Assembly (NCBI GenBank): GCA_963716275.1
Contig: CAVQTC010000002.1
Coordinates: 96,897 to 160,896 of the forward strand
Direction of reading: 5' to 3'
DNA from: an uncultured delta proteobacterium
GTDB taxonomy: Bacteria > Myxococcota_A > UBA9160 > UBA6930
DNA: 64,000 nucleotides
Below the pieces are notes generated by a model. The model worked only from the letters and a program-made list of their open reading frames with translations. It had not been told where the DNA came from and did no database searches. Shown one piece after another: positions 1 to 64,000 of the stretch. Positions within the stretch are counted from its first letter, which is position 1. Every line of letters starts with the position of its first letter. Both the position numbers and the translations under genes were made by a program.

Positions 1-495
1 GATGGCGAGCGCCTCTACCTCGCCTTCGCCTGCGAGGATCGCGACATCTGGGGCTCCTACACCGGGCGCAACGAGCCGCTCTACGAGGAGGAGGTGGTCG
101 AGGCGTTCCTCTCGCCCGGCGACGACCCGCGCCGCTACTTCGAGCTCGAGGCGAACCCGCGCGGTGCTTGGTTCGAGGCGCGCGTCGAGAGCCCGGAAGG
201 TCAGCGCCGCAGCATGCGCGTCGACCGGGACTGGGTGTGCGCGGGCTGGGAGCGGGCGGTCCGCGTGCGCGGGCGGCTCGCGGGCGACGCCGCTGACGCC
301 TGGTGGCATGTCGAGTGGGCGATCCCGTTCGGCGCGCTGGACGCGCCGGCCCCTCGCCCGGGCGAGCGTTGGCGGGCGAACTTCTATCGCATCGATCGCG
401 CCGGCGCGGGCGAGTTCTCGGCCTGGTCTCCCACGCTGGCCGACCCGCCCGACTTCCACGTCCCCGACCGCTTCGGCGTGCTGGTCTTCGCGTGA
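1..495 (+). CDS. CBM9/DOMON-like carbohydrate-binding domain protein, 5' partial (runs off window start)
   Basis: Frame +1 is open from nt 1 and ends at TGA 493-495. Motifs YFELEANPRGAWFEARV, FSAWSPT and DFHVPDRFGVLVF match carbohydrate-binding family 9-like domain proteins. Confidence 0.6.
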   Translation, partial: DGERLYLAFACEDRDIWGSYTGRNEPLYEEEVVEAFLSPGDDPRRYFELEANPRGAWFEARVESPEGQRRSMRVDRDWVCAGWERAVRVRGRLAGDAADAWWHVEWAIPFGALDAPAPRPGERWRANFYRIDRAGAGEFSAWSPTLADPPDFHVPDRFGVLVFA

Positions 496-534
496 GAATC
501 GAAATTTCGGGGTCAGACCCCGATATTTCGATTC
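496..534. repeat. REP-like palindrome, copy A (GAATCGAAATTTCGGGGTC / GACCCCGATATTTCGATTC), immediately after the TGA stop of the upstream gene
   Basis: Seen directly in the sequence: 19-nt arms with one mismatch, sitting between convergent genes. Two further copies are at 32450-32488 and 63986-64000. Confidence 0.7.
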
Positions 535-540
535 GCGAGC

Positions 541-1384
541 TCAGCTCGACGGCTTCTTCTGCTCCGCGACGCGGTAGTCGCCGAAGGGCGCGGTCGCGCT
601 CCTGGAGTGCCTGGGTCAAGCCGCCGCGCATCTTGGTGATGAACTCGTGGAAGCTCGCCTGGTGGGTGCCGAGCGCGCAGAGCTCCGTGCCCACGCGCAG
701 GGCGGTGCGCATGCCCATCATCTCCATCTGGCGGTGCACGAGGCGCTTGTTGAGCTGCACGATGTCGGGCGGGAGCTGCGCGACGCGCTGGGCCAGCTCG
801 AGCACGCGCGCCTCGAGCTGGTCGGCGGGCACGGCCCGCGTCGCCCAGCCCAGGCTCGCCGCCTCCACGCCCGAGATCGAGTCGCCCGTCACCATCATCT
901 CCATCGCCATGCGCATGCCCACGAGCCAGGCGTGGAAGTGCATGTCGGGCACGCCGAAGCGCACCGCCGGGTAGCCGATCTGCGCATCCTCGGCGCAGTA
1001 GACGAGGTCGCAGCCCGTCGCGAGCTCGCTCCCGCCGGCGAGGCAGTAGCCGTGCACCTGGGCGATCACGGGCTTGGCGAGGTCCCAGATCCCCATCCAG
1101 CCCTCGGTCACGTGGCGCGGCCACTGGCCATCGCCGCCCGGCGTGTAGTAGGGCAGGGACTGCCCTTCGTTGCCGCCGCCCAGCTCGTAGCCCGCGGAGA
1201 AGCACTTCCCCGCGCCGCGCACGATCTGCACGCGCACGTCGGGATCGGCGTCGCCGCTGGTGAGCGCGTGGATCACCTGCCCGCGCAGCGCGTGGTTGAG
1301 CGCGTTGCGCTTCTCGGGCCGGTTCAGAGTCACGCGCCGCACGTGCGGCGCCGGCTGGTCGACGAGGACGACGGTGTACTCCAC
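541..1384 (-). CDS. enoyl-CoA hydratase/isomerase (crotonase family)
   Basis: My own minus-strand translation (absent from the ORF track): GTG start at 1384 through TGA at 541. It reads VTLNRPEKRNALN, DVRVQIVRGAGKCFSAGYELGG, KPVIAQVHGYCLAGGSELA and MEMMVTGDSISG. Confidence 0.8.
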
Positions 1385-1480
1385 GAGGATCTCCCTGCGG
1401 GCGAAGCCGCAAAGGCGCGGACGATAGACCGGATCGGCCGGGCCGGTGTCAATCTCGCGATCTCCGTGTAGAACACGCCC

Positions 1481-2422
1481 GTGTCCGCACCCGAACCCAG
1501 CGCGCTCGCTCGCCTCCGGCTCCGGCTCGACGGCGCGCGGGAGCGCCATCGGCGCACGTTCTGGATCCTGCACTCGATCTGGGCGCTCACGAACGGCGCT
1601 CTGGTCGTGGCGCTCGCCGAGCAAGCCGGGCGCTTCTGGGCGCTCGTGCTCGGCGCGCTCGCCCTCACCTGGGGCTCGACGCTCTTCTTCTGTTGGAGGC
1701 GCTCGGCGGCGCCCTCGCTGCGCAGCGGGCTCGTCTCGTACGCGACGCGCGTGCTCTACCAGGAGACGCTCTTCTTCCTGCTGCCCTTCTACGTGCGCTC
1801 GAGCACGCTGGGCTCGGTGAACGTGGCGTTCACGCTGGCGCTGATCGGCCTCGCCGTGCTCGCCTGCCTCGATCTCGCCTTCGATCGCTGGCTGCGCGGC
1901 AGCGCCGCCTTCGCCGCGAGCTTCTCGTTCCTGGTCTCCTTCAGCGCGCTCCAGCTCCTGCTGCCGCTCGTCGCGCGCGTGCCCTACGCGCGCGCGGCCC
2001 CGCTCGCGCTGGTGCTGGCCTTCGCGGGCACGCTGGTGCTGCTCGGCGCCTCGCGCGCGCTCGGCTGGCGGCGGCGCGCCCTCGGCGCGCTGCCCTCGGC
2101 GGCGGTCGCGCTCCTTCTGCTGGCGGCGCCGCGGCTCGTGCCGCCGGCCCCCCTGCAGCTGCGCACGCTCACGCTCGAGCGCGGCGCGCTGATGCGCGCC
2201 GAGGCGCGCGTCGTGGCGCCGGTGCCGGTGCCCGTGGAGGTCAGCGTGCGCTGGACCCGTGCGGGCGAGCTCCTGCGCGAGTCGCGCATCGTGCACGTCA
2301 CGGCACACGGCGCAGGCTTTCGCGTCTGGGATGAGGCCGCGGTCCCCGGCCCCGGCGCGCTGCGCGTCGAGCTCCTCACCGAGTCGGGTCAGCTGATCGG
2401 CCGGCGCGACTCGCCCGGGTAG
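1481..2422 (+). CDS. hypothetical integral membrane protein (about 6 TM segments plus a C-terminal soluble domain)
   Basis: ORF 1481..2422 carries multiple hydrophobic segments (FWALVLGALALTW, VAFTLALIGLAVLACL, FLVSFSALQLLLPLV). It is divergent from the hydratase. No family was recognised. Confidence 0.45.
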   Translation: MSAPEPSALARLRLRLDGARERHRRTFWILHSIWALTNGALVVALAEQAGRFWALVLGALALTWGSTLFFCWRRSAAPSLRSGLVSYATRVLYQETLFFLLPFYVRSSTLGSVNVAFTLALIGLAVLACLDLAFDRWLRGSAAFAASFSFLVSFSALQLLLPLVARVPYARAAPLALVLAFAGTLVLLGASRALGWRRRALGALPSAAVALLLLAAPRLVPPAPLQLRTLTLERGALMRAEARVVAPVPVPVEVSVRWTRAGELLRESRIVHVTAHGAGFRVWDEAAVPGPGALRVELLTESGQLIGRRDSPG

Positions 2423-2455
2423 CCGAGGAGCCTGACCCAGGAGTGGGACAGGCTC

Positions 2456-3536
2456 CTAGCCCGCCGGGTTCGCGGCCAGGTGGTCGAAGCGCCCCGCCGG
2501 CCGCGTGCGCGCGTACTCGCGCACGATCGGCTCGAGATCGGCGGGGCTCGCGCCGTGCAGGATCACGCCGTCGCACCCGAGATCGAATTGCTCGCGGATC
2601 TTGGCGACGCAGCGCGCTGGGCTCCCGGTCGCCGCGGGCGCGAGCCACGCCTCGGGGATGCAGCTTGGCGATCTGCTCGAGCTGCTCGGTCGTGGCGCGC
2701 GCGTCGATCGCGCCCGGGAACTTCCCCGCGAGCGGATCGGCGCGGAAGCGCGCGAGCACCGCCGGATCCCAGCGGTTCGTGCGCACGAGCAGGTCCCCGT
2801 AGGCCTGCAGGTAGGTGGCGAGCCGCCCGACCGTCTTCTTGAGCCGCAGCGCGTGGGGCAGGTGATCGCCGATCGTGGCGAAGCACGACCAGACGCGGAC
2901 CCGCTCGGGATCGCGCCCCGCGCGCTCCGCAGCCTCCTTCACGCCCCGCACGCAGCGCGCCGTGGTCTCGTCGGTGAAGAAGGTGTGCAGCACGACGGCA
3001 TCCATCGCGCGCCCGCCGAGCGCGAGCGAGTTGGGGCCGAAGGCGGTGAACGTGAGGGGAATCTCGCCGGTGTAGTCCGGCCCGAGCGCGAGCATCGGGT
3101 ACTTCCCGCACGGACCGTCGTGTCCGATCACGCTCTCCCCGCGCCAGAGTCGCCGCATCAGCCCCGCGAAGTCCTCGAGCTGGGCCGTCGTGATCGCGGG
3201 CAGGCCGTAGGCCTTGAACATGGGCGCGATGCCGCGCCCGAGACCGAGCGAGAAGCGGCCGCCGGTGAGCCGGTGCATGGTCATCGCGTAGGCGGCCGTC
3301 ACCATCGGGTGTCGCGTGTTGTGATTGGTGGCCGCCGTCGCGATGCCGAGCGTCCGGGTCAGCGCGCCCACCGCGCCCGAGAGCGTCGCCGCCTCCTTGA
3401 TGTTGAAGCGCTCGGAGATGAAGCAGGAGCCGATCCCGAGGCGCTCGGCGTGGGCGACCTCGTCGATCAGCTCGGCCGGCGACTGGGGCTGGCCGGCCAA
3501 GGTGTAGAAGGAGAGCTCGTTCATCGCGGTGGGCAT
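2456..3536 (-). CDS. LLM-class (luciferase-like) flavin-dependent oxidoreductase, with an apparent 1-nt frameshift near 2655
   Basis: MPTAMNELSFYTLAGQP...ERFNIKEAATLSGAV...HNTRHPMVTAAYAMTMHRLTGGRFSLGLGRG. The C-terminus CVAKIREQFDLGCDGVILHGASPADLEPIVREYA is recovered only after shifting frame. The stop at 2456-2458 is in the shifted frame. Confidence 0.8.
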
Positions 3537-3544
3537 GCTGGCTC

Positions 3545-4618
3545 CTAGAGGAACTCGGCCGAGCCGAGGTCGAGCGCGTGGCGCGCGTGGCGGCGCGCCA
3601 TCACCGTGAACATGTCGTTCCCGCGCGCGGTCTCGACCACGATCATCGAGGCGACGACCGTCACGGCGAAGCCCGCGAAGGCGCCGCGCCGATAGTCGGC
3701 CCAGCACTGCTCCCAGCTGTAGCCGCGCACGCCCGCGGAGAGCAGGGCCGCGTGGTAGTCCCGCACGAGCTCGCGCTCGATCGGTCGCCTCACCTCGGGC
3801 AAGAGCGATGCGCCCAGGAAGTAGGCGACGTCCGAGAGCGGGGACGAGAGCACGAGGCTCTGCCAATCCACCACACTCACCCGCGGCGGCCGCGCGCGCT
3901 CGTCGACGAGCAGGTTGTCGAGCCGGTAGTCGATGTGGACCAGGGACCAGGGCTCGGCCGGATAGGCGTGCGGCGGCCCCTGGGACTTCGCCACCGCTGC
4001 GAGAATCGCGCGCTCGTCGGGCGCGAGCCGCGCCTCGAAGCGCTCCAGGAAGCGCGGCAGCATGGCGGCGTAGAGCTCGCGGGAGCGCACGCTCGCCTCG
4101 GCGCTCGGCTCGGCGAGGAGCGCCCGCCCGCGCAGGGACGCGTCCTGCCAGCTCGGCGCGTGGAGCTTCACCAGCTCGGCCAGCGCCGCGCGCGCGATCT
4201 CCGGCCCGCAGCCCTCGAGCTGGTTGCCCTGCCGCGCCGGCGCCATGTCCTCGAGGATCAAGGCAAAGTGCGGGCCCTCGCCCTCGATCGCCGCGTACCA
4301 GCAGCGCGGGGTCGCGATCGGGAGGCGCGGCTTCAGCTCGCGGTAGAAGTAGACCTCGCGCGCGTAGTTGCGCAGGTCCACGCCGGTCTGGCGCGAGAGC
4401 GGGTCCAGGGACGGGAACTTCCCGACGAGCGTGCGCGGCGCGCCGGCGCACTCGCTCGCCAGGGCGAGCGTGAAGCGGATGCAGCGCCCGATCTGGCCGG
4501 TGCCGATCGGCTCGGCGCTGAAGTCGACCACGCGAGCGTCGCGCAGGCCGCTCGCGCGCAGCAGCTCGCTGAAGAAGCCCGGAGTGATCGTCTCGGGCGA
4601 AGGGATCGCAGCGGCCAT
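3545..4618 (-). CDS. phosphotransferase family protein (APH/ecdysteroid-kinase-like)
   Basis: ORF 3545..4618 with HIDYRLDNLLV and VVDWQ motifs, operonic with the LLM gene. Confidence 0.8.
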   Translation of the reverse strand: MAAAIPSPETITPGFFSELLRASGLRDARVVDFSAEPIGTGQIGRCIRFTLALASECAGAPRTLVGKFPSLDPLSRQTGVDLRNYAREVYFYRELKPRLPIATPRCWYAAIEGEGPHFALILEDMAPARQGNQLEGCGPEIARAALAELVKLHAPSWQDASLRGRALLAEPSAEASVRSRELYAAMLPRFLERFEARLAPDERAILAAVAKSQGPPHAYPAEPWSLVHIDYRLDNLLVDERARPPRVSVVDWQSLVLSSPLSDVAYFLGASLLPEVRRPIERELVRDYHAALLSAGVRGYSWEQCWADYRRGAFAGFAVTVVASMIVVETARGNDMFTVMARRHARHALDLGSAEFL

Positions 4619-4989
4619 GCGGCGCCGGCCCTACGCGGACCTCGGCAGGCGCGCGCGAGCGCGCTCGCCCGCATCGACGCGCGCCACGCCGGACTCGTTG
4701 CCCGAGAGCAACTCCGCCGCCAGCCGGATACGGTTGTCGAGGCGATGGATCACGCGCTCGCAGCGCCGCGCGCGCTCGAGCAGCGCATCCGCGCGGTCGG
4801 GGCTCGTGTGCGCCGTGACTCGCAGGCGGCCGCTCGCGCGCGAGATGCGGTCGCGCAGCGGCAGGAGCTCGGCGAGCTCGTTGCGGGCCTGCTCGTAGCG
4901 GAGGAGCGATTCGTGCATGTGGGGGGTGGACGCGTTCTACGACAGGCGACTGGTCGGAGTCAAGAGCGCTGGGCGCGATATGCGCCGTC

Positions 4990-5270
4990 TCCGCTCGAGC
5001 TGGAGCCCGCGTGCGCGGGAATCGGCCGCGCAGCATCAGGCGCTCCCACCAGGACGGGCGTCGCAGTCGAAGGTCGTTCGCTCCGAGCACGTGTCGCTTT
5101 CCGCGACGCGTCTCGAGCACGAGGCGACCATCGCCCAGCACCTCGCGAACGGCCCAGAGCTTGTCCACGGCGTAGCTGTAGGCCTCGCCGCGGCTCGGTC
5201 GGATCAGGCGGGCGCGCGGCCCCGGATGGGGGCTCTGCTTCGTGGCGCTGTAGATGACCCAATCGCCCAC
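4990..5270 (-). CDS. hypothetical small protein (MGDWVIYSATKQ...LVLETRRGKRHVLGANDLRLRRPSWWERL), 3' end undefined
   Basis: It is the first start after a TAG in this frame, but the frame then runs open through the downstream genes, so the true stop was probably lost to a frameshift. No family was recognised. Confidence 0.2.
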
Positions 5271-5319
5271 GCGATACGGAGGCCGGAAGCGCTCCCGCCA
5301 CTGCTCCTCCCGACGGAGC

Positions 5320-6579
5320 TCACTCTACTCCGAACCCGCTCGCAGCTGAAGCGTTATCTCGCCTCGAGGCGCAGCGGGAGCGCTGCGAGCCCACGCAGGA
5401 AGATCTGCGGTTTCCAACGGCGGGTCCTTTTGCACCAGCTCGATGCGGGCGAAGCGCCGCAGCAGGCTCTCGAGCGCGAGCCGCGCCTCCAGGCGCGCGA
5501 GCGGCGCGCCGAGGCAGAAGTGGATGCCGTAGGCGAAAGCCAGGTGACGGTTCGGTGAACGCGCGACGTCGAGCGCCCCCGCAGCTGGAAACTGCCGCTC
5601 GTCGCGGTTCGCGGAGGCGATCATCGGCAGCACCATGTCGCCCCGGCGGATTTCGCAGACCGGCCCAGGCGACGTCCTCGCTCGCGATCTTGAGGGTTGC
5701 CGGCACTGGGCCGTCGAAGCGCAGCAGCTCCTCGACCGCACTCGGCACGAGCTCGGGGCGCGCGCGCAGCTGCGCGAGCTGATCCGGGCGGCCCAGCAGG
5801 TGGAAGAGCCCGTTGCCGAGCAGGTTCGTGGTGGTCTCGTGCCCCGCGAACAGCAGCAGAACGCAGTTCGCCACCACCTCGCTCTCGCCGAGCCGCCCGC
5901 CCTCGTGCTCGGCGGCGAGCATCAGGCTCATCAGATCGTCGCGCGGCCGCGCGCGGCGCTCGGCCAGCAGGCGACCGAAGTACTCGACGAGCCAGGCGAC
6001 GCCGGCGCTCGCCTCTGCGAAGTTGTCGCGCCCGTCGGTCGCCCCGCCCAGGTAGGCCGCGAGCCGGTCCGAGGCGCGCTTGATCGGCTCGATGGCGTCG
6101 GGCGGCGCGCCGAGCAAGAGCGCGATCACGCGGGCTGGCAGCGGAAAGGCGAAGTCGCGCACGAAGTCCGCCTCGCCGCGCTCGGCGAGCGGGTCGAGCA
6201 GCGCGTCGATCGTGGCCTGGATGCGCGGCGTGCCCTTCTCGAGCTGGCGCGGCGTGAAGCTCTTCTGGAGCAGGGCGCGCAGCCGCGTGTGGTCGGGCGG
6301 ATCGCGGAACACCAGCCAGTCGCGCAGCACCGCGGCCACGGCCTGCACCGCGCTGCGCTCGCTCGCGTAGCGCTCGCCGATCTTGCGGAAGCGATCCGAC
6401 GAGAAACGGGCGGGCTGCTCGAAGATCGCGACCACGTCCGCGTAGCGCGTCACCACCCAGGCCGCGAGGCTCGCGCTGCGGTGGATGGGCTCGTGCTCGC
6501 GCAGCCACGCGTAGAGCGGGAACGGGTCGCGCACGTTGGCGGGGGCCTTGAGGTCGAGGTCGGGGGCAAGCGTCGGCAA
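5320..6579 (-). CDS. cytochrome P450, with an apparent 1-nt frameshift near 5686
   Basis: N-terminal and middle parts lie in the frame of ORF 5320..7365 (FAGHETTTNLLGNG, ELLRFDGPV). The heme loop FAYGIHFCLGAPLARLE and IRRGDMVLPMIASANRDE lie in the frame of ORF 5325..5741. I prefer the TTG start at 6579, because the ATG at 6657 overlaps the redoxin start. Confidence 0.8.
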   Translation of the reverse strand: MPTLAPDLDLKAPANVRDPFPLYAWLREHEPIHRSASLAAWVVTRYADVVAIFEQPARFSSDRFRKIGERYASERSAVQAVAAVLRDWLVFRDPPDHTRLRALLQKSFTPRQLEKGTPRIQATIDALLDPLAERGEADFVRDFAFPLPARVIALLLGAPPDAIEPIKRASDRLAAYLGGATDGRDNFAEASAGVAWLVEYFGRLLAERRARPRDDLMSLMLAAEHEGGRLGESEVVANCVLLLFAGHETTTNLLGNGLFHLLGRPDQLAQLRARPELVPSAVEELLRFDGPVPATLKIASEDVAWAGLRNPPGRHGAADDRLREPRRAAVSSCGGARRRAFTEPSPGFRLRHPLLPRRAARAPGGAARAREPAAALRPHRAGAKGPAVGNRRSSCVGSQRSRCASRRDNASAASGFGVE

Positions 6580-6655
6580 GGCGAGGTCGATGCTACCGCC
6601 TCCCGCGTTCGGGCTGCGCAGCGTAGACTTCCGCCCCACTGCAGGAGGGCTCGGC

Positions 6656-7711
6656 ATGATCCTCGAGCGTCTGGATCCGACGGCTTCCGAGTTCGCGCGC
6701 GCCACGGGCTGGGAGATCAAGCCGGAGGGCGCGTGCAAGGCACACGTCTGCGTGCCGCTCCCGGCGGGCGCGCGGCTCCCGGGCGGCCGCGTGGACGCGC
6801 GCGCCGTCGCAGGCCAGCTCGGCATGGGCATCGCGGAGTACCCGACCCGCAAGCTCTGGGCGCTCGGCCCCGAGTCGGGAGGGCGCGCGCTCACGACGGC
6901 GGTGGCGCCGGACATCACGCTGCCCGATCGCCACGGCCGGCCCTTCCGCCTGGGCTCGCTGCGCGGCACCAAGGTCTTCATGTGCGCGTGGGCGAGCTGG
7001 TGAGGCTGCCGCCTCGACCTGCCCGTGTGGCAGCAGATTCGCAGCGAGCTTCGCCCCCAAGGCCTCGAGATCGTGACCGTCGCCATGGACACGAAGGGCG
7101 TGGAGGCCGCCGGGCCCTGGATCGAGGCGGCCCAGCCCGACCACCCGAGCTTGATCGACGTCGAGCACTCGCTCGGCGCGCTGCTCGGCATCATCAACGT
7201 GCCGATGGGCGTCTGGATCGACGAGGACGGAGTCCTCGTGCGGCCCGCAGAGACGGCCTTCGCACCGCGCGGACCCGGCCGCGAGTTCACAGCGCCCGAG
7301 GACGCGCCCCAGCGCGTGAAGGACATGCTGGCGGAGGCGCGCAAGCTCAAGATCGACCCCGACACCTACCTGGCCGCGCTGCGCGACTGGGTCGCCAAGG
7401 GCAAGGCGAGTCGCTTCGCGCTCTCGCCCGACGAAGTCGTCGCGCGCTCGGCGCCGCGGCCCCGCGAGATCTCGCTCGCGGCGGCCCACTTCGAGCTCGG
7501 CCAGCACCTGCATCGCGCGGGGAGCGTCGAGGAGGCGCGGCCCTTCTTCCGCCAGGCGCATCGCCTGCAGCCCGAGAACTGGACCTACAAGCGCGAGGCC
7601 TGGAGCCTCGTGGATCCGCTGCAGGGTCCGACCCAACACTACGACGGCGACTGGCTCACGGACATCCGCAAGATCGGCGCGGAGAACTACTACCCGAAGG
7701 TCGACCTGTGA
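6656..7711 (+). CDS. TlpA/ResA-like thioredoxin-fold (redoxin) protein with a C-terminal extension; in-frame TGA at 7001-7003 at the first position of the CxxC-like motif
   Basis: APDITLPDRHGRPFRLGSLRGTKVFMCAWASW-[TGA]-GCRLDLP...LEIVTVAMD...GVWIDEDGVLV. ORFs 6536..7003 and 7025..7711 are in the same frame and together form one thioredoxin fold, comparable to FWASWCGPCR in TlpA-type redoxins. Confidence 0.65.
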
Positions 7712-8246
7712 CGCCAGTGAGCCGCGGACGCAAGCTCGCGCTCGGGCTCGGCCTCTTCGTCGCCGCAGGGATCGCGTTCATCGCGCTGCGACCGGCGGGG
7801 TTCAGCGTCGAGCGCTCGCTCACCATCTCCGCTTCGCCCGAGGCGATCTATCCCCACATCGCGAGCCTACGCGCGATGGACGAGTGGTCGCCCTTCGCCA
7901 AGATGGATCCCAAGCTGGTCACTCAGTACGAGGGCCCCGAGTCGGGCGTGGGCGCGATCTCCCGTGGGAGGGCCGCAGATGGGGAAGGGCAGGCTGCGCG
8001 TCACCGGCGCGACGCCCCCGACGCAGGTCGACATGGAGCTCGAGATGATCGCGCCGATGGGGGGCACGATCAGATCACGTTCCTGCTCGCGCCGGGGCCG
8101 GCGGCACGGACGTCACCTGGCGCATGCAGGGCCGCAACGGCTTCGTCGGCAAGGCGATGACGCTCGTCGGCGGCATGGACCGCATGGTGGGCCAGCCGTT
8201 CGAGGATGGGCTGCAGGCGCTGAAGCGGCTCGTCGAGAGCGCCTAG
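7708..8246 (+). CDS. SRPBCC (polyketide cyclase / Aha1-like) family protein, with 3 frameshifts within about 150 nt
   Basis: GTG start at 7708 overlaps the upstream TGA stop (GTGA). The gene is fragmented into segments in all three forward frames; the protein readable across the shifts is ...SPEAIYPHIASLRAMDEWSPFAKMDPKLVTQYEGPESGVGAISR / GPQMGKGRLRVTGATPPTQVDMELEMIAPMGGT / DQITFLLAP / GAGGTDVTWRMQGRNGFVGKAMTLVGGMDRMVGQPFEDGLQALKRLVESA. Confidence 0.7.
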
Positions 8247-8541
8247 GTGTCGAGTCCGGGTGCGTTCGTCATCGGGGTCTCCGGATTCGGCTTTGAGGAG
8301 GGAGACCTCTGAGTGCCGGCGCTGGTTCGAGGTGCGATTCGGTGCGAATGCCCTGCTGCCGGCACGGCGCAGGCGGTGCGCAAGAAATGCGCAGAGTGAA
8401 CTGAGGGTCGAGTAGCAGCCTCCGCTCCCATCGGCAGCCCACTCGGCCTCGAATGTCGGAGCCGTCAGCTCGGTACTCCTCGAGCACTGCCCATGGAATC
8501 GCTCGGGCGCCAGCAGCGCGGCAGCGACGCTCGGCCCGTTC

Positions 8542-9340
8542 CTCCCGGTGAGGTACCTTGACGTTGACAAAACATAGCCCTAATCTAAAGGCATGCAGCG
8601 CCGACATAAACAACTCACGTTCGACGATTACCGCCTCCACTCGGGGCGAGGCGGGCCGCGGGTCGGCGCAGGCCGCCCGCGCGGTCCACGACCCCGGGTC
8701 CTGCACCGCGAGCGCGAGAAGGTCCCCGCGTCCTGCCCTGTGCATGTGACCCTGCGAGCGCGCCCGGGGCTCCCGTCCCTCCGCAGTGCGCGCGTCGTCA
8801 GCGAGTTCCAGCGCTCCCTCGCCCAAGCGAACGAGCGCGGCCGCTTCCGCGTCGTCCACTACTCGCTCCAGCGCGATCATGCCCACCTGATCGTCGAGGC
8901 AAGCGGCAAGCAAGCCCTGGCGAGCGGCATGAAGAGCATCGGGGCGCGGCTCGCCCGGGCGTTGAATCGCGTCTTCCGGCGGCACGGGTCCGTGCTCGAC
9001 GGGCGCTACCACCACCGGCTGCTGCGCACACCCCGCGAGGTGCGGCGTGCCCTGGCCTACGTTCTCTTGAACGTTCGCAAGCACTGGCGGCAGCGCCATG
9101 GCGAGCCGCCGCCCGTTCGCCTCGATGCCGCGTCCTCGGGCGCCTGGTTCGAGGGCTGGAGGCGGATGCTCCCGAGAGCCCCAGACCCGGGCCCCCGGGC
9201 CGTCGCGACGCCTCGCACCTGGCTCTTGCGGATCGGCTGGCGGCGCCACGGGCTCATCGACCCGGGCGAGCTGCCGGGAAGCCCCACGTGGCGAAGCGGG
9301 GGCCGGCCACACGGCCCCGCGCAGCCTTCCCTCTAAAGCC
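8542..9340 (+). mobile_element. IS200/IS605-family (RAYT-like) element, copy 1; the right boundary is approximate
   Basis: It has a conserved 5' leader (CTCCCGGT...GTACCTTGAC...ACATAGCCCTAATCTAA) shared with copy 2 at 49.1-49.9 kb, followed by the transposase CDS. Confidence 0.55.
8593..9336 (+). CDS. IS200/IS605-family Y1 (HUH) transposase / REP-associated tyrosine transposase-like
   Basis: HUH motif in HYSLQRDHAHLIVEA and a catalytic-Tyr region ALAYVLLNVRKH. A paralog lies at 49149..49863. Confidence 0.8.
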   Translation: MQRRHKQLTFDDYRLHSGRGGPRVGAGRPRGPRPRVLHREREKVPASCPVHVTLRARPGLPSLRSARVVSEFQRSLAQANERGRFRVVHYSLQRDHAHLIVEASGKQALASGMKSIGARLARALNRVFRRHGSVLDGRYHHRLLRTPREVRRALAYVLLNVRKHWRQRHGEPPPVRLDAASSGAWFEGWRRMLPRAPDPGPRAVATPRTWLLRIGWRRHGLIDPGELPGSPTWRSGGRPHGPAQPSL

Positions 9341-9375
9341 CTTCTTCTCTGGGGAGCCCGCTCTGCGAAGCTTCC

Positions 9376-10149
9376 CTACCGCTTCCAGCTCGGATCGCGC
9401 TTCTGGAGGAAGGCGTCGATCCCCTCGACGGCGTCGGGCTCCATCATGTTCGCGGCCATCGTGTCCCCGGCGAAGCGATAGGCCTCCGCCAGCGGCAGCG
9501 CGAGCTGGCGGTAGAACATCTCCTTGCCGATGCGGACGGCGGAGGCGGGCTGCGCGGCCAGGCGCTGCGCGAGCTTCGCGACGGTGGCGTCGAGCTCCGC
9601 GGCCGGCACCACGTGGTTCACGAGGCCGATCCCTTCGGCGGTCTTCGCATCCACGAACTCCCCGGTGAAGAGCAGCTCGAAGGAGCGCTTGCGGCCCAGA
9701 TTGCGGGAGATCGCGACCGAGGGCGTCGAGCAGAACAGGCCCAGGTTGATGCCGCTGGTCGCGAAGCGCGCGTTCTCCGAGGCGACGGCCAGGTCGCAGC
9801 TCGCGACGAGCTGCGCGCCGGCCGCGGTGGCCACGCCGTGCACGCGCGCGATCACCGGCTTGGGCAGCTCGACCACGCTCTGCATCATGCGACCGCAGCG
9901 CGCGAACAGGTCCTCGTAGTAGGCCTGCTTCGGCGTCGCGCGCATCTCCTTCAGGTCGTGGCCGGCGCAGAACGCGCGGCCGGCGCCCGCGAGCACGACG
10001 GCGCGCACCGCGTCGTCGCCCGCGATCTTGTCGAGCGCGTCCTGGAGCGCGGCGATCAGCCCCTCGGAGAGCGAGTTGAACTGATCGGGGCGGTTCAGCG
10101 TGAGCGTCGCGACTCCGTCGCGATCCTCGCGGAGCAGCACGTTCTCCAT
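9376..10149 (-). CDS. enoyl-CoA hydratase/isomerase
   Basis: LTLNRPDQFNSL, AFCAGHDLKEM and KPVIARVHGVATAAGAQLVASCDLAVAS: a complete crotonase fold. Confidence 0.9.
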   Translation of the reverse strand: MENVLLREDRDGVATLTLNRPDQFNSLSEGLIAALQDALDKIAGDDAVRAVVLAGAGRAFCAGHDLKEMRATPKQAYYEDLFARCGRMMQSVVELPKPVIARVHGVATAAGAQLVASCDLAVASENARFATSGINLGLFCSTPSVAISRNLGRKRSFELLFTGEFVDAKTAEGIGLVNHVVPAAELDATVAKLAQRLAAQPASAVRIGKEMFYRQLALPLAEAYRFAGDTMAANMMEPDAVEGIDAFLQKRDPSWKR

Positions 10150-10168
10150 CAGGCCTCCTTCGCGGCGT

Positions 10169-11345
10169 TCACCAGCCGAGCTCGCGCTTCAACCCGGCCT
10201 CGTCGAGCTCGAGCAGGCGGTCCAGGAGCCCGTGGAAGCGCTGGCCGCCGCCCTCGTTGCGCCCGAAGAGGACGTGCGAGCGCGCGCCGCTCTGGAGGGC
10301 GCGCTGCTGGCGCAGGCCGGTCGCGTAGTCCTCTTCGCGCACCACGAAGCCGAGCAGCTCGAACATCTTCTCGGCCGCCGCGCGCTCTTCCTCGTTCGGC
10401 GCCTTCTCCATCAGGTAGTTCTGGATGGTGAAGGACTCGAGCGCACCCTCGCCGGGGAAGAGCTGCGAGATCATCACCGCGCGCCCGCCCGCGTCGAACG
10501 ACGCGATCGAGACGTGCGGGAAGATCGTCCACACACCGCCGACCAGACGCGCCGTCTCCCACTGCTCCTCGGGCAGGCCCTCGAGGCTCGCAAGGGACGG
10601 ATCGGGAGAGCTCACGCGCTGGTGGGGGCCCCACGCGGTGTAGAGCGCCCGGTTCGACATCTGCGGGCCGAAGGTGTTCTTGTGCAGGATGGGCAGGTGG
10701 TAGAGATCGAGGTAGCCGTCGTAGGCGATCTTCCAGTTCGGCCCCTTGACGGTGCGCTTCGCGATCGGCGTCCAGCTCTCGAAGCCGAAGTGGGCGAGCA
10801 GTGCGTCGTATCCGCACAGAAACTTCTCGATCGAGAGGGTCGAGCGCGTGTCGAGCGTCACCCACACGAGCCCCGCGCGCTCGAGCAGCGGGAGCTGCAC
10901 GAGTCCGTGGCACGACTTGTCGATCGCCCCGAAGTCCTTCTCGCTCAGGATGCCGACGAGGGCGCCGGTCTGGTCGTAGGTCCAGGCGTGATAGGGGCAC
11001 ACGAAGCGACGCGCGTTGCCGGTGGGCTCGAGCACGACCTGCGCCCCGCGGTGCGCGCACGAGTTCACGAAGGCGCGCAGCTGCCGGTCGGCGCCGCGCA
11101 CGATGAGCACGGGCACGCCTGCGGCCTCGAGGGTCTTGAAGTCGCCCGGGCTTCGCGAGCTCGGCCGAGAGTGCCAGCATGAGCGGCAGGCGCTTGAAGA
11201 CCCGCTCGCGCTCGAGCTTGGCGCGCTCCTCCGAAAGGTAGTGCGACGCGGGCACGCGCAGCACGTCCGCGGTCTGCTCGATCGTGTCCGCCTTCACGTG
11301 GGCGAGATTCTCGCGGGCCATGCGGATCAGCTCGGCGCGGGACAT
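10169..11345 (-). CDS. Rieske [2Fe-2S] aromatic-ring-hydroxylating oxygenase alpha subunit, with a frameshift near 11150
   Basis: MSRAELIRMARENLAHVKAD... in one frame, then CAHRGAQVV...CPYHAWTYD (the Rieske CxH...CxxH motif) and the catalytic domain in ORF 10169..11116. A GGAGGA Shine-Dalgarno precedes the ATG at 11345. Confidence 0.8.
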
Positions 11346-11392
11346 CGCAGTCCTCCGCTCGCGAAGGTGGCACGTCCGGGCCGGGCCGCCAC

Positions 11393-12889
11393 CTAGTGCG
11401 GGGCGGAGTCCTCCGCCAGGAAGGCCGAGACCATCGGCAAAACGCGCGGATCGCCGCCGGTCGTCTGAAGGTGATCCGCTCCTTCGAGGATCTCCAGGCG
11501 AGAGCCGGGGATTGCGGCGGCCGCCGCTCGCGACGCCTCCACCGGCATCGCGGTGTCCGCGGTTCCGGCCACCACGAGGGTCGGGAGACGCAGACGCCGC
11601 GCGGCCTCGGTCGCATCCTCCGTGGCGTGCGAGAACTGCCAGATCGCCTCTCCGTCGCCGGACGCGTGGAGGAGCTCCATGATCACCCTGCGCTGAACGG
11701 CGCTCGCGTTCGGCGCGAGCCACTCCGCGAAAGCTGCCCGCGCTGCAGGGTTTTCCCAGCTCGTTCGCGCGTACTCGAACATTCGCCGCATCTGTGCGTA
11801 GTTCGCGCGGTACTTCTCGAGCACGTCGGGAGGAGGCAGCCCCACGCTGGTTGCCAGCAGCACCAGGCGCGAAACGCGCTCCGGGTGCCGATCCACGTAG
11901 GCGGCGACGGTTGGACCGCCCGCCGACATCCCGCAGAGCGCGAAGCGCTGGAGGCCGAGCGCATCCACCACGGCCTCGAGGTCGCGCACGCGCGCGTCCA
12001 GTGAGTAGTCCGTCACCGCCCGATCCGAGAGGCCGAAGCCGCGGCCGTCGTAGCGGACGACGAGGTGGTCGCGGGAGTACCAGCGCAGGGCGCCGCTGCT
12101 GTCATAGAGGGGGCTTCCGATGCCCTCCTGCAAGTGGGTGAGCCAGCCCACCGCGAGCACCAAGGGCGGCCCGGCGCCGCTCGTCGCGTAGGCGACTCGG
12201 ACACCATCCGAGGTCGTGGCGAAGCCGATCTGCTGCGCGAGCGGGCGCGAGATGACCCGCGGAACGTTGAGCGCGAGCCAGGCGCCGATCTCCGTCCGGT
12301 TCATCCAGCCGAGCGCCGCCAACGCGAGCAGCGTCCCCAACGCGACGAGCCAGCTTCGACGCGATCGTCCACGTTCCCTCGCGTTGGCTGGCGCGAGCGC
12401 GTACACCCGCACCGGAAGCGACACGTTCCTCAGCGTCTGCGCGCCGAGGGACCTCGCGCGGATGTGAGCGCGGCTGCGCACGAGCTGGTAGACCGGCTCC
12501 GACACGCAGATGCCTCGGGGCTCGGCGAGCGGACGGATGCGCGCCGCAACGTTCACTCCTTCGCCGACCACCTCGCCGCCGCGGCGCACCACGTCGCCCA
12601 CATGGATGCCGGCACGGATTGCAAGCTCGCGGTCGTCGCGGAGCGCGGCTTGGAGGGCGAGCGCGCAGTCCACGGCGAGGACCGCGCTCGAAAAGATCGA
12701 GAGCGACTCGTCGCCGGTCGCGTCTACCAGCTCGCCATCGAATTGCTTCACGAGCGTCTGAACGAGCTCCCGGTGGCGCTCGCGTACGCGCACCGCCGCG
12801 GCCTCGTCCCTCTCGGTCAGCGCGGTGTAGCCGACGACGTCCGTGAACATGATCGCGAGGAGGCGGCGCTCGTCGTGAGCCTCGGCCAT
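11393..12889 (-). CDS. adenylate/guanylate cyclase (class III CHD) - TM - alpha/beta-hydrolase fusion protein
   Basis: N-terminal FTDVVGYTALTE...GIHVGDVVRRGGEVVGEGVNVAARI, a TM helix, then a hydrolase domain ending GMSAGG. Confidence 0.85.
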   Translation of the reverse strand: MAEAHDERRLLAIMFTDVVGYTALTERDEAAAVRVRERHRELVQTLVKQFDGELVDATGDESLSIFSSAVLAVDCALALQAALRDDRELAIRAGIHVGDVVRRGGEVVGEGVNVAARIRPLAEPRGICVSEPVYQLVRSRAHIRARSLGAQTLRNVSLPVRVYALAPANARERGRSRRSWLVALGTLLALAALGWMNRTEIGAWLALNVPRVISRPLAQQIGFATTSDGVRVAYATSGAGPPLVLAVGWLTHLQEGIGSPLYDSSGALRWYSRDHLVVRYDGRGFGLSDRAVTDYSLDARVRDLEAVVDALGLQRFALCGMSAGGPTVAAYVDRHPERVSRLVLLATSVGLPPPDVLEKYRANYAQMRRMFEYARTSWENPAARAAFAEWLAPNASAVQRRVIMELLHASGDGEAIWQFSHATEDATEAARRLRLPTLVVAGTADTAMPVEASRAAAAAIPGSRLEILEGADHLQTTGGDPRVLPMVSAFLAEDSAPH

Positions 12890-12905
12890 GCGTTCGACTC
12901 CGGAC

Positions 12906-14411
12906 CTAAGGGGTCGGTGGTGTGCCTTCGGCCAGGAACATTGCCACGAGCTGCATTGCCCGCGGGTCCAAGGGCGTGGTGGGGTGGTCGGCCCCTTTCA
13001 GGATCTCGAAGCGCGCGCCGGGGATCAAGGACGCGAGCTCGACGCCGTAGGCGAGCGGGACGGTGGCGTCCTGGTCGCCGTGGATGACCAGCGTCGGCGT
13101 CCGAATCGACCGCGCGATGTCGCTCACGTCCTCCCGCAGAGAGAAGAACCCCGCCATCTGGGGACCGTCGCCAGAGACGCGGAGGAACTCGCTCATGATG
13201 CTTCGGACGACCGGATCCACGTCCGGGAAGATCGTCGAGGCGAACATCTCCCGAACGGCAGGCTTGTCCCAGCTCGTTCGCACGAGGTCGAGCATGCGGG
13301 TCCACGTCGAGAGGTCGATGAGCTGTTTCCCCGGAACTGAGTCGGCGCCCGCGTTGGTCGCCACGAGGATCAGGTGACCCAGCCTCTCGGGGTTGCCCGC
13401 TGCGTAGGCGATGGCTGCGGGACCGCCAGCGGAGATCGCGTACAGGTTGAAGTGCTCGAGCTTCAGCGCGTCGGCCACCGCCTCGATGTCCCTCACGCGC
13501 GCGTCGAGCGAGAAGTCCGTGACGTCGCGTTGCGACATGCCAAAGCCGCGGCCGTCGTAGCGGATCAGCAGGTTGTGCTCCGAGGTCTGGGCGATCCAAC
13601 CGAAGCGGTCGTACATCGGGCTGAAAGGGCCTCTCTCGAGATGCGTCGCCCAGCCGAGCACGAAGAGCAGCGGCGGTCCAGCGCCGGTCGTCGCATAAGC
13701 GATCCGCACGCCGTCGCTCGCGGTCGCGAAGCCGATCCGCTGCTCGATGGGGTTGCCGAAATAGCGCGGCGCCAGGAGGGCGACCTTGGTCAGGATGGGG
13801 ACACGGAGCTGCGTCCACGCGAGCCAACCGAGCACGGCGATCGCGGCTGCCCCGAGCGTGGCGGTCAAGAGGCGCGAGCGTGCGCGTCGCTTCGCCGGCG
13901 CTTCCGACGCGCTGGTCAGCGCAAACACGTTGAGCGGAATGCTCACGTTCTTCAGCGCCTGCGCGCCGAGCGACGTCGCGCGAATGTGCGAGCGGCTGCG
14001 CACGAGCTGGTAGACGGGCTCGGAGACACAGATGCCGCCGGGCTCGGCGAGGGGGCGGATGCGCGCCGCCACGTTGACGCCCTCGCCGACTACTTCGCCG
14101 CCTCGCCGCGAGACGTCCCCGAGGTGGATGCCGATGCGGATCGCGAGCTCGCGGTCGTCGCGCAGCGCAGCCTGGAGCGCGAGCGCGCAGTCCACGGCGA
14201 GGAGCGCGCTCGGGAAGGTGGCGAGCGCCTCGTCCCCGGTCGAGTCGATCAGCTCCCCCTCGAACTGGCTTGCGAGCGTGCGCACGAGCGTGCGGTGGCG
14301 CTCCCGCACGCGGATCGCCGCCTGCTCGTCGCGCTCCGTGAGGGCCGTGTAGCCCACCACGTCGGTGAACAGGATCGCGACGATGCGACGTTCGTCCGGA
14401 GCCTGGGACAC
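12906..14411 (-). CDS. adenylate/guanylate cyclase - TM - alpha/beta-hydrolase fusion protein (tandem paralog)
   Basis: Same architecture as 11393..12889 and roughly 60% identical by eye (FTDVVGYTALTERDE..., AISAGG). Confidence 0.85.
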   Translation of the reverse strand: MSQAPDERRIVAILFTDVVGYTALTERDEQAAIRVRERHRTLVRTLASQFEGELIDSTGDEALATFPSALLAVDCALALQAALRDDRELAIRIGIHLGDVSRRGGEVVGEGVNVAARIRPLAEPGGICVSEPVYQLVRSRSHIRATSLGAQALKNVSIPLNVFALTSASEAPAKRRARSRLLTATLGAAAIAVLGWLAWTQLRVPILTKVALLAPRYFGNPIEQRIGFATASDGVRIAYATTGAGPPLLFVLGWATHLERGPFSPMYDRFGWIAQTSEHNLLIRYDGRGFGMSQRDVTDFSLDARVRDIEAVADALKLEHFNLYAISAGGPAAIAYAAGNPERLGHLILVATNAGADSVPGKQLIDLSTWTRMLDLVRTSWDKPAVREMFASTIFPDVDPVVRSIMSEFLRVSGDGPQMAGFFSLREDVSDIARSIRTPTLVIHGDQDATVPLAYGVELASLIPGARFEILKGADHPTTPLDPRAMQLVAMFLAEGTPPTP

Positions 14412-14458
14412 CGCTCACCTCACTCCTCGGCGAAGAACGCGTCGGATTATGGCGCGGT

Positions 14459-16805
14459 CTACTGCACGTAGCCCAGGCTCTTGAGCCGCTCGATCTCCTC
14501 GCTGCTCATCGCGGCCTCGCCGGCGGTGATGCTCGGCAGGCGGAGCTTCGCGGTCTCGGCGCGCCAGGCAGAGAGCTGGGCGCGCAAGCGCTCGACGACG
14601 TCGGGATGCGCGGCGGCGACGTCGTGCGCGTCGAGGCGGTCGGAGCGCGCGTCGTAGAGCTCGACGGCCGGCCGGTCCGCGCCCTGCGAGCTGTTCTCGA
14701 TCAGCTTCCAGCCCTCGGCCTCGATGGCGGTGCTCTCGCGGTCCGTCCAGGGCGGAGCACTCAGGTCCATGCGGTGCTCCGAGATCGCTGCGCGCGCCGG
14801 CCAGAGGCCCGGCGCGTCCTTCGCGAGGAGCGGCGCCAGGCTACGGCCCTGGAGCGGCGCTTGCGGGGCGATGCCCGCGAGCTCGAGCAGCGTCGGCATC
14901 ACGTCGATGCTCTCGACGGTCTGGTCGACGCTGCGGCCGGCGGGGATGCGGCCGGGGCTCCAGAAGAGAAGGGGAACGCGCGTCACCTCGCCGTACACGG
15001 TGCGCCCGTGAAACGACGCGCCGTGCTCCTGGAATTCCTCGCCGTGGTCGCTTGCGAACGCGACGAGGGTTCGCTCCGAGAGTCCCAGCTCCCCGATGCG
15101 CTCGAAGACGCGCGCGATCTCCTCGTCCATCGCGCGGATCGAGCCGTCGTACCACGCGCGGTCCACCGCCAGGTAGCCCTCGCGCGGGATGCCCGAGGCG
15201 GCGAGCTCGCTCGCGAGGGGCATCCCGAACGCGCGCATCAACGGGTGCGCGATGAACTTGCGGATGCGCGCCTGCTCCTCGGTGTGACGCGCACACTCAG
15301 CAGCGCTCGCGAAGCGTGTGTCGTAGGGGGCCAACGGGCGGTAGGGGCTGTGCGGGTCCGTGACGTGGAGGTACACGAAGAACGGCACGTCGCGATGTTC
15401 GTCGAGCCAGGGGAGCAAGCGATCGACCTGGGCGCGCGCCGTCTTTGCCGACTCGGCCTCCGGCAGCGAAGCCGACTCGTGGAACTCCTCGAAGCCCTGC
15501 TCGAGGTGCGTGAGCTTGCCGACGAAGAAGTTCGCACTGAGCGAGAGCGTGGCGAAGCCGCCGTCGCGGAAGGCCTCGGCGAGCGTGTGCGCCTCGTCGG
15601 GCAGTCGGTCGGCGAAGCTGCGGATGCGGTGCGAGCTCGGGTAGAGGGACAGCAGGTTCGAGGTCATCGAGACCTTGGTCCAGCCGGCCTGGGAGACGGC
15701 GTCGCGGAAGAGCGTGCCCTCCTGCGCCATGCGGCGCAGCATGGGTGCGGTCTCGCGCTCGTAGCCGTAGGCGTCGAGGTGATCGCTGCGCAGCGTGTCC
15801 GCGAGGATCACGACCACGCCCTGCAGCCCCGGGCGAGGGAGGGCGCTCCGCACCACGGGGGAGCCCCAGAAGCCGATCGTTCCGGGTTGCTCGGCGGCGA
15901 GGGAGAGCGCGAGCTCGACGGGCTGGCCCGCGAAGCGCGCGAGGTCCACGCGCGCGGGCTCCCAGCGAGCGCTCGTCGTGACGGTGCGCTCGAGCAGCTG
16001 GGTCTCCACGCCGCCCGCTCGCGCGAGCACGCGGAAGCGCACGGGCTCCTCCGCGAGCGTGCCGAGCGCGAGGTCGAGCCACGCGTCCGGTGGCACCGTC
16101 GATCGGGAAGCGCAACGTCTCGGGCGAGCGCGCGACGAGCGTCTCGCGGTAGATGTCGGAGAGGCCGTGCCAGCCGGGACCCGAGGGCACGCTCGCCATG
16201 CGCTCCGTCTCGAACACGATGCGCACGGACTCGATCGCGAAGCTCGCGTTGGCGGCGTCGGTCGGCTCCAGATAGATCTCGCGAATGCCGTCGGCCCCGA
16301 TCGGGAACAGCGGCTCGAGCGTGTAGGTGCGGAATGCGTCGCCGGGCACGATCGGGCCGCCGATCGGCCAGAGCAGCGGAGTCCCCGCGAAGGGATCGTC
16401 GGCTCCCGCGCCGGGGGCGCTCCGCAGCTCGAGGGCGACATTCGCGCCCGCCGAGGCCCGCATGCGCAGCTCGATCGCGTGCACAGCGTCGCCGCGCCCG
16501 GCCTCTCGGGGAAGCGAGAGGCGGAGCTTGGGCTCGCCCGTCGTGGAGCGGCCGGTGAGCTTCCCGTCGACGACCCGGACATCGGCGACGCCCGGGCCTG
16601 CGACGAACGCGGGCGGCGGCGCAGCGTCGAAGCGGACCTCGGTTCGCGGAGGCGTCGGGGGCGTGGGCAGCGCGGTGCTCGACGTGCTCCGGGGCAGAAC
16701 GGTCGACCAGTCGAATGGCGCGGGGCGCTCGGGCTTGCGGCGCCGGGCCGCCGCAGCTGTGAGCGAGAGCGCAAGGAGCGCGAGGAGGACGAGCCGAAGG
16801 GTCAC
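14459..16805 (-). CDS. sulfatase (arylsulfatase-like) with a long N-terminal secreted extension; frameshift near 16100
   Basis: Sulfatase core ILADTLRSDHLDAYGY...FFVYLHVTDPHSPY...FASDHGEEF lies in ORF 14459..16774. The N-terminal signal/TM VTLRLVLLALLALSLTAAAA lies in the frame of ORF 15297..17270. The GTG start overlaps the MDR stop. Confidence 0.8.
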
Positions 16806-17809
16806 GCGGGATCCGCGCTCACGCGGATCATGCGCTTGCCCCGGTTCTCGCCGGCGAGGAGGCCGACGAGGCCGCGCGGTGCGTTCTCGAGGCCGTCGAT
16901 CACGTCCTCCACGACGCGGAGCTCGCCGCTCGTCACCCACGCCGAGAGGTCGCGCTCCGCGTCCGCGTCGCGATCCGCGAAGTCCATCACCAGGAAGCCT
17001 TCCATGCGCAGGCGCTTCACCACGAGGAGCCCGGGTACACCGGCCGGGCTCTTGGGCGCCGCGACGTCGTACTGAGAGACAGCGCCGCAGCACGAGATGC
17101 GGCCGTGGAGCTTCATCGCGAACAGCGCGGCCTGGAGGATCGCGCCGCCGGTGTTGTCGAAGTAGACGTCGATGCCGCCGGGGGCGACCCGCTTCAGCGC
17201 GGCAGCGAGGTCCTCGTTCCTGTGGTCGATGCACGCGTCGAAGCCGAGCGCGTCGACCACCCAGGCGCACTTCTCCTTTCCACCCGCCACGCCGATCACG
17301 CGGGCGCCCTTGATCTTGCCGATCTGCCCGACGAGCGAGCCGACGGCTCCGCCCGCAGCCGAGACGAGCAGCGTCTCGCCGGGCCGGATGCCGGGGACGT
17401 TCAGCAGGCCGTGATAAGCGGTCTTGCCCGTGACGCCGAGGACCGAGAGCTGATGCGTGAGCGGGCGGTGCGGCCCGCAGCGCGCGAGGCCCCGCGCATC
17501 CACGGCGGCGTACTCCTGCCAGCCGAGCTCGCCCATCACGAGGTCGCCCACCGCCACGCGCGGCGAGCGTGTCTCGACCACTCGGCCGATGCCGTAGCCG
17601 GACATCACCTCGCCGGCATTGAGAGCCGCGCGGTACGTCGCGCCCTGCATCCAGGCGCGGTTCGCGGCGTCCTGGGAGAGCAGCAGCGTGCGCAGCAGCG
17701 CCTGCCCCTCGGCGGGCGCCGGCATCGGCGCGCGGCGCTGCCCGAAGTGGGACTCCTGGAGCGGCCCGCGCGGGCGCTCCATCAAGAGAATCTGCAGGTT
17801 GTCGGCCAT
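16802..17809 (-). CDS. MDR-family NADPH:quinone oxidoreductase / zinc-type ADH-like protein
   Basis: ORF 16802..17809 with GETLLVSAAGGAVGSLVGQIGK and a Rossmann GxGxxG. Confidence 0.85.
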   Translation of the reverse strand: MADNLQILLMERPRGPLQESHFGQRRAPMPAPAEGQALLRTLLLSQDAANRAWMQGATYRAALNAGEVMSGYGIGRVVETRSPRVAVGDLVMGELGWQEYAAVDARGLARCGPHRPLTHQLSVLGVTGKTAYHGLLNVPGIRPGETLLVSAAGGAVGSLVGQIGKIKGARVIGVAGGKEKCAWVVDALGFDACIDHRNEDLAAALKRVAPGGIDVYFDNTGGAILQAALFAMKLHGRISCCGAVSQYDVAAPKSPAGVPGLLVVKRLRMEGFLVMDFADRDADAERDLSAWVTSGELRVVEDVIDGLENAPRGLVGLLAGENRGKRMIRVSADPA

Positions 17810-17890
17810 CCCTTGTCCCTCCTTGCGGAGCGCAGCCTACACCGCTGTCACGCCGAGCGGGGAGGCGGCATCCTTCCGTCGGAGGCGAGC

Positions 17891-18259
17891 ATGGGTGAGA
17901 TCCACGGCATCTACGAGGTCGCCATCAAGGTGCGAGACCTCGCGCGTGCGGAGGCCTTCTACCGCGACGTGCTGGGCCTGGAGATCGGGCTGCGCGATCC
18001 CCGCCGGCCGTGGATCTTCCTGCGCGCCGGCGCGGGCATGGCGGTGCTGCAGGAGGATTCCGGCCCGTGGCCCCAGCAGCACTTCGCGTTCACGACCGAC
18101 GAGGCGGGGCTCGCGCGCGCCGCGTCGGCCCTTCGCCAGCGCGGCGTCGCGGTGTCGGGCCCCGTGAGCCTCGATTGGATCCCGGCGAAGTCGATCTACT
18201 TCGCGGATCCAGACGGCCACGATCTGGAGATCTGCGCTCCGCTCAGCCGCGGCTCGTGA
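17891..18259 (+). CDS. VOC/glyoxalase-bleomycin-resistance family protein
   Basis: MGEIHGIYEVAIKVRDLARAEAFYRDVLGLEI...FADPDGHDLEI, with GGAGGCGAGC upstream as RBS. Confidence 0.8.
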   Translation: MGEIHGIYEVAIKVRDLARAEAFYRDVLGLEIGLRDPRRPWIFLRAGAGMAVLQEDSGPWPQQHFAFTTDEAGLARAASALRQRGVAVSGPVSLDWIPAKSIYFADPDGHDLEICAPLSRGS

Positions 18260-19665
18260 GCTTCGAGGCGGCGTCCGCGACGACCGTTCCCTCGAAGAAG
18301 CGCGGATTCGTCTCGCCGAACAGCCGCACCGCATTCTCGAACGCGAACGCCCGAAAGCTCGCCTCGTCGACGAGACCGTGCTCGACGAGCTCCCAGGCCT
18401 CCGGGAGCACGTCGCGGAAGTCGGGCACGTCCCAGTGTCCGATGTCCGAGGCGAACATCGCGTTCAGGCGCGTCGCGTAGGGGTTCACGCGCGTCGTCGA
18501 AGGCGAAGGCGTTGGTGGGATCGTCCGCCTCGCAGCCGAAGAAGTACTGGCGCGCGAAGACGTCGCGGACTTGCTCGGGGCGCTCGATGCCCGCCGCCGC
18601 GAACTCGTCGAGCGCAGCGCGGTTCTCGCTCGGGTCGGAGAGGAAGCCGAGCGCCTCGTCGAGCCGCCCCAGCCGCTCCCGGAAGCTCGCAGGCCCGTCC
18701 GCGCTCGATCCAGCGCGCGAGCGCGGCGCGATCGAGATTTGCCGGGTCGTAGTGCGCGATCGCCTCGCGGTTGCGCTTCTCGTAGTGCCCCAGGATGTCG
18801 GCGAAGAGCGTGCACGCCCACGCGACGCCGCCCTCGAGGAAGGCGAAGCGGAGCTCCGGGAAGCGCACCGGCACGCCGCCGAAGAAGAGCGAGCGCGCGA
18901 TCGGCCTCGCTCCCCGCCGCGAAGTTCCCGATGTGGTTCGCCACGTAGTTGGTGGGCGAGTTGCGGCTTCCGAAGCCGATCCCCGTCGAGTGGAAGGTGG
19001 GTGAGACGCCGAGCTCGCAGCAGCGCCGCCAGAGCGGGTCGTAGTCGTGGGCGCTGTCGAGCCCCAGGCCGTCCACCCAGCGCGCTGCGCGCACCCCCTC
19101 GTGCCCGGGCACCGCGCGCAGCACGAGGCCGCCCATCAGGAAGGCGCGCAGGCCGAGCTCCCGCACCGCGTGCTCGAGCTCGGCGATCGCCTCCTCCGGC
19201 GTGAAGGTCGGGATGATGCCCGACCGGGAGCAGGCGGTCCCGATAGGGGCCGTAACACTCGGCGTAGTAGCGGTTGCAGGCGCGCGCGAGCGCGCGGCGC
19301 AGCTCGTCGTCGTCGAGCGCCATCGGCACCAGCCCGAGCGTCGGATAGAGAATCGCGAGATCGATCCCGAGCTCGTCGAGCCGGGAGTAGAGGAGCTTCG
19401 GGAGGGTGGCCGTCGCGCGGTCGAGGGTGTTGCGGGCCGGGAGCCCCCACCAGCCGTGGCGCGCGAGGCCGAGGGAGCGCTTCGTGGCGACGTCGAGACC
19501 GCGCGTCGCGGCGGCCCCGCGCAGCACGCCCTCGAGGCGCTTCCCCACGTCGGCGCCGGCGAGCTCGACCACGAAGTCGCGCACCAGCGGGATGAACTCG
19601 AGCAGGTGGCCGTCGGCGTCGAGGACGGGGTGGCCCAGTCGCGAGCGGATTCCGGCGGCGTCCAC
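18243..19665 (-). CDS. amidohydrolase-2 family (PF04909-like) protein, multiply frameshifted
   Basis: Segments across the minus-strand frames read [56 protein letters not shown], and C-terminal [45 protein letters not shown] precedes the GTG start at 19665. Confidence 0.65.
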
Positions 19666-19725
19666 GGCGCTCCTCCGCCGCGAGTATGGCGTCGGGCTAT
19701 CCTGCGCGCCCTCGGAGGAATCGCA

Positions 19726-20500
19726 ATGAGTCTCGCGGGACGCGTGGCGCTGGTGACGGGCGGGAGTCGGGGGATCGGGCGCGGGATCGCCCTCGCGCTG
19801 GCCGAGGACGGGGCCGACATCGCCGTCAACTACCGGCGCGACGAGACCGCGGCCAAGGAGACCGTGGCCGCCATCGAGAAGCTCGGGCGGCGCGCGCGCG
19901 CGTACCAGGCCTCGATCGACTCCTACGAAGACGACCAGCGCATGGTCGAGGCCGCGGTCGCGCGACTTCGGCTTCGTCGACATCCTCGTGAACAACGCCG
20001 GCATCGCGAGCCGCGGCAACACCGTCGAGAAGACCGATCCCGCCGAGATGGAGCGCGTGGTGCGCACGCACGCCTTCGGCGCCCACCACCTGTGTCAGCT
20101 CGTGCTGCCGAGCATGAAGACGCGGCCGCGCGGCGACATCGTGATGATCTCGAGCGTGGCGACCCTCCACTACGGCGGCGGCGGCGCCCCCTACAACATG
20201 GGCAAGGCTGCCCTCGAGGCGCTGGCGTTCACGCTCGCCAAAGAAGTCCGCCACCGCGGAATACGCGTGAACGTCGTGGCCCCCGGGCTGGTCGAGACGG
20301 AGATGGGGCGCCGGCTCGCCAAGGCGACGCAAGGCGTGCAAGACCTCCGCGAGCTCGACGCAGCGATGCCGTTCGGACGGGTGTGTCAGCCCGAAGACGT
20401 GGCCAACGCGGTGCGCTTCCTGGTCTCGGAGCGCGGCTCCTACATCACCGGCGAGAAGATCAACGTCTACGGCGGCGGGCAAGAAGCGCGGAGGAGCTGA
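19726..20500 (+). CDS. SDR family oxidoreductase, with a frameshift near 19970
   Basis: [34 protein letters not shown]..., then NNAGIASRG...[11 protein letters not shown]...[11 protein letters not shown] in ORF 19988..20500. GGAGGA RBS. Confidence 0.8.
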
Positions 20501-20583
20501 GGAGGTCGGGACGGACCGGGCGGCGGACGCTCGGTCCTCTGGTGGCGCTCTCGCTCCATGCTCGGGGACGCCAGCGGTCAAGC

Positions 20584-20900
20584 GAACGTCGTAACGAGAA
20601 CCCCGCAGCCTGCCTGCTGCGGTTACTTCCGCTCGAGCGCCACCACACCGTCCCTCGCGTCAGCCGCCCGTCCAGAGCCTCGCGCTACGCATTCAGAGCA
20701 GAGGTCGCGGTCGCGCGCCTTCGAGGCGCGCGGACCGCGACGCGCGTGTCGCTTCGCTCGGCTCGACGCCGAGCGAAGCGACACCCAATTCTAAGAGTGG
20801 ATATCGGAGAGCCGCCGAAGCGGGCGCGTCGCGAGCGACGGTGTGGTGCCGCTCGAGCGGAAGTAAAGCGCAGCAGGAAGCGCAGCGTTACGACTCGTTC
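20584..20900. repeat. MITE-like element: about 75-bp imperfect terminal inverted repeats flanking internal hairpins, including a perfect 16-bp stem at 20746-20784
   Basis: Left arm GAACGTCGTAACG...CTGCTGCGGTTACTTCCGCTCGAGCGCCACCACACCGTCCCTCGCG matches the reverse complement of 20830-20900 at about 85% identity. It sits in the convergent gap between the SDR and the P450. Confidence 0.5.
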
Positions 20901-20992
20901 CGATCCGACCGTTTGCATGACGCCCCAGCGGATCGCGCGAGCCATGGAGCGAGAGCGGCACCAGAGGAGCGAGCGACGCGCCCGCTTGGCGG

Positions 20993-22249
20993 CTACCGCA
21001 CCGCCTCGAACTCGATCGGCATGCTCTCGATGCCGAGCACGAAGGTGCCGCGGCGGCGGGGCAGGGGACGCGCCGGATCGGCGAGGCGGATCTCCGGCAT
21101 CCGCGCGAGCAGCTCCTCGAAGAGCACTCTCAGCTCGAGCCGCGCGAGCTGCGCCCCGAGGCAGTGGTGGCGGCCGAAGCCGCCGAAGGCGACGTGATCG
21201 TTCGGCTGGCGCGCGATGTCGAAGTCGAAGGGCCGCTCGAAGACTTGCTCGTCGCGGTTCGCGGAGGGGTAGAGCAGCAGCAGCCGGTCGCCGGCGCGGA
21301 TCTTCTGACCGGCGAGCTCGGTGTCGCGCGTGGCGGTGCGATTCATGTTCTGGATCGGCGTCACCCAGCGCAGCATCTCCTCCACCGCGCTCGGGATCAG
21401 CGTGGGCTCCTTGCGCAGGCGCGCGAGCTGGTCTGGATGGCGCAGCAGCGCCTCGAGCCCTCCCGAGATCACGTGGCGGGTGGTCTCGTCGCCTCCCACG
21501 AGGATCAGCATCGTCTCGAAGATCAGGTCGTTCTCGGTGAGACGCTCTCCCTCGACCTCGGCATTTACGACGAGACTGACGAGGTCCTCTCCGGCGCCAC
21601 CCCGACGCTGCGCGATCAGCGCATTGATGTACGTGGCGTACTCGAGCACGGCAGTGCGGATCTGATCGAGCTGCTCTTCGCCGCCGCCGGCGGCGAACAG
21701 ATCCGACCAGTGCAGCAGCTTCTCGTGGTCGGCCTCGGCGAGGCCCATCAGCTCGCCGATCATGTACATGGGCAGCGGCGTCGCGATCTCGCGCACGAAG
21801 TCGCAGGCGCCGCGCGTCGCCACGGCGTCGATCAGCTCGTTCACCTTGCGCCGCAGGTAGGGCTCGTGGTCCTGGACGCGCCGCTGGGTGAAGCCGGCCG
21901 ACACGATGCGGCGGCGCAGCACGTGCTGCGGGGGATCCATGTTGATCATGCTGGGCACCGAGCTGTCCGGGCGTGAGCCCGAGCCCGAGCAGAAGGTCTC
22001 CCACTCGCGCGCGACGAACATGAGGTCCGCGTGGCGAGTTACGCCCCAGATGCCGGTGGCATCGTCCCAGTAGACCGGCGCGTGCGCCCGCATCCAAGCG
22101 AGCCGCTCGTGCGGGTCGGCGTAGAAGTCGGCCGAGAGCAGGCGGATGTCGGCGCGCGTCGGATGCGCGGCGGCACGCGTCCCCGCGCGGTCGAGCTTCA
22201 CGCGGTATTGATTCTCGTCCTCCGGCCGCTGCGTCTCCGCGCTCGCCAT
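20993..22249 (-). CDS. cytochrome P450 (intact)
   Basis: ORF 20993..22249 with [18 protein letters not shown] and the heme loop [18 protein letters not shown]. Confidence 0.9.
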
Positions 22250-22502
22250 GGATCCTCCGCGTTCCCCCCAGGACCCTTAGCACCTCGTGTCGGGGCTCGG
22301 CTCACGAGCGCGCAACCGAAGGGCCGAGCCCGCGACTCCACAGGGGAAACCGGCAGCGCCGGCTGCCCGGCCGCGTGGCCGACTCCCGCGGGCTGGCGCC
22401 GCACGCAACTCAGTCGTTCACCCGGGCCTGCGTTCTGCCGATTCGACTGCCGTGAACGTGTGTGCATCGCCCCAGGAATGCGCGCGCGCGGGGTGGAGCC
22501 CC

Positions 22503-23502
22503 GTGCGCGCAGCGCGCGCTGCTTTGCTCGCGCTCGCGCTGTCGCTCGCCCCGCAGATTGCGGTCGCGGTCGGCACCGCCGCCGGCACGAGCATCAGCAA
22601 CACCGCCAGCGTCACGGCGGACGTGGGCGGGACCTCGGTCAGCGCGAGCAGCGCCGCGAGCGTGGTCGTGGTCGCCGAGCGGATCGACGTCGACGTGAGC
22701 CTGCTCAGCGTCGGCAACGTGCTGACGACCTCGCCGGCGACAGGGCAGGTCCTCACCTACCGCGTCACCAACACGGGCAACGGCATCGACTCGTTCGCCC
22801 TGACCGGCGACAGCACGCTGGTCGGCGACGACTTCGACCCGGTGCTCGGCAGCATCTACCTCGACGCGAACGCCAACGGCATCTACGACGCCGGCGTCGA
22901 CACGCTCTACCAGCCCGGCGTCAACGACCCGCAGCTCGACGCGAGCGTGCCCACCGCCGACGACGTGGTGGTGTTCGTGCTCAACGACATCCCCGCCGCT
23001 CTCCCGAGCGGCCAGCTCGGCGCGAGCCGGCTGCGCGCGGCCTCACGCACGACGACCGGCGCTCCCGGCAGCGTGCTGGCCGGAGCGGGCGACGGCGGGA
23101 CGGACGCCATCGTCGGGCTCTCGGGCGGCGACGACGAGGACCAGGGCCTCTATCAGGTCTCCACCGTCACCCTCGCAGTCGCCAAGTCCTCGAGCGTGCT
23201 CGACGCCTTCGGCGGCACGCAAGCGATCCCCGGCTCGACGATCACCTACACGCTCGCCGCGACCGTGAGCGGCACGGGCACCGCCGCGCGCCGTGAGCGT
23301 GAGCGACGTGATCCCCGCCAACACGACCTACGTGCCCGGCTCGCTGACGCGCAACGGGTCGCCGCTCACCGACGCGAGCGACGCGCCCACCGACGACGCG
23401 GACTTCAACGTGACCACGCCCAACGGAATCACCGTGGGGCTCGGGAATCTGCCGGCCGGGGGGCCGGCCGAGACGATCACCTTCCAGGTGACGATCAATT
23501 AG
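22503..23502 (+). CDS. secreted DUF11/TIGR01451-type repeat-domain protein A, with a frameshift near 23280
   Basis: Signal peptide (VRAARAALLALALSLAPQIAVA), then GTSISNTASVTADVGG, VLTYRVTNTGNGIDSFALTG, IYLDANANGIYDAGVDT, and C-terminal ...TITFQVTIN in ORF 23293..23502. Confidence 0.6.
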
Positions 23503-23512
23503 GGAGGCATAC

Positions 23513-23998
23513 ATGAAGCGATGGGTCCGACCCTGCGCGGCGCTGGTCGCCGCGCTGCTCGGCGCCGCGGGCGCGGCCGCCGAGACCGGCAAGCTCGAGC
23601 TCCACGCGCGCGCGGAGAAGCGCGTGGCCGTGGCGCTGCCCGACGGCACCACGAGCGAGCAGTTCGTGCCGATCGGGAAAGTCGTGCCGGGCGACGTCGT
23701 CGCCTACACGATCGACGCCCAGAACGTCTCCGGGAAGAACGCGGACGCGGTGGTGATCACCGATCCGATTCCCACTGAGATGGAGTACGTCTCCGCCGAC
23801 CCGGCGGGCGCCGAGCTCCTGTTCTCGGTGGACGGCGGCTTCAAGTTCGACCGCCCCGAGAACCTGTACGTGACGGCACAGGACGGCACGCGCCGCCTCG
23901 CCAGCGCCGGCGACTACACCCACATCCGCTGGGTGTTCGCCGCTCCGTTCGCACCGGCCGAGCGCCGGTCGGTGCGCTTCCTCGCGAAGCTCGAGTAG
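23513..23998 (+). CDS. secreted DUF11 domain protein B (161 aa)
   Basis: Signal peptide MKRWVRPCAALVAALLGAAGAAA. DUF11-like GDVVAYTIDAQNVSGKNADAVVITDPIPTEMEYV. GGGAGG RBS. Confidence 0.7.
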   Translation: MKRWVRPCAALVAALLGAAGAAAETGKLELHARAEKRVAVALPDGTTSEQFVPIGKVVPGDVVAYTIDAQNVSGKNADAVVITDPIPTEMEYVSADPAGAELLFSVDGGFKFDRPENLYVTAQDGTRRLASAGDYTHIRWVFAAPFAPAERRSVRFLAKLE

Positions 23999-24037
23999 CG
24001 ACGCGGGATTTCCGTGCAACTCAACAAGGAGAACCCC

Positions 24038-25156
24038 ATGCATCGGGAGAACGTGATGCGCGGTGTCGCCAGGGTGGTCCTGGCGTCGCTCGCGCTCGGA
24101 ATTGCAGGCACGCAGGGTGCCAGCGCGGCCGGCACGGATGCCGGCACCGTGGTCAGCAACTCGGCCACGGTCAACTACAACGTCGGGGCGACGGCGCAAG
24201 CGCCGGTCAACTCGCTGGCGGTGACCTTCGTGGTCGACGATCGCGTCGACCTCACGGTGGTCGAGCTGTCGGGCGGCTACACGGCCGTGGCGGCGAACGG
24301 CACCAACGAGGTGCTCACCTACACCGTCACGAACACCGGCAACGGCATCCACGACTTCCTGCTGACGCGGGCGGACAACGCCACCGATCCTTTCGGTGGC
24401 ACGGACAACTTCAACGCCACGCCGGTCAGCATCATCGTGGATAGCAACGCGAACAACGTCTACGACGCCGGGACCGACACGGCGACGTACATCGACGAGC
24501 TCGGCAACGGCCAGGCTCGCGCGGTGTTCGTGCTGAGCAACATCGGCGCGCAGGCGAGCGGCGACATCTCGGCCGTCACGCTGACCGCGCAGGTCGCGCA
24601 GGGCGGCACGGCCGGCGTCCAGGGCGCGGCGATCGCCACGGACGACGCCGCGGTCGCGGACACGGCGGGCACGGTGCAGATCGTGTTCGCGGACGCCACG
24701 GGCGACACCGACGCGCTGCACGACGGTCGCCACAGCGACACCGACGCCTACCTGGTCGGCGCCGCCACGGTGACGGTGACGAAGACCTCGGCCGTGATCC
24801 TCGACCCGATCAACGGTGCGCTGAACCCGAAGGCGATTCCGGGCGCGACGGTGGAGTACACCGTCACGGTCTCGAACACGGCGGGTTCCTCGGCGACGGC
24901 CACCAACGTGGTCATCACCGACAGCCTCGCCGCCGAGATCACTGCAGGCAGCGTGGCCTTCGGGACGAACGGCTACGGCGCTGCGCAGGGCATCCAGGTC
25001 ACGGCGCCGAACATCAACGGCGGGGTGGCCACCAACCTGAGCAACTTGGCCGATGCGGACCAGGGCGACTTCTCGGCGAACGTGGTGACCGTCAACGGCA
25101 TCACGCTGGCGCCGAACCAGAGCGCCACGGTCAAGTTCCAGGTCGTGATCCAGTAA
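24038..25156 (+). CDS. secreted DUF11/TIGR01451-type repeat-domain protein C (paralog of A)
   Basis: AAGGAGAA RBS. Signal peptide, then GTVVSNSATVNYNVG, VLTYTVTNTGNGIHDFLLT, IIVDSNANNVYDAGTDT, VEYTVTVSNTAGSSATATNVVITD. Confidence 0.7.
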   Translation: MHRENVMRGVARVVLASLALGIAGTQGASAAGTDAGTVVSNSATVNYNVGATAQAPVNSLAVTFVVDDRVDLTVVELSGGYTAVAANGTNEVLTYTVTNTGNGIHDFLLTRADNATDPFGGTDNFNATPVSIIVDSNANNVYDAGTDTATYIDELGNGQARAVFVLSNIGAQASGDISAVTLTAQVAQGGTAGVQGAAIATDDAAVADTAGTVQIVFADATGDTDALHDGRHSDTDAYLVGAATVTVTKTSAVILDPINGALNPKAIPGATVEYTVTVSNTAGSSATATNVVITDSLAAEITAGSVAFGTNGYGAAQGIQVTAPNINGGVATNLSNLADADQGDFSANVVTVNGITLAPNQSATVKFQVVIQ

Positions 25157-25161
25157 CACCC

Positions 25162-28100
25162 GTGAGCGCACGGCTCACCCTCTCGATGCACGGTCCCCGA
25201 CGGGCCCGCGCGGAGTCCTCGCGACTCCGCGCGCGGCCCGGCCGGGGCTCTCCGTCTTCGCGCTGGGCGAGCCTCCTCTGCGCGTGGCTGGTGGCGGTGC
25301 TCGCGGCCGCCGCCAGCTACGCGCAGACGCCGCCTGGCACGGTGATCACCAACACCGCGCAGGCGGTCTTCACGCCGCCCGGCGGCGTTCCGACCAACGT
25401 CGCGTCCAACGCGGACACGATCACCACGGGGGGCCAGCGCACGCCCTCCGCGACCCAGCTCTTCCACTACGCGCCGGGCAGCGCCGGCGCGATCTCGACC
25501 GCCGTGGGCGCCGGCATGTGCAGCACGAGCGGCGCGGCGGCCGGGCCCTTCGTCGCGACGCCCAATCCCACGAACCTCTCGGGCGGCGCGATCAACCTCG
25601 GCAACCCCGTCGAGCTCCTCGCCGGCGGCGCCTTCCATCAGACCGAGGCGCTGTTCGTGCGCGTGCGCGATCCGGATCAGAATCTCGATCCGCTCAGCGC
25701 CGAGAACGTGCTCGTCTCGCTGGTCTCGGTCACGACCGGCGACCAGGAGTGGATTCGCGTCGCCGAGACCGGCGCGAACACCGGCGAGTTCGTCGGCTAC
25801 CTGATGCTCGGGCCGCCGCCGGCGGTCTCGGGCGATTGCCGCCTCTCCGTCGTCGCGGGCGAGACGTTCCGCGCCGACTACACGGATCCGGCCGACGGCG
25901 CCGACAGCTCGGCGAACGCTGCGCTCGTGGACCCGCTCGGCATCGTCTTCGACAGCCAGACGGGAGCGCCCATCGACGGCGCGAGCGTCACGCTGATCGA
26001 CTCCGCGAGCGGGCTCCCCGCCACGGTGTTCGGCGACGACGGCGTCTCGAGCTTCCCTGCCACGGTGACCTCGGGCGGCACCGCCAGCGACTCGGGCGGG
26101 ACGCTCTACACCTTCGCCCCGGGCCAGTACCGCTTCCCCTTCGTCGCGCCCGGGCAGCTATCGCCTCCAGATCGTCCCGCCGCCCGGCTACGGCTTCCCG
26201 TCGATCGTGCCGGACGTCGCGCTCCAGCTCCTGCCGGGCGCGCCCTTCGCGCTCGGCCCCGGCTCGCGCGGCAACGACTTCGTCGTGCCGCTCGGCCCCA
26301 TCTTCCAGGTGGACGTGCCCCTCGATGCCGCGGGCACCGGCGCGGGCCTGACGCTCAGCAAGCGCGCGAATCGCGCCACCGCCGGCATCGGCCAGTTCGT
26401 CCAGTACGTGCTCGAGCTCTCGGCGCCGGGCGGCAGCGCGGGCAACCCGCTCGTCCTCGACGACCGGCTGCCGCGCGGCTTCCGCTACGAGGAGGGCTCG
26501 CTGCGCCTCGATGGCCAACCGGCGCCGGAGCCCACCATCAGCAACAAGGGTCGGCGCCTCACGGTGCCGCTGCCCGCACTCGCGCCGGGCGGGCGCGTCG
26601 AGATCCGCTACGTGACGCGCATCGGCTCGAGCGCGACCGGCGGCGAGGCGCGCAACGACGCGATCGTGCGCGGCGGCGTGATCGCCTCGAACCCCGCGCG
26701 CGCGAGCGTCCAGGTGATGGCGGATCTCATCACTCAGCGCGCCACCCTGATGGGCCGCGTGATGGAGGGCAGCTGCGACTCGCCGGCCCTCGACGAGCAC
26801 GCGGGGGTCGCGGGCGTGCGCGTATTCCTCGAGGACGGCACCTACACGGTCACCGACGACCAGGGCCGCTTCCACTTCCCGCTGGTGTCGCCCGCGACGC
26901 ACGTCGTCCAGCTCGACACCCAGACGCTGCCCGACGGCCTCTACGCGATGCCCTGCAGCAGCAGCGACTTCGCGGATCGACCCTACTCCCAGTTCGTGGA
27001 GCCCCAGGCGGGAGCGCTCTGGCGGACCGACTTCTTCGTCGGCCGCATGGCGAGCTCGCGCGGCCTCCACCAGCGCCTCACGGTCACGCCTGGCGAGGGC
27101 AAGCAGACGCTCGAGCTGCGCGTCGAGGCGGGCGGCGCTGCGCTCGAGGGGTTGGCCGCCACCCTGATGCTTCCGGACGGCGTCACGCCGCTGCCCGGTA
27201 CGCTGGTCGTCGACGGCCCCGGCGCGGCGCTCGATGCGACCAGCCCCACGCCGCTCGTGCGCGCGCCCACGCTCTCGCCGGGCCAGGCGGTGACGCTGCG
27301 GCTCGACGTGGCGGGCGCGCCGACGCAGCAAGTGAGCTCCTTCGCGCGCGCAAAGCGCGAAGGCGGCGGCGGCGTCCAGACGCCCGTGGCGACCGCCACG
27401 CTCGCGGAGGCCCACACCTTCCTGCAGAGCGCGAGCTGGGAGAACGAGCCCGCCGCGGAGAAGCTCGCCGAGGAGGCGCCGCCCGAGGCCGCCTTCGACG
27501 GGGCCTGGCTCGCGCAGGCCGCCCCGGCCACGCGCTGGCTCTACCCGGACGCCGGCGCCATCCCGAAGATCCCGTCCGTCAATCTCGGCGTCCAGCACGA
27601 CCCGGCGCTGCGCGTGCGGCTCTTCCGCAACGGCAAGCTCGTCGACCCGCTGAACTTCGAGGGCACCGAGCGGAACCCCGCGAAGACGGTCGCGGTGAGC
27701 CGCTGGCGCGGCGTCGATCTCGAGGAAGGGCCCAATACCTTCAGCGCCGAGCTGCTCGACGAGGGCGGTGGGCTGCGCGAGCGCCTCCAATACATGATCC
27801 ACTACTCGGGCCCGCCGGTGCGCGGCGAGCTGATGCCGAGCCTGTCGCACCTGGTGGCCGACGGCCGCGAGACGCCCGTGATCGCGGTGCGGCTCTTCGA
27901 CCGCTGGGGCCGGCCGGTGCGCGAGGGCATCAGCGGCCCGCTGCGCGTCGCGCCGCCGCACCAGGCGAAGGAGACGGTCGAGGCCGCGCGCGAGCGCCAG
28001 CTCGCGATGCCGGATCTCGGCGCCACGAGCTTCGTGGTCGGCCGCGGCGGCATCGCGCGCATCGAGCTCGAGCCCACCACGAACGTCGGGCGCTTCGCGG

Positions 28101-30646
28101 TCACGCTCCAGCTCGCGCACGACGCGCAGCAGGAGATCGATGGTTGGCTCTCGCCGGGCGAGCGCGAGTTCACCCTGGTCGCGCTCGGCACCGGGACGCG
28201 CGGCTTCGGGACGGGGCCCGCGAACCTCTCGGGCGGCGCGAGCGGAGCGCCCGAAGGAAGTGGCTCGGACGGCCGCGCGGCGTTCTTCGCCAAGGGCACG
28301 CTGGGCGATGGCTGGACCCTCACCGGCGCCTACGACACCGACGCCAAGCAGACGCAGCCGGGCGATCGCCTGGGCCGCCACCTGGACCCCGACGAGCACT
28401 ACATGCTCTACGGCGACGGCACCCAGGAGGGCTACGAGGCCCCGACCTCGGACGGCGTCTACCTGAAGGCCGAGCGCGAGCGCTTCTACGCGCTCTACGG
28501 CGACTACGAGACGGGCCTCAGCGAGACCGAGCTCGCGCGCTACAGCCGCGTGCTGACCGGCGTCAAGACCGAGTACTTCGGCGACCGCTTGCGCTGGAAC
28601 GGCTTCGGCACCGACTCCGGCCAGCAGTACGTGCGCGACGAGCTGCGCGGCAACGGCACGAGCGGCCTGTATCGGCTCTCGCGCGTGGGCGCGATCCCGA
28701 ACAGCGTGCGCGTGCGCCTGGAGACCCGCGATCGCTTCCGGCCCGACCGCGTGCTGCGCAGCGAGCCGCTCATGCTCGACATCGACTACGACATCGACTA
28801 CGCCGGCGGGGCGCTCCACTTCCGCAAGCCGATCCCCGGCCGCGACGAGCTGCTGAACCCGATCTTCATCGTGATCGAGTACGAGGTGGACGGCGCGGGC
28901 TCCTACTCGGGCGGTGGCCGCGTGGCGGGCCGGTTCTTCCGGGGCGCGCTCGAGCTCGGCGCGAGCGGCATCCACGAAGGCCGCGGCGACTTCGCGGGCG
29001 ACCTGGTGGGTCTCGACGCGACCTACGACGTCGACGAGGCGACCAGCCTCCATGCCGAGTTCGCCGGCTCGGACAACGACGATTTCGGCGGCAGCGCGCG
29101 CGGCGCAGGCTGGCTGCTCTCGGCCGAGCACCGCACCGAGGCGCTCGAGCTGGCCGCCTACGCCCGCGAGCAGGAGGCCCAGTTCGGCCTGGGCCAGCTC
29201 TCGGCGGTGGATCAGGGCATGCGCCGCTACGGCGTGGACGGGCTCTACCATCTGAACGAGCGCTGGAGCGTGAAGGGCAGCGCGTTCCGCGACGAGCGGC
29301 TCGGCGCCCCCGACGAGCGGACGCTGGCGGAGACGGTGCTCGAGTACGACGAAGCCCAGCGCGGCGCTCATCTGGGCGCGCGCTATGTGCGCGACTCGGC
29401 GCCCCTCGACTCCGCGAACGCCGCGCAGCTTCTGCTGGGCGGCCACTACGCTTTCCTCGACAACCGGCTCACGCTGCGCGCGGCGAGCGAACTGGGCTTC
29501 GGCTCGGAGGGCGCGCACGGCGACTACGCCAACCGCGTCGCCGGCGGCGCCGACTGGCGGCTCACCGATTGGCTCACGCTGTTCGGCGAGCACGAGCTCA
29601 CCTTCGGCGACACGCACGAGGGCCAGGACACGCGCGCCGGCGCAACCGTCACGCCCTGGGAGGGCGGCCAGATCTCCACGACAGTGGGGCAGAACGCGCG
29701 CGAGTACGGCCCGCGCACCTACGCGAACCTGGGCCTCTCGCAGCACTGGAATCTGTTCCAGAGCTGGGGCTTCGACTTCATGGTGGACCGCTCCCAGACG
29801 CTCTCGGGAGGCGGCAGCGAGCCGCTCGATCCGGACCTGGGCTTCGACTCCGGGCCGCCCGCCGACGACTACACGGCGGTGTCGGTCGGCGCGGCGTTCA
29901 CGAAGGACGACACGGCCGTGCAGAGCCGGGCGGAGCTGCGCCTCGGCGACCTCGAGGACCAGTGGAACGTGCTGCTCGGCGTGCTCCGCGAGCACGAGCG
30001 CACCTCCTACGCGGGCCGCCTCGAGCTCTGGAACAAGGACGGCAGCGGCCCGACCTCGAGCCAGGAGGACCTGTACGCGCTGCGCTTCTCGCTCGTGCAC
30101 CGGCCGCTCGACACGCACTGGATCGTGCTCGAGCAGACCGACTTCGAGCTGGGCCGCAACGAGGGCGGCGGCCTCGACAGCCGCGAGCGCAGCTTCGTGA
30201 ACCACTTGAAGGTCAACTACCTCTACACGCAGCAGAGCCAGGTCTCGCTGCAGTACTCGGCGAAATGGGTGGGCGACACGATCGACGGGCGCGACTACCG
30301 CACGCTCGGCCACTTGTTCGGCGTCGAGGCGCGCCACGACCTGACCTCGCGCTGGGACGTCGGCCTGCACGCGCGCTTCCGCCAGCTGACGGGCGGCGAC
30401 GCCGGCGACCAGAACCTCTCGCTCGGCCTCTCGATCGGCCGCGTGCTCTACAAGAACGTGTGGGCGAGCGTCGGGTACAACTTCTCGGGCTTCCAGGACG
30501 ACCAGTTCTCGAAGAGCGACTACACGGCCGAGGGTCCGTTCCTGCGCATGCGCGTGAAGGTCGACCAGGACGCGGTGCGCGACCTGCTCCAGTGGCCGCC
30601 GCGCATGACGCGCCGCAACGACGTCGGCATCGCCCAGCAGCCTTAG
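25162..30646 (+). CDS. giant (about 1830 aa) secreted protein: N-terminal DUF11 plus CnaB/SdrD-B-like domains, C-terminal ~1000 aa predicted outer-membrane beta-barrel; frameshift near 26160
   Basis: Signal LCAWLVAVLAAAASYA. GTVITNTAQAVFTPPGG. IDGASVTLIDSASG...GQYRFPFVAPGSYRLQIVPPPGY. GQFVQYVLELSAPGG...LVLDDRLPRGFRY. VRVFLEDGTYTVTDDQGRFHF. The C-terminus is full of alternating amphipathic strands (LDIDYDIDYAGGALHF, IFIVIEYEVDGAG, LKVNYLYTQQSQVSLQYSAKW, WASVGYNFSGF). Confidence 0.7.
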
Positions 30647-30667
30647 GCGGCGCTCGCTCCTCTGGTC

Positions 30668-30764
30668 CGCGTCAACTTGGGGACGCTGGTTGAATCAGTC
30701 GCCGCCAGAGTCCTACCAGCGTCCGCGAGTTGACTGATTCAACCAGCGTCCCCAAGTTGACGCG
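30668..30764. promoter_or_regulatory. perfect 33-bp inverted repeat (CGCGTCAACTTGGGGACGCTGGTTGAATCAGTC ...31 nt... GACTGATTCAACCAGCGTCCCCAAGTTGACGCG) ending exactly at the ATG of the downstream SDR gene
   Basis: Seen directly: the arms at 30668-30700 and 30732-30764 are exact reverse complements. There is no U-tract, and the repeat covers the entire 5' UTR and RBS region of the gene at 30765. Confidence 0.5.
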
Positions 30765-31514
30765 ATGGACCTCGGGATTCGTGGGAAGCGGGCGGCGGTG
30801 GCGGGGGCGTCGGCGGGGCTCGGGTTTGCGTCGGCGCAGGCCCTCGCCGAGGAGGGCGTGCGCGTCGCGATCTGCGGGCGCGACCGGGCGCGCATCGAGG
30901 CCGCCGCCCAAAGGCTCGGCGCGGACGCCATTCCCTTGGCGATCGACGTCGGGACGCCGGAGGGCGCGGCGCGCTTCGTGCGCGAGGCGAGGAGCGCACT
31001 CGGCGGCCTCGACATCCTCGTGCCGAACGCCGGCGGCCCGCCGCCCGGGAACTTCGCGAGCACGCCGCTCGAGGCCTATCCGGGTGCGCTCTCGCTGAAC
31101 CTGCTCTCGGTGGTGGCGATGTGCAAGGAGGCCGTGCCGGCGATGCAGGCCCAGCGCTGGGGCCGCATCGTCGCGATCACCTCGATCGCCGTCGCCACCC
31201 CGCTGCCCCACCTGATCCTCTCGAACACGGCGCGCGCCGGAGCCACCGGCTTCCTGAAGACGCTCGCGCGCGAGGTGGCGCGCGACGGCGTCACGGTGAA
31301 CTCGGTCCTCCCGGGCGTCCACGACACGGAGCGCGTGCGCTCCTTCTCGCGCGACGCGCGGCTCGAAGATCTCGCGCGCGGCGTGCCCGCGGGACGCATC
31401 GGCACCGCGTCGGAGCTCGGCCACGTCGTGGCCTTCCTGTGCTCGGAGCACGCGGCGTTCATCACGGGCGCTGCGCTGCCGGTCGACGGCGGCTCGGATC
31501 CTCACTTGCTGTGA
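30765..31514 (+). CDS. SDR family oxidoreductase
   Basis: ORF 30765..31514 with AVAGASAGLGFASAQALAEEG and a YxxxK-type SDR fold. Confidence 0.9.
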   Translation: MDLGIRGKRAAVAGASAGLGFASAQALAEEGVRVAICGRDRARIEAAAQRLGADAIPLAIDVGTPEGAARFVREARSALGGLDILVPNAGGPPPGNFASTPLEAYPGALSLNLLSVVAMCKEAVPAMQAQRWGRIVAITSIAVATPLPHLILSNTARAGATGFLKTLAREVARDGVTVNSVLPGVHDTERVRSFSRDARLEDLARGVPAGRIGTASELGHVVAFLCSEHAAFITGAALPVDGGSDPHLL

Positions 31515-31552
31515 GCGCGCCGTGATAGCCTGCCGGTCCCTTGGGAGGCTCC

Positions 31553-32449
31553 ATGGCCATCGCGGTGCTCGGCTTCATCCTGTTCTTCGTCTCCTTCCTG
31601 CTCGCGGCGATCGCGACGCGCGAAGGGGGAGGCTACTCGCGCGGCGCGTGGATCACGCGCGGCCTCGGTGTGCTCCTGATGGTCGGCGGCCTGATCCTCG
31701 CCTCGGCGGTGATCGTGCGCGCGGGCTTCCGCGGCGTGTTGCTCCGCTTCGGCGCCGTGCAGGGCCAGCTCGACGAGGGCTTCCACCTGATCCTGCCGTT
31801 CGTGAACGAGGTCGTGCTGATGGAGGTGCGCACGCAGAAGGAGGAGAGTCAGGCCTCGGCGGCCTCCCGCGACCTCCAGATCGTCACCACCTCGCTCGCG
31901 CTCAACTTCCGGGTCGATCCGAGCCAGGTCGGCGAGCTCTACCGAGACGTCGGCACCGAATACAAGACGCGCGTGATCGATCCCGCCGTCCAGGAGTCGC
32001 TGAAGGTCGTCACCGCCAAGTACACGGCCGAGGAGCTGATCAAGTTCCGCTCTCAGGTGAAGAGCGAGGTCGAGCACGAGATCACGATGCGGCTCAAGGC
32101 CTATCACCTGCTGGTCGAGCCCGCGGGCCTCTCGATCACGAACTTCGCCTTCTCGGACGAGTTCAACCGCGCGATCGAGCAGAAGCAGGTGGCGCAACAG
32201 CAGGCCGAGCAGCAGCGCTACGTGCTCCAGAAGGCCGAGCTCGAGAAGCAGACCGCGGTGATGATCGCGCAGGGCAAGAGCGAGGCGGCCAAGCTCAACG
32301 CCGAGGCGCTCAAGGTGCAGGGTGGGTCGCTCGTGATCTCGCGCGAGTGGATCGAGAAGTGGGACGGGCGGCTGCCGAGCGTCTACGGCGGCGGCCAGGG
32401 CATGATCATCGACCTGGGCTCGCTGATGAAGGACGACGCGGCGCGCTGA
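31553..32449 (+). CDS. SPFH/band-7 (prohibitin/HflC-like) membrane protein
   Basis: GGGAGG RBS, ATG at 31553, an N-terminal TM segment, then SPFH-domain motifs. Confidence 0.85.
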   Translation: MAIAVLGFILFFVSFLLAAIATREGGGYSRGAWITRGLGVLLMVGGLILASAVIVRAGFRGVLLRFGAVQGQLDEGFHLILPFVNEVVLMEVRTQKEESQASAASRDLQIVTTSLALNFRVDPSQVGELYRDVGTEYKTRVIDPAVQESLKVVTAKYTAEELIKFRSQVKSEVEHEITMRLKAYHLLVEPAGLSITNFAFSDEFNRAIEQKQVAQQQAEQQRYVLQKAELEKQTAVMIAQGKSEAAKLNAEALKVQGGSLVISREWIEKWDGRLPSVYGGGQGMIIDLGSLMKDDAAR

Positions 32450-32488
32450 GAATCGAAATCTCGGGGTCAGACCCCGGGATTTCGATTC
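32450..32488. repeat. REP-like palindrome, copy B (GAATCGAAATCTCGGGGTC / GACCCCGGGATTTCGATTC), immediately after the TGA stop
   Basis: Same family as 496-534. It lies between convergent genes (band-7 and SDR). Confidence 0.7.
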
Positions 32489-32498
32489 CTCCCTGGAG

Positions 32499-33243
32499 TC
32501 AGCGCCCGCCCGTTACGTCGAGGATGGCGCCCGTCACGTAGCCGGCCTCGGGGGAGAGCAGGTACAGGATCGCTCGGGCGATCTCGTCCGCGCTGCCGCC
32601 TCGGCCCATCGGGACGCTTGGCGCGAGCCGCGCGAGACGCCCGGGCTCGCCGCTCGCGGCCTGCATGTCCGTGTCGATCAGCCCGGGCCGCACGGCGTTC
32701 ACACGAATGCCTTCGCCCGCGACCTCGCGCGCGAGGCCGACGGTGAAGGTGTCGATCGCGCCTTTCGAGGCCGCGTAGTCGATGAACTCGAACGGGAGAT
32801 CCCAGCCGGGCCGCCGCCGAAGAGAGGTTCACGATCGCTCCGCCTTTGCCCCCGTGGAGCGTCGACATGCGTTTCACGGCCTCCCGGGCGCACAGGAACG
32901 ACCCGATCACGTTCACGCCGAGCACGCGCGCGAGCCGGTGCGCGTCGATGCCCTCGAGCCGGGTCTGCGGCTCGAGCACGCCCGCGTTGTTGACCAGGGC
33001 GTCGAGGCGCCCGAGCTCGCGGTCGAGCCGCGCGAACAGCTCTACGACCTCCTCCTCGCGCGAGACGTCCGCGCGCAGGGCGAGCGCGCGCCCGCCGGCG
33101 CGCTCGATCTCGTCCACCACCCGCGCCGCGGCCTCGCCAGCGCTCCGGTAGCAGAGCGCGACGGCATAGCCGCGCGCGGCCGCCAGCCTCGCGGCGGCGG
33201 CGCCGATCCCGCGGCTCCCTCCAGTCACGAGCGCGATCGGCAC
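32499..33243 (-). CDS. SDR family oxidoreductase, with a frameshift near 32800
   Basis: [30 protein letters not shown]...NNAGV in one frame. C-terminal NAVRPGLIDTDM...ITGAILDVTGGR in ORF 32499..32702. Confidence 0.75.
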
Positions 33244-33253
33244 GGCCGGCCCC

Positions 33254-34333
33254 TCAGCTCGCTCGGCGCGAGGCGAGCAGCTCGGCCAGGCAGGTCGTGG
33301 CCGGATTCTCGAGCCAGATGCGCTGGTCGGCCGGGAGTCGGCCGCGCGCCACCCAGCGGTTCATCACGCGCACCACGATCGCGCAGTAGCGCGCGGCCGC
33401 GAGCACCTCGTGGTAGTACGTGTCGCCGATCGCGACCCCCGCGCAGCGCTCGTAGTGAGCGCGCTGCTCGTCGCGCGTGGGCTCGCCCGGAAGGCGCGCC
33501 ACGCCTGCCGACTCGTGGCTCCAGCGGTCGAACATGAGCCACCAGCCGAGATCGAGGGCGCGCGGGCCGATCGCGACGTTCTCGAAGTCGGTGACGCACA
33601 CGCAGCGAAAGTCGCGCCAGATCATGTTGCCGAGCCGCGCGTCGCCCCAGGAGAGCACGAGCTCGCCGTCCTCGGGGAGGTGGCGGTGGAGCCAGGCGAA
33701 GCCCTCCGCCAGGACGGGGTGGACGCGGCCCGCGAGCTCGCGCTGCGCGAACGCCTCCCAGAGCGCGAGCTGACGCGCGGTGCCGGGCCGCTCGCCCGCA
33801 GGCGTGAGCCAGGCGAAGCCAGCCTTGCGGAAGTCGACCGCGTGCAGCTCGGCGAGCACGCGCAGGCCGTCCTCGACCATGCGCCGGCGCTCGTCGGGCT
33901 GGGCCTCGGCGAAGAAGCCGCCCGCGGCGTAAGAGGGGCTCACGCTCGGCACCAAGCCTTCGACGAACTCCATCACGAAGAACGGCGCGCCGAGCAGCGC
34001 TGGCTCCGCCTCGAAACCGACCAGGCCCGCGAGGGGCACGCGGCCGTGCGCGGCCAGCGCCGCCATGGTGCGGAACTGGATGTCCACCTCCACGTCGAGG
34101 CCGGGCGCTTGTTGGGGATAGACCGAGGGCTCCGCGGTCTCGGCCCGCAGCACGAAGCGCTCGCCGCTCTCTCCCTGCGCGCGCTCGACGCTCGCTTCGA
34201 AGATCCACGTCTCGGCGGAGTAGCCCCCCGAGAGCTGGCGCGGCTCAGACACCGCCGACACCGCGCGCGCATTCGGGAGGCGACGCGCGAGCCACGCCGC
34301 GAGCTCGTCGCGCCCGCGCTCGTCCAGCGGCAC
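33254..34333 (-). CDS. phosphotransferase family protein (APH-like), start uncertain
   Basis: ...FVLRAET...PFFVMEFVEG...LVLSWGDARLGNMIW...CVTDFE. The GTG at 34333 lies 4 nt after the carboxylase stop. Confidence 0.7.
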   Translation of the reverse strand: MPLDERGRDELAAWLARRLPNARAVSAVSEPRQLSGGYSAETWIFEASVERAQGESGERFVLRAETAEPSVYPQQAPGLDVEVDIQFRTMAALAAHGRVPLAGLVGFEAEPALLGAPFFVMEFVEGLVPSVSPSYAAGGFFAEAQPDERRRMVEDGLRVLAELHAVDFRKAGFAWLTPAGERPGTARQLALWEAFAQRELAGRVHPVLAEGFAWLHRHLPEDGELVLSWGDARLGNMIWRDFRCVCVTDFENVAIGPRALDLGWWLMFDRWSHESAGVARLPGEPTRDEQRAHYERCAGVAIGDTYYHEVLAAARYCAIVVRVMNRWVARGRLPADQRIWLENPATTCLAELLASRRAS

Positions 34334-34337
34334 TGCG

Positions 34338-37300
34338 CTACCAGGTGTCGACGCAGGGGCGCTTCTTCCCCGTGCGCGGCGCGGGCGGCGGCGAGGCCAA
34401 GAGCGCGCGCGTGATCCAGCGCCGCGTACTCGGCGGGGTCGATCACGTCGTCGATCTCGAAGTGCGAGGCGGTGCTCACGGCCTTGCCGTGGTCGTACAT
34501 GCGCTTCACCATCTGGTCGAAGAGCGCCTTGCGCTTCTCGGGATCGCTCTCCGCGGCGAGCTCGTTGCGATAGCCGAGCTTGACGGCGCCCTCGAGGCCC
34601 ATGCCGCCGAACTCGCCGGTGGGCCACGCGATGGTGAAGACCGGCGCCTTGAAGCTGCCGCCCGCCATCGCCTGGGCGCCGAGCCCGTAGCCCTTGCGCA
34701 GCACGATCGTCACGAACGGGACGCGTGAGGCTTGCCGCCGATCACGAACAGCCGCGAGGCGTGGCGCACGAGCGCGGTCTTCTCGACCTCGGGGCCGACC
34801 ATGATGCCGGGCGTGTCGCACAGGAACACGACCGGGATGTCGAAGGCGTCGCAGAGCTGCAGGAAGCGCGCGGCCTTGTCGGCGGCCGTCGCTGTCGATC
34901 GCGCCCGCCAGATGCGTCGGGTTGTTGGCGACGATGCCGATCGGTCGGCCCTCGACGCGCGCCAGCGCGGTGATCATGCCGAGCCCGAAGCCGCGCCGGA
35001 GCTCGAGCACGCTCCCGGTGTCGGCGAGCGTCGCGATCACGCTGCGCACGTCGTAGATGCGCAGGCGGTTCTCGGGGATCGCGCGGCGCAGCAGGCGCTG
35101 GTCGGCGCACTGACCAGCTGCGCGAGCGGACCCTGGAAGTAGGCGAGGTACTGCTTCGCGACGGCGACCGCCTCGGCCTCGTCGCGCACCGGCACGTCGA
35201 CCACGCCGTTGCGCACCTGGACGTGCGAGCGGGCCGACCTCCTCCGGGCGGAAGACGCCGAGCCCGCCGCCCTCGATCATCGCGGGCCCGCCCATGCCGA
35301 TGTTCGAGCGCTCGGTGGCGATCACGACGTCGCAGCAGCCGAGAAGCGCGGCGTTGCCCGCGAAGCAGCAGCCGCGACGTGATCGCCGACCAGCGGCACC
35401 AGGCCCGAGAGCTGGCCCCGAAGTACTGGAAGGCGAGGCAGTCGAGGCCGGCGACGCCGACGCCGTCGGTGTCGCCGGGCCGCCCGCCGCCGCCCTCGGT
35501 GAAGAACACCACCGGCAGGCGCCATGCGCTCGGCGAGCTCGAACAGGCGGTCCTTCTTGCGATGGTTCTGCTGGCCCTGGGTGCCGGCGAGCACCGTGTA
35601 GTCGTAGGACATCACGACGCAGCGCGAGCGCTCGGCGGCGAACAGCGCGCCGTTCACGCTGCCGATGCCGGCGATCAGGCCGTCGGCGGGCGTGCGCGCG
35701 ATCAGGTCCTCGAGCGTGCGGCGCCGGCGCTGCGCGGCGATCACGAGCGGCCCGTACTCGACGAAGGTCCCCGGATCGCAGAGGTCGTCGACGTTCTCGC
35801 GCGCGGTGCGCTGGCCGGTCTTGCGCCGCCGCGCCACCGCCTCGGGCCGGCTCGCGTCGAGCGTCGATCGCGTGGCGCTCGAGCGACCTCCGCGAGGTCG
35901 GGGCGGATGCGGGCGAGGTCCGCTCCTCGGCGCGCGCGGCGCCTGCGGCCTCGACCTCGGCCTCCTCGAGGAAGACGAGCGGGTGCCCCTCGAAGACGGT
36001 GTCGCCGCGCGCGACGGCGACGCCCTGCACGATCCCGCTCGCGGCGGCCGCGATCACGTGCTCCATCTTCATCGCCTCCATCACGAGCAGCGGCTGGCCG
36101 GCGGCGACCCGCGTCGCCCGCGCTCACGTCCACCGACACGATCGTGCCCTGCAGCGGCGCGCGCACCGCGAGCGTGCCCTCGGGCACCGCGACGTCGGCG
36201 GACGCCAGGATCGCCATTTCGGCGGGCTCCGCCGCCGCCGACTCGGCGGCGGCCGCGCCCTTCCCGTAGTCGAGCACGGCGAGCGGATCGCTGCTGGCGA
36301 GGCGCGCACCAGCGAGCCGCGGCCTTCGCTCGGCTTCAGCTCGCTCGCGAAGAAGAGCTGCGGATGCTCGCTTGCCGCGAGCAGCTCGGCCGCGTGCTCG
36401 TCGACGAAGCGGGTGTGCACCCGCCCCGCCGCGAAGTCGGGTGGCGCGAGCAGCGCCTGCAGGAAGGGCGCGTTCGTGGCCACGCCCTCGATGCGCAACT
36501 CGCAGAGCGCGCGGTACGCGCGCGCCAGCGCGTCCGCGAAGCGTCGGGCGAGTGCACGATCACCTTCGCGAGCAGCGAGTCGAAGCGCGGATTCGTGGTG
36601 TAGCCCGCGTAGCCGCGCGTGTCGATGCGCACGCCCGGGCCCGAGGGCGGCTCGAAGGCGGTGAGCGTCCCCCCCGTCGGCCGCGCGCTCCCGTCCGCTC
36701 CCATCTTCTCGGTGTTGACGCGCAGCTGGATCGCGAAGCCGCGCGGCGACGGGATCTGCGCCTGCTCGAGGCCGAGCTGCGCCAGGCTCTGCCCTGCGCG
36801 AGCTCGAGCTGCGCCTGCACGAGGTCGAGCCCGGTCACCGCCTCGGTGACGGTGTGCTCGACCTGGAGGCGCGCGTTGGCCTCGATGAAGGCGAAGCGGC
36901 GCCCCTGGTCGGCGTCGACCAGGAACTCGACGGTGCCGAGCCCGCTGTAGGACGCGGCCCGGCCGAGCGCCAGCGCGGCCGCGAGAAGCTCTTCGCGCAC
37001 GCCGGGATCGAGCGCGGGGCTCGGCGCGATCTCGACGATCTTCTGGTTGCGGCGCTGGAGCGTGCACTCGCGCTCGCAGAGGTGGGCGACCTCGCCGGCC
37101 GTCGCCCACGATCTGCACCTCGATGTGGCGCGCGCGCGGCAGGAGCTCCTCGACGTAGACGTCCGCGACGCCGAAGGCCGCCTTCGCCTCGGAGCGGCAG
37201 CGCGCGTAGGCCTCCTCGAGCTCCTCGGCGCGCGCGACGACGCGCATGCCGCGCCCGCCGCCGCCCGCGATCGCCTTGATCATCACGACGGCGCCGGGCG

Positions 37301-37748
37301 CTCGCCAGGAACTGCCGCGCCTCCGCGAGGCTCGTCGGCCCGCTCGTGCCCGCGCAGCACCGGCACGCCGCAGCGCTCGGCGAGCGCGCGGGCGCGACGC
37401 CTTGTCGCCGAAGGGCTCGAGCACCTCGGGGCTCGGGCCGACGAACACGAGCCCGCCTGCGGCGCAGCGCCGCGCGAACGCCGCGTTCTCGGACAGGAAG
37501 CCGTAGCCGGGATGCACCGCGTCGCAGCCGCGTCTCGCGCGCCGCCGCGACCAGCTGCGCGACGTCGAGGTAGGCCGCCGCGCCCACGCCGCGCAGCGGG
37601 CCGCGCGCGTCCGCGCGGCGCACGTGCAGCGGAGCGCGCGTCGTCCTCCGAGTAGACCGCGACGCGTGCGCAGCCCGAGCTCGGCGGCGGCGCGCGCGAC
37701 GCGGATCGCGATCTCGCCGCGGTTCGCGATCAGGACGGACTCGAACAT
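34338..37748 (-). CDS. single-chain multidomain biotin-dependent acyl-CoA carboxylase (BC-BCCP-CT; LCC-like), about 1136 aa, multiply frameshifted
   Basis: Biotin carboxylase MFESVLIANRGEIAIRVARAAAELG... runs from 37748 downward. The biotinyl domain reads EAMKMEHVIAA...GD. The carboxyltransferase reads RRRKTGQRTARENVDDLCDPGTFVEYG...IDDVIDPAE. No stop separates BCCP from CT in any frame. Confidence 0.6.
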
Positions 37749-37822
37749 CGCAAAGCCCTCTCGAATGCCGGAGGAGTGTCCCTTAAGTTCGGATGAAGTA
37801 GGAACGTCCCCGAGGACCGAGG

Positions 37823-39046
37823 ATGAGCGGGCAGGGCGAATTGCGCTACGGGAACACTCGGGTCGCGGGGCTCGGGCTGCTGGCGCTCCTCGTGCTGCTC
37901 CCGGTCACTCTGCCGGTTCCCGTGCTGCGCGAGCTCGTCCAGGAGCGCTTCGGCGTCTCCGAGCTCGCGACCTCGCTCTTCATGTCGGTGAACATGGTGG
38001 GCGCGCTGCTCGCGGCGCCGCTCGCGGGAGCCCTGGCCGACCACTGGGGCGGCCGCCGCGCGCTGCTCGTGCTGCGCGCTGGGGCTCGACGCCGCGTGCC
38101 TGCTCGGCCTGACCCTCGACCTCGCCTTCGCCGCGTTCCTGGCGATTCGCTTCGTCGAGGGCGGGGCGCACATCTCGGCGCTCTCGCTGCTCATGGGGAT
38201 CGCGTCCGGCGCGCGCCGGGAGGAGGAGCGCAGCGTGCCCCTGGGCGTGGTCGGCTCCGGGCTCCTGCTCGGCGTGGCGAGCGGCGCCCCGCTGGGCGGC
38301 CAGCTCGGGGAGCGCGATCCCCTGCTGCCCCTCTACGTGGGCGCCGCGATCGTGGTCGCCGCGGGCTCCCTCGCGTTCCTCGTCGTGCGCGAGACCGGCC
38401 GCGCCGGCGAGCGCCGCCCGGGCTTCGCCGAGATCGCGGCGCTCGTGGGCGCGCATCGCCTGGTCGCGCTGCCGCTGCTCTTCTCGCTGGTCGACCGCTT
38501 CACGGTCGGCTTCTTCACCTCGACCTTCGTCGTTCCTGGTCCGCAACGTGCACGGGCTCGGCTCGGCGCGCGTGGGCCTCCTGATCGGCAGCTTCATGCT
38601 GCCCTTCGCGCTGCTCTCGTTTCCGTTCGGTCTCGTCGCGCAGCGGACGTCGCGCGTGGCCTTCCTGGTGGGCGGGAGCCTCCTGTACGGCGGGCTCGTC
38701 GCGACGCTCGGCTTCTGGCCGCGCGACTGGCTGACGCGCCTTGATGCCGATCACGGGAGTCTCCGCGGCCGTGATGTTCATGCCGTCGCTCCTGCTCACC
38801 ACCGAGACGACCCCCGAGCGCATCCGCACGACCTCGCTCGGCGCCTTCAACGCCGCCGGGAGCCTGGGCTTCATCCTCGGCCCAGCGGCTGGAGGCGCGA
38901 TCAGCCAGGGCGTCGCCGCGAGCCACGGCTGGCTGGCGGGTTATCAGGCCGCCTTCGCGGTCGCGGGGGCGACGGTGATCGCCCTCGCGCTGCTCGCCTG
39001 GCGCCCGCTCGCGCGCTTCGAGCGCGGGCAGCGCGCGGCGTCCTAG
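37823..39046 (+). CDS. MFS transporter, multiply frameshifted
   Basis: TM-rich segments spread over three forward frames (ORFs 37823..38584, 38193..38744, 38548.., 38741..39046); the last segment ends at TAG 39044-39046. Confidence 0.7.
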
Positions 39047-39204
39047 CCCGAGCCGCGCGCGAGCCAGAACGCGCCGAGCCCGATCAGCGCCACCGCGCAG
39101 AGCGAGCGCGCCGCGAAGCGCGGCGGCAAGACCTTCTCCAGCAGCACCCTTCGGGCTCGTCGCGACCCACAGCGGCGAGAGCAGGGCGAGCGGCTTGGCT
39201 GGGC

Positions 39205-39408
39205 CCCATGTCGGCGCTCGTCAGCCTGTTGGGGGGTGGCGTGCTCGACCGCTTCCCGCGGCTCAGAGTCGGCTTCCTGGAGGCGAACTTCTCCTGGGCG
39301 CCCTGGCTCGTGCACCGCATCCACGCGCGCGAGACGCAGCGCAAGATCCTGTGGGACAACTGCGCGCGCCTCTACGGCCTCGCCCCTACCCCCGGCGCAG
39401 GGGGCTGA
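39205..39408 (+). pseudogene. C-terminal remnant (about 70 aa) of an amidohydrolase-2 family gene
   Basis: GVLDRFPRLRVGFLEANFSWAPWLVHRIHARETQRKILWDNCARLYGL matches the C-terminus of PF04909 proteins, with no N-terminal catalytic part upstream (the MFS gene ends at 39046). Confidence 0.4.
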
Positions 39409-39466
39409 TACCTTGCGCTCGCGCTGATCCGCGACCCCCTGCGCGGCCCGGGCGCTTGGGGGTGGC

Positions 39467-40870
39467 ATGGCCAAGCTCTTCGCAACGAAGTCGGTCGAGA
39501 GCTTCCAGGCCGACATGCGCGCCCACTCCGGGACGCTGCGGCGCGCGCTCAGCGCCTTCGACCTCGTGATGCTCGGCATCGGCGCCATCATCGGCACCGG
39601 CATCTTCGTGCTGACCGGCGTGGCCGCGGTGAACCACGCGGGCCCCGCGGTGAGCGCCTCCTACGCGCTCGCGGGTGCGATCTGCATCCTGGCCGCGCTC
39701 TGCTACTCCGAGTTCGCCACGATGATCCCGATCGCGGGCAGCGCCTACAGCTACGCGTACGCGACGCTCGGCGAGCTCGTCGCCTGGATCATCGGCTGGG
39801 ACCTCGTGCTCGAGTACGCGCTCGCGGGCAGCGCGGTCGCGGTCGGCTGGTCGGGCTACGTGGTCAACCTGCTCGGGAGCATCGGCATCCAGCTCCCGGC
39901 CGCGATCGCCGGCTCGCCGGGAACTCTGCCCGGCGCCGTCTTCAATCTTCCCGCGTTCCTCGTGCTGGTCGGCATCACGACGCTGCTCGTGCTCGGCATC
40001 CGCGAGAGCGCCACCACGAACGCGGTCATCGTCACGATCAAGCTCTTCGCGGTCTTCTTCGTGATCGCGGTCGGCTCGCTCTACGTGAACCCCGACAACT
40101 GGCATCCCTACATGCCCTTCGGCTTCAACGGCATGGTCGCGGGCGCGGCGACGGTCTTCTTCGCCTACATCGGCTTCGACGCGGTGACGACCGCCGCGGA
40201 GGAGGCGCGCAATCCCGAGCGCGACATGACGATCGGCATCGTGGGCTCGCTGCTCGGGTGCACGGTGCTCTATCTCGCCGTGGCTGCGGTGCTGACGGGC
40301 ATGGTGCCGCTCAGCGCCATCGACGTCTCCGCCCCGGTGGCCATGGCCTTCAGCGCCCACGGGCTCCACTGGGCGGCGCGCATCATCTCGGCCGGCGCGG
40401 TCGCCGGGCTCACCAGCGTGCTGCTCGTGCTCCTGCTCGGGCAGTCGCGCATCTTCTTCGCGATGTCGCGCGACGGGCTCCTGCCGCCCCTCTTCAGCCG
40501 GGTTCACCCGCGCTTCGGCACGCCGCACCTCTCGACGATCCTGGTGGGCGCGATCGTCTCCGTGATCGCCGGCTTCGTCCCGCTCCGCGAGCTCGCCGAG
40601 CTCGCGAACATCGGGACCCTGTTCGCGTTCGTCGTCGTCTCGATCGGCGTGATGGTGCTGCGCCGCACCGAGCCGGAGCGGCGCCGGCCTTTCCGCGCGC
40701 CGCTCGTGCCGCTCCTCCCGATCACCTCGGTGATCGGCTGCGTCTACCTGATGACGGCGCTGCCCGCGATCACCTGGGAGCGCTTCGTGATCTGGCTCGC
40801 GATCGGGATGGTGATCTACTTCTCGTACAGCGTTCGCCACAGCCGCGTGCAGCGCAGCGCGGCGCGCTGA
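39467..40870 (+). CDS. APC-family amino acid permease (cationic amino acid transporter-like)
   Basis: An intact 467-aa ORF with 12-14 TM helices; FDLVMLGIGAIIGTGIF is the APC signature. Confidence 0.9.
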   Translation: MAKLFATKSVESFQADMRAHSGTLRRALSAFDLVMLGIGAIIGTGIFVLTGVAAVNHAGPAVSASYALAGAICILAALCYSEFATMIPIAGSAYSYAYATLGELVAWIIGWDLVLEYALAGSAVAVGWSGYVVNLLGSIGIQLPAAIAGSPGTLPGAVFNLPAFLVLVGITTLLVLGIRESATTNAVIVTIKLFAVFFVIAVGSLYVNPDNWHPYMPFGFNGMVAGAATVFFAYIGFDAVTTAAEEARNPERDMTIGIVGSLLGCTVLYLAVAAVLTGMVPLSAIDVSAPVAMAFSAHGLHWAARIISAGAVAGLTSVLLVLLLGQSRIFFAMSRDGLLPPLFSRVHPRFGTPHLSTILVGAIVSVIAGFVPLRELAELANIGTLFAFVVVSIGVMVLRRTEPERRRPFRAPLVPLLPITSVIGCVYLMTALPAITWERFVIWLAIGMVIYFSYSVRHSRVQRSAAR

Positions 40871-40879
40871 GCCCGCGGC

Positions 40880-41299
40880 GTGGCAAAGGGCCTGAGCTTC
40901 TCGGGCGTGCTCATCCGCGTCGCGGCGGCCATCGTGCTCGTGATCGCCACCTACAACCCGAGCGGGCACAGCTATCTCGGCTGGGCGCTGCGCGACGTCA
41001 GCGACTTCACGCCCCTCCAGGCGGTCCTCGGAATCCTCCTCCTGGCGGGCTGGATTCTCTACGTGCGCGCGGCGCTCCACGCGCTCGGCTGGATCGGCGT
41101 CGGGCTCGCGGGCGCCTTCATTGCCGCGCTCGTGTGGCTCCTCGTCCAGCAGGGGCTCCTGAACCCGCAGGATTCGGGCGCCTTCGCGTGGATCGCGCTC
41201 GTGGGGGTCGGGCTCATCCTGGGCATCGGCCTCTCGTGGTCGGCCGTGCGCCAGCGCCTCACCGGGCAGGTCGATGTGGAAGGCGGTCCTCCCGCCTAG
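40880..41299 (+). CDS. small integral membrane protein (hypothetical)
   Basis: ORF 40880..41299 with 4 predicted TM helices, directly downstream of the permease. Confidence 0.5.
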   Translation: MAKGLSFSGVLIRVAAAIVLVIATYNPSGHSYLGWALRDVSDFTPLQAVLGILLLAGWILYVRAALHALGWIGVGLAGAFIAALVWLLVQQGLLNPQDSGAFAWIALVGVGLILGIGLSWSAVRQRLTGQVDVEGGPPA

Positions 41300-41927
41300 T
41301 GGTCGACGTGCGGCTCTCGAAGGGCGGCGTCTCGCCACTCCTGCATGGGCGGATGCGCGGCGACCGCGGCCACGTAGGCGCGCGCAGCCGCATCCATCGG
41401 CACGCCGTAGCTCGAGAAGCGGAAGGTGACCGGCGCGTAGAAGCAGTCCGCCGCCGAGAACGCGCCGAACAAGAAGGGGCCGCCCGCGCCGAAGCGCGCG
41501 CGGCAATCGCGCCAGATCTCCTGCACGCGCGCGGCGTCGGCCAGCGCCTCGGGCGTGTGGCCCTTGCCCGGAGCGTTCGCCTGCAGGTCCATGGGCATCG
41601 CGCCGCGCAGCGCCTGGAAGCCCGAGTGCATCTCGGCCACCGCCGAGCGCGCGAGGGCGCGGGCGCGCGGGTCGGCGGGCCAGAGCCCCGCGCCGGGGAA
41701 CTTCTCGGCCAGGTACTCGGTGATCGCGAGCGAGTCCCAGATGCCGATCTCGCCGTCTCTCAGGTAGGGGACTCGCCCGCTCGGCGAGTGGCGCTTCACC
41801 TGCTCGCGCCAGTCGGAGTCGCCGAACGAGACCAGCATCTCGTCGTAGGGCGCGCCCGTCTGGCGCAGCGCGAGCCAGCCGCGCAGCGACCACGACGAAA
41901 AGTTCTTCGAGCCGATCACCATCGTCA
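41296..41927 (-). CDS. glutathione S-transferase
   Basis: MARLTMVIGSKNFSSWSLRGWLAL... shows a GST N-terminal thioredoxin-like domain and a C-terminal helical domain. Confidence 0.8.
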
Positions 41928-41956
41928 GCCGCGCCATGAGCCCCTCCGGAGTCCAG

Positions 41957-43405
41957 TCAGAATGTGTACTGGGCGAAGAGGTAGAGGAAGTCCGGGCTCT
42001 CGGAGGGGCCGGTCTCTTCGACGTAGGCGCCCGGGAAGAAATGGGAATAGCCGGCGCCGAGCTGCGTGTGGGTGTCCAGCCGGTAGGCCGCCGTGAGGTC
42101 GATCTCCTCGCCCACGTGCTGAGAGGCATCGGGCGCCGCAGGCCGGAGCGGAGCGCCCCCCGCGTTGAACCAGCCCGAGCCCCGGGCCGCCCGGCGGAAG
42201 TGGTGGACCGTGAGCTCGGCCTGCAGCGCCGGGTGCGGCCGCAGCGAGAGCCCCGCGCACAGGCCGATCACGTTCTGGCGGGCGACCAGGTCCGCGATCC
42301 CGAAGTAGGCGTGGCCGAGCGGGAAGAGCTGGTCGAAGAGCGCGATGTCGCCGCCTGCGTGCGCGTCGCCGCTCGCCCAATCGGCGCCCACGAAGACGCG
42401 CGGCGAGGTCTGGCGATCCGAGTGCCAGTAGCCGACCGTCGCCGAGACCATGCCGGCGGAGATGTCGGCGTCGCCCCGCTCGCCCACCTGCCAGGCCGCC
42501 TCGCCCTCGACGTCGAAGCCGCTGGCCCCGAGCGGGCTCGAGAGGCGCGCGCCCAGCGTGTGGCGACGCTCGTCGCCGTCCACGGTGTCGCGCAGGAGGC
42601 CGTAGACGTAGAGCTCGGCGCGGCCGCTGCCCGGGAGCTCGCGCCGCCCGTGCAGCCCGTAGAACCACTGGTCGGTGACGTGGTCGTTGCGCTGGTAGGG
42701 CCGCACGCGCACCGGCGCCGTGGCGAAGGCGAAGAGCTCATTGCGCTCGCCCGCGTAGTCGAGCGTGAATCCGTCGAAGGTGCGGCGCGCGTTCGCCCAG
42801 TCGAGCGGCGAGACCAGGCGCTGCTTGCCGAGCCGGAGCTCCTGGCGGCCGACGCGCGCGCTCAGGACCGCCCCGCTCGCGAGGGGCTGCGCCCACTCGA
42901 GGAAGCCGTTCTGCAGATCGATGGTGTCCGAGTCGGCGGCCCGCGCGCCGTCGAACGCGCCGGGCTCGCTCGAGAAGGCGGACTTCGCCTCGACGAAGGC
43001 ACGCACGTGCTCGCCCACGTGGAGGTCCGCGTGGAGCCGCAGGCGCGTGAGCCAGAGCGTCTCCTGGTCGTCGCTCGGCGCGCCGAATGCGAAGCCGTTC
43101 CAGGCCTCGAAGCGCTCGCGCGCTTGGCCGCCCAACGAGACGTGGACAGCGTCGCCCAGGCGGATCCACTTCACCGGGTCGAAGGGGTCCCGGCTGGCGA
43201 GAGCATCCGGCGCGGCGAGCGCGCTCCAGTCCTCCTCGAAGCGCAGGTCGCGGAAGGCCGGGCGTTCCTCGGCGCGCCCCTGGGCGCGTTCCTCGGCGCG
43301 CCCCTGGGCGCGTTCCTCGGCGGCGAGCGGTCCGGCGCTGGCGAGCGCGAGGGTCAGCGCCAGCGTCAGCGCAGAGCCGGCTCGACTCGGTACCGTGCAG
43401 GCCAT
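41957..43405 (-). CDS. alginate-export-family outer-membrane beta-barrel protein
   Basis: Signal peptide, then beta-strand-rich sequence ending ...DFLYLFAQYTF (C-terminal Phe). The N-terminus carries a tandem EERAQGRA repeat. Confidence 0.8.
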   Translation of the reverse strand: MACTVPSRAGSALTLALTLALASAGPLAAEERAQGRAEERAQGRAEERPAFRDLRFEEDWSALAAPDALASRDPFDPVKWIRLGDAVHVSLGGQARERFEAWNGFAFGAPSDDQETLWLTRLRLHADLHVGEHVRAFVEAKSAFSSEPGAFDGARAADSDTIDLQNGFLEWAQPLASGAVLSARVGRQELRLGKQRLVSPLDWANARRTFDGFTLDYAGERNELFAFATAPVRVRPYQRNDHVTDQWFYGLHGRRELPGSGRAELYVYGLLRDTVDGDERRHTLGARLSSPLGASGFDVEGEAAWQVGERGDADISAGMVSATVGYWHSDRQTSPRVFVGADWASGDAHAGGDIALFDQLFPLGHAYFGIADLVARQNVIGLCAGLSLRPHPALQAELTVHHFRRAARGSGWFNAGGAPLRPAAPDASQHVGEEIDLTAAYRLDTHTQLGAGYSHFFPGAYVEETGPSESPDFLYLFAQYTF

Positions 43406-44126
43406 GCTAGGAGCCTCGCGCCGCGCACGCCGGGCCTCGCGCCTCGCGCTGTCGCTCTGCGCGCTGCTCGCGTTCGTCGGAGGGCACGCGCCCGGCGAGC
43501 CCGTCGAGGGTGGGGCGATTCATGGCCACGTGAAGCTCCTGCGCAAGAAGCTCTTCGGGAAGCCCGAGGCGGAGGCCCAGGTGCGCGATGTCGTGGTCTA
43601 CGTGACCGGCTTCTCCGGCAGGGCGCCCGGAGCGCTGGCCTCGCTCGACCAGCGCGACGAGCAGTTCCGGCCGCGGCTCCTCCCGATCGTGGCGGGCCAG
43701 AGCGTCGAGTTTCCGAACCGCGACCGCATCTACCACAACGTCTTCTCGGTGTCGCCGGCGCACGCCTTCGACCTCGGCCAATACAAGTCGAGCGATCCGC
43801 CCAAGCGCGAGCGCTTCGAACGGCCCGGCCTCGTGCCCGTCTACTGCAACATCCACCCCCACATGATCGCCTACGTCGCCGTGCTGGAGAACTCCGCCTA
43901 TGCGCTCGCGGCGCCGGACGGGAGCTTCTCGATCGAGGGCGTGCCTCCCGGCCGGCACGTCGTGCGCGCCTTCTCGCCGGGCGCCGAGCCGGTGCAGCGC
44001 GAGGTCGAGGTCGCGGCCGGTGGAGCCACCGAGGTCGAGCTCGAGCTCGTCGCGAGTGCGATCCCGAGCCACAAGCGCAAGGACGGCAGCGACTACCCGC
44101 GTCCCGGCAGCGACGCGGAGCAATGA
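43404..44126 (+). CDS. secreted cupredoxin-like / carboxypeptidase-regulatory-domain protein
   Basis: Signal peptide MLGASRRARRASRLALSLCALLAFVGG, then RIYHNVFSV...GLVPVYCNIHPHM (cupredoxin_1-like). Its start overlaps the divergent OMP start. Confidence 0.65.
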   Translation: MLGASRRARRASRLALSLCALLAFVGGHAPGEPVEGGAIHGHVKLLRKKLFGKPEAEAQVRDVVVYVTGFSGRAPGALASLDQRDEQFRPRLLPIVAGQSVEFPNRDRIYHNVFSVSPAHAFDLGQYKSSDPPKRERFERPGLVPVYCNIHPHMIAYVAVLENSAYALAAPDGSFSIEGVPPGRHVVRAFSPGAEPVQREVEVAAGGATEVELELVASAIPSHKRKDGSDYPRPGSDAEQ

Positions 44127-46125
44127 AGGGTCCGCGCCGCTTCGCAACCAAGCTCTTCCTCGCGTTCGCGGCGCTCGTCGCGCTCGCCATGGGGGCCGCG
44201 TTCTTCGCCCTCGAGCGCATCGCGCGCGAGCGCGCCGACGAGGGCTTCGCGCAGCGCTTCGAGCAGGCGCGCGCGGCGTTCGGCGAGCTCGCCCGCTTGC
44301 GCGAGCGCTTCGTCACCGACGAGATCGACGCCCTGGCGCGCGGGAACCCCCAGTTCCGCACCGTCCTCTCCACCGCGTCGCTGGCGCCGGGCCTCGACCT
44401 CGGCCTCGGGGGGGGCGATACCGCCGCCGCGGTCACCACGGACGCGAACCTGCGCCTGCGCTCGCTCCTGCCCTCGCTCGCCCTCGCCGAGCGCAGCGAC
44501 GTCCTCGTGCTGCTCGCCTCGGACGGGCGCCTGCTCTACAGCGCCGCGGATCCGCTGCGCGCCGGGGAGGACCTCGCGGCCCTCGCGCTCTACCAGGAGA
44601 CCGTGAACACGGGCGGCGGCGCGGCGGTCTGGACCGAGCGCGAGCCGCGGACCGGGGGCGTCCGGCTCGTGCCGAAGGGGCGCGCCCCCGCCGTCTACGA
44701 GGTCGTGGCGCGACCCGTGGTGTTCGAGGAAGCGGTCCACGGCGTGGTGATCGCCGGCACCCGCGTCGACCAGCAGACGCTGTTCGGCCTGCGCGCCGTC
44801 TCCGGGCTGGACATCGCGCTCGTCGCGCACGGCGACGTCGTGGCCTCGACGCTCTCGCCCGCGGCGCACGCCCAGCTCGCGCGGGAGTGGCGTACGCAGG
44901 GCGAGCGCGCGCCGCGCACGCTGGGGGCGGCCTATCGAATGCGGTCTTCTCCGCTCGCCCCGCAGCGCGAGCCCCTCGCGCAGTACGTGCTGCTCGCCTC
45001 CCTCGACGAGGAGCACGCCTTCGTGCGCCGCGTGCGGCGCTCGCTGCTCGGCGCGGGGGCGGGGATCCTCGCGCCTCTCGCTCGCCCTCGCCTTCACGCT
45101 GGCGCGCGGCATCACGACGCCCGTGCGCGAGCTCGCGCGCGCGGCGCGGCGGCTCGGCGCCGGCGATCTCGACGCGGAGGTGTCGCTCGCCTCGCGCGAC
45201 GAGCTGGGCGAGCTGGCGACCGCCTGGAACGAGATGACGCGGGGGCTCCGCGAGCGCGACCGCCTGCGGCGCACCTTCGAGCGCTACGTCTCGAAGGACG
45301 TCGCCGCCGAGATCCTGCGCCACCCCGAGCTCGCGCCGGTGGCCGGCGAGGCGCGCGAGCTCACCGTCGCATTCGTGGACATGGGCGGCTTCACGCAGCT
45401 CGCGGAGCGGCTCGAGCCGAGCGCGCTGGTGAGGCGGCTGAACGAGTACTTCGAGGTGGTGTGCGCCGCGGTGCTCGCGCGCAACGGCACCGTGAACGAG
45501 TTCGTGGGCGACGGCATCGTCGTGTACTGGGGCGCGCCGTTGCCCCAGCCCGACCACGCGCTCGCGCGCGAGCCTGGCGGTGCTCGATGCGCGCGACCGG
45601 CTCGCGACGCTCGCCGCGCGCTGGCGCGCCGAGGGCCTGCCCGGGGCGCGCTTCCGCATCGGCGTCCACACCGGCCCGCTCGTGATCGGCGAGATCGGCT
45701 CCGAGGAGCGGCGCGCCTACCGCGCGGTCGGGGACGCGATGAACCTCGCCGCGCGCATCGAGGGCGCCAACAAGGTCTACGCCACCGCGCTGCTCGTCTC
45801 CGAGGCGACGCGCGCGGCCGCGGGCGACGCGGTGCTGGCGCGCGAGATCGACCTCGTGCGCGTCGTGGGGCGCGCGCAGCCCGTGCGCCTCTTCGAGCTC
45901 GTCGCGGAGGCGGGCGCCGCGAGCCAGGAGCAGCGCGCCTTCCTCGCCCGCTGGAGCGCAGCGCTCGCCCGCTACCGGGCGCGCGACTTCGCAGCGGCAG
46001 CCGAGGCGTTCTCGGCCTGCGCCCCCGATCCCGCCGCCGCGGTGCTGGCGGCGCGCGCGGCGGCCTTCGCAGCCGCACCGCCGCCCCCGGACTGGGACGG
46101 CGTGCACGCGCTCGAGGAGAAGTAG
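44123..46125 (+). CDS. membrane-anchored sensor adenylate/guanylate cyclase (periplasmic domain - TM - HAMP - class III cyclase), with 2 or more frameshifts
   Basis: MKGPRRFATKLFLAFAALVALA... in one frame. HAMP plus cyclase (LGELATAWNEMTRGL...VAFVDMGGFTQLAE...FVGDGIVVYWGAP) lies in ORF 45123.. and the C-terminus in ORF 45580..46125. The ATG overlaps the upstream TGA. Confidence 0.75.
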
Positions 46126-46155
46126 CCGTAAGATGCGCGCACTTCGGAGGTTTCC

Positions 46156-47092
46156 ATGTCTCGCGCAATCCTTTGGGCCGCCGCTCTCGTGCTCGCATCC
46201 GTCTCCGCCCGCGCGGAGGAGGCGTGGTATCCCTCGCGCTACGGCGCGGGCGATACGATTGGCGCCGCCAACAACCTCTCCCCCGAGATCGTGAAGCAGG
46301 CCGCCAAGCTGGTCACCACCGGGAAGACCTACTCGCTTGGCCTCGTGGTCGGGCCCGACACGCCGGCCTATCCGCCGCGCAAGTACACGCTCGTGGTGAC
46401 CCAGTCGAACGACGGCACGGGGCCTCTGCTCGGCGAGAACCAGGCCACGGGGAACGACGATCTCGCCTTCACCTACTTCGGGATCGGCTCGCAGATCGAC
46501 GGGCTCGGCCACCTGGGCATCGCCCACCGCTACTACAACGGCCTGCCCGCGACGGAGTTCGTCCGCCCGACCGGCCTCTTGAAGCTCGGCACCGAGGGCA
46601 TCCCGCCGATCGTGACGCGCGGCGTGCTCCTGAACATGGCGGCGCTGCTCGGGGTCGAGACCGTGAAGGAGGGCACGCCCTACAACCGCGCCCAGATCGA
46701 CGCGGCGGCGAAGCGCCAGGGCGTCTCGATCCGCAAGGGCGACGTCGTGCTCTTCCACTCGGGCTGGATGGCGCGTTCGCGCCCAGGACTCCAACAAGTG
46801 GTGGTCGATGCACCCGGGCGTGGGCGTGGAGGGGGCCAAGTACCTGGCGGGCCTGGGCGTGGTCGCGGTCGGCGCCGACACCACCGCCGTCGAGGCGATC
46901 CCCTTCGAGAATCCCAACCGGCCCTTCGAGGTCCACCAGACGCTGCTCGCCAAGAACGGCGTCCACATCCTCGAGAACATGTTCACGGACGAGCTCGCGA
47001 AGGACGGGGTCTCCGAGTTCCTGTTCGTGCTGGGCCAGCCGAAGTTCCAGGGGGCCGTGCAGATGACGGTCAACCCGATCGCGATCCGCTAG
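46156..47092 (+). CDS. cyclase family protein (kynurenine formamidase-like), with a frameshift near 46790
   Basis: Signal peptide, then ...[13 protein letters not shown]...VVLFHSGW, then [24 protein letters not shown] in ORF 46808..47092. Confidence 0.75.
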
Positions 47093-47108
47093 GGGACCGC
47101 GCCGCGCG

Positions 47109-47835
47109 ATGGTGCGAACGATCTGGAGCCGCGTGGGCAGGGGCAAGACGCTCGCGGCGCGCCTGCGCCGGCTCGCCGTCCTGGTGCTCGCACTCGGCCT
47201 CGGGCTCACGCTCGGGCCCGTCGCGTGCCTCCGCGTGGTCGACCCGCCGACCAGCGCTTTCATGCTGCGCGATGGCGTCTCGCGCTTGTTGGCTGGCAAG
47301 GGCTGGGTCTCCTACCAGTGGGCCGACCTCGACGAGATCGCGCCGGCGCTCCCGCTCGCCGTCGTCGCATCCGAAGACCAGCTCTTCCCGGAGCACGACG
47401 GCTTCGACGTCGTCGCCATCGAGAAAGCCATGAAGGAGCGGCGGCGCGGGGGTCCGCGCGGCGCGAGCACGATCAGCCAGCAGGTCGCGAAGAATCTCTT
47501 CCTCTGGCCGAGGCGCAGCTGGCTGCGCAAGGGGCTCGAGGTCTACTTCACCGTCGCGATCGAGGCGCTCTGGCCGAAGCGGCGCATCCTCGAGGTCTAC
47601 GTGAACGTGGCCGAGTTCGGCGACGGCCTCTACGGCGCCGACCGCGCGGCCCAGCGCTACTTCGGCGTGCCGCCGCGCCGCTTGACCTGCCCAGCAGGCG
47701 GCGCTGCTCGCCGCGGTGCTGCCGAGCCCGCGCCGCATGCACGCCGACCGCCCGGGCCCCTACACCCAGGAGCGCGCGCGCTGGATCGAGGGGCAGATGC
47801 GCCAGCTCGGCGGCGGCTACCTGGCGGGTCTCTGA
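47109..47835 (+). CDS. mtgA: monofunctional biosynthetic peptidoglycan transglycosylase, with a frameshift near 47690
   Basis: [12 protein letters not shown]...[15 protein letters not shown]...[15 protein letters not shown], then ...[15 protein letters not shown]...GGGYLAGL* in the shifted frame. Confidence 0.8.
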
Positions 47836-47890
47836 GCGCCGCTCGCCGGGCGCCACGACCTCGCTACCGTGGCCGCCCTCCGGAGAGCCG

Positions 47891-49049
47891 ATGCCCACGC
47901 ACTGGAAGCGCGACCTCGAGGCGGACGGCGCGAAGTTCCGCGCCTGGCTCGCGCGCACATTGCCCGGCGCCAGCGACCTCGCGGTCTCGGATCTTCGTCG
48001 CGCCCCAGACCTCGGGCTTCTCGAACGAGACGCTGCTCTGCGAGGCGCGCTGGCGCGAGGCCGGACGCGAGCACCGCGAGTCGCTGGTCGTGCGCATCCA
48101 GCCGATCGGTTATCAGGTCTTCCCGGCCTACGACATGGGGCTCCAGTTCCGCACCATGCAGCTCCTGGCCAAGACCGACGTGCCGGTGCCGCGCGCGCTC
48201 TGGCTCGCCGCGGACGACCGCGAAGTGTTCGGAGCGCCTTTCTACGTGATGGCCCGCGTCGAGGGCCGCGTGCCCACCGATCAGCCGCCCTATCACACGG
48301 GCGGCTGGATGCTGGAGGCGACGCCGGAGGAGCGCCGCGCGATCTTCTTGGGCGGCTTCGAGGCGATGGCGAAGATCCATCGGCTCGACCTCGAGAAGAC
48401 CGGCTTCGGCTTCCTGCGCCGACCGGGCTACGCGAACGGCCTCGAGCAGGAGCTCGCCTTCTATCGCGACTACTTCGCGTGGGCCGCGGGCGGCCGCGAG
48501 CAGCCCGTCGCCGAGCGCGCGCTCGCCTGGCTCGAGGGCAACAAGCCGAGCGGCGAGCCCGACGGCCTCGTCTGGGGCGACGCGCGCATCGGGAACATCA
48601 TCTTCGACGGGACGCGCGTGGCCGCGGTGCTCGATTGGGAGATGGTGACGGTCGGAAGCCCCGAGAAGGACATCGCCTGGGCGATCTTCCTCGACCGCCA
48701 TCACAGCGAGGGCCTGGGCGCGCCGCGCCTCGCGGGCTTCCCGAGCTACGAGGAAGCGCTCGCCCACTACGAGACTTGCTCGGGCCACCGCGTGCGCCAC
48801 CTGCACTACTACCAGGTCTTCGCCGGCTTCCGTTTCGCCGTGGTGATGATGCGCATCGCGCAACAGCTCGCGCACTACGGGATGATGACCGCCGAGCAGA
48901 GCCGGGTCATGGAACAGAACAACACGGTGACCCAGTTGACGGCCAAGCTGTTGGGCCTTCCAGCGCCCGCCGGAGCTACTCCGGCCCTGAGGGGTTGGAC
49001 CCAAGGTCCCGTGGCGCGCGATCACACGGCGCTCGGCTTGCCCAACTGA
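47891..49049 (+). CDS. phosphotransferase family protein (APH-like), with a frameshift near 47990
   Basis: [20 protein letters not shown]..., then the frame of ORF 47109..49049: FYVMARVEG...[15 protein letters not shown]...VLDWEM. Confidence 0.8.
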
Positions 49050-49114
49050 TGATCGACCACGAGTTCGGCGTTTCGTCTCGAGTCGTCCGCGTTCCGAGAG
49101 TCGACAGCGGCTAC

Positions 49115-49940
49115 TTCGACGAGGAGTCGTGAGGGACGCGTGACTCCTTCAGAGTCTGCTGCCACGCATTGTCCTTTCTCCTGGCACCTCCCGTAGGTCG
49201 ATGAACCCGTGTCGCCGCCAGCCCTTCTTCAGCAGCCACGTGCGAGGCGGCGCAACGGTGGGAGGTCTTGGGTCGTCAATTCGCGGTCTCCGTCGCCAGC
49301 CATCGAACCACGCTGCTGAGGACGCGACATCCAGCCGCGGCGGCGGCGCCTCGCCCGTGCGCTCGTATTCGTGCTTGCGAGTGTTCAGGAGCACGTAGGC
49401 GAGCGCGTTGCGCACCTCGCGCGGCGTCCGCAACGGACTGTGGTGATAGCGGCCGTCGAGCACCCGCCCACGACGCTCGAACACGCGATTCAGCGCTCGC
49501 GCCAACCGCGCTGCCGACGCTCTTCATTCCGCTCGCAAGCGCTTTCTTGTCCTGCGCCTCCACGATCAGGTGGGCGTGGTCGCGCTGGAGGGAGTAGTGG
49601 ACGACCCGGAAGCGACCGCGCTCTCTCGCCTCGGCGAACGAGTGCTCGAGCTCGCGCACGACCCGAGGATTGCGAAGCGAGGGAAGCCCAGGTTGCAGCC
49701 GGAGCGTCACGTGGACCGGGGAGCACTTCGGGAACTTCTCGCGTCTCCGGTGTTGGACACGAGGCCGCGGACCCGGCGGGCGACCCGCTCCCTTCCGCGG
49801 TCCACCTCTTCCTGTGTGGAGGCGGTAGTCGCGGAAGCTGAGTTGCTTCGGATGACGACCCATTCGGAGTTAGAATAGGGCTATGTTCTTCCGGTGTCAA
49901 GGTACGAACCGGTGACATCGGTATCACTGCTGACCGGGAG
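49115..49940 (-). mobile_element. IS200/IS605-family (RAYT-like) element, copy 2 (transposase frameshifted); boundaries approximate
   Basis: It shares the 5' leader with copy 1 and additionally has a 27-nt hairpin insertion (CCGGTCAGCAGTGATACCGATGTCACCGG). An imperfect palindrome at 49121-49150 lies at the 3' end. Confidence 0.5.
49149..49863 (-). pseudogene. IS200/IS605-family Y1 transposase, copy 2, split by a frameshift into ORFs 49276..49863 and 49149..49505
   Basis: MGRHPKQLSFRDYRLHTGRGG...VVHYSLQRDHAHLIVEA, then ...ALAYVLLNTRKHEY.. in a second frame. About 75% identical to the 8593..9336 product. Confidence 0.75.
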
Positions 49941-50074
49941 CGTGCCCAACAACTCAGGCGGCAGGGCTGGGGGGCACCGAATCCGACTGGCGCAATCACC
50001 TCAGGGGACGGGACATTCCCCTTCAGGGCCGTCTTGGTTTATCCCGGCGGCGAGCGCGCGGCGTGGCCGGAGCT

Positions 50075-52018
50075 TCACTCCGGCAGTGCGAAGGCCATCA
50101 GCGCGTCGCTCGGCGGTGTCCCCAACAAGCCGTGGCCGCCGGCGGCGATCACCACGAACTGGCGGCCGTCAGGGCGCAGGCGGTAGGTCATCGGCGTGGC
50201 GTGCGCGGCAGTCGGCAGCCGCTGGCGCCAGAGCTCTGCGCCGGTCTCGCTCGCGAACGCGCGCAGGTAGAAGTCCGTCGTCGCCCCGATGAAGACGAGG
50301 CCGCTGTCGGTGGCGAGTGGACCCCCGAGATTCGGCGTTCCGGTCTTGAGCCAGAGCGGCCAGGGCGCCAGGTCGCGCGTGGTGCCGAGCACCACCTCCC
50401 AGCGCTTCTCGCCGGTCTCGGTGTCGATCGCCGCGAGCGTTCCCCAGGGCGGCGGGTTGCACGGCGCGCCGAAGGGCGAGAGCAGCGAGTCGCGCTCGAG
50501 CGCGTAGGGCGTCCCCTCCTGCGGCTCGAAGCCGTAGGCGGGGGGGCCGTCCGGGTACTTCTTCGCGACGTCCTCGCGCCTCACCAGGCGGATGCGCGTG
50601 GCGATGCGCTGGACGTTTACGATGGCGAGGTCGCGGCGCGGGTCCACGGCGAGGCTGCCCCAGTTCATGCCGCCGATCATGCCCGGGTACTGCACGCTGC
50701 CCTCGAGGCTCGGCGGCGTGTAGATGCCGTCGCTGCGCAGCGCCTCCAGGTCGTGCTTGCAGGCGATCTCGTCGAACGGCGTGAAGCCGAAGGCCTCGTC
50801 GGGCGTGAGCGTGAGCGGGTGCAGCGGCGCTGGCTTCGACGGGAAGGGCTGCGTGGCGGAGAGCGTCTCGCCGGGCACGACACCCGCTTGGGGGGCGGGC
50901 TTCTCCTCTACGGGGAAGAGCGGGGCGCCCGTCTCGCGGTTCAGGAAGAACAGCATGCCGAGCTTGGTCGGAACGATCAGAGCGGGGACCCGGCCGCTCG
51001 GCCCGGCGAAGTCGAACAGCACGGGCTGGGAGGCGACGTCGTAGTCCCAGATGTCGTGGTGCACGGTCTGGAAGCTCCACACGACGTGTCCGTCGTCCGC
51101 GGAGAGCGCGACCACCGAGCTCGAGAAGTGGTCCAGGCCGTGGCGTTGCCCGCCGAAGTAGTCCGGCGAGGTGTTCCCGGTCGGCACGAAGACGAGGCCG
51201 CGCGCTTCGTCGGCCGAGAGCGCGCTCCAGGAGTTGGTAGTGCCGCGCCGGTACTGGACGCCCTCGCCCGGCGCGCCGGGCTGGTCCGGCAGCACGGGAT
51301 CCCACGCCCAGGCCAGCGCGCCGCTGCGCACGTCGTAGGCGCGCACCACGCCGCCGGGCGAGTCGGCGCGGCGGTCGTCGAGCACCATGGTGCCGGTCAC
51401 GATGCGGTCGCGCACGATCGCCGGCGGCGTGGTCACGCCGTACTCGCCGACGTCGATGTCGCCGATGCCGGCGCGCAGGTCGACGGTGCCGCCGCTGCCG
51501 AAGTCCTTGCAGGGGCGGCCCGTGGCGGCATCGAGCTCGATCAGGCGCGCGTCGAGGGTCGGGAGCACGATGCGGCGGCGGCAGACCGCGTCGTGCGCCG
51601 CCGCGGCGTCGGTCCAGGCGGAGACGCCGCGGCAGTTGATCAGGTAGAAGTTCGTGGCGTCCACGCCCGGGTCGTAGCGCCAGCGCTCGCGCCCGGTCTC
51701 GGGGTCGAGGGCGAACACGCGGTCGAGCGGCGTGCAGTAGACCAGCGAGTCGCCGACGATGATCGGCGTCGCCTGGAACGAGCTCTTGCCGAGGCTCTTG
51801 GTGCCGTCCAGCACGTCGCCCGAGCGGTGGATCCAGGCGAGCTCGAGCTGGTCCACGTTCTCGGGAGTGATCTGGGTGAGCCGCGAGAAGCGCGAGCCTC
51901 CGGCGTCGCCGCCGTAGGTCGACCAGGCGGCGATGGGGCCGCTGAGATCGAGCGGCGCCCTCGAGCAGGCGAGCGCGAGCGAGAGCGAAAGTCCGAGAAC
52001 GGCGAGCGCGCGAGGCAT
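50075..52018 (-). CDS. PQQ-dependent dehydrogenase (quinoprotein glucose/alcohol dehydrogenase family)
   Basis: An intact 647-aa ORF with a signal peptide, eight-bladed beta-propeller W-motifs (LELAWI, ALAWAWD, VVWSFQTVHHDIWDYD) and a PQQ-binding pattern. Confidence 0.9.
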   Translation of the reverse strand: MPRALAVLGLSLSLALACSRAPLDLSGPIAAWSTYGGDAGGSRFSRLTQITPENVDQLELAWIHRSGDVLDGTKSLGKSSFQATPIIVGDSLVYCTPLDRVFALDPETGRERWRYDPGVDATNFYLINCRGVSAWTDAAAAHDAVCRRRIVLPTLDARLIELDAATGRPCKDFGSGGTVDLRAGIGDIDVGEYGVTTPPAIVRDRIVTGTMVLDDRRADSPGGVVRAYDVRSGALAWAWDPVLPDQPGAPGEGVQYRRGTTNSWSALSADEARGLVFVPTGNTSPDYFGGQRHGLDHFSSSVVALSADDGHVVWSFQTVHHDIWDYDVASQPVLFDFAGPSGRVPALIVPTKLGMLFFLNRETGAPLFPVEEKPAPQAGVVPGETLSATQPFPSKPAPLHPLTLTPDEAFGFTPFDEIACKHDLEALRSDGIYTPPSLEGSVQYPGMIGGMNWGSLAVDPRRDLAIVNVQRIATRIRLVRREDVAKKYPDGPPAYGFEPQEGTPYALERDSLLSPFGAPCNPPPWGTLAAIDTETGEKRWEVVLGTTRDLAPWPLWLKTGTPNLGGPLATDSGLVFIGATTDFYLRAFASETGAELWRQRLPTAAHATPMTYRLRPDGRQFVVIAAGGHGLLGTPPSDALMAFALPE

Positions 52019-52066
52019 GACCCCCCCGAGAAGGCGCGCATTCTAGGGGACGCTCAGGCGAGGGCC

Positions 52067-53152
52067 TCAGGCAAACGAGATGACCTGGCGCGCGACTTTG
52101 CCCGCCTTCATGTCGTCGAAGGCGCGGTTGACCTCCTCCAGCTTGATGTGGCCGGAGATCATCTCGTCGAGCTTCAAGCGGCCGTCGAGGTAGAAGTCGA
52201 CGTAGCGCGGCATGTCGATGCGGAAGCGGTTGCCGCCCATCATGGAGCCGAGAATGCGCTTGCCCTGGAGCACGATGTCGAGGCCGGCGAAGGAGACGTC
52301 CACGCCCGCGGGCACGACGCCCACCATCACGGCGGTTCCGCCCTTGCGCACCATCATCACGGCCTGCCGGCAGGTGCCGGGGGTCCCGATGCACTCGAAG
52401 GCGTAGTCGACGCCGCGCGGCGCAAGCGCCTGGAGCTGCTGCACGGGATCCCCCTTCGAGGCGTCGATGCCATCGGTCGCGCCGAGCTTCTGGGCGAGCT
52501 CGAGCTTCCAGGGGACCGTGTCCACGGCCACGATGCGCGAGGCGCCGCCGATGCGCGCGCCTTGGATGGCGGCGAGGCCGACGCCGCCGCAGCCGATCAC
52601 GGCGCAGGTATCGCCGGGGCGGATCTTCGCGGTGTTGAGCGCCGCGCCCACGCCCGTGGTGACGCCGCAGCCGATCAGCGCGGCGCGGTCGAGCGGCATC
52701 TCGGGATTGATCTTCACCAAGGCCGTCTCGGGCACGAGCATCTCCTCGGCAAAGGCCGAGAGATGCGCCATCTGGTGGATGGTCTCGCTGCCTTTGCGCA
52801 GCCGGGGCGCGGCGTCGCGCGGCCGCATCGTCGCGGCGCCGCCGCACAGATTCGGCTCGCCGCGCAGGCAATAGTCGCAGTTGCCGCAGAAGGCCGAGAG
52901 GCAGCCGATCACGTGGTCGCCCGGCTTCACGTGCGTCACGTCGCGCCCCACCGCGAGGACGATGCCCGCCGGCTCGTGGCCGAGCACCGAGGGCGGCGGC
53001 ACGGGCAGCGCGCCTTCCACGCAGTGGAGGTCGCTGTGGCACACGCCGCACGCGACCGTTCGCACGCGCACCTCGCGCGGCTGGGGGTCGTCGATCTGGA
53101 TCTCCTCGATCGAGAGCGGCTGGTGGTAGGCGCGCAGAACGGCGGCTCGCAT
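52067..53152 (-). CDS. zinc-dependent alcohol dehydrogenase
   Basis: [17 protein letters not shown], a structural-Zn CxxCxxC (CGNCDYC) and GCGGVGLAA. Confidence 0.9.
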
Positions 53153-53183
53153 GGCGTCTCCTTCGTCGGCGGGCGACGCTAGC

Positions 53184-53255
53184 GCGCGGGCGAGGCGGCT
53201 CGCTCACGCGCGAGCGAGGCCGCTCGCTCCACGCGCGAGCGAGGCCGCTCGCTCC
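53184..53255. promoter_or_regulatory. three tandem copies of an about 24-bp palindromic unit (ACGCGCGAGCGAGGCCGCTCGCTC) in the divergent ADH/GST promoter region
   Basis: Seen directly: each unit contains the GAGCGAG..CTCGCTC hairpin; the first copy is degenerate. Confidence 0.5.
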
Positions 53256-53293
53256 CGCGGTAGGCTTTGCGGCCGCCCACAAGGAGAGCAGTC

Positions 53294-53875
53294 GTGATCA
53301 AGCTCTATGGAATCTCCCAGTCGCGCGCGAGCCGCTGTCTCTGGATGCTCGAGGAGCTCGGCGTCCCCTACGAGCAGATCCCGATCGGCTTCGGTGACCT
53401 GCGCAAGCCCGACTATCTGAAGATCAACCCGAATGGCCGGCTCCCCGCTCTCGAGGACGACGGGCTCGTGCTGTTCGAATCGCTCGCGATCAACCTCCAC
53501 CTGGCGCGCAAGTACGACAAGGGGCTCTGGCCGAAGTCGGCGGACGACCAGTCGCGCGCCGTCCAGTGGACGCTCTGGGTCGTGAACGAGCTCGAGCCCC
53601 ACGTGATCGCGGTCTTCCTGAACACCGTGGCCTTCCCCGAGCCGCAGCGAGACGCCAGCAAGGTCAAGGCGGCGAAGGAAGCGTTGGTGCGGCCGTTGCC
53701 CGTGCTGAATGCGGCCCTCGCGGGCCGGGAGACGCTGCTCGGCGGGCCGTTCTCCGTCGCCGACCTCAATGTCGCGTGCGTGGCCGCGATGGGCGCCCGC
53801 TTCGGAGCGTTCGACGCCGCCGCGTACCCGAACGTGAAGACGTGGCTGGATCGCTGCAACGCGCGGCCGGCCTAG
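53294..53875 (+). CDS. glutathione S-transferase
   Basis: AAGGAGA RBS, GTG at 53294, then MIKLYGISQSRASRCLWMLEELGVPYE... with GST N- and C-terminal domains. Confidence 0.85.
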   Translation: MIKLYGISQSRASRCLWMLEELGVPYEQIPIGFGDLRKPDYLKINPNGRLPALEDDGLVLFESLAINLHLARKYDKGLWPKSADDQSRAVQWTLWVVNELEPHVIAVFLNTVAFPEPQRDASKVKAAKEALVRPLPVLNAALAGRETLLGGPFSVADLNVACVAAMGARFGAFDAAAYPNVKTWLDRCNARPA

Positions 53876-54530
53876 CAGCGCGCGAACGCGAAGCGAGGCT
53901 GACCGCGGCCGCGATCACTCCGGCGCGCCGCAGGGCGATCCAGGCCGCGAGCGCTGCCTCCTTCTCGTCGGCGCGCCAGGGCCGGCCGACGGTCTCGCCG
54001 AACGACTTCAGCTGCCTCGCGACCTCGTCGGGCTCGCGCCCGAGCGAGCGCGCGGCCTCGGGGGCGAGCTCGCGCTGCAAGTGGGTCGCGCACGGGACGC
54101 GGGCGCCCCGCGCAGCGAGCTCGAGCACCTCGCGGAAGAGCCTCCCCTCGCTCGCGTGCGCGCGCATGTGCGGGCTCGCGATGGACGCCGGATCGACCAG
54201 GCTCGAGACGACCAGGCCGATGCGGCCGAGCGGTGCGTCCCCGGCCGCGAGCTCGTCCCGCAGCTCGTGGAACGCACGCTCGGCGACGGCATGGGCCACC
54301 TCGATGCCGCGCTTCATGGCCGCCTCGCCGCGCGCGCCGGGGCGCTCGAGCGCCTGGTGATACGGCTGCCCGGAGCCGGGCACTTTCGGATCCCAGAGCC
54401 GCACCTCGCGGCGCCAGAGAATCTGCGGCGTGCTCGGCTCGCCGCGCAGCGCCACGGCGATCGCTCGCCCGGTCTTCACGCGGAAGCCGATGACGGTCTC
54501 GGAGGGTCTCTTGGTCATGCGACTCACCAC
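53872..54530 (-). CDS. hypothetical protein, translationally coupled downstream of the LanC-like gene; C-terminus uncertain (frameshift near 53900)
   Basis: MTKRPSETVIGFRVKTGRAIAVALRG...RIGLVVSSLVDPASIASPHMRAHASEGRLFREVLELAARGARVPCATHL... No family was recognised. I prefer the stop at 53872-53874, because the other frame would overlap the GST gene by 110 nt. Confidence 0.4.
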
Positions 54531-55779
54531 GCCGTGAGCGTCGGGAATCCTCCCTCGCCGCGCACGCAGTCCGCCAGATAGAGCGCGAGGCCGAGGTCCC
54601 CGGTCCAGAGCGTGAAGCGCAGCCTACCCACGCGCTCTCGCTCGCGCGCCGACTGCGCGAGGGCATGCATCGCGAAGGCGCGCGCGCGCTCGAGCCAGCG
54701 CACGTCGCCCGTGCGGCGATGGAGCTCGAGGAAGGCGTAGCCGTTGCCCGCGGTCCCGTGGCAGAGGCCCGCGCCCTTCGCGAGCGGTCCCGCCCGCCAC
54801 GTGAGCTCGCCGCCCGCGAGGAGCAGACCCTCCAGCTCCGGATCCGCGGCGATCGGGAAGTCGCGCAGCGCACAGATCACGCCCGGGGCACCGTGGCAGA
54901 TCTGCACGAGCGGTGCGGCGCGACCGGGCCGGTGCTCCACGACGCTCTGGGGCCAGTTCGCGAGGCCGTCGGTGTGGACGGCCGTGGCAACGACGGTGCG
55001 GGCGCTCTCCCGGAGCAGCTCGGTCTGCTGGGCCGGTGCGAGCCACGCGCGGCCCCGCAGCAGCGGCGCGAGGTTCCCCGCCGCGCCGTGCACGGCGCCC
55101 AACAGGTACGCCGTCGACCCGAACAGCGCTTGTCGCCAGAGTCGGCAGCCCACATCGGGCAGCTCGCGCCAGCGCTCGAGCAGAGGAGCGGCGCCCTCTC
55201 GGAACGCCGTGGCCCAGCGCGCCTCGCCCGTCAGGTCGTGCATCGCGAGCGCTAGCAGCCAACGTTCCCGGCGCGCCCCACATGAGCTCGTCTTCGGGCG
55301 CGGCGTGGTTGGCGCCGATGCAAGGCGAAGAGGCGGTCCGCGATCTCTGGACCAGGCGCGAGGCGAAACGCGGCGAACAGGAGTCCGCTCTCACCCAACA
55401 AGAGACTCGGGCGCCGATGCGCGAGGTCCGGCGCGCGAGGCGCAGAGGAGACCAGCTCGCGTGCGAGCGCCTCCCAATCCGATTTTCGACGGACGAAGTC
55501 GCGCCGCTCGAGCGCCTCGAGCGCGAGCAGCACACCCGCGGCGCCGAAGTACAGCGAGCTCATGCGCTCCGGAGTGGTGTCCTCGAAGTCGCGCGGGTGG
55601 CTCGGCCAGTAGCGCTCGGGGACGAACGCGCGCTCGGTCTCGACCGCAATTGCGTCGATGCCGTCGCGCGCGAGAGCCTCGTCCCAGCCCTCGCCGCACA
55701 GCGCTTCGTGGCGCGCGGGTTCGAACAGCACCCGCGCGATCCTATCACGCGCCCGATTTGACTCCGGCCCCGTCGCCAA
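54524..55779 (-). CDS. LanC-like (lanthionine synthetase C-like) protein, with a frameshift near 55250
   Basis: CHGAPG, CHGTAGNGYAFLEL, WTGDLG and other alpha-toroid LanC motifs. The N-terminal half is in ORF 55252..55779. Confidence 0.7.
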
Positions 55780-55796
55780 CCCACAATGCCCCGGAC

Positions 55797-57095
55797 ATGG
55801 CGGCGTCTCCCGCGGTCGCGGGCGAGAAGAGCTACGAGTTCGGCCCGCGCTACGCGAGCTACGGCCTCACGCTGATCGTCGTGGTGGCGACGATCAACAT
55901 CGTCGACCGCTCGATCGTGAGCATGCTGCTCCAGCCGATCGCCGAGGAGCTGAAGCTCGCGGACTGGCAGCTCGGCTTCTTCACGGGCACCGCGTTCTCG
56001 GGCGCCTACGCCATCTCGCAGCTCGCGATCGCCGAGCTCGCCGATCGCCGCCGGCGCAGCCGCATCATCGCGATCGCGCTCGCCTTCTGGAGCGCGATGA
56101 CGGCGCTCCAGGGCGCCGCCCACAGCTTTCTCACGCTCGCGCTGGCGCGCATCGCGGTGGGCGTGGGGGAGGCCGGCAGCGGGCCGGCCTCGAACTCGAT
56201 GCTCGCGGATTCGTTTCCGCTCTCGCGCCGCGGCCGCGCGCTCGCCGCCTACGCCTTCTGCGTCCCGATCGGCGCCTCGCTCGGCTGGCTCATCGGCGGC
56301 TGGGTCCGCGAGCTGCTGGGTTGGCGCGCGGCCTTCTTCGTGGTCGGCGTGCCCGGCCTCGCGCTCGCGCTCCTGGTCTCCGCCACGCTGCGCGAGCCGA
56401 CCCGCGGCTACTGGGACACCGCCCGGCCGGGCGGCCGCCCGGCGACGTTGGGAGAGACGCTGCGCTTCATGCTGGCGCTGCCGACCTTCCGACAGCTGCT
56501 GCTCGCCTACGGCATCCAGGTGATCGCGATCAACTCGGGCCTCTTCCTGCCGGTCTTCTTCGAGCGCAGCCACGGCTTCTCGCCCGGTATGTTCGGCACC
56601 GCCTTCGCGGCGTTCTCGCTCGTCTCGGGAGTCGCGGGCTCCTACCTGGGCGGCTGGCTCGGCGATCGCTTCGGCGCCGGCGACCCGCGCTGGTACATGC
56701 GCATCCCGGTGATCAGCAACCTGGTCGCCATTCCGATCTACGCGGCGTTCTTTCTCGCCGGTAGCGGCTGGGTCGCGCTCGGCATCTTCGCGCTGGTGAG
56801 CCTCCTGCCCGGACCGATCGGCCTCTCGCTCGCCACCACCCAGAACCTCGCGCCGCCTTCCATGCGCGCTCGGGCCGCCGCGCTGATCCTCGTGTTCTCG
56901 ACCTTCGTGGGCGGCTTCGGGCCCCAGCTCGTGGGAATCCTCTCCGACGCGCTGAAGCCGAGCCAGGGCATCGAATCGCTGCGCTACGCGCTCATGATCA
57001 CGGTGATCAGCGCGATCCTGTGGGCCTCGCTTCACTATCTGCTCGGGTCGCGCACGCTGGCGCGCGACCTGCGCGCCAAGGAGCACGTCGCATGA
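55797..57095 (+). CDS. MFS transporter
   Basis: An intact ORF with 12 TM helices and an MFS motif around GRRGRALAAY. Confidence 0.85.
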   Translation: MAASPAVAGEKSYEFGPRYASYGLTLIVVVATINIVDRSIVSMLLQPIAEELKLADWQLGFFTGTAFSGAYAISQLAIAELADRRRRSRIIAIALAFWSAMTALQGAAHSFLTLALARIAVGVGEAGSGPASNSMLADSFPLSRRGRALAAYAFCVPIGASLGWLIGGWVRELLGWRAAFFVVGVPGLALALLVSATLREPTRGYWDTARPGGRPATLGETLRFMLALPTFRQLLLAYGIQVIAINSGLFLPVFFERSHGFSPGMFGTAFAAFSLVSGVAGSYLGGWLGDRFGAGDPRWYMRIPVISNLVAIPIYAAFFLAGSGWVALGIFALVSLLPGPIGLSLATTQNLAPPSMRARAAALILVFSTFVGGFGPQLVGILSDALKPSQGIESLRYALMITVISAILWASLHYLLGSRTLARDLRAKEHVA

Positions 57096-58105
57096 CCGAC
57101 CATGACATCTGGCTCGCGCAAGGTCAGGAAGCGATCCTCGAGCCCGAGCTCGAGATCTGCGACGCGCACCACCACCTGTGGGACCGCGCGCAGCACGGCA
57201 GCCGCTACCTGCTGGACGAGCTGCTCGCCGACACGGGCAGCGGCCACAACGTCACGAGCACCGTCTTCCTCGAGTGCATGGCGATGTACCGCGCCGATGG
57301 AGCGCCGGAGCTGCGCCCGATCGGCGAGACCGAGTTCGTCCAGGGCGTGGCCGCGATGAGCGCGAGCGGCGGCTACGGACCGATCCGCGCGTGCGCGGCG
57401 ATCGTGAGCTTCGCGGACCTCGCGCTGGGCGATGCGGTCGGCGCCGTTCTCGACGCCCACATGGCAGCGAGCCCCAACCGGTTCCGCGGCATCCGCCACG
57501 CCAACGCGCTCGATCCGAGCCCGGCGATCCGGCGCTCCCACACGAACCCGCCGCCGGGCCTGCTCGCCGACTCGAAGTTCCGGCAGGGCTTCGCCCAGCT
57601 CGTGCGGCGCGGGCTCAGCTTCGACGCCTGGCTCTACCACCACCAGATCCCCGAGCTCAGCGAGCTCGCGCGCGCCTTCCCCGACGCGACGATCGTGCTC
57701 GACCACTTCGGCGGACCGCTCGGCATCGGTCCTTATCAGGGGCGCGCCGACGAGGTCTACGCGGACTGGAGAGGCAACATCGCCGAGCTCGCGCGCTGCC
57801 CGAACGTGGTGGTGAAGCTGGGCGGCCTCGCGATGCCCGTCAACGGCTTCGACTGGCACAAGCGCCCGCGCCCGCCGAGCTCGCAGGAGCTCGCCGACGC
57901 GACGCGGCGCTACTACGCCACGACGATCGATCTCTTCGGCCCGCAGCGCTGCCTGTTCGAGAGCAACTTCCCGGTGGACAAGGCGAGCGTCTCGTACGCC
58001 GTGCTGTGGAACTCCTTCAAGCGCCTCGCCGCTGGCTTCTCGGCGGCCGAGAAGCGCGCGCTCTTCCGCGACACGGCGCGGCGCGTCTACCGGATCGACG
58101 CATGA
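57092..58105 (+). CDS. amidohydrolase-2 family protein (PF04909-like)
   Basis: ATGA overlap with the MFS stop. CDAHHHLWD...IVLDHFGGP...LFESNFPVD. Confidence 0.85.
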   Translation: MTDHDIWLAQGQEAILEPELEICDAHHHLWDRAQHGSRYLLDELLADTGSGHNVTSTVFLECMAMYRADGAPELRPIGETEFVQGVAAMSASGGYGPIRACAAIVSFADLALGDAVGAVLDAHMAASPNRFRGIRHANALDPSPAIRRSHTNPPPGLLADSKFRQGFAQLVRRGLSFDAWLYHHQIPELSELARAFPDATIVLDHFGGPLGIGPYQGRADEVYADWRGNIAELARCPNVVVKLGGLAMPVNGFDWHKRPRPPSSQELADATRRYYATTIDLFGPQRCLFESNFPVDKASVSYAVLWNSFKRLAAGFSAAEKRALFRDTARRVYRIDA

Positions 58106-58124
58106 ACGCAACGGAGGTGCTGCG

Positions 58125-58433
58125 ATGAGCCTGCTCGGCGAAAAGTGTGTGCGTTGCCAGAGGCGGACGCACAAGACCTATCAGGGAAAGCCCACCTGCG
58201 AGCCGTGCCAGGAGCAGCTCGAGCTGGCGCTGCAAGCTGGGCGGGAGTCGAAGCGCAGCTGCCCGGGGGACGGGGCGATGCTCACCAAGGACATCGCGCA
58301 CGGCATCATCATCGACCGCTGTCCGACTTGTCAGGGCGTTTGGCTCGACAAGGGCGAGCTCGAGCGGCTCTCGGGCGAGGTGGCCTACGAGGCCTGCGCG
58401 GCGATGGTCTACGGGATGCGGCCACCGGGCTAG
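58125..58433 (+). CDS. zinc-ribbon domain protein (two CxxC pairs, zf-TFIIB-like)
   Basis: CVRCQ...CEPCQ and CPGDG...CPTCQGVWLDKGELE. Confidence 0.7.
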   Translation: MSLLGEKCVRCQRRTHKTYQGKPTCEPCQEQLELALQAGRESKRSCPGDGAMLTKDIAHGIIIDRCPTCQGVWLDKGELERLSGEVAYEACAAMVYGMRPPG

Positions 58434-58443
58434 GACGAGCGGC

Positions 58444-59274
58444 TCAGGTCGGGTCGTGCTCGCGCAGGAAGGCGCGCACGAGCGCGTCGAAGCGCTCCTG
58501 CTCCTCGACCTGGGGATTGTGCGCGCTCTGCTCCAGCACGACGTGGCGGGCCTTCGGCGCGTCCGCGATGCGCGACCAGGTCTCCTGCGGGCACAGGTAG
58601 TCGTAGCGGCCGCTGATCGCGAGGAGCGGCACGCGCAGCGCGCGGAGATCGGCGTGCCAGGCGGGCAGGGCGGTGCCGATCCACGGGAAGTACTCGGAGC
58701 CGCCGGGATAGCTGCCCCAGGACGGCCAGGCGAGCTCCGGATCGCGCCAAGCCAGCGGCGCCATCGCGAGGTAGCCGCGCAGGATGCCCTCGGGCGCGCT
58801 GATTGGTTGCCCTGGAGCTTCGCGAGCGCCGCCATCCGTTCCGCAAGGTCCGCCTTCTGCGCGGCGCTCGCCTCCGCCTCCCAGCGCTTCCGGCCGAGCT
58901 CGAAGGCGCCGCGTCCGTCGCCGACGCTCGCCACGCTGATCGCGCCGGCGCAGCTCTCGGGGTGGCGCAGGCCGTGCTCGACGGCGATGCAGCCGTGGTT
59001 CGACTGGCCCATCACGAAGACGCGCCCGAGGCCGAGCGCGCGGCGCACGGCCTCGACGTCGTCGGCGAGGCTCGCGAAGGTCGCGCCCTGGATGGTGCCG
59101 AGGGAGGCGCCGGCGCCGCGCATCTCGATGAAGAAGAAGTGGTGCTGCGCGCGGAGCAGGCGCGAGAACGTGCGCCGGTAGAACTCGACCCCGCCGCCGG
59201 TCGGCACCAGGATCGGGATGCCCTCGCCGTCCTGCTCCACCCAGAGGCGCGCGCCCTCGACGTCTGACGTACAT
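58444..59274 (-). CDS. alpha/beta hydrolase, with frameshifts near 58810 and near the start
   Basis: VEQDGEGIPILVPTGGG...FVMGQSNHGCIAV (nucleophile elbow) in ORF 58017..59240. C-terminal ...RYDYLCPQE...LEQSAHNPQVEE in ORF 58444... Confidence 0.7.
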   Translation of the reverse strand: MYVRRRGRAPLGGAGRRGHPDPGADRRRGRVLPAHVLAPAPRAAPLLLHRDARRRRLPRHHPGRDLREPRRRRRGRAPRARPRARLRDGPVEPRLHRRRARPAPPRELRRRDQRGERRRRTRRLRARPEALGGGGERRAEGGPCGTDGGAREAPGQPISAPEGILRGYLAMAPLAWRDPELAWPSWGSYPGGSEYFPWIGTALPAWHADLRALRVPLLAISGRYDYLCPQETWSRIADAPKARHVVLEQSAHNPQVEEQERFDALVRAFLREHDPT

Positions 59275-59303
59275 GGGAGATGCCCCCTCGTGTGTGGGTC
59301 GGC

Positions 59304-59699
59304 TCAGCCGGCTCCGGACCAGAGATAGCGCGCATCCGGCACGCGTTCCTCGTTGCCCCGGCCGTCCGTCTCCTCCACGCAGCGGAAGCCGTGGCGCTCG
59401 TAGAAGCGGCGCGCGCCGGCGTTGGCCTGGAAGGTCCACAGGGTCACGCTCTCGGGCATGCGCGCCTTGACGCGCTCGAGCAGCGCGCTGCCGATCCCGC
59501 GGCCCTGATGAGCGGGGCTCACGTAGAGGTGATGGAGCCAGCCGTTCCCGAACAGGGCGAACCCGAGGATCTCGCCGCGCGCGTCGGTTGCCAGCAGCGA
59601 ATCGTGCCGCTCGAGCTGCGCCGTGAAGAAGGCGCGGTCCTCCTCGGCCGTGTGGAGCGCGGGCAGATAGGTCATCGCGGCGCGCGCGGCGCCGAACAA
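59304..59699 (-). CDS. GNAT family N-acetyltransferase
   Basis: HHLYVSPAHQGRGIGSALL and FYERHGF are GNAT motifs. Confidence 0.8.
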   Translation of the reverse strand: MFGAARAAMTYLPALHTAEEDRAFFTAQLERHDSLLATDARGEILGFALFGNGWLHHLYVSPAHQGRGIGSALLERVKARMPESVTLWTFQANAGARRFYERHGFRCVEETDGRGNEERVPDARYLWSGAG

Positions 59700-59778
59700 G
59701 GCTGCGACCGACGGGCCGTCCTGGGTCGAGCCCGCTCGAATCCGCGGCGCGGAATCGGCCGTCGGCAGCGCGGCTCGC

Positions 59779-60132
59779 TCAGTCCGCGGTGCGGTAGGTC
59801 GAGCCCGCGTCGCAGGTGGCGGCCGCGGTCAGCTGCTCGTTCGAGGTCTGGGCCGCAGGGGCCGTGTACCACCACTGGAAGGCCTTGCCGTAGGTCTCGA
59901 AGGTCGACGACGTCCCCTCGATGAAGAAGTCGGTGAGGGCCAAGGGCGGGTCGGCGTGGGGCAGCAGCAGCCGGATCCGGTAGTCGAGCCCCTCCTTCTT
60001 GGCGAGCCCGCGCCAATTGAGCAGCCAGGTCTGGACGTCGGTCATGGTCTTGCCGTCGTTGAGCTTGCACTTGTTGTAGGTGATCACGTCTGCGGAGGCC
60101 CCTAGGGGCAGACAGACCAATAACAGCGCAGC
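59779..60132 (-). CDS. small secreted protein (hypothetical, 117 aa)
   Basis: AAAGGA RBS. Signal peptide MKKLAALLLVCLPLGASA. It lies in the same frame as, but is distinct from, the upstream SDR. Confidence 0.55.
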   Translation of the reverse strand, partial: AALLLVCLPLGASADVITYNKCKLNDGKTMTDVQTWLLNWRGLAKKEGLDYRIRLLLPHADPPLALTDFFIEGTSSTFETYGKAFQWWYTAPAAQTSNEQLTAAATCDAGSTYRTAD

Positions 60133-60224
60133 CAGCTTCTTCATCGGGGATCCTTTCGGTTGATGAGGTCGCATTCTCTCACGGGAGCCGAGAGATCGAC
60201 GCGACCAAATCGATCCGAGTCGCC

Positions 60225-61032
60225 CTAATCGAGGTACATCCCGCCGTTGGCCGCGATCACCTGGCCGCTGATGTATCCCGAGATCTTCGGGATCCGCGAG
60301 CGCGCACACGACGGCGGCGATGTCCGCGGGCTCGGCGATGCGGCCGACGAGGGTCGCGCGCGCCATGCCCTGGATGCCGGGCTCGCCCACCGCCGCGAGC
60401 ATCGGGGTGTTCACCGGCCCGGGTGCGACGGCATTCACGCGCGCGCGGTAGGCGGAGAACTCGCGCGCCGTCGTCTTGGTGGCCGACTCGATCGCGCCCT
60501 TCGCCGCCGTGTAGTCGATCTGGCCGACGTTCCCGTTGCGCGCCGAGACCGAGGAGAAGTTCACGATGAAGCGGTTCACGCCGTCGGCGAGCGGCTGGTT
60601 GCCGTTGCTCTTGAACAGCACCTGCCAGTGCTGCGCGGCGACCTCGCGCGTGAACAGGAAGGTGCCGTGCAGGTGCACCGCGAGCACGAGCTTGAAGTCG
60701 TCGAAGGACTTCTTGGGGATGCGCGCGTCGCGCGTGATGCCGGCCACGTTCACGACGCCGTTGATCACACCGGTCGCCTCGAGCGCGTGGCCGACGGCGC
60801 GCTGCACGTCGCTCTCCTCGGCGACGTTCGCGCGCGCATAGAGCGGCTTCACGCCGACGCGAGCGATCTCGGCTTGGGCTTCCGCCAGGCGGCCCTCGTC
60901 GAGATCGACCAGCACGACCTGCGCGCCGTGCTCGGCCAGCATCGTCGCGACCGCGCGGCCGATGCCCTGCGCTGCGCCGGTCACGATATGGGTCTCGCCG
61001 CGGAACGCTCCCTCTCGCAGCACGCGCGCCAT
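60225..61032 (-). CDS. SDR family oxidoreductase, with a frameshift near 60290
   Basis: GGGAGG RBS. HIVTGAAQGIGRAVA...NVAGI...YTAAKGAIE, and the C-terminus ISGQVIAANGGMYLD* in the shifted frame. Confidence 0.8.
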
Positions 61033-61099
61033 CGCCGTTCCTCCCGGAAGGGAGAGGACGATGGCGCACGCACGGCGAGGCGGCGAGCGCCGGGAGCGC

Positions 61100-61795
61100 T
61101 CAGGCCGGCGGGTTCGAGAGCTCCGGGCGATAGCCCACGATCGACCGCTCGATCTGCTCGATCGCGGCGCCGCCGTTGCGGAAGATCAGCCCGCCCTCGG
61201 AGGCTCCGAAGGCCTGGGTGAGCAGCTGGTCCGGGGACCGCTGCGCGTCGAGCTCCGCGAGATCCTTCAGCGGGCGAATCGAGACGTACTCGCTGACGTT
61301 CCCGACGATCGTCTGTCGGATCATGACCTGGGAGGGATCCCCGACCTTCGGAATCGCCTCGGAGAGCTTCCGCAGCAGCTCCTCGTAGCTCTCGCGCATG
61401 CCGGCTCGCACGCGCGTGCGGACGACGGCCGCGGCCTTCATCTGCCCAGGCGCGAGCGGCCGCGGCACGTAGCTGAGATCCGGTCGGTCGATGGAGATCG
61501 TCAGGCTGGAGCTCACGAGCGACCCGCCGACCTCCTCGAGGAAGCGCGGCGCATCCGCGCCGAGCAGGCGCCCCGCGAGCTCGGGGACGCCGCCCCGCTT
61601 GCCGAGCGCCTCGAAGTTCTCGGCGATCGACACGTAGGCGAAGCCTTGCTGCTCGCCGAACAGCGTCTGGAAGGCGCGCCCAGTGAAGGGCTCCTTCTGC
61701 TTGCGCGCGGCCTCGGCGAGGCGCTGGATGGCGGGGACGTAGCGGCCGAGCGCGCTCGGCTGGATCTGGTTGCGGAGAAGAGTGTTTAGAGCCAC
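61100..61795 (-). CDS. hypothetical protein (231 aa)
   Basis: Strong AAGGAG RBS before GTG 61795. VALNTLLRNQIQPSALGRY... No family was recognised. Confidence 0.55.
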   Translation of the reverse strand: MALNTLLRNQIQPSALGRYVPAIQRLAEAARKQKEPFTGRAFQTLFGEQQGFAYVSIAENFEALGKRGGVPELAGRLLGADAPRFLEEVGGSLVSSSLTISIDRPDLSYVPRPLAPGQMKAAAVVRTRVRAGMRESYEELLRKLSEAIPKVGDPSQVMIRQTIVGNVSEYVSIRPLKDLAELDAQRSPDQLLTQAFGASEGGLIFRNGGAAIEQIERSIVGYRPELSNPPA

Positions 61796-61929
61796 GTGGG
61801 CTCCTTTCGAGAAGTGGAGGATTCGTACGCCGGAGAGCAGGGGAGCCGCATGGCGCCCCTCCCGGACGCGGGCAGCATACGCCCTACTCCGTCGGAGAGA
61901 GCGACTATCGGAGCTCGAGCGGGTGAGGT

Positions 61930-62343
61930 CTAGTCGCCCCGCAGCTCGCGCAGCTTCGCGCGCTGCTCGGGGGTGAGCAGGTTGCGAATGCGGATCAAGA
62001 GCCCCATGTGCGCGATCTTCACCTTGCGCTCGAGCTCCATGACCGTGCCGATCTCGCCCAGGAGCTTCTTCTCGTCGAGGGTCTCGGCCGCCGAGAGCTC
62101 TTCCACCACGCGCAGGTGGTCGAGCATCTGCCACTGCAGATCGAGGGTGGACTGGGTCACCTCGCCGATGTCCTTGGTGAGCGCCGCGCGCTGTGCGGGC
62201 TCGAGACCGATCGTGGTCCCCTCGCGCATCACCAGCTCGGGCGTGAAGAAGTTCTTCAGGAACGCGGGCTCCTCGTCCTTGGCGTGCGCCGCGCCCGCGA
62301 GCGCGAAGAGGCCGAGGGAGAAGAGCAGCAGCGAGCGCTTCAC
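61930..62343 (-). CDS. periplasmic LTXXQ-motif (Spy/CpxP-like) protein
   Basis: GGAGGA RBS. Signal peptide VKRSLLLFSLGLFALAGAAHA. LLTPEQRAKL motif. Confidence 0.65.
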   Translation of the reverse strand: MKRSLLLFSLGLFALAGAAHAKDEEPAFLKNFFTPELVMREGTTIGLEPAQRAALTKDIGEVTQSTLDLQWQMLDHLRVVEELSAAETLDEKKLLGEIGTVMELERKVKIAHMGLLIRIRNLLTPEQRAKLRELRGD

Positions 62344-62735
62344 GCGTGATTCCTCCGCTCTGCAGGATGCGAGGGTGCGCCCTCCGACGGAAGCGGCGGG
62401 CCCGGGATGAGCGAGGGCGGCAGCGCGCGCAGCGGATCCGTGCCCGGGAGCGAGAGCAGGGCGTCGGTGGGACCGCGCAGGCTTCCGAGCGCGATGGGTG
62501 GCGGTGCGCTCGCGGCGGGGGCGAACGGCGATCTCAATGCCCCTGGCGGGGTCGCCGCAAGCCACCACACCGCGAGCGCACACGCCGCGGTTGCAGCCGG
62601 AAGAGCGAAGGCGAGCCAGCGCGCGCGGGGCGCCGGCTCGCGCGCGAGGAGCTGCGCGAGGCTCGGCGCCGAGTGCGCCTCCTCGTCGCGGAGCGCGGCG
62701 AAGGCGGAGCGCAGGTCGCGGTCGGGATCGTTCAT
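62340..62735 (-). CDS. putative anti-sigma factor (membrane-anchored)
   Basis: Its ATG overlaps the ECF sigma stop (ATGA). One TM segment (WLAFALPAATAACALAVWWLAA). Its position is typical of anti-sigma genes. Confidence 0.55.
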   Translation of the reverse strand: MNDPDRDLRSAFAALRDEEAHSAPSLAQLLAREPAPRARWLAFALPAATAACALAVWWLAATPPGALRSPFAPAASAPPPIALGSLRGPTDALLSLPGTDPLRALPPSLIPGPPLPSEGAPSHPAERRNHA

Positions 62736-63238
62736 CGCGCTTGCGCTCCGAGCAGCTCGCGCAAGCGCTCCTTGCCGCGCGCGTAGTGCGTGCGCGCCGT
62801 GCCGAGCGAGACGCCCGCGGCCTGGGCGGCCTCCTCGATCGTGAGCTCGCCGTAGAAGACCAGGTGGAGGATCTCGCGCTGGCGGGCCGGCAGGCGAGAG
62901 AGCGCTGCCACGAGGCGCGCCGCCTCGTCCGAGCGGACGGCGGGGGCGTCGGGGAGCTCCGCCGCCTCGGGCGCTTGGGCCGCCGGGCGCAGGAGGATCA
63001 GCCGCCGCACGCGCTCGCGTCGCCGGCGCTCCTGGGCCGTGCGGCGAATCACGCCCAGCGCGAAGGAGCGGAACGACGAGCGCCCGTCGAAGCGGGCGCG
63101 ACCGTCGAGCAGCTTCAGCACGCTGGCCTGCAAGACGTCCTCCGCTTCCGCGCGATCCCAGCCGGTCTGGACGAGCGCCCAGCCGAGCGCCGTCGCGAGC
63201 ATGCGGTGCAGCTCGGCTTCGAGGTCCGCCCGCTCCAT
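62732..63238 (-). CDS. RNA polymerase sigma-70 factor, ECF subfamily
   Basis: Region 2 and region 4 motifs (LPARQREILHLVFYGELTIEEAAQAAGVSLGTARTHYARG). Confidence 0.9.
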   Translation of the reverse strand: MERADLEAELHRMLATALGWALVQTGWDRAEAEDVLQASVLKLLDGRARFDGRSSFRSFALGVIRRTAQERRRRERVRRLILLRPAAQAPEAAELPDAPAVRSDEAARLVAALSRLPARQREILHLVFYGELTIEEAAQAAGVSLGTARTHYARGKERLRELLGAQAR

Positions 63239-63298
63239 CGCAGCTCCGCGGAATGGGTGACCCGGCGGGGGCTGGGATAGGACCTGGCGGCAAGCGCC

Positions 63299-63949
63299 TC
63301 AGGAGCGGGCGACGCCCACCGGGCACGAGACGCCCGTTCCCCCCAGCCCGCAGTAGCCGCCCGGATTCTTGTCGAGGTACTGCTGGTGGTAGTCCTCGGC
63401 GAAGTAGAACTCGGGCGCGGGGCGAATCTCGGTGGTCACGCCTCCGTAGCCGGCGCGCTCGAGCTCCTTGCCGAAGGCCTCCGCGCTCTCGCGCGCCTCA
63501 CGGAGCTGGGCGTCGCCGTAGGCGTAGATGGCCGAGCGATACTGCGTCCCGACGTCGTTCCCCTGCCGCATGCCCTGCGTCGGGTCGTGCCCCTCCCAGA
63601 AGACGCGCAGCAGCTCCATGTAGGAGACGCGTTTGGGATCGAAGACCACGCGCACCACTTCGCTGTGGCCGGTGAGCCCCGAGCAGACCTCCTCGTACGA
63701 GGGGTTCTCGGTGGTGCCCCCCGCGTACCCGACCGCCGTCGACCAGACGCCGGGGGTCTGCCAGAACTTGCGCTCGGCGCCCCAGAAGCAGCCCATGCCG
63801 AAGGTGGCGAGCTCGAGCTCCGGCGGATAGGGCGGGGCGAGCGGGTTGCCGAGCACGGTGTGGCGCGCCGCCACCCGCATCTGTTGCTTTCGACCCGGCA
63901 GCGCCGAGGCCGGCTCGACCAGGCGCGTCTTCTTGCGGAGGAAGTCCAT
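63299..63949 (-). CDS. msrA: peptide-methionine (S)-S-oxide reductase
   Basis: [12 protein letters not shown] is the catalytic GCFWG motif; the gene is intact. Confidence 0.9.
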
Positions 63950-63985
63950 GGCGGCGTCTCCCTTGCCCTACGAGAGTAGCCCCGA

Positions 63986-64000
63986 GAATCGAAATCTCGG
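63986..64000. repeat. REP-like palindrome, copy C (GAATCGAAATCTCGG...), truncated by the window end
   Basis: Its first 15 nt are identical to the left arm of copy B. Confidence 0.5.

Follow-up and report, generated by a model that had tools for sequence, protein, structure and literature searches.

An in-frame TGA at the active site of a thioredoxin-fold protein

A reading frame for a thioredoxin-fold protein is interrupted by an in-frame TGA in the 64-kb stretch of DNA analysed here (the window), at the position where related oxidoreductases carry the first cysteine of their redox motif. This raises the question of whether the codon ends translation, arose by error, or is read as selenocysteine (Sec). 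The comparative data presented below make the last reading very probable: positions 6656 to 7711 would constitute one gene, in which the UGA at 7001–7003 is read as Sec and whose product, a soluble protein of 351 residues and three domains, is a selenoprotein of the "ResA-like WAxxUGC" type. The small doubt that is left concerns mainly whether the organism retains the Sec machinery, and the identity of the base at read level.

The features of the reading frame are as follows.

6656..7711, + strand, complete coding sequence, very probably of a selenoprotein (351 codons plus stop, codon 116 being UGA; from translation)
6643..6648, + strand, Shine-Dalgarno-like AGGAGG, 7 nt before the ATG at 6656 (read directly from the sequence)
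7001..7003, + strand, UGA, predicted selenocysteine codon (residue 116), where CxxC motifs have their N-terminal nucleophilic Cys
7007..7009, + strand, TGC for Cys118, the presumed resolving Cys of U-G-C, invariant in the alignments and in all DNA copies
7709..7711, + strand, true terminator, likewise TGA (from sequence and translation)

Between the ATG at 6656 and the terminator at 7709–7711, the frame has no stop codon other than the single TGA at 7001–7003. The coordinates that an earlier note on this DNA had given for two open reading frames, the TGA and a downstream hairpin all proved correct when the sequence was reread. The TTG at 6536 is a mechanical ORF start only, and homologues begin at the MIL... 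sequence encoded from 6656. The peptide around the TGA reads FMCAWASW-*-GCRLDLPVWQQ, and W-A-S-W-[TGA]-G-C is an exact match to the WAxxUGC motif. The earlier note had measured this peptide against WASWCGPCR. However, that is the generic TlpA form and is not applicable here; the consensus of the relevant family is WASWCGCR. The same note was concerned that U-G-C, being one residue short, might reflect a compound error. The short motif is a hallmark that defines the family, no residue is missing, and the concern is therefore resolved.

In public gene calls the locus is divided into two "hypothetical protein" products of 115 and 228 amino acids, and the window's own public record (P0001) carries the same divided call.

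Homologues carry either TGA or a cysteine codon

We identified the gene in 80 genomes in a scan of species representatives, which included one genome per species and in which the best match to the window protein was 73% identical. The homologous codon is TGA in 77 of these genomes and TGC in three, namely Patulibacter minatonensis and two actinomycete MAGs. The 80 loci come from independent assemblies and span several phyla, including Myxococcota/"Deltaproteobacteria", Actinomycetota, Chloroflexota, Dormibacterota and Acidobacteria, among others. When gene copies are counted by direct reading of the DNA, TGA occupies the position in 82 of 85 and TGC in the other three; two further loci beyond those 85 copies (L051 and L056) have TGA as well. 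Chance would not come near such a frequency. The Sec form, not the Cys form, thus dominates among the species representatives, where Sec usage is approximately 96% (in soil lineages such as Actinomycetota, Chloroflexota and Myxococcota). The orthologue alignment for which the earlier note had called therefore shows TGA or Cys at the position of 7001–7003, in the proportion of 77 TGA to 3 TGC. Its proposal that in this TlpA/redoxin fold Sec replaces the first redox Cys is borne out, as homologues have TGA there in the large majority and TGC in the remainder. Sub-variants of the motif, W[AS]PY-U-GC and WASW-U-HC, also occur.

The Cys-form homologues recovered by protein search are single chains of 344–360 amino acids that carry WASWCGC and are 52–62% identical to the window protein. 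Single-chain Cys forms align at 55–62% identity over 99–100% of the length, and some of them bear the NCBI name "ResA-like WAxxUGC motif-containing protein". The closest relatives (74–100% identical) are all fragments of 224–233 amino acids that start with MDLPVWQ or MWQ just past the TGA. On the contigs of these fragment-type relatives a 115-amino-acid call always lies directly upstream, and the same division into 115 and 228–233 amino acids recurs in five independent assemblies. The relatives that are divided in this way are 74–89% identical to the window protein.

The two parts of the frame evolve under similar constraint. In comparisons with five relatives, dN/dS is 0.15–0.32 for codons 1–115 and 0.22–0.39 past the TGA. 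The values are low on both sides; purifying selection therefore acts on the codons past the TGA just as it does on those before it.

The gene belongs to a catalogued selenoprotein family

When the joined protein, with Sec replaced by Cys, was used as a query, it matched the NCBIfam equivalog model NF041054, "ResA-like WAxxUGC motif-containing protein" (WAxxUGC_long), with 550 bits against a cut-off of 300 (E = 2.5e-165). The match is full-length, placing protein residues 1–350 on profile positions 1–353 of 354. Together with the single-chain Cys-form homologues, it confirms the view of the earlier note that the two same-frame ORFs encode one protein. The window protein shares with the family its WAxxUGC motif, in which TGA encodes U, its division into three regions and its AhpC-TSA domain (pfam00578), and we found no difference between them.

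A family of this kind has been described more than once. The selenoprotein families of the GOS metagenome include "Prx-like (UGC-containing)", assigned to pfam00578 with the motif UGC, represented by 46 Sec sequences as against 855 Cys homologues, and commoner in non-marine samples (PMC2398784). A 2022 review names a "UGC-containing Prx-like protein" and regards the functions of most such predicted families as unclear (PMC9312934), and the UGC family is also catalogued as a selenoprotein family in PMC13188914. Our equation of these literature families with NF041054 is based solely on the shared motif and Pfam/CDD domain. None of PMC2398784, PMC9312934 and PMC13188914 assigns a function to the UGC family. 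A literature search on the string "WAxxUGC" returned no match, and the family is absent from Haft's selenoprotein preprint and from the main text of Peng et al. 2016. The gene almost certainly belongs, as an ordinary member, to a selenoprotein family that was catalogued before, though without an established function, and not to a new one.

A conserved hairpin follows the UGA codon

A small hairpin lies within the coding region downstream of the UGA.

7019..7033, + strand, SECIS-type hairpin (CUGCC at 7019–7023, loop CGUGU at 7024–7028, GGCAG at 7029–7033)

In the window its stem starts 15 nt and its loop 20 nt after the UGA. We examined the conservation of this element in a gap-free alignment (A1) of 78 distinct Sec-form sequences, which starts 6 nt ahead of the TGA and ends 51 nt past it. 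The sole consensus helix predicted by RNAalifold pairs columns 24–29 with columns 35–40 around a 5-nt loop, and corresponds to the hairpin noted earlier plus one pair. In the window this sixth pair is a C.C mismatch (7018/7034); 78 of the 82 Sec-form copies have one pair more.

The helix is paired in 99.1% of cells among the 78 Sec forms, compared with 24–74% when the partners are slid by 1–3 columns. Both sides have changed in 22 cells, and the covariation score was reached by none of 500 shuffles. Two stem pairs covary across the Sec forms. Pair 24:40 is CG in 51 sequences, UA in 11, GC in eight and UG in five; pair 25:39 is CG in 75 and UA in three; pair 26:38 is UA in 62 and UG in 15. Pair 24:40 joins a synonymous third position (of an Asp codon, GAC or GAT, or the last base of another codon) to the first base of the codon five downstream, and its covariation is therefore not explained by protein constraint. 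Third codon positions are 94–100% conserved inside the hairpin and freely variable on either side. However, part of this conservation may arise at the protein level, because three of the six stem pairs are invariant and sit in conserved Pro and Trp codons.

The loop of the Sec forms always reads N-G-N-N-U (CGUGU 49 times, CGGGU 28 times, GGUCU four times and AGGUU once). In contrast, all six pairs are kept in only two of the seven distinct Cys-form sequences, and the loop G is lost in most of them.

In the published bSECIS model (PMC13188914), a stem of 4–16 bp closes a loop of 3–9 nt that lies 16–37 nt from the UGA; a G is found among the first two loop nucleotides, mostly with G or U after it, and the minimum free energy does not exceed -7.5 kcal/mol. 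The window agrees with this model on four points: its loop has 5 nt, with a G in second place and then a U, its stem has 5 bp, and the distance is 20 nt. Folded alone, the window hairpin has an energy of -6.7 kcal/mol (z-score -1.25), slightly weaker than the -7.5 threshold of a model whose folded stretch is not specified. Relatives with the sixth pair have a stronger hairpin than the window.

A 45-nt stretch of the window reaches its minimum free energy, -16 kcal/mol, through an alternative, non-conserved pairing. In this fold GCUGCCGC (7005–7012) pairs with GUGGCAGC (7027–7034), and the pairing is kept in 76.8% of cells compared with 76.5% after shuffling. Its covariation score was reached by 142 of 500 shuffles, and we rejected it as a functional structure. 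The weak hairpin to which the earlier note had pointed, 15 nt past the UGA, is thus the conserved, covarying element, while the stronger-looking alternative fold shows no covariation.

No Rfam family matched in a scan of the window, and neither RNAalifold nor the test of the alternative fold detected a conserved lower stem below the hairpin. The element shares with the fdhF-type SECIS of E. coli its location right after the UGA within the coding sequence, a small apical loop with G then U, and a spacing within the 16–37 nt of the consensus model (PMC13188914). However, the conserved stem is much shorter here, at 5–6 bp. The family would thus have a compact SECIS, with a 6-bp stem that begins 14 nt and an N-G-N-N-U loop that begins 20 nt after the UGA. 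This description and the dominance of the Sec form could aid automated annotation of selenoproteins, and leave known biology unchanged.

Genetic code and genomic context

The window has a G+C content of 71.8%. TGA ends 19 of its 31 Pfam-supported ORFs, including the WAxxUGC gene itself, and is the commonest stop among them. An alternative code in which UGA specifies Trp or Gly is ruled out by these 19 terminators. UGA is an ordinary stop in this organism, and any recoding must therefore be local.

Both flanking genes are frameshifted: a P450 gene at 5320–6508 on the minus strand and an SRPBCC gene from 7717. The earlier note had remarked on frameshifts elsewhere in the window, and these two genes at least bear it out. 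The WAxxUGC gene has no frameshift in its 351 codons, although both neighbours do. The flanks resemble those of myxobacterial relatives, with P450, SRPBCC, enoyl-CoA hydratase, Rieske oxygenase and sulfatase genes. All-against-all clustering of ORFs within 5 kb on each side of the homologues gave no conserved gene partner, the best non-self cluster being present in 12–14 of 86 loci; genes for P450, SnoaL/LEH, enoyl-CoA hydratase and amidohydrolase proteins recur only loosely.

No tRNA-Sec was identified in the 64-kb window by ARAGORN or Rfam, or in 60 related loci by ARAGORN, and Pfam searches of 40 high-GC3 ORFs, which together take up most of the window, identified no SelA, SelB or SelD. Not finding the Sec machinery in the window carries no information, since its genes may lie far from those of selenoproteins. 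The presence of the gene predicts that selA, selB, selC and selD are found in the organism, which to judge by its nearest relatives is probably a member of the Myxococcota.

Alternative readings of the UGA codon

Assembly errors evidently occur in this region, as the frameshifts in both flanking genes show, and TGC differs from TGA by a single substitution. Since Cys forms of the family exist, the TGA could be a sequencing or assembly error or a private nonsense allele of TGC, in which case the organism would have a Cys form or a dead gene; from the window sequence alone a single-base error is conceivable. However, the errors in the flanking genes are indels, not substitutions. TGA is present in 77 of the 80 species representatives and in all of the closest relatives, the window has the SECIS hairpin with the G-containing loop that most Cys forms have lost, and dN/dS past the TGA is 0.22–0.39. 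A stop codon that is conserved across phyla and alternates only with Cys is therefore not what an assembly error or a private nonsense allele would leave, and we consider this explanation very improbable, a judgement that the comparative data alone support. The least probable reading is that there are two separate genes, one of 115 amino acids ending at 7003 and one of 228 amino acids starting at the GTG at 7025. That GTG is present, and automatic callers give exactly this division in P0001 and in relatives. However, the division would sever strand beta-1 from helix alpha-1 right at the active site of the thioredoxin fold, whereas the Cys forms are single chains of 344–360 amino acids that are colinear across the junction. 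The 21-nt gap between the two calls encodes the conserved G-C-R-x-D-L-P. The proposed GTG start falls within the hairpin loop, at a conserved Val/Gly codon, and has no evident ribosome-binding site; in other relatives the gene call begins elsewhere (MDLPVWQ).

The UGA might instead be read through by a near-cognate tRNA (for Trp or Cys) or by some other form of recoding, or the Sec machinery might have been lost and the gene be decaying. Such a reading could appeal to the Sec machinery not being observed in the 64-kb window, and to a hairpin one pair shorter than in nearly all Sec-form copies. It is nevertheless highly unlikely. The hairpin fits the bSECIS model (PMC13188914) and its loop G is invariant across the Sec forms, the family is catalogued as a selenoprotein family, and general read-through or an alternative code is untenable where TGA is the main stop. 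Decay, for its part, is at odds with 351 codons free of frameshifts and a dN/dS below 0.4. The reading of UGA 7001–7003 as selenocysteine in a single gene is the one that we adopt below.

Domain architecture

The protein has three regions.

6656..6895, + strand, N-terminal domain of about 80 amino acids (boundaries approximate), with two invariant Cys, C27 and C32, in G-A-C-K-x-x-x-C-V-P
6902..7243, + strand, thioredoxin-fold domain (AhpC-TSA/Redoxin, ResA/TlpA-like), residues about 83–196 (Pfam, PDB profile, Foldseek)
7478..7579, + strand, single TPR-like helical repeat, residues 275–308, within the all-helical C-terminal domain (about 200–351)

Pfam identifies the central domain over residues ~83–195 as AhpC-TSA (38.7 bits, cut-off 26) and Redoxin (31.4 bits). 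There is no Pfam match before residue 83, leaving the N-terminal domain without a family; C27 and C32 within it are invariant columns in alignments A2 and A3. The C-terminal repeat scores 24.6 bits with TPR_2, under the cut-off of 27; consensus TPR proteins were matched in the PDB and the helices are seen in the model described next.

An AlphaFold model of a Cys-form homologue (P0003, 62% identical; pLDDT 92.7, pTM 0.89) consists of an N-terminal alpha/beta domain of ~75 residues, a thioredoxin fold and an all-helical C-terminal domain. Helix 114–132 of the model begins directly after C113, the residue equivalent to Sec. A Foldseek search of the PDB with this model gave ResA (2f9s) as the best match, with a target-normalised TM-score of 0.75 and an rmsd of 1.8 A over 118 columns, followed by 3kcm, DsbE and TlpA; no PDB structure matched beyond the central domain. 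The PDB profile matches were likewise 3kcm, ResA and TlpA, and placed the Sec position on the first Cys of the 3kcm motif WCPPC, with a one-residue gap.

The resemblance to ResA is confined to the fold. All of the NCBIfam scores for the classical proteins fall far under their cut-offs, with 43.3 bits against 170 for ResA, 36.5 against 230 for TlpA and 23 against 359 for DsbE. The window protein shares with ResA, TlpA and CcmG (DsbE) the thioredoxin-fold subtype and the location of the redox residue at the N-terminus of helix alpha-1. However, its motif, invariant in the family, is U-G-C (C-G-C in the Cys forms), one residue shorter than C-x-x-C, no cytochrome-maturation genes lie nearby, and an N-terminal two-Cys domain and a C-terminal helical, TPR-like domain are added. 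The classical proteins are also extracytoplasmic, whereas the window protein has no anchor. In a Kyte-Doolittle scan with a 19-residue span, hydropathy reached a maximum of 1.26 overall and 0.56 in the first 60 residues, and no hydrophobic segment, membrane anchor or signal peptide was detected. Because it lacks a hydrophobic segment, the protein is probably soluble and cytoplasmic, unlike ResA and TlpA.

JGI labels the Cys forms "peroxiredoxin" on the strength of the Pfam AhpC-TSA match. Peroxiredoxins carry the signature P-x-x-x-T/S-x-x-C at the peroxidatic Cys. The corresponding segment of the window protein, F-M-C-A-W-A-S-W-U, departs from this signature, with Thr/Ser at -2 and not at -3, and no Pro at -7.

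A three-residue Cys/Sec motif with one spacer in a thioredoxin-like fold is also found in eukaryotic SELENOF (Sep15; PMC9304195). However, the order is reversed (C-G-U there, U-G-C here), there is no detectable sequence relationship, and the SECIS of SELENOF is of the eukaryotic kind and sits in the 3'-UTR, not in the coding region like the element described here. The resemblance would appear to be one of chemistry only.

Proposed mechanism and possible function

We propose that the UGA at 7001–7003 is read as selenocysteine during translation, assuming that the organism is capable of making Sec. By analogy with other bacterial SECIS elements, the hairpin at 7019–7033, whose G-containing loop lies 20 nt past the UGA, would recruit SelB.GTP.Sec-tRNA(Sec) to the ribosome; we infer from this both the dependence on SelB and the incorporation of selenium in the organism. 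In the ResA/TlpA-type fold, Sec116 would then occupy the N-terminal end of helix alpha-1, in the place of the attacking Cys of CxxC oxidoreductases. From there it would probably cycle with Cys118 through a selenenylsulfide, forming an unusually tight U-x-C ring.

It is possible that the redox chemistry of the family differs from ordinary thiol-disulfide exchange, for example as an internal Cys-to-Sec relay or as a dedicated peroxide or electrophile reductase, although we regard this as rather unlikely. There is room for such a chemistry because a strained U-x-C selenenylsulfide would occur in a soluble three-domain protein with an unannotated two-Cys N-terminal domain and a TPR-like C-terminal domain, and because there is no full structure match and no operon partner while Sec usage is ~96%. 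However, nothing in the window specifically favours a distinct chemistry over that of a generic oxidoreductase. If it were true, selenium would carry more weight in these lineages than is generally assumed.

For the annotation of this locus, the 115- and 228-amino-acid calls should be merged into one selenoprotein gene with a transl_except for Sec at 7001–7003. In an assembly that bears frameshifts, it is useful to know that the TGA at this position is very probably not among the errors.

Motif variants and hairpins in the selenoprotein family

The family to which the selenoprotein belongs (NCBIfam NF041054) includes two sub-variants of the selenocysteine motif. In WASW-U-H-C a histidine replaces the glycine between selenocysteine and cysteine, and in W-[AS]-P-Y-U-G-C a tyrosine replaces the tryptophan preceding selenocysteine. 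The related loci carrying these sub-variants are L051:2135, L056:10337 and 14 loci in L060-L085 (the number after the colon is the position in the locus), and the same downstream hairpin is found in all of them. The full six-pair hairpin is also retained in two Cys-form genes, L032:10313 from Patulibacter minatonensis DSM 18081 and L090:3164, with the loops CGUGU and GAUGU. Its presence in these genes would fit either a recent replacement of selenocysteine by cysteine or a protein-level constraint on the residues L-P-V/M-W-Q.

Some genomes contain nearby pairs of paralogues of this family. An actinomycete MAG has tandem copies at L078:9197 and L078:10346, both with TGA, whose motifs are WAPY-U-GC and WASW-U-GC. 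The two copies in Frankia sp. QA3 (L089:3352 and L089:5931) are Cys forms and lie approximately 2.5 kb apart.

Genes adjoining the selenoprotein gene

5320-6508, minus strand, gene for a cytochrome P450 in two reading frames, running divergently to the selenoprotein gene
7717-8296, plus strand, SRPBCC/Polyketide_cyc2 gene, start codon GTG at 7717
8593-9336, plus strand, IS200-like Y1 transposase ORF (Pfam Y1_Tnp, 26 bits)

As only six nucleotides separate the selenoprotein stop codon from the GTG start of the SRPBCC/Polyketide_cyc2 gene, the two genes may be co-transcribed. Only the first ~84 codons of the SRPBCC gene are in frame, and the remainder seems to be spread over ORFs 7964-8296 and 8124-8246, in the other two frames, which suggests two further indels. 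The syntenic contig of homologue P0002 carries an unbroken 175-aa gene at this position.

The P450 gene is likewise divided: the frame of ORF 5323-7365 matches positions 236-300 of the Pfam p450 profile, and the haem-binding end of the profile (positions 356-445) is matched by ORF 5325-5741. A frameshift around position 5740 is implied, and either an assembly indel or a pseudogene may account for it.

The Y1 transposase ORF is flanked by the SRPBCC gene and an enoyl-CoA hydratase gene, and its GC3 is lower than that of the adjoining genes. No Y1 transposase ORF occurs at the corresponding place in the syntenic contig of a relative.

Other ORFs in the window

26069-30643, plus strand, ORF of 1525 codons with a strong coding signature (GC3 0.95)
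47067-49046, plus strand, peptidoglycan transglycosylase and APH-type kinase ORF in a single unbroken frame

Pfam searches at E <= 1e-5 gave no match for ORFs 22281-23513 (411 codons), 23999-25153 (385 codons) or 26069-30643; the product of the last is a large protein not assigned to a family by Pfam at this threshold. Other ORFs, at 19757-20497 and 35325-36053, match Pfam profiles only partially. The adh_short match begins at profile position 73, that to adh_short_C2 at 67, and the Carboxyl_trans match spans only positions 3-87 of 493. These partial matches suggest more frame breaks in the window. ORF 47067-49046, with its transglycosylase domain at residues 82-208 and its kinase domain at 335-558, is either an unusual fusion or the result of an indel joining two genes.

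Follow-up and report, generated by a model that had tools for sequence, protein, structure and literature searches.

To our knowledge, the largest single-chain beta-barrel is that of SprA, the translocon of type 9 secretion, with 36 strands. Barrels of this kind are one part of the background to the locus described here, and fibres built from exported subunits are the other. The archaeal threads (Saci_0406/0405) use a chaperone-free N-terminal donor strand and carry inter-subunit isopeptides (PMC9715654). A cap protein is encoded beside the subunit in chaperone-free donor-strand fibres (PMC9715654, PMC11821415). Isopeptide folds of the CnaB type had been regarded as a Gram-positive hallmark in the initial annotation of our locus; this does not hold, as DUF11/CLIPPER isopeptide folds are documented in Gram-negative fibrillar adhesins (PMC12617251).

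Here, we focus on four adjacent genes, A to D, within a 64,000-nucleotide stretch of contig CAVQTC010000002.1 from an uncultured delta proteobacterium (the whole stretch is referred to as the window). They make up a real, widely conserved and uncharacterised module. A description of it was not found in the literature on DUF11 with an usher or a barrel, on TIGR01451, or on intermolecular isopeptides in diderms. The module probably gives diderms a new way of building a surface stalk or fibre or of anchoring one.

Layout and distribution of the locus

The four genes lie on the forward strand with intergenic gaps of 10, 39 and 5 nt, and their positions were confirmed as originally given (Table 1). 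An AAGGAG Shine-Dalgarno sequence precedes the ATG of gene C. Signal peptides of A to D were assessed by eye from a hydrophobic core and an AxA-type cleavage site, and the predicted signal peptide of C has a helix at residues 2-23 of its AF2 model. As sequenced, both A and D are interrupted open reading frames. The frame of A shifts around 23285-23291 and that of D at 26151/26153, where there is a surplus G in cccgggc. Because of this break, the public record of D holds only a 1479-aa ORF (26207-30646; P0001, 100% identity). The corrected junction of D aligns with an intact homologue at 79% identity and 0 gaps, and that of A with the intact L009 homologue at 70% identity, with a single residue gapped where the frame shifts.

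Table 1. Coordinates of the four genes and their features (positions in the window).
Feature	Position	Strand	Remarks
Gene A	22503-23502	+	secreted two-domain Ig-like protein, 333 aa once the 1-nt frameshift is corrected
A signal peptide	22503-22568	+	by eye
A N-terminal extension	22569-22676	+	
A C-terminal truncated CLIPPER/DUF11 domain	23151-23499	+	
Gene B	23513-23998	+	secreted, one truncated DUF11/CLIPPER domain, 161 aa
Gene C	24038-25156	+	secreted, two Ig-like domains, 372 aa
C signal peptide	24038-24124	+	
C N-terminal extension	24125-24235	+	
C N-domain	24236-24748	+	Ca-loop-like motif D-x-N-x-N-x-x-Y-D
C truncated CLIPPER domain	24749-25153	+	
Gene D	25162-30646	+	1827 aa once the 1-nt frameshift is corrected
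D N-terminal extension	25321-25431	+	residues 54-90, AQTPPGTVITNTAQAVF...SNADTITTG
D internal complete DUF11/CLIPPER-type domain	26348-26716	+	residues 396-518, G hairpin present
D CarboxypepD_reg (transthyretin-like) domain	26765-27037	+	residues about 535-625, PF13620 42.6 bits
D variable segment	27053-27532	+	residues 631-790, low-confidence Ig-like model and disordered linker
D barrel-proximal Ig-like pair	27533-28117	+	residues 791-985, high confidence
D beta-barrel region	28124-30487	+	residues 988-1775
D beta-sandwich insert within barrel sequence	28649-28843	+	residues 1163-1227, ~65 aa, conserved
D last barrel strand, beta-signal-like motif	30458-30493	+	VWASVGYNFSGF
D conserved C-terminal extension	30494-30643	+	~50 aa, after the last barrel strand

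By sequence comparison, A and C are paralogues, as had been proposed: BLASTP aligns them at 35% identity (E 3e-31), and the alignment reaches the last residue. A, B and C all belong to the DUF11/CLIPPER family (PF01345, TIGR01451) above the curated cutoff, with TIGR01451 scores of 37.5, 38.8 and 33.5 bits, respectively (cutoff 24), and a Pfam DUF11 score of 29.6 bits for B (cutoff 24.6). At least 1200 homologues of C were found, and the Foldseek matches of its model are tandem Ig-like adhesin/pilin folds. No LPXTG-type sorting signal is present in A, B or C, which end in …FQVTIN, …FLAKLE and …FQVVIQ, respectively, right after a beta strand. Likewise, no sortase gene was found in the window flanks or conserved at related loci.

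The order A-like, B, C-like, D is kept at 28 of 29 informative loci (those with at least 4.2 kb of upstream sequence) from many phyla, and dozens of unrelated genomes carry the arrangement. Homologues of A to D are thus co-localised and not scattered; scattered homologues are what the initial annotation would have taken as refuting its reading. Both the fixed order and intergenic gaps of 4-40 nt are held across phyla. Across 85 loci, the neighbourhood of D has just two conserved gene families, A/C and B; neither a chaperone, nor a sortase, nor any other partner is conserved there. The D barrel family comprises about 3,000 clusters at 50% identity, nearly all from uncultured genomes, and ranges over Gamma-, Beta-, Zeta- and Alphaproteobacteria, Desulfuromonadales, Nitrospirota and Lentisphaeria. 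Co-occurrence had been framed as a matter for Myxococcota, but the family is not specific to that group and spans several proteobacterial classes and other phyla.

The barrel of D and the arm ahead of it

D begins with a signal peptide and the extension, continues with an arm of Ig-like and transthyretin-like domains (the arm makes up the N-terminal ~930 aa), and closes with an outer-membrane beta-barrel. The C-terminal ~840 aa were modelled as a beta-barrel whose best structural matches are all outer-membrane barrels, and the D barrel is larger than any fold-search match. In the model, the C-terminus of D is a very large outer-membrane beta-barrel of 30-38 strands, made of 30 contiguous hairpin strands (1233-1775) and up to 8 more (988-1162), as counted solely from the secondary structure of the model (DSSP string). 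The model agrees with the membrane barrel that had been proposed, and not with a soluble sandwich or solenoid; with the co-localisation at 28 of 29 loci, it supports the earlier claim that the four genes form a functional module.

The loops of the barrel are short on both sides. Between early barrel strands, the DSSP string places a beta-sandwich insert of ~65 aa, in a sequence position like that of an usher plug. Its flanks are the most conserved motifs of the D family, DELRGNGTSG and NPIFIVIEYE, which served as scan patterns for the family. The motif of the last strand resembles a beta-signal, with G, N and G invariant across the D family and Y and F at 90% or more. VGYNFSGF, previously read as the C-terminus of the protein, does occur and hardly varies in the family, yet the chain continues past it for ~50 conserved residues. 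A PDB sequence search with the barrel profile returned OmpA domains only, contributed by homologues in the alignment.

In the arm, the "two CnaB/SdrD-B folds" reported in D hold only in part, with a CarboxypepD_reg match at 42.6 bits and a weak SdrD_B match. The DUF11 reported there is present as an internal match (residues 396-504 in Pfam) that stays sub-threshold, with 20.8 bits in Pfam (cutoff 24.6) and 19.4 bits on TIGR01451 (cutoff 24). The barrel-proximal Ig pair corresponds to positions 164-357 of the AF2 model, with pLDDT above 90. Just upstream of this pair, in the part of the arm where our D has its variable segment, an OmpA-like peptidoglycan-binding domain is found in 39 of 65 full-length D homologues (60%); by Pfam, this domain (PF00691) is absent from the D of our window. 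Given its frequency among the homologues, at least the OmpA-bearing part of the arm is probably periplasmic and not displayed. The OmpA-like domain would place much of the D arm in the periplasm, which complicates the topology of a surface fibre.

A shared extension and the proposed assembly

Right after the signal peptide, A, C and D have in common an N-terminal extension of ~35 residues that is absent from B. With hhalign, the D extension matches the A-like one at E 3.5e-7 and the C-like one at E 1.8e-5, over a span of 31-36 residues, and the rest of D shows no homology to A and C. The initial annotation had described the N-terminus of D as a complete pilin module of the A/C type; this was ruled out, as only the first ~35 mature residues are common to the three proteins. 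Earlier jackhmmer cross-matches between D and A/C probably came from DUF11 domains.

At the other end of the subunits, the C-terminal domains of A, B and C finish at column 99 of the 134 columns of D's complete DUF11 template (hhalign). From this alignment, the CLIPPER domains of all three appear to stop at the F strand and would therefore be without the Asn-bearing G hairpin. In the solved CLIPPER domain, 9IFR, the isopeptide Asn806 is in a strand past this stop point (PMC12617251). The other two residues of the triad are strictly kept: among A-like proteins, Lys228 and Asp269 are each found in 55 of 55, and among C-like proteins the same holds for Lys249 and for the acidic residue at 295 (Asp, rarely Glu). 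The dyad is not conserved in the B family (Lys in 13/55, Asp in 9/55). An Asn in cis is not conserved in the A/C CLIPPER domains (12/55), and by these counts no intradomain Lys-Asp-Asn isopeptide triad is present in A, B or C. The extension, on its part, has Asn41 in 54 of 55 C-like proteins and Asn64 in 66 of 66 D proteins, with 40 of 55 for the Asn in A-like ones. A fifth, tip-like gene at some loci encodes a protein that has no extension and ends in a B-like domain. Taken together, the shared extension, the stop at the F strand, the Lys/acidic pair without an Asn in cis and the near-invariant Asn of the C and D extensions suggest head-to-tail strand complementation, perhaps with an isopeptide lock and D as the anchor.

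According to this proposal, the partners would link up head-to-tail after Sec export, at or within the barrel of D, and the N-terminal extension of each protein would fill in the truncated CLIPPER domain of its neighbour. Most economically, the order would be B as the distal cap (acceptor only), followed by A, then C (possibly repeated), and finally the D extension as the base (donor only). In the acceptors A and C, the Lys and the acidic residue could react with the extension Asn of C and D to give spontaneous intermolecular isopeptide bonds. The wide barrel of D might pass folded Ig domains across the outer membrane with its beta-sandwich insert acting as a gate, and the OmpA-like domain would tie the base to peptidoglycan. 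A tentative reading, to which we give slightly less than an even chance, is that the four genes are a self-contained module for making a stalk or short fibre of Ig-like proteins anchored in the outer membrane; its role would likely be adhesion or matrix attachment. The initial annotation had read the cluster as an undescribed means of exporting or anchoring a pilin-like fibre. The module and the barrel of that reading are supported, and the formation of any fibre is something we infer. More doubtful, though possible, is the full version of the proposal, a new class of fibre system free of chaperone and sortase in which the CLIPPER domain is split between proteins in the manner of SpyTag/SpyCatcher. 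Here, the truncated Lys/Asp domain of the preceding subunit would receive its missing strand and its Asn from the N-terminal hairpin of C or D, and a covalent B-A-C(n)-D chain, formed spontaneously, would run through the D barrel and stay permanently tethered to it.

Several computations bear on this complementation, and the chimera tests and the coupling analysis among them gave no confirmation of docking. When the extension was appended to the acceptor domain, gains in Pfam scores were small, with the DUF11 score of A plus its own extension rising from 19.3 to 24.7 bits; on DUF7927, a reversed-extension control gained as much as the real extension. Profiles of acceptor-extension chimeras gained usually 0-3 and up to about 5 bits against the D DUF11 (hhalign), which is under the best of the shuffled controls (30 column shuffles and the reversed control) and not significant. 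A PDB sequence search with a single chimera gave no match, and one with the chimera profile matched 9IFR at no better than E 0.021. Mean-field direct-coupling analysis of 230 A/C sequences (Meff 158) has the extension pairing as its own hairpin (38-42 with 61-65) and contacting the N-domain, and found no enrichment of couplings between extension and C-terminal domain. The AF2 model of the C monomer has high confidence along its whole length, extension included (pLDDT 90.5), so its fold may be complete in cis.

Alternative readings and comparison with known systems

The four proteins might instead form a static hetero-oligomeric outer-membrane complex, a giant pore with A, B and C as stoichiometric subunits that fill its lumen, plug it or cap it, in the sheath-and-core manner of MtrCAB, LptDE or SprA with its plug. 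Such a pore would move other large cargo or substrate and build no fibre. We consider this rather unlikely. In its favour, short loops and an insert of only ~65 aa would leave so wide a pore in need of further proteins to occlude it. The parts of A, B, C and D are conserved alike (35-47% identity), with no signal of surface exposure and without the hypervariability of exposed pilins, and A and C are both kept at nearly every locus, as fixed positions would predict. However, the neighbourhood has no conserved cargo, cytochrome or lipoprotein partner, no CXXCH motif was seen on reading the four protein sequences, and a complex of this type does not account for the shared extension, the orphan Lys/Asp dyad or the truncation of the CLIPPER domains.

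It is improbable that D is a self-sufficient envelope protein, as an autotransporter-like adhesin or a SlpA/OmpM-like tether between outer membrane and peptidoglycan, and that A to C are secreted DUF11 proteins expressed together with it but physically independent of it. The OmpA-like domain in 39 of the 65 homologues and the presence of SlpA among the structural matches would suit such a protein, as would the fact that DUF11 proteins are often stand-alone adhesins (PMC12617251). Yet the tight spacing and fixed gene order across phyla speak against independence, the extension common to A, C and D only argues for a physical link, and a barrel of 30-38 strands far exceeds the need of an anchor. 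Quite improbable, too, is a cassette that is decaying in this genome, with both frameshifts real. Two of the four genes are indeed frameshifted in the given sequence, but the flanks of each junction stay highly similar to intact homologues with no other lesions, and GC3 is 0.92-0.95 in the stop-to-stop ORFs spanning B, C and the post-frameshift part of D. Moreover, unrelated neighbour genes are broken as well (SDR halves, carboxyl-transferase fragments), which indicates indel errors in the assembly, and the frameshifts in A and D look like the same kind of error. A divergent classical chaperone-usher pilus system is very improbable, since the early beta-sandwich insert and the periplasmic domains ahead of the barrel are outweighed by the lack of any match in A-D, or conserved gene nearby, to the Usher, PapD-like chaperone and fimbrial-subunit families, by 30-38 strands against 24, and by usher matches no better than those to unrelated barrels.

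If the module does build an anchored stalk or fibre, it would be a further route to an outer-membrane appendage beside chaperone-usher, curli, type IV and type V pili and the T9SS adhesins, with most of its carriers among uncultured bacteria from sediment, groundwater and the iron or sulfur cycle. A function open to testing would then be assigned to about 3,000 protein clusters that now go by "hypothetical", "OmpA family" or "DUF11", and diderms would have natural intermolecular self-ligating Ig domains, of interest to protein engineering. AlphaFoldDB has a 1,280-residue limit on uncurated predictions (bioRxiv 10.64898/2026.03.07.710327), and D-family proteins of 1,600-3,000 aa would therefore be excluded from it. 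Should the fibre model fail, the module is still a conserved envelope machine in need of explanation, in which a giant barrel is paired with three Ig-like proteins.

Among the known systems nearest to the module are the chaperone-usher pili (FimD/PapC usher with a PapD-like chaperone and Nte-bearing pilins). Both are operons for secreted Ig-like subunits and one large outer-membrane barrel, which has periplasmic domains ahead of it and an early inserted beta-sandwich. In both, the Ig domains of the subunits seemingly lack the last strand and a conserved N-terminal extension is present, and there are acceptor-only (tip-like) and donor-only (terminator-like) members. However, our module has no sequence kinship to ushers and no chaperone, which agrees with the initial judgement that it is not of this class, and D lacks the Usher-family barrel (Pfam Usher, 24 strands), its own being roughly 1.3-1.6x larger by strand number. 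CLIPPER/DUF11 proteins of two domains serve as its subunits, the barrel protein itself carries the terminator-like donor as a fusion, and a covalent Lys-Asn lock is possible. The Va/Ve autotransporters had also been set aside, rightly so: the barrel is far too large, and A-D have no Pfam or NCBIfam match to a 12-strand autotransporter or intimin-type barrel, compared with 30-38 strands in the D model. Sortase-dependent Gram-positive pili need an LPXTG-type signal and a pilus sortase, and the module has neither. MtrB of MtrCAB has 26 strands and multihaem cytochrome partners, whereas the module has no haem motifs and no similarity in sequence (no MtrB/PioB family match in A-D by Pfam/NCBIfam).

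The archaeal threads, TasA, bundling pili and tafi share with the module Sec-exported subunits and the absence of a chaperone, their subunits being linked by an N-terminal donor strand. These fibres belong to monoderm archaea or Gram-positive bacteria, have no outer-membrane component and use other subunit folds and bond chemistry, and for the module the donor-strand mechanism is only inferred. With the CLIPPER/DUF11 adhesins (9IFR), the module shares the invariant Lys and Asp of the isopeptide triad in A and C. The known CLIPPER domains are complete, stand in tandem in one long polypeptide and are cross-linked intramolecularly. In contrast, those of the module are single, terminal and cut before the Asn strand, and the only conserved candidate Asn is on the N-termini of other proteins.

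SprA is among the top Foldseek matches of D, by low-TM structural similarity only. No sequence match to the SprA family was found, no T9SS components or CTD signals lie nearby, and no T9SS genes are conserved around D; SprA occurs in different phyla, and the D barrel lies C-terminal to a long Ig-like arm. Both are giant single-chain barrels with separate plug or partner proteins and a width sufficient for folded proteins. Under the proposed model, the D family would have a barrel that reaches or exceeds the size limit known for BAM-assembled proteins, and D, with up to about 38 strands versus 36 in SprA, would be one of the largest single-chain beta-barrels known.

The gene cluster and its reading frames

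The G+C content of the window is about 72%, so that long spurious ORFs are common and reading frames have to be followed with care. Reading of the ORFs places A to D on a common strand with gaps of 10, 39 and 5 nt, in agreement with the initial annotation. The genes flanking the cluster encode a P450, short-chain dehydrogenases (SDRs) and a Band 7 protein and are unrelated to it; the P450 gene, on the opposite strand, is upstream of A.

The frame changes once in A and once in D, where an extra G lies in a cccgggc run. Because of the switch in D, the public record of the sequence calls only a 1479-aa ORF (26207-30646), the database protein P0001 (100% identity). After correction, the D junction matches an intact homologue at 79% identity without gaps, and the A junction does so at 70% identity with a single 1-residue gap at the frameshift site. 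Since the junctions match intact homologues and unrelated genes near the cluster are also fragmented across different frames, we read both frameshifts as probable assembly indel errors rather than gene decay. Several unrelated genes in the 14000-40000 region appear to be split between frames (e.g., 19686-20500, 32499-33243 and 33225-36084), and carboxyl-transferase and biotin-lipoyl fragments are found there as well; these split genes and the many switches in a GC3 frame plot of the region suggest that indel errors are frequent. Among these genes, the match of one SDR begins only at profile position 77 and that of a second is limited to positions 143-234.

Features of the cluster (window coordinates)
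Feature	Position	Strand	Remark
A	22503-23502	+	333 aa after 1-nt correction
Asp/Asn-rich loop, A N-domain	22800-22900		LDANANGIYDAGVDT
Frame change in A	near 23285-23291
B	23513-23998	+
C	24038-25156	+	AAGGAG upstream
Asp/Asn-rich loop, C N-domain	24440-24500		VDSNANNVYDAGTDT
D	25162-30646	+	1827 aa after 1-nt correction
Frame switch in D	26151/26153
Low-confidence Ig-like segment and disordered linker of D	27053-27532
Conserved D tail	30494-30643		D.DFS...YTA.GP...FR.K.DQ

Domain content and the barrel of D

The proposed paralogy of A and C is borne out by an alignment that reaches the last residue (35% identity, E 3e-31). A, B and C pass the cutoff of TIGR01451, a DUF11-type repeat, and B also passes that of Pfam DUF11, a family now renamed CLIPPER and described as CnaA-like with an intramolecular Lys-Asp-Asn isopeptide (PMC12617251). 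As CLIPPER domains are widespread among Gram-negative fibrillar adhesins (PMC12617251), the earlier premise that isopeptide/CnaB-type folds are a Gram-positive hallmark is out of date. Foldseek searches with a model of C returned generic tandem Ig-like adhesin or pilin folds only. A and C have in common a conserved Asp/Asn-rich loop in the N-domain, similar to the calcium-binding loops of EF-hand or dockerin type. D had been described as carrying DUF11 and two CnaB/SdrD-B folds; a CarboxypepD_reg domain is present, the internal DUF11 match is sub-threshold (20.8 bits vs a cutoff of 24.6) and the SdrD_B match is weak. Pfam and NCBIfam profile scans gave no family match for the C-terminal ~900 aa.

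D residues 628-1827 were modeled with AlphaFold2 on an alignment with 60 homologues (pLDDT 80.5, pTM 0.72). From N to C, the model has a segment that is variable and in part disordered, then two Ig-like domains of high confidence, then near-continuous beta hairpins. Thirty strands with short turns and alternating hydrophobicity lie at 1233-1775 and up to eight more at 988-1162; inserted between the two sets is a conserved beta-sandwich of ~65 residues, flanked by the most conserved motifs of the family. The best structural match is MtrB, and SusC, FhuA, AlgE, LptD and SlpA are matched as well, all with high rmsd and low TM-scores; among PDB sequences, a profile search retrieved no relatives of the barrel. 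Because these matches are outer-membrane barrels, the C-terminal region is, as modeled, a membrane barrel, as first proposed, and not a soluble sandwich or solenoid; it belongs to no known family and is larger than its matches. Its strand count of 30-38 and the placement of the insert are estimated from the secondary structure of the model. The size record among known barrels is currently credited to SprA (36 strands); the uncurated predictions of AlphaFoldDB are limited to 1,280 residues, so proteins as long as D would be absent from them (bioRxiv 10.64898/2026.03.07.710327).

A strand with the near-invariant motif GYNFxGF resembles a BAM beta-signal. It is followed by a conserved tail of ~50 residues, so that D does not end in the aromatic VGYNFSGF motif as had been thought. 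In the model the tail forms one strand and two short helices; it may be located in the periplasm or fold back into the lumen. An OmpA-like peptidoglycan-binding domain is found in 39 of 65 full-length D homologues (e.g., residues 825-939 in locus L019 and 394-496 in the homologue P0026), with its end ~1,090 residues from the C-terminus, immediately ahead of the Ig pair next to the barrel. The domain implies that, in the D arm (the N-terminal ~930 aa), at least the barrel-proximal part is probably periplasmic. D of the window lacks the domain and has an Ig-like segment and linker there instead.

Distribution and synteny

Among representatives of clusters at 50% identity, 2,979 are related to the barrel region, 1,104 of which have E <= 1e-30. 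Their lengths range from 1,600 to 3,000 aa, and in every case the barrel forms the C-terminal part. In GTDB species genomes, a scan identified at least 557 carriers, of which the best 80 are all metagenome-assembled genomes, from Steroidobacteraceae, Thiotrichaceae, Gallionella/Sideroxydans, Zetaproteobacteria, Desulfuromonadales/Geobacter, Myxococcota, Nitrospirota and Lentisphaeria. The window genes have their closest relatives in Myxococcota and "Deltaproteobacteria" genomes. One close relative (L009, contig CAZCTH010000008.1; 61% identity in D) comes from a bin labeled "uncultured Spirochaetales", which, given the origin of the others, points to mis-binning or horizontal transfer.

Far from being scattered, A/C-like, B-like and A/C-like genes precede D in 28 of the 29 loci with enough upstream sequence. 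All-against-all clustering of the ORFs of 85 loci found no other conserved neighbor (chaperone, sortase, peptidase or cargo gene), in line with the initial annotation, which noted no chaperone. With this conserved order, a C-terminal region that models as a barrel and no further conserved neighbor, the module is real and self-contained; confidence is high both in its existence and in the assignment of D as a giant outer-membrane barrel.

Many related loci have a fifth gene of ~400-630 aa upstream of the A-like gene (L001 5279-7039, L008 574-2394, L009 481-2361 and others), which the window lacks. Its product carries DUF11 and a B-like C-terminal domain ending on the same strand type, and has no extension. 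In a few loci (L014, L063, L082 and L083), this C-terminal domain also occurs in larger proteins, up to ~1,150 aa, whose genes follow D or are encoded on the other strand. Both kinds may be alternative tip or adhesin subunits. In L005, a second partial D-like barrel gene (16161-19415, minus strand) lies a few kb downstream of the cassette and adjoins a gene for a 703-aa DUF11/P_proprotein protein, so that the system may be present in additional copies or variants in some genomes.

Truncated CLIPPER domains and possible assembly

In profile-profile comparisons, the homology of D to A and C is confined to the 31-36 residues that directly follow the signal peptide (E 3.5e-7 vs A-like and 1.8e-5 vs C-like profiles). 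The consensus of this extension is GT.aGT.I.NtA.v.Y…SN.v. Beyond it the arm of D has no relationship to either protein, so that D lacks the A/C-like pilin module once ascribed to its N-terminus; B has no extension. With the complete internal DUF11 of D as template, A, B and C each reach only column 99 of 134 with their C-terminal domain. This is the F strand, which forms their very last residues, and a G hairpin of ~35 residues is absent. The hairpin corresponds to the strand that bears the isopeptide Asn806 in 9IFR, a solved CLIPPER domain (PMC12617251). The A-like acceptor part (the C-terminal CLIPPER domain) has no Asn at >=90% conservation.

Conservation of candidate isopeptide residues over 55 loci and 72 aligned D sequences
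Residue	A-like	C-like	B	D
First-strand Lys	55/55	55/55	13/55
Catalytic Asp	55/55	52 Asp + 3 Glu of 55	9/55
Candidate Asn in cis (N336)		12/55
Extension Asn	40/55	54/55	no extension	66/66

The simplest model for the extension, the truncated domains, the residue conservation and the fifth gene is a head-to-tail assembly, in which the extension of one protein would complete the truncated domain of its neighbor in a donor-strand-like manner. B or the fifth-gene product would be an acceptor-only distal cap, A and C donor-acceptor links, and D a donor-only base fused to the barrel. As acceptors with a conserved Lys/Asp dyad (A, C) equal in number the donors with a strictly conserved Asn (C, D), the sequences suggest a chain running from B through A and C, which may be repeated, to D, in which Lys-Asn bonds would lock the A-C and C-D joints covalently. 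The very wide, short-looped barrel could let folded Ig domains pass the outer membrane, with the beta-sandwich insert as a possible gate and the OmpA-like domain tying the base to peptidoglycan.

This specific mechanism is held with moderate to low confidence. When the extension was appended to acceptor domains, Pfam and hhalign scores gained only a few bits, and in no case did they exceed the best of the shuffled or reversed controls; coupling analysis recovered the hairpin of the extension and its contacts to the N-domain, but for the C-terminal domain coupling to the extension was not enriched. The A-D chain may be threaded outward or may lie largely in the periplasm or barrel lumen. A credible alternative is that A-C occupy or gate the giant D pore in a fixed complex, like MtrCAB, LptDE or SprA with its plug: MtrB is the best match of the barrel, the barrel loops are short, and all parts are similarly conserved (35-47% identity). 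The fold of C may also be complete in cis, as its AlphaFold2 monomer is confident throughout, its own extension included (pLDDT 90.5).

Literature searches found no description of the four-gene arrangement, and no tested defining feature of type V or type 9 systems is present in the module. Its CLIPPER domains are truncated and terminal, a form absent from the survey of that family (PMC12617251). Archaeal threads, chaperone-free donor-strand fibers with inter-subunit isopeptides, are a precedent for the head-to-tail assembly (PMC9715654). There is a substantial, if less than even, chance that the module represents a new assembly class built on a naturally split, self-ligating domain; it is rated as barrel-mediated export or anchoring of Ig-like subunits, and works most like a chaperone-usher system, but with neither the usher family, the chaperone nor the 24 strands of the latter.

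Follow-up and report, generated by a model that had tools for sequence, protein, structure and literature searches.

In the 64,000-nucleotide stretch of DNA analysed here (the window), gene D closes a four-gene module, A-B-C-D, which is widespread and uncharacterised and whose probable role is to build or anchor a fibre on the cell surface. The N-terminal 950 aa of D form a chain of Ig-like domains of the Gram-positive pilin kind, and its C-terminal 795 aa are predicted to form a very wide outer-membrane barrel of about 38 strands. The conserved operon is the strongest clue to function, and we tentatively favor D as the outer-membrane component of a self-contained module making a surface fibre or stalk of CnaA-like (DUF11/CLIPPER) subunits.

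Results

The A-B-C-D operon

Genes for small secreted DUF11-type proteins precede D in nearly every locus, and the order A-B-C-D recurs in nearly every locus with sufficient upstream DNA. A homologues lie upstream of D in most loci. Only two kinds of neighbour are conserved beside D, the A/C family with 128 ORFs in 57 loci and B in 51 loci; the neighbour survey of D-family loci found no conserved chaperone, sortase or peptidase. Hosts of the D family belong to Myxococcota, Desulfobacterota, Gammaproteobacteria and Nitrospirota. The family's proteins are 1600-3000 aa long and vary widely in N-terminal length, with the barrel C-terminal in all of them. The features of the locus are collected in Table 1.

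Table 1. Coordinates in the window of genes A to D and of the features of D
Feature	Position	Strand	Basis or detail
Gene A, secreted two-part DUF11-type subunit	22503..23502	+	N-terminal hairpin, truncated C-terminal DUF11, frameshift near 23286-23292
Gene B, small secreted DUF11-like protein, 161 aa	23513..23998	+	without N-terminal hairpin; DUF11 29.6 bits, TIGR01451 38.8 bits
Gene C, paralogue of A	24038..25156	+	N-terminal hairpin, truncated C-terminal DUF11; TIGR01451 33.4 bits
Gene D, first segment	25162..26154	+	frame 1, residues 1-331; GC3 0.92-0.97
Putative Sec-type signal peptide, D residues 31-54 ('...WLVAVLAAAASYA')	25252..25323	+	AF2 helix 31-53; read from sequence
Mature N-terminal hairpin ('TPPGTVITNTAQAVF..GG....SN'), D residues 56-92	25327..25437	+	motif conserved
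SdrD_B / prealbumin-like (CnaB-like) core with frameshift	26083..26197	+	Pfam SdrD_B, residues 308-345, 23.3 bits, under cut-off
Gene D frameshift site	26146..26155	+	single surplus base within GCGCCCGGGC run (+1 shift)
Gene D, second segment	26156..30646	+	frame 2, residues 332-1827 and stop codon; GC3 0.93-1.00
Complete DUF11/CLIPPER (CnaA-like) domain	26348..26674	+	Pfam PF01345
CarboxypepD_reg (prealbumin-like) core	26801..26911	+	Pfam PF13620, residues 547-583, 42.6 bits, above 32.3 cut-off
Ig-like beta-sandwich, D residues 628-758	27044..27436	+	AF2 strands 7-131, pLDDT about 90
Two family-wide Ig-like domains	27533..28156	+	AF2 residues 164-254 and 260-371, pLDDT about 90
Predicted outer-membrane beta-barrel, about 38 strands, D residues 1004-1798	28172..30556	+	AF2 model
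Inserted 70-aa beta domain, between barrel strands 7 and 8	28649..28858	+	AF2 residues 536-605, five short strands, pLDDT 80-85

Reading frame of gene D

Gene D, for which GTG 25162 and ATG 25186 are candidate start codons, occupies more than one ORF in the window. Between 25250 and about 26000, GC3 in frame 1 stays at 0.92-0.97; the signal then switches to frame 2, which shows 0.93-1.00 from about 26150 to 30500. Past 'FVAPGQ', the frame-1 product is meaningless and rich in Arg, Ala and Pro; 'SYRLQIVPPPGYGFPS...' and what follows are read in frame 2. When 25162-26154 (frame 1) is stitched to 26156-30646 (frame 2), the product 'GQYRFPFVAPGSYRLQIVPPPGYGFPS' agrees with the family consensus 'GxYRFPxVxPGxYRLxVxPPxGYxxPS' at every residue and with exact spacing, and because of this residue-by-residue fit the shift is assigned to one additional base in the GCGCCCGGGC run. 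The public annotation has only P0001 (1479 aa, start GTG 26207), which is identical to D from residue 349 onward; in homologues, tblastn finds the N-terminal part uninterrupted with the remainder of the protein. An earlier note on this DNA had suspected a frameshift near 26160 in a CnaB-like domain, which is confirmed: the site lies within the CnaB/prealbumin-like domain. Its attribution to an indel error is the simplest reading, given the contiguous homologues, the shift in gene A and the other window genes that change frame, and the most probable cause of the break in D is a single-base error in sequencing or assembly.

The locus might instead be a decaying pseudogene in this genome, the D and A frameshifts being true mutations and full-length D never made. 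Two independent frameshifts in one operon (26149-26155 in D, near 23286-23292 in A) and the annotation of only the 1479-aa C-terminal part of D speak for decay. However, no in-frame stops flank the D shift, GC3 remains 0.93-1.00, and D is otherwise well kept, with 58-64% identity to intact homologues. Moreover, both shifts sit in G/C runs, and frame changes in several unrelated genes of the same 64 kb are the pattern of an indel-prone assembly. We regard decay as very unlikely, the least probable of the readings weighed in this study.

Among the unrelated genes that change frame are those at 44-47 kb and 18.2-20.1 kb; in the latter interval, one frame covers only positions 90-156 of the Amidohydro_2 profile.

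The Ig-like stalk

The sequence marks D as a likely Sec-exported protein, the modelled signal-peptide helix being followed by 'SYA|Q'. In D, A and C homologues (tens of loci), a conserved hairpin with an invariant Asn follows immediately after the signal peptide. In D, conservation of its residues N64 and A66 reaches 90% or more, and AF2 models its strands at 61-88 with pLDDT about 80.

SdrD_B is also recorded in D homologues, as is DUF11 in most of them. The DUF11 module claimed in the earlier note is upheld at residues 396-504, although its Pfam score (20.8 bits) is under the 24.6 cut-off. This domain carries the triad residues Lys ('TLSK'), Asp ('LDDRLP') and Asn ('ARNDAIV') and, aligned with 9IFR, a CLIPPER domain of known structure, has all three at matching positions. 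The CnaB-like module 'VRVFLEDGTYTVTDDQGRFHF' of the same note falls in the CarboxypepD_reg match. A sister subfamily has an OmpA domain (PF00691) roughly at the position of D 628-758 (P0013, P0040, P0096, P0102). The two family-wide Ig-like domains contain many nearly invariant alignment columns, and the second is Big_1-like by eye ('LVADGRETPVIAVRL...'). The AF2 model of the N-terminal stalk has pLDDT 82.4, and its top Foldseek matches are the sortase pilins BcpA, SpaD, RrgB, LrpA and EbpB (E 3e-11 to 1e-8).

The C-terminal barrel

The AF2 model of the barrel (pLDDT 81.2, pTM 0.67) has 38 long strands, a count read from the model with a range of 36-38. When model residues 377-383 are taken as strand 1, the long loops (27, 40, 13, 70, 15, 21 and 15 aa) all follow odd strands, and even strands always lead to turns of 2-6 aa, so that the predicted layout is the canonical outer-membrane-protein pattern. 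Strand hydrophobicity alternates throughout the family alignment. The predicted strand number would exceed that of any solved barrel. The insert, 'GNGTSGLYRLS...DYDIDY...', is one of the best-conserved segments in the family and holds an invariant cluster of G536, G538, G541, Y543, L545, R564 and F593.

The fusion of pilin-like domains to a very large C-terminal barrel in one polypeptide is supported. It is not unusual, as had been claimed, but is how members of a large family are normally built. The barrel measures about 795 aa rather than roughly 1000, the rest being the two conserved Ig-like domains and a linker. It is indeed no 12-strand autotransporter translocator, for which it is about three times too large, but it is not closer in size to LptD, usher or BamA-class barrels, since about 38 strands exceeds all of these and also SprA (36). 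No POTRA was found in D, as the note had stated. The absence of usher signatures holds for Pfam, with no Usher match, whereas the absence of a plug is unsafe given the conserved 70-aa domain inside the barrel.

Truncated DUF11 domains in A and C

In hhalign comparisons, the complete DUF11 of D (columns 4-98) matches the C-terminal domain of A/C with Prob 97-98%, and the match ends where the A/C proteins themselves end, about 30 columns before the domain is complete; 47 of 51 A/C proteins end at the same column. For C itself (Prob 97%), the match runs to the C-terminus, and for B it spans the first half only. Among the 51 A/C proteins, Asp and the hairpin Asn are present in all and Lys in 49. 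The C-terminal DUF11 of A and C retains two residues of the isopeptide triad, Lys and Asp, and lacks the last two strands. B and the larger upstream proteins of other loci have no hairpin and share a C-terminal '...F.V.V*' strand; they resemble chaperone-usher tip adhesins, which have no donor strand. B also has weak matches to Chlam_OMP6 (E 9e-4) and TIGR04089 (E 1.5e-3).

Appending the hairpin raises the A/C hhalign score from 74.8 to 80.3 (73.9 for the reversed and 75.6 for the shuffled control) and the Pfam DUF11 score of B from 30.0 to 35.7 bits. These increases, 2-6 bits or score units, hint weakly that the hairpin may be the missing DUF11 strands. Against the PDB, the permuted A/C profile reaches 9IFR at E=0.025 only, with an alignment that stops short of the hairpin.

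Discussion

In the fibre that we propose, the N-terminal hairpin of one subunit would fill the truncated DUF11 of the preceding subunit in the style of donor-strand complementation, and a Lys-Asn isopeptide bond could then lock the junction, yielding a polar chain. Acceptor-only proteins (B, and bigger tip proteins elsewhere) would form its distal end, A and C its shaft, and D its base, with a donor hairpin and no acceptor. [quoted passage not shown] Alternatively, A and C could be circularly permuted DUF11 domains with a middle domain inserted, complemented in cis. For the D hairpin, no in-cis acceptor is seen because the sole recognisable DUF11 of D is complete; its pLDDT of about 80 in the AF2 monomer nevertheless suggests packing in cis. 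The OmpA peptidoglycan-binding domain between N-terminal Ig domains and barrel in the sister subfamily argues that at least the barrel-proximal stalk may be periplasmic, not surface-exposed.

That OmpA domain, directly ahead of the conserved core, also favors D as a structural envelope protein and not a secretion device: a barrel of SlpA/OmpA type tethered by a long periplasmic Ig-like stalk to the peptidoglycan or periplasm, with A, B and C as periplasmic or inner-leaflet lattice partners, like the DUF11-type OmcB in Chlamydia. Many homologues are named 'OmpA family protein', the usual outer-membrane-protein topology puts the N-terminus of an even-stranded barrel in the periplasm, the Foldseek matches include SlpA, whose 30-strand barrel bears a stalk that binds peptidoglycan, and the weak Chlam_OMP6 match of B (E 9e-4) points the same way. 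However, Pfam finds no OmpA domain in the window's own D, CnaA/CnaB-like pilin-like stalk domains are typically surface-exposed (PMC12617251), and neither the common hairpin of A, C and D with the truncated A/C DUF11 nor the lumen of about 38 strands with its strongly conserved insert is explained. We consider a purely structural role unlikely, if the most credible of the alternatives. Type Va autotransporters, like D, run from signal peptide through passenger to C-terminal barrel, and D could be a self-sufficient giant adhesin that exports its own Ig-like passenger through its own barrel, with A, B and C as independent surface or accessory proteins not polymerised on D. The passenger resembles adhesin and pilin stalks, and its length varies among proteins of 1600-3000 aa with the barrel C-terminal throughout. 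But there are about 38 strands against 12, neither the autotransporter Pfam family nor the linker helix is detected, the OmpA domain within the 'passenger' of the subfamily is hard to square with full export, and strict co-occurrence with A/C and B, together with the common hairpin motif, points to joint function. This autotransporter-like reading of D is improbable.

The proposed fibre module resembles chaperone-usher pili (PapC/FimD) in several respects. The barrel is wide enough for folded Ig-like subunits, and its gene closes an operon that encodes small secreted Ig-fold subunits. A small beta domain interrupts the barrel sequence near its start. The subunits combine an N-terminal extension with an Ig-like domain that is incomplete, and the extension is absent from putative tip proteins, as it is from FimH/PapG. 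In contrast, the usher has 24 strands, against about 38 predicted for D, and its insert follows strand 6 on the periplasmic side, whereas that of D follows strand 7, probably on the extracellular side. D lacks the usher NTD/CTDs and a Pfam Usher match, no periplasmic chaperone gene is conserved near it, and its own chain includes a donor motif and 950 aa of pilin-like stalk. The subunits differ in their CnaA-like DUF11 with isopeptide triad, and the putative donor is a two-strand hairpin. SprA (Sov) is the 36-strand translocon of the type IX secretion system, confined to Bacteroidota-Chlorobiota-Fibrobacterota and partnered by PorV, Plug and other T9SS parts; it has no detectable sequence similarity to D, and none of these partners was found near D-family loci.

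By strand count, D is comparable to a superfamily of predicted 38- and 40-strand outer-membrane barrels (Solan et al. 2021, PMC8346858) and to three predicted 38-strand barrels of Deinococcus radiodurans (PMC9388160), which, in the portions of these reports drawn on here, are likewise single-chain, larger than any solved barrel and without assigned function; the same portions do not describe a pilin-like stalk, A-B-C-D operon or split DUF11 subunits. CnaA/CnaB-type Ig domains are common to the D stalk and subunits, to sortase pilins (BcpA, SpaA/SpaD, RrgB) and to CLIPPER/DUF11 fibrillar adhesins (9IFR; PMC12617251). Unlike Gram-positive pilins, the D module occurs in a diderm host with no sortase, LPXTG or pilin motif nearby, would be anchored by an integral outer-membrane barrel instead of the cell wall, and in A and C divides the triad between N-terminal hairpin and C-terminal domain.

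In archaeal threads, archaeal bundling pili and TasA, an N-terminal strand is donated head-to-tail to the incomplete beta-sandwich of the next subunit, reported in archaeal threads alongside isopeptide bonds (PMC9715654, PMC9245690). These usher-free filaments are the nearest analogue of the assembly chemistry proposed for A, C and D, but they belong to monoderm or archaeal envelopes with no outer-membrane barrel, whereas the D module has a barrel and its polymerisation is only proposed. No significant sequence match links the module to them, the sole trace being TIGR04089 on B (E 1.5e-3). Type Va and type Ve (intimin/invasin) autotransporters, like D, combine a barrel and Ig-like (Big_1-like) adhesin domains in a single polypeptide, in type Va also with the passenger first and the barrel second. 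Pfam finds no Autotransporter, IAT_beta or LysM domain in D, and its barrel, about three times larger than their 12 strands, comes with obligatory partner genes.

Reading frame of D

The window has a GC content of 72%, and long open reading frames (ORFs) are therefore present in several frames; true coding frames were told apart by third-position GC (GC3). D is coding in frame 1 over ~25250-26000 (GC3 0.92-0.97) and in frame 2 over ~26150-30500 (GC3 0.93-1.00). The frame-1 ORF formally extends to 30693, past "FVAPGQ" as Arg/Ala/Pro-rich nonsense, and the frame-2 continuation after the shift reads "SYRLQIVPPPGYGFPS...". Joining 25162-26154 to 26156-30646 yields a D protein of 1827 aa, which at its junction, "GQYRFPFVAPGSYRLQIVPPPGYGFPS", follows the consensus drawn from 43 full-length homologues, "GxYRFPxVxPGxYRLxVxPPxGYxxPS", with zero residues gained or lost. 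One extra base is therefore placed in the run GCGCCCGGGC (26146-26155). By Pfam the shift falls within an SdrD_B/prealbumin-like domain, which bears out its earlier placement, from sequence alone, inside a CnaB-like domain. The N-terminal and C-terminal parts of D are contiguous in the homologues of ~70 loci, and, since the homologues show no break there, a programmed frameshift was rejected.

Gene A, two genes upstream of D, has its own frameshift near 23286-23292, located in a GCCGCGCGCC run within 23270-23300: frame 0 reads "...TLAATVSGTGTA" and then nonsense, and frame 1 carries on as "VSVSDVIPANTTYVPGS...ETITFQVTIN*". Both shifts of the operon lie in G/C runs, with the coding signal undiminished on either side. 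Frame switches without a stop in the old frame were also observed in several unrelated genes (44000-47100 (+), 18200-20100 (-), 35800-36800 and 16050-16140), and at 18243-19829 (-) the Amidohydro_2 match in one frame is limited to profile positions 90-156. These observations suggest that the assembly is indel-rich, with roughly one event per 6-8 kb, and the frameshifts are very probably assembly indels rather than signs of pseudogenisation. As a consequence of the shift, the public call for D (P0001; 1479 aa, from a GTG at 26207) is truncated through a probable one-base error.

Two other long ORFs were discarded as artefacts of the 72% GC, namely the frame-1 ORF 25162-30693 (1843 aa) and the antisense ORF 25988-30370 (-). 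Long antisense ORFs over D are also found in 71 related loci, forming a "conserved" cluster; GC3 marks them as non-coding shadows cast by the high GC of the sense frame.

The pilin-like stalk

The AlphaFold model of D residues 1-747 (pLDDT 82.4) has a signal-peptide helix followed by beta domains only. In Foldseek it is closest to sortase pilins of Gram-positive bacteria (BcpA, SpaD, RrgB, LrpA, EbpB and SpaA; E 3e-11 to 5e-8), and the earlier wording "pilin-like repeat domains" is therefore fair. PF01345 (DUF11), one of the Pfam families matched in this region (see table), was recently renamed CLIPPER and is a CnaA-like isopeptide domain (PMC12617251). The internal domain of D belongs to it, having the CnaA-like sandwich with Lys, Asp and Asn. 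In a profile search of PDB chains, the DUF11 part of D matches 9IFR (E 2.6e-5); K400 aligns with the Lys at chain position 10 and "LDD" with "LND", and the Asn lies in "ARNDAIV". A putative isopeptide triad of Lys, Asp and Asn is in place in the D domain.

Features of D, its operon and related loci (handles beginning with L are related loci; all other positions are those of the window)
Feature	Position	Strand	Residues of D	Remark
A	22503-23502	+		same-strand cluster
B	23513-23998	+		same-strand cluster
C	24038-25156	+		same-strand cluster
SdrD_B			308-345	Pfam, weak
DUF11 (PF01345)			396-504	Pfam 20.8 bits, just under cut-off
CarboxypepD_reg			547-583	Pfam 42.6 bits
Start of inserted barrel domain	28649-28700		1163-1180	consensus "DEIRGDGTSGLYRLS", RGD tripeptide included; window "DELRGNGTSGLYRLS"
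Extra secreted protein, 600-940 aa, upstream of A homologues	L001 5279-7039; L005, L006, L013, L015, L024			
Extra upstream protein, 600-940 aa, further loci	L026, L028, L038, L054, L079			

A very large predicted C-terminal barrel

The AlphaFold model of D 628-1827, built from a 56-sequence alignment, has a pLDDT of 81.2 and a pTM of 0.67. It contains three Ig-like sandwiches (model residues 1-131, 164-254 and 260-371), of which the second and third are strongly conserved. A Gly/Ser linker of low confidence and 38 long strands at 377-1171 follow, and a 70-residue five-stranded domain (536-605) is inserted between strands seven and eight. Long extracellular loops, short periplasmic turns and an even number of strands are the canonical arrangement of outer-membrane barrels. 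If the conserved "RDWILVGLAEGT" (377-383) is strand 1, each of the long loops comes after an odd strand and the turns behind even strands all have 2-6 residues; an alternative count from model residue 411 gives 37 strands with the long loops on the periplasmic side. Hydrophobicity alternates in most barrel strands across the alignment. The barrel is thus predicted to have about 38 (36-38) strands, as counted from the modelled strands. D has the signal peptide, the C-terminal antiparallel amphipathic strands and the predicted closed barrel that characterize outer-membrane barrels. The last strand reads "GPFLRMRVKV" in D and "GPFxxFRxKF" in the family consensus; a tail of ~27 aa follows, so the beta-signal, which canonically closes the protein with an aromatic residue, is not terminal in D.

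The inserted domain has five residues (G536, G538, G541, Y543 and L545) that are invariant among 116 sequences. Homology to the usher plug, an insert between strands 6 and 7, was considered and dropped once the conserved strand at 377-383 was counted, for with that count the insert comes after strand 7 and lies on the same face as the long loops, which are presumably extracellular.

Barrels of known systems have 16 strands in BamA, 24 in ushers, 26 in LptD and 36 in SprA. The earlier note had described a very large barrel of ~1000 aa, close in size to the LptD, usher or BamA class. The barrel is indeed very large, spanning ~795 aa in the AlphaFold model, and with ~38 predicted strands it exceeds that class (26, 24 and 16 strands, respectively); the overall description of D was largely right and the finding is real, the barrel being even larger than then thought. 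SprA is still called the largest known barrel in a 2026 survey (10.64898/2026.03.07.710327), and the predicted D barrel is nominally larger. If the model is right, the family would represent the largest known single-chain membrane barrel (~38 strands versus 36 in SprA), raising the question of its folding by BAM. The AlphaFold database limits uncurated entries to 1,280 residues (10.64898/2026.03.07.710327), and the family has gone unnoticed partly because its members are too long for that database. Contact maps led in 2021 to the prediction of 38- and 40-strand barrels (PMC8346858), and D. radiodurans is predicted to have three barrels of 38 strands (PMC9388160); as far as consulted, these two reports describe no stalk, operon or split subunits, and D is compared with their barrels by description only.

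Among known barrels, the barrel region matches LptD (13.6), MtrB (13.0), FimD (12.6), PapC (11.7) and SprA (11.6 over 498 residues), all partially and at 5-14% identity. Further Foldseek matches are SlpA and the ApoB100 beta-belt, at TM-scores of at most 0.2. The C-terminal region matches no soluble repeat family, the alternative that the earlier note had set against a barrel. In sequence searches, two homologues have sub-threshold OMP_b-brl matches in the barrel region, and the last ~1200 aa of D have zero Pfam or NCBIfam matches. Against all PDB chains, phmmer found no match to the barrel, and the profile matched 9IFR only, on the DUF11 part.

Fimbrial ushers (PF00577; PapC/FimD) have a 24-strand barrel with a periplasmic-side plug between strands 6 and 7, periplasmic domains at both the N- and the C-terminus, and a cognate chaperone. 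D lacks this architecture, shows no Usher or PapC_N/C Pfam match at E up to 0.1, and has no chaperone-like conserved neighbour in 80 loci. Omp85 and two-partner secretion proteins (BamA, TamA, FhaC) consist of POTRA domains followed by a 16-strand barrel (PF01103/PF03865); LptD has an N-terminal beta-jellyroll (LptD_N/OstA), a 26-strand barrel (PF04453) and the partner LptE; TonB-dependent receptors have a plug (PF07715) in a 22-strand barrel (PF00593) and a TonB box. D conforms to none of these three architectures. Nor does it correspond to SprA, the translocon of the T9SS with its set of partner genes: PDB-chain, Pfam and NCBIfam searches gave no sequence match to SprA, the structural match is generic (TM-score at most 0.14), and the taxa differ. 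D resembles ushers, autotransporters, Omp85/two-partner secretion proteins, LptD, TonB-dependent receptors and SprA as a generic barrel only.

Family size and distribution

A search with the C-terminal 998 aa of D identified 429 proteins among the scored candidates, most of them 1650-1740 aa long with the same Pfam set. A scan of one genome per species found a relative in at least 586 genomes, from soils, sediments and groundwater. An exhaustive phmmer search with the barrel alone returned 2949 representatives of 50%-identity clusters, 1069 of them at E <=1e-30, in which the barrel is almost always C-terminal in proteins of 1600-3000 aa. Given this wide spread, the fusion of stalk and barrel, previously regarded as unusual, is the family norm and not peculiar to the window. 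The carriers belong to Myxococcota, Desulfobacterales, Desulfuromonadales/Geobacter, Steroidobacteraceae, Thiohalophilus, Nitrospirota and Lentisphaeria, and the nearest relatives (61-64% identity) are from Myxococcota and "Deltaproteobacteria" MAGs. One carrier, Povalibacter uvarum DSM 26723 (Steroidobacteraceae), is a cultured strain, which opens the family to experiment. No Pfam or NCBIfam model covers the barrel, and D is one member of a big, unnamed and uncharacterised family.

A conserved operon with incomplete DUF11 domains

D is the last gene of the same-strand cluster A-B-C-D, and all four products have signal peptides and DUF11-type repeats. By tblastn, the A-B-C-D order was found in nearly every locus with enough upstream DNA. 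Neighbour conservation was estimated by all-against-all clustering of ORFs from 80 loci. Besides spurious antisense ORFs, the only conserved families are D (79 loci), A/C (57 loci, 128 ORFs) and B (51 loci); a conserved chaperone, sortase, peptidase or regulator was not found in these loci. The SDR and SPFH genes downstream in the window are outside the module. Two matches below cut-off were obtained for gene B: Chlam_OMP6, the OmcB family of cysteine-rich Chlamydia proteins (E 9e-4), and TIGR04089, a family of SipW-type signal-peptide domains (E 1.5e-3).

The mature N-termini of A, C and D share a hairpin motif, (A)GTxAGTxIxNxAxVxYxVGG...SN...FxV. Among 51 A/C proteins, its Gly and Asn are present in all, Thr in 50 and Ala in 49; N64 and A66 reach at least 90% conservation across D homologues. 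By profile-profile alignment (Prob 97-98%, E 6e-11 to 5e-13), the C-terminal domain of A/C corresponds to columns 4-98 of the complete DUF11 of D. The match ends at the protein C-terminus, ~30 columns short, a stretch comprising two strands, the Asn-bearing one included. Forty-seven of the 51 proteins end at exactly the same column, and the truncated domain has the Lys in 49 and the Asp in all 51. As judged from these alignments, both the incomplete C-terminal DUF11 of A/C and the conserved N-terminal hairpin are well supported.

Several comparisons hint, weakly, that the hairpin might correspond to the missing DUF11 strands. The internal D sequence "GGEARNDAIV..GG..SNPARASVQV" is similar to the hairpin motif and, by eye, "GTDAVNNVVN" of 9IFR is similar to "GTDAGTVVSN" of C. 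Placing the hairpin behind the C-terminus raised the hhalign score from 74.8 to 80.3 (controls, 73.9 and 75.6), and Pfam scores rose by 1.4-5.7 bits when it was appended, with no gain for a reversed control. The permuted A/C profile reached only E=0.025 against 9IFR, in an alignment that stops before the hairpin, and chimeric split-domain sequences searched against Pfam and PDB showed small gains, one query being without any match. Matches of the permuted profile to FimH (E 0.05-0.2) were taken as chance.

The hairpin is missing from B and from the larger (600-940 aa) upstream proteins of other loci, which have a common C-terminal "...F.V.V*" strand. These extra proteins, carried by many related loci and absent from the window, have a variable N-terminal part, lack the GTxIxNxA hairpin and finish in a conserved stretch, "...PSFxLxFRVRVx*", that is similar to the end of B. 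Each may be a tip adhesin.

Possible modes of assembly

We class the module among barrel-anchored adhesin or pilus systems, and its operon arrangement points to a machinery for assembling and anchoring fibres whose parts are combined in a new way. In the fibre that we infer, A and C would be both donors and acceptors, B and the large upstream proteins acceptor-like only, and D, whose single recognisable DUF11 is complete, a donor only. Such classes would yield a polar fibre, joined by donor-strand complementation and made up of a tip, a shaft and a terminator-anchor; chaperone-usher pili follow the same logic. The hairpin of an incoming subunit, with its invariant Asn, would insert into the truncated C-terminal domain of the previous subunit, with its Lys and Asp, and a spontaneous intermolecular isopeptide bond would lock the join, the CnaA-like triad being completed only on assembly. 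The join would be a natural counterpart of SpyTag/SpyCatcher. With ~38 predicted strands the barrel is probably very wide, and its lumen would be the evident path by which folded Ig domains cross the outer membrane. The finished covalent fibre would pass through this lumen, covalently tied to the D stalk through the D hairpin, and the fusion of the barrel with a stalk that bears a donor would anchor the fibre to the cell. We propose this sortase- and chaperone-free diderm pilus pathway, with split-domain isopeptide joins and a fibre running through the D barrel, tentatively, as an undescribed pathway whose existence is rather doubtful.

The hairpin could instead fill the domain of its own subunit, giving a circularly permuted domain, and consistently AF2 packs the D hairpin confidently in the monomer. 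D might also be a structural tether, a reading that we consider possible and on the unlikely side. In a sister subfamily (homologues P0013, P0040, P0096 and P0102, and many annotated "OmpA family protein"), an OmpA domain (PF00691) follows the CarboxypepD_reg/DUF11 domains and precedes the conserved core of Ig domains and barrel; the OmpA domain is peptidoglycan-binding, implying that this part of the stalk is periplasmic, and the subfamily thus argues for a stalk that is at least partly periplasmic. That D is autotransporter-like is quite improbable. In type Va autotransporters the C-terminal barrel (PF03797) has 12 strands, and an alpha-helical linker lies in its pore, whereas D has no PF03797 match and a barrel of ~795 aa and ~38 predicted strands; it also lacks the defining features of type Ve.

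The literature searched gave no description of the A-B-C-D module, but only the CLIPPER paper and computational work on barrels with 38 and 40 strands. The operon logic of the proposed fibre suggests that Gram-negative bacteria may build and anchor an isopeptide-stabilised fibre that is free of sortase and chaperone. If true, this would extend the known pathways for pili and adhesins by a new class, and might provide biotechnology with a natural system for split-domain ligation.

Other genes in the window

The divergent neighbour of the operon (20993-22276 (-)) reads like a cytochrome P450, with a candidate heme-binding motif near the C-terminus. Farther away, 10169-11293 (-) and 11393-12997 (-) encode a Rieske/ring-hydroxylating dioxygenase alpha subunit beside a cyclase/hydrolase protein, the latter with an unusual pairing of a guanylate/adenylate cyclase catalytic domain and an alpha/beta-hydrolase fold.
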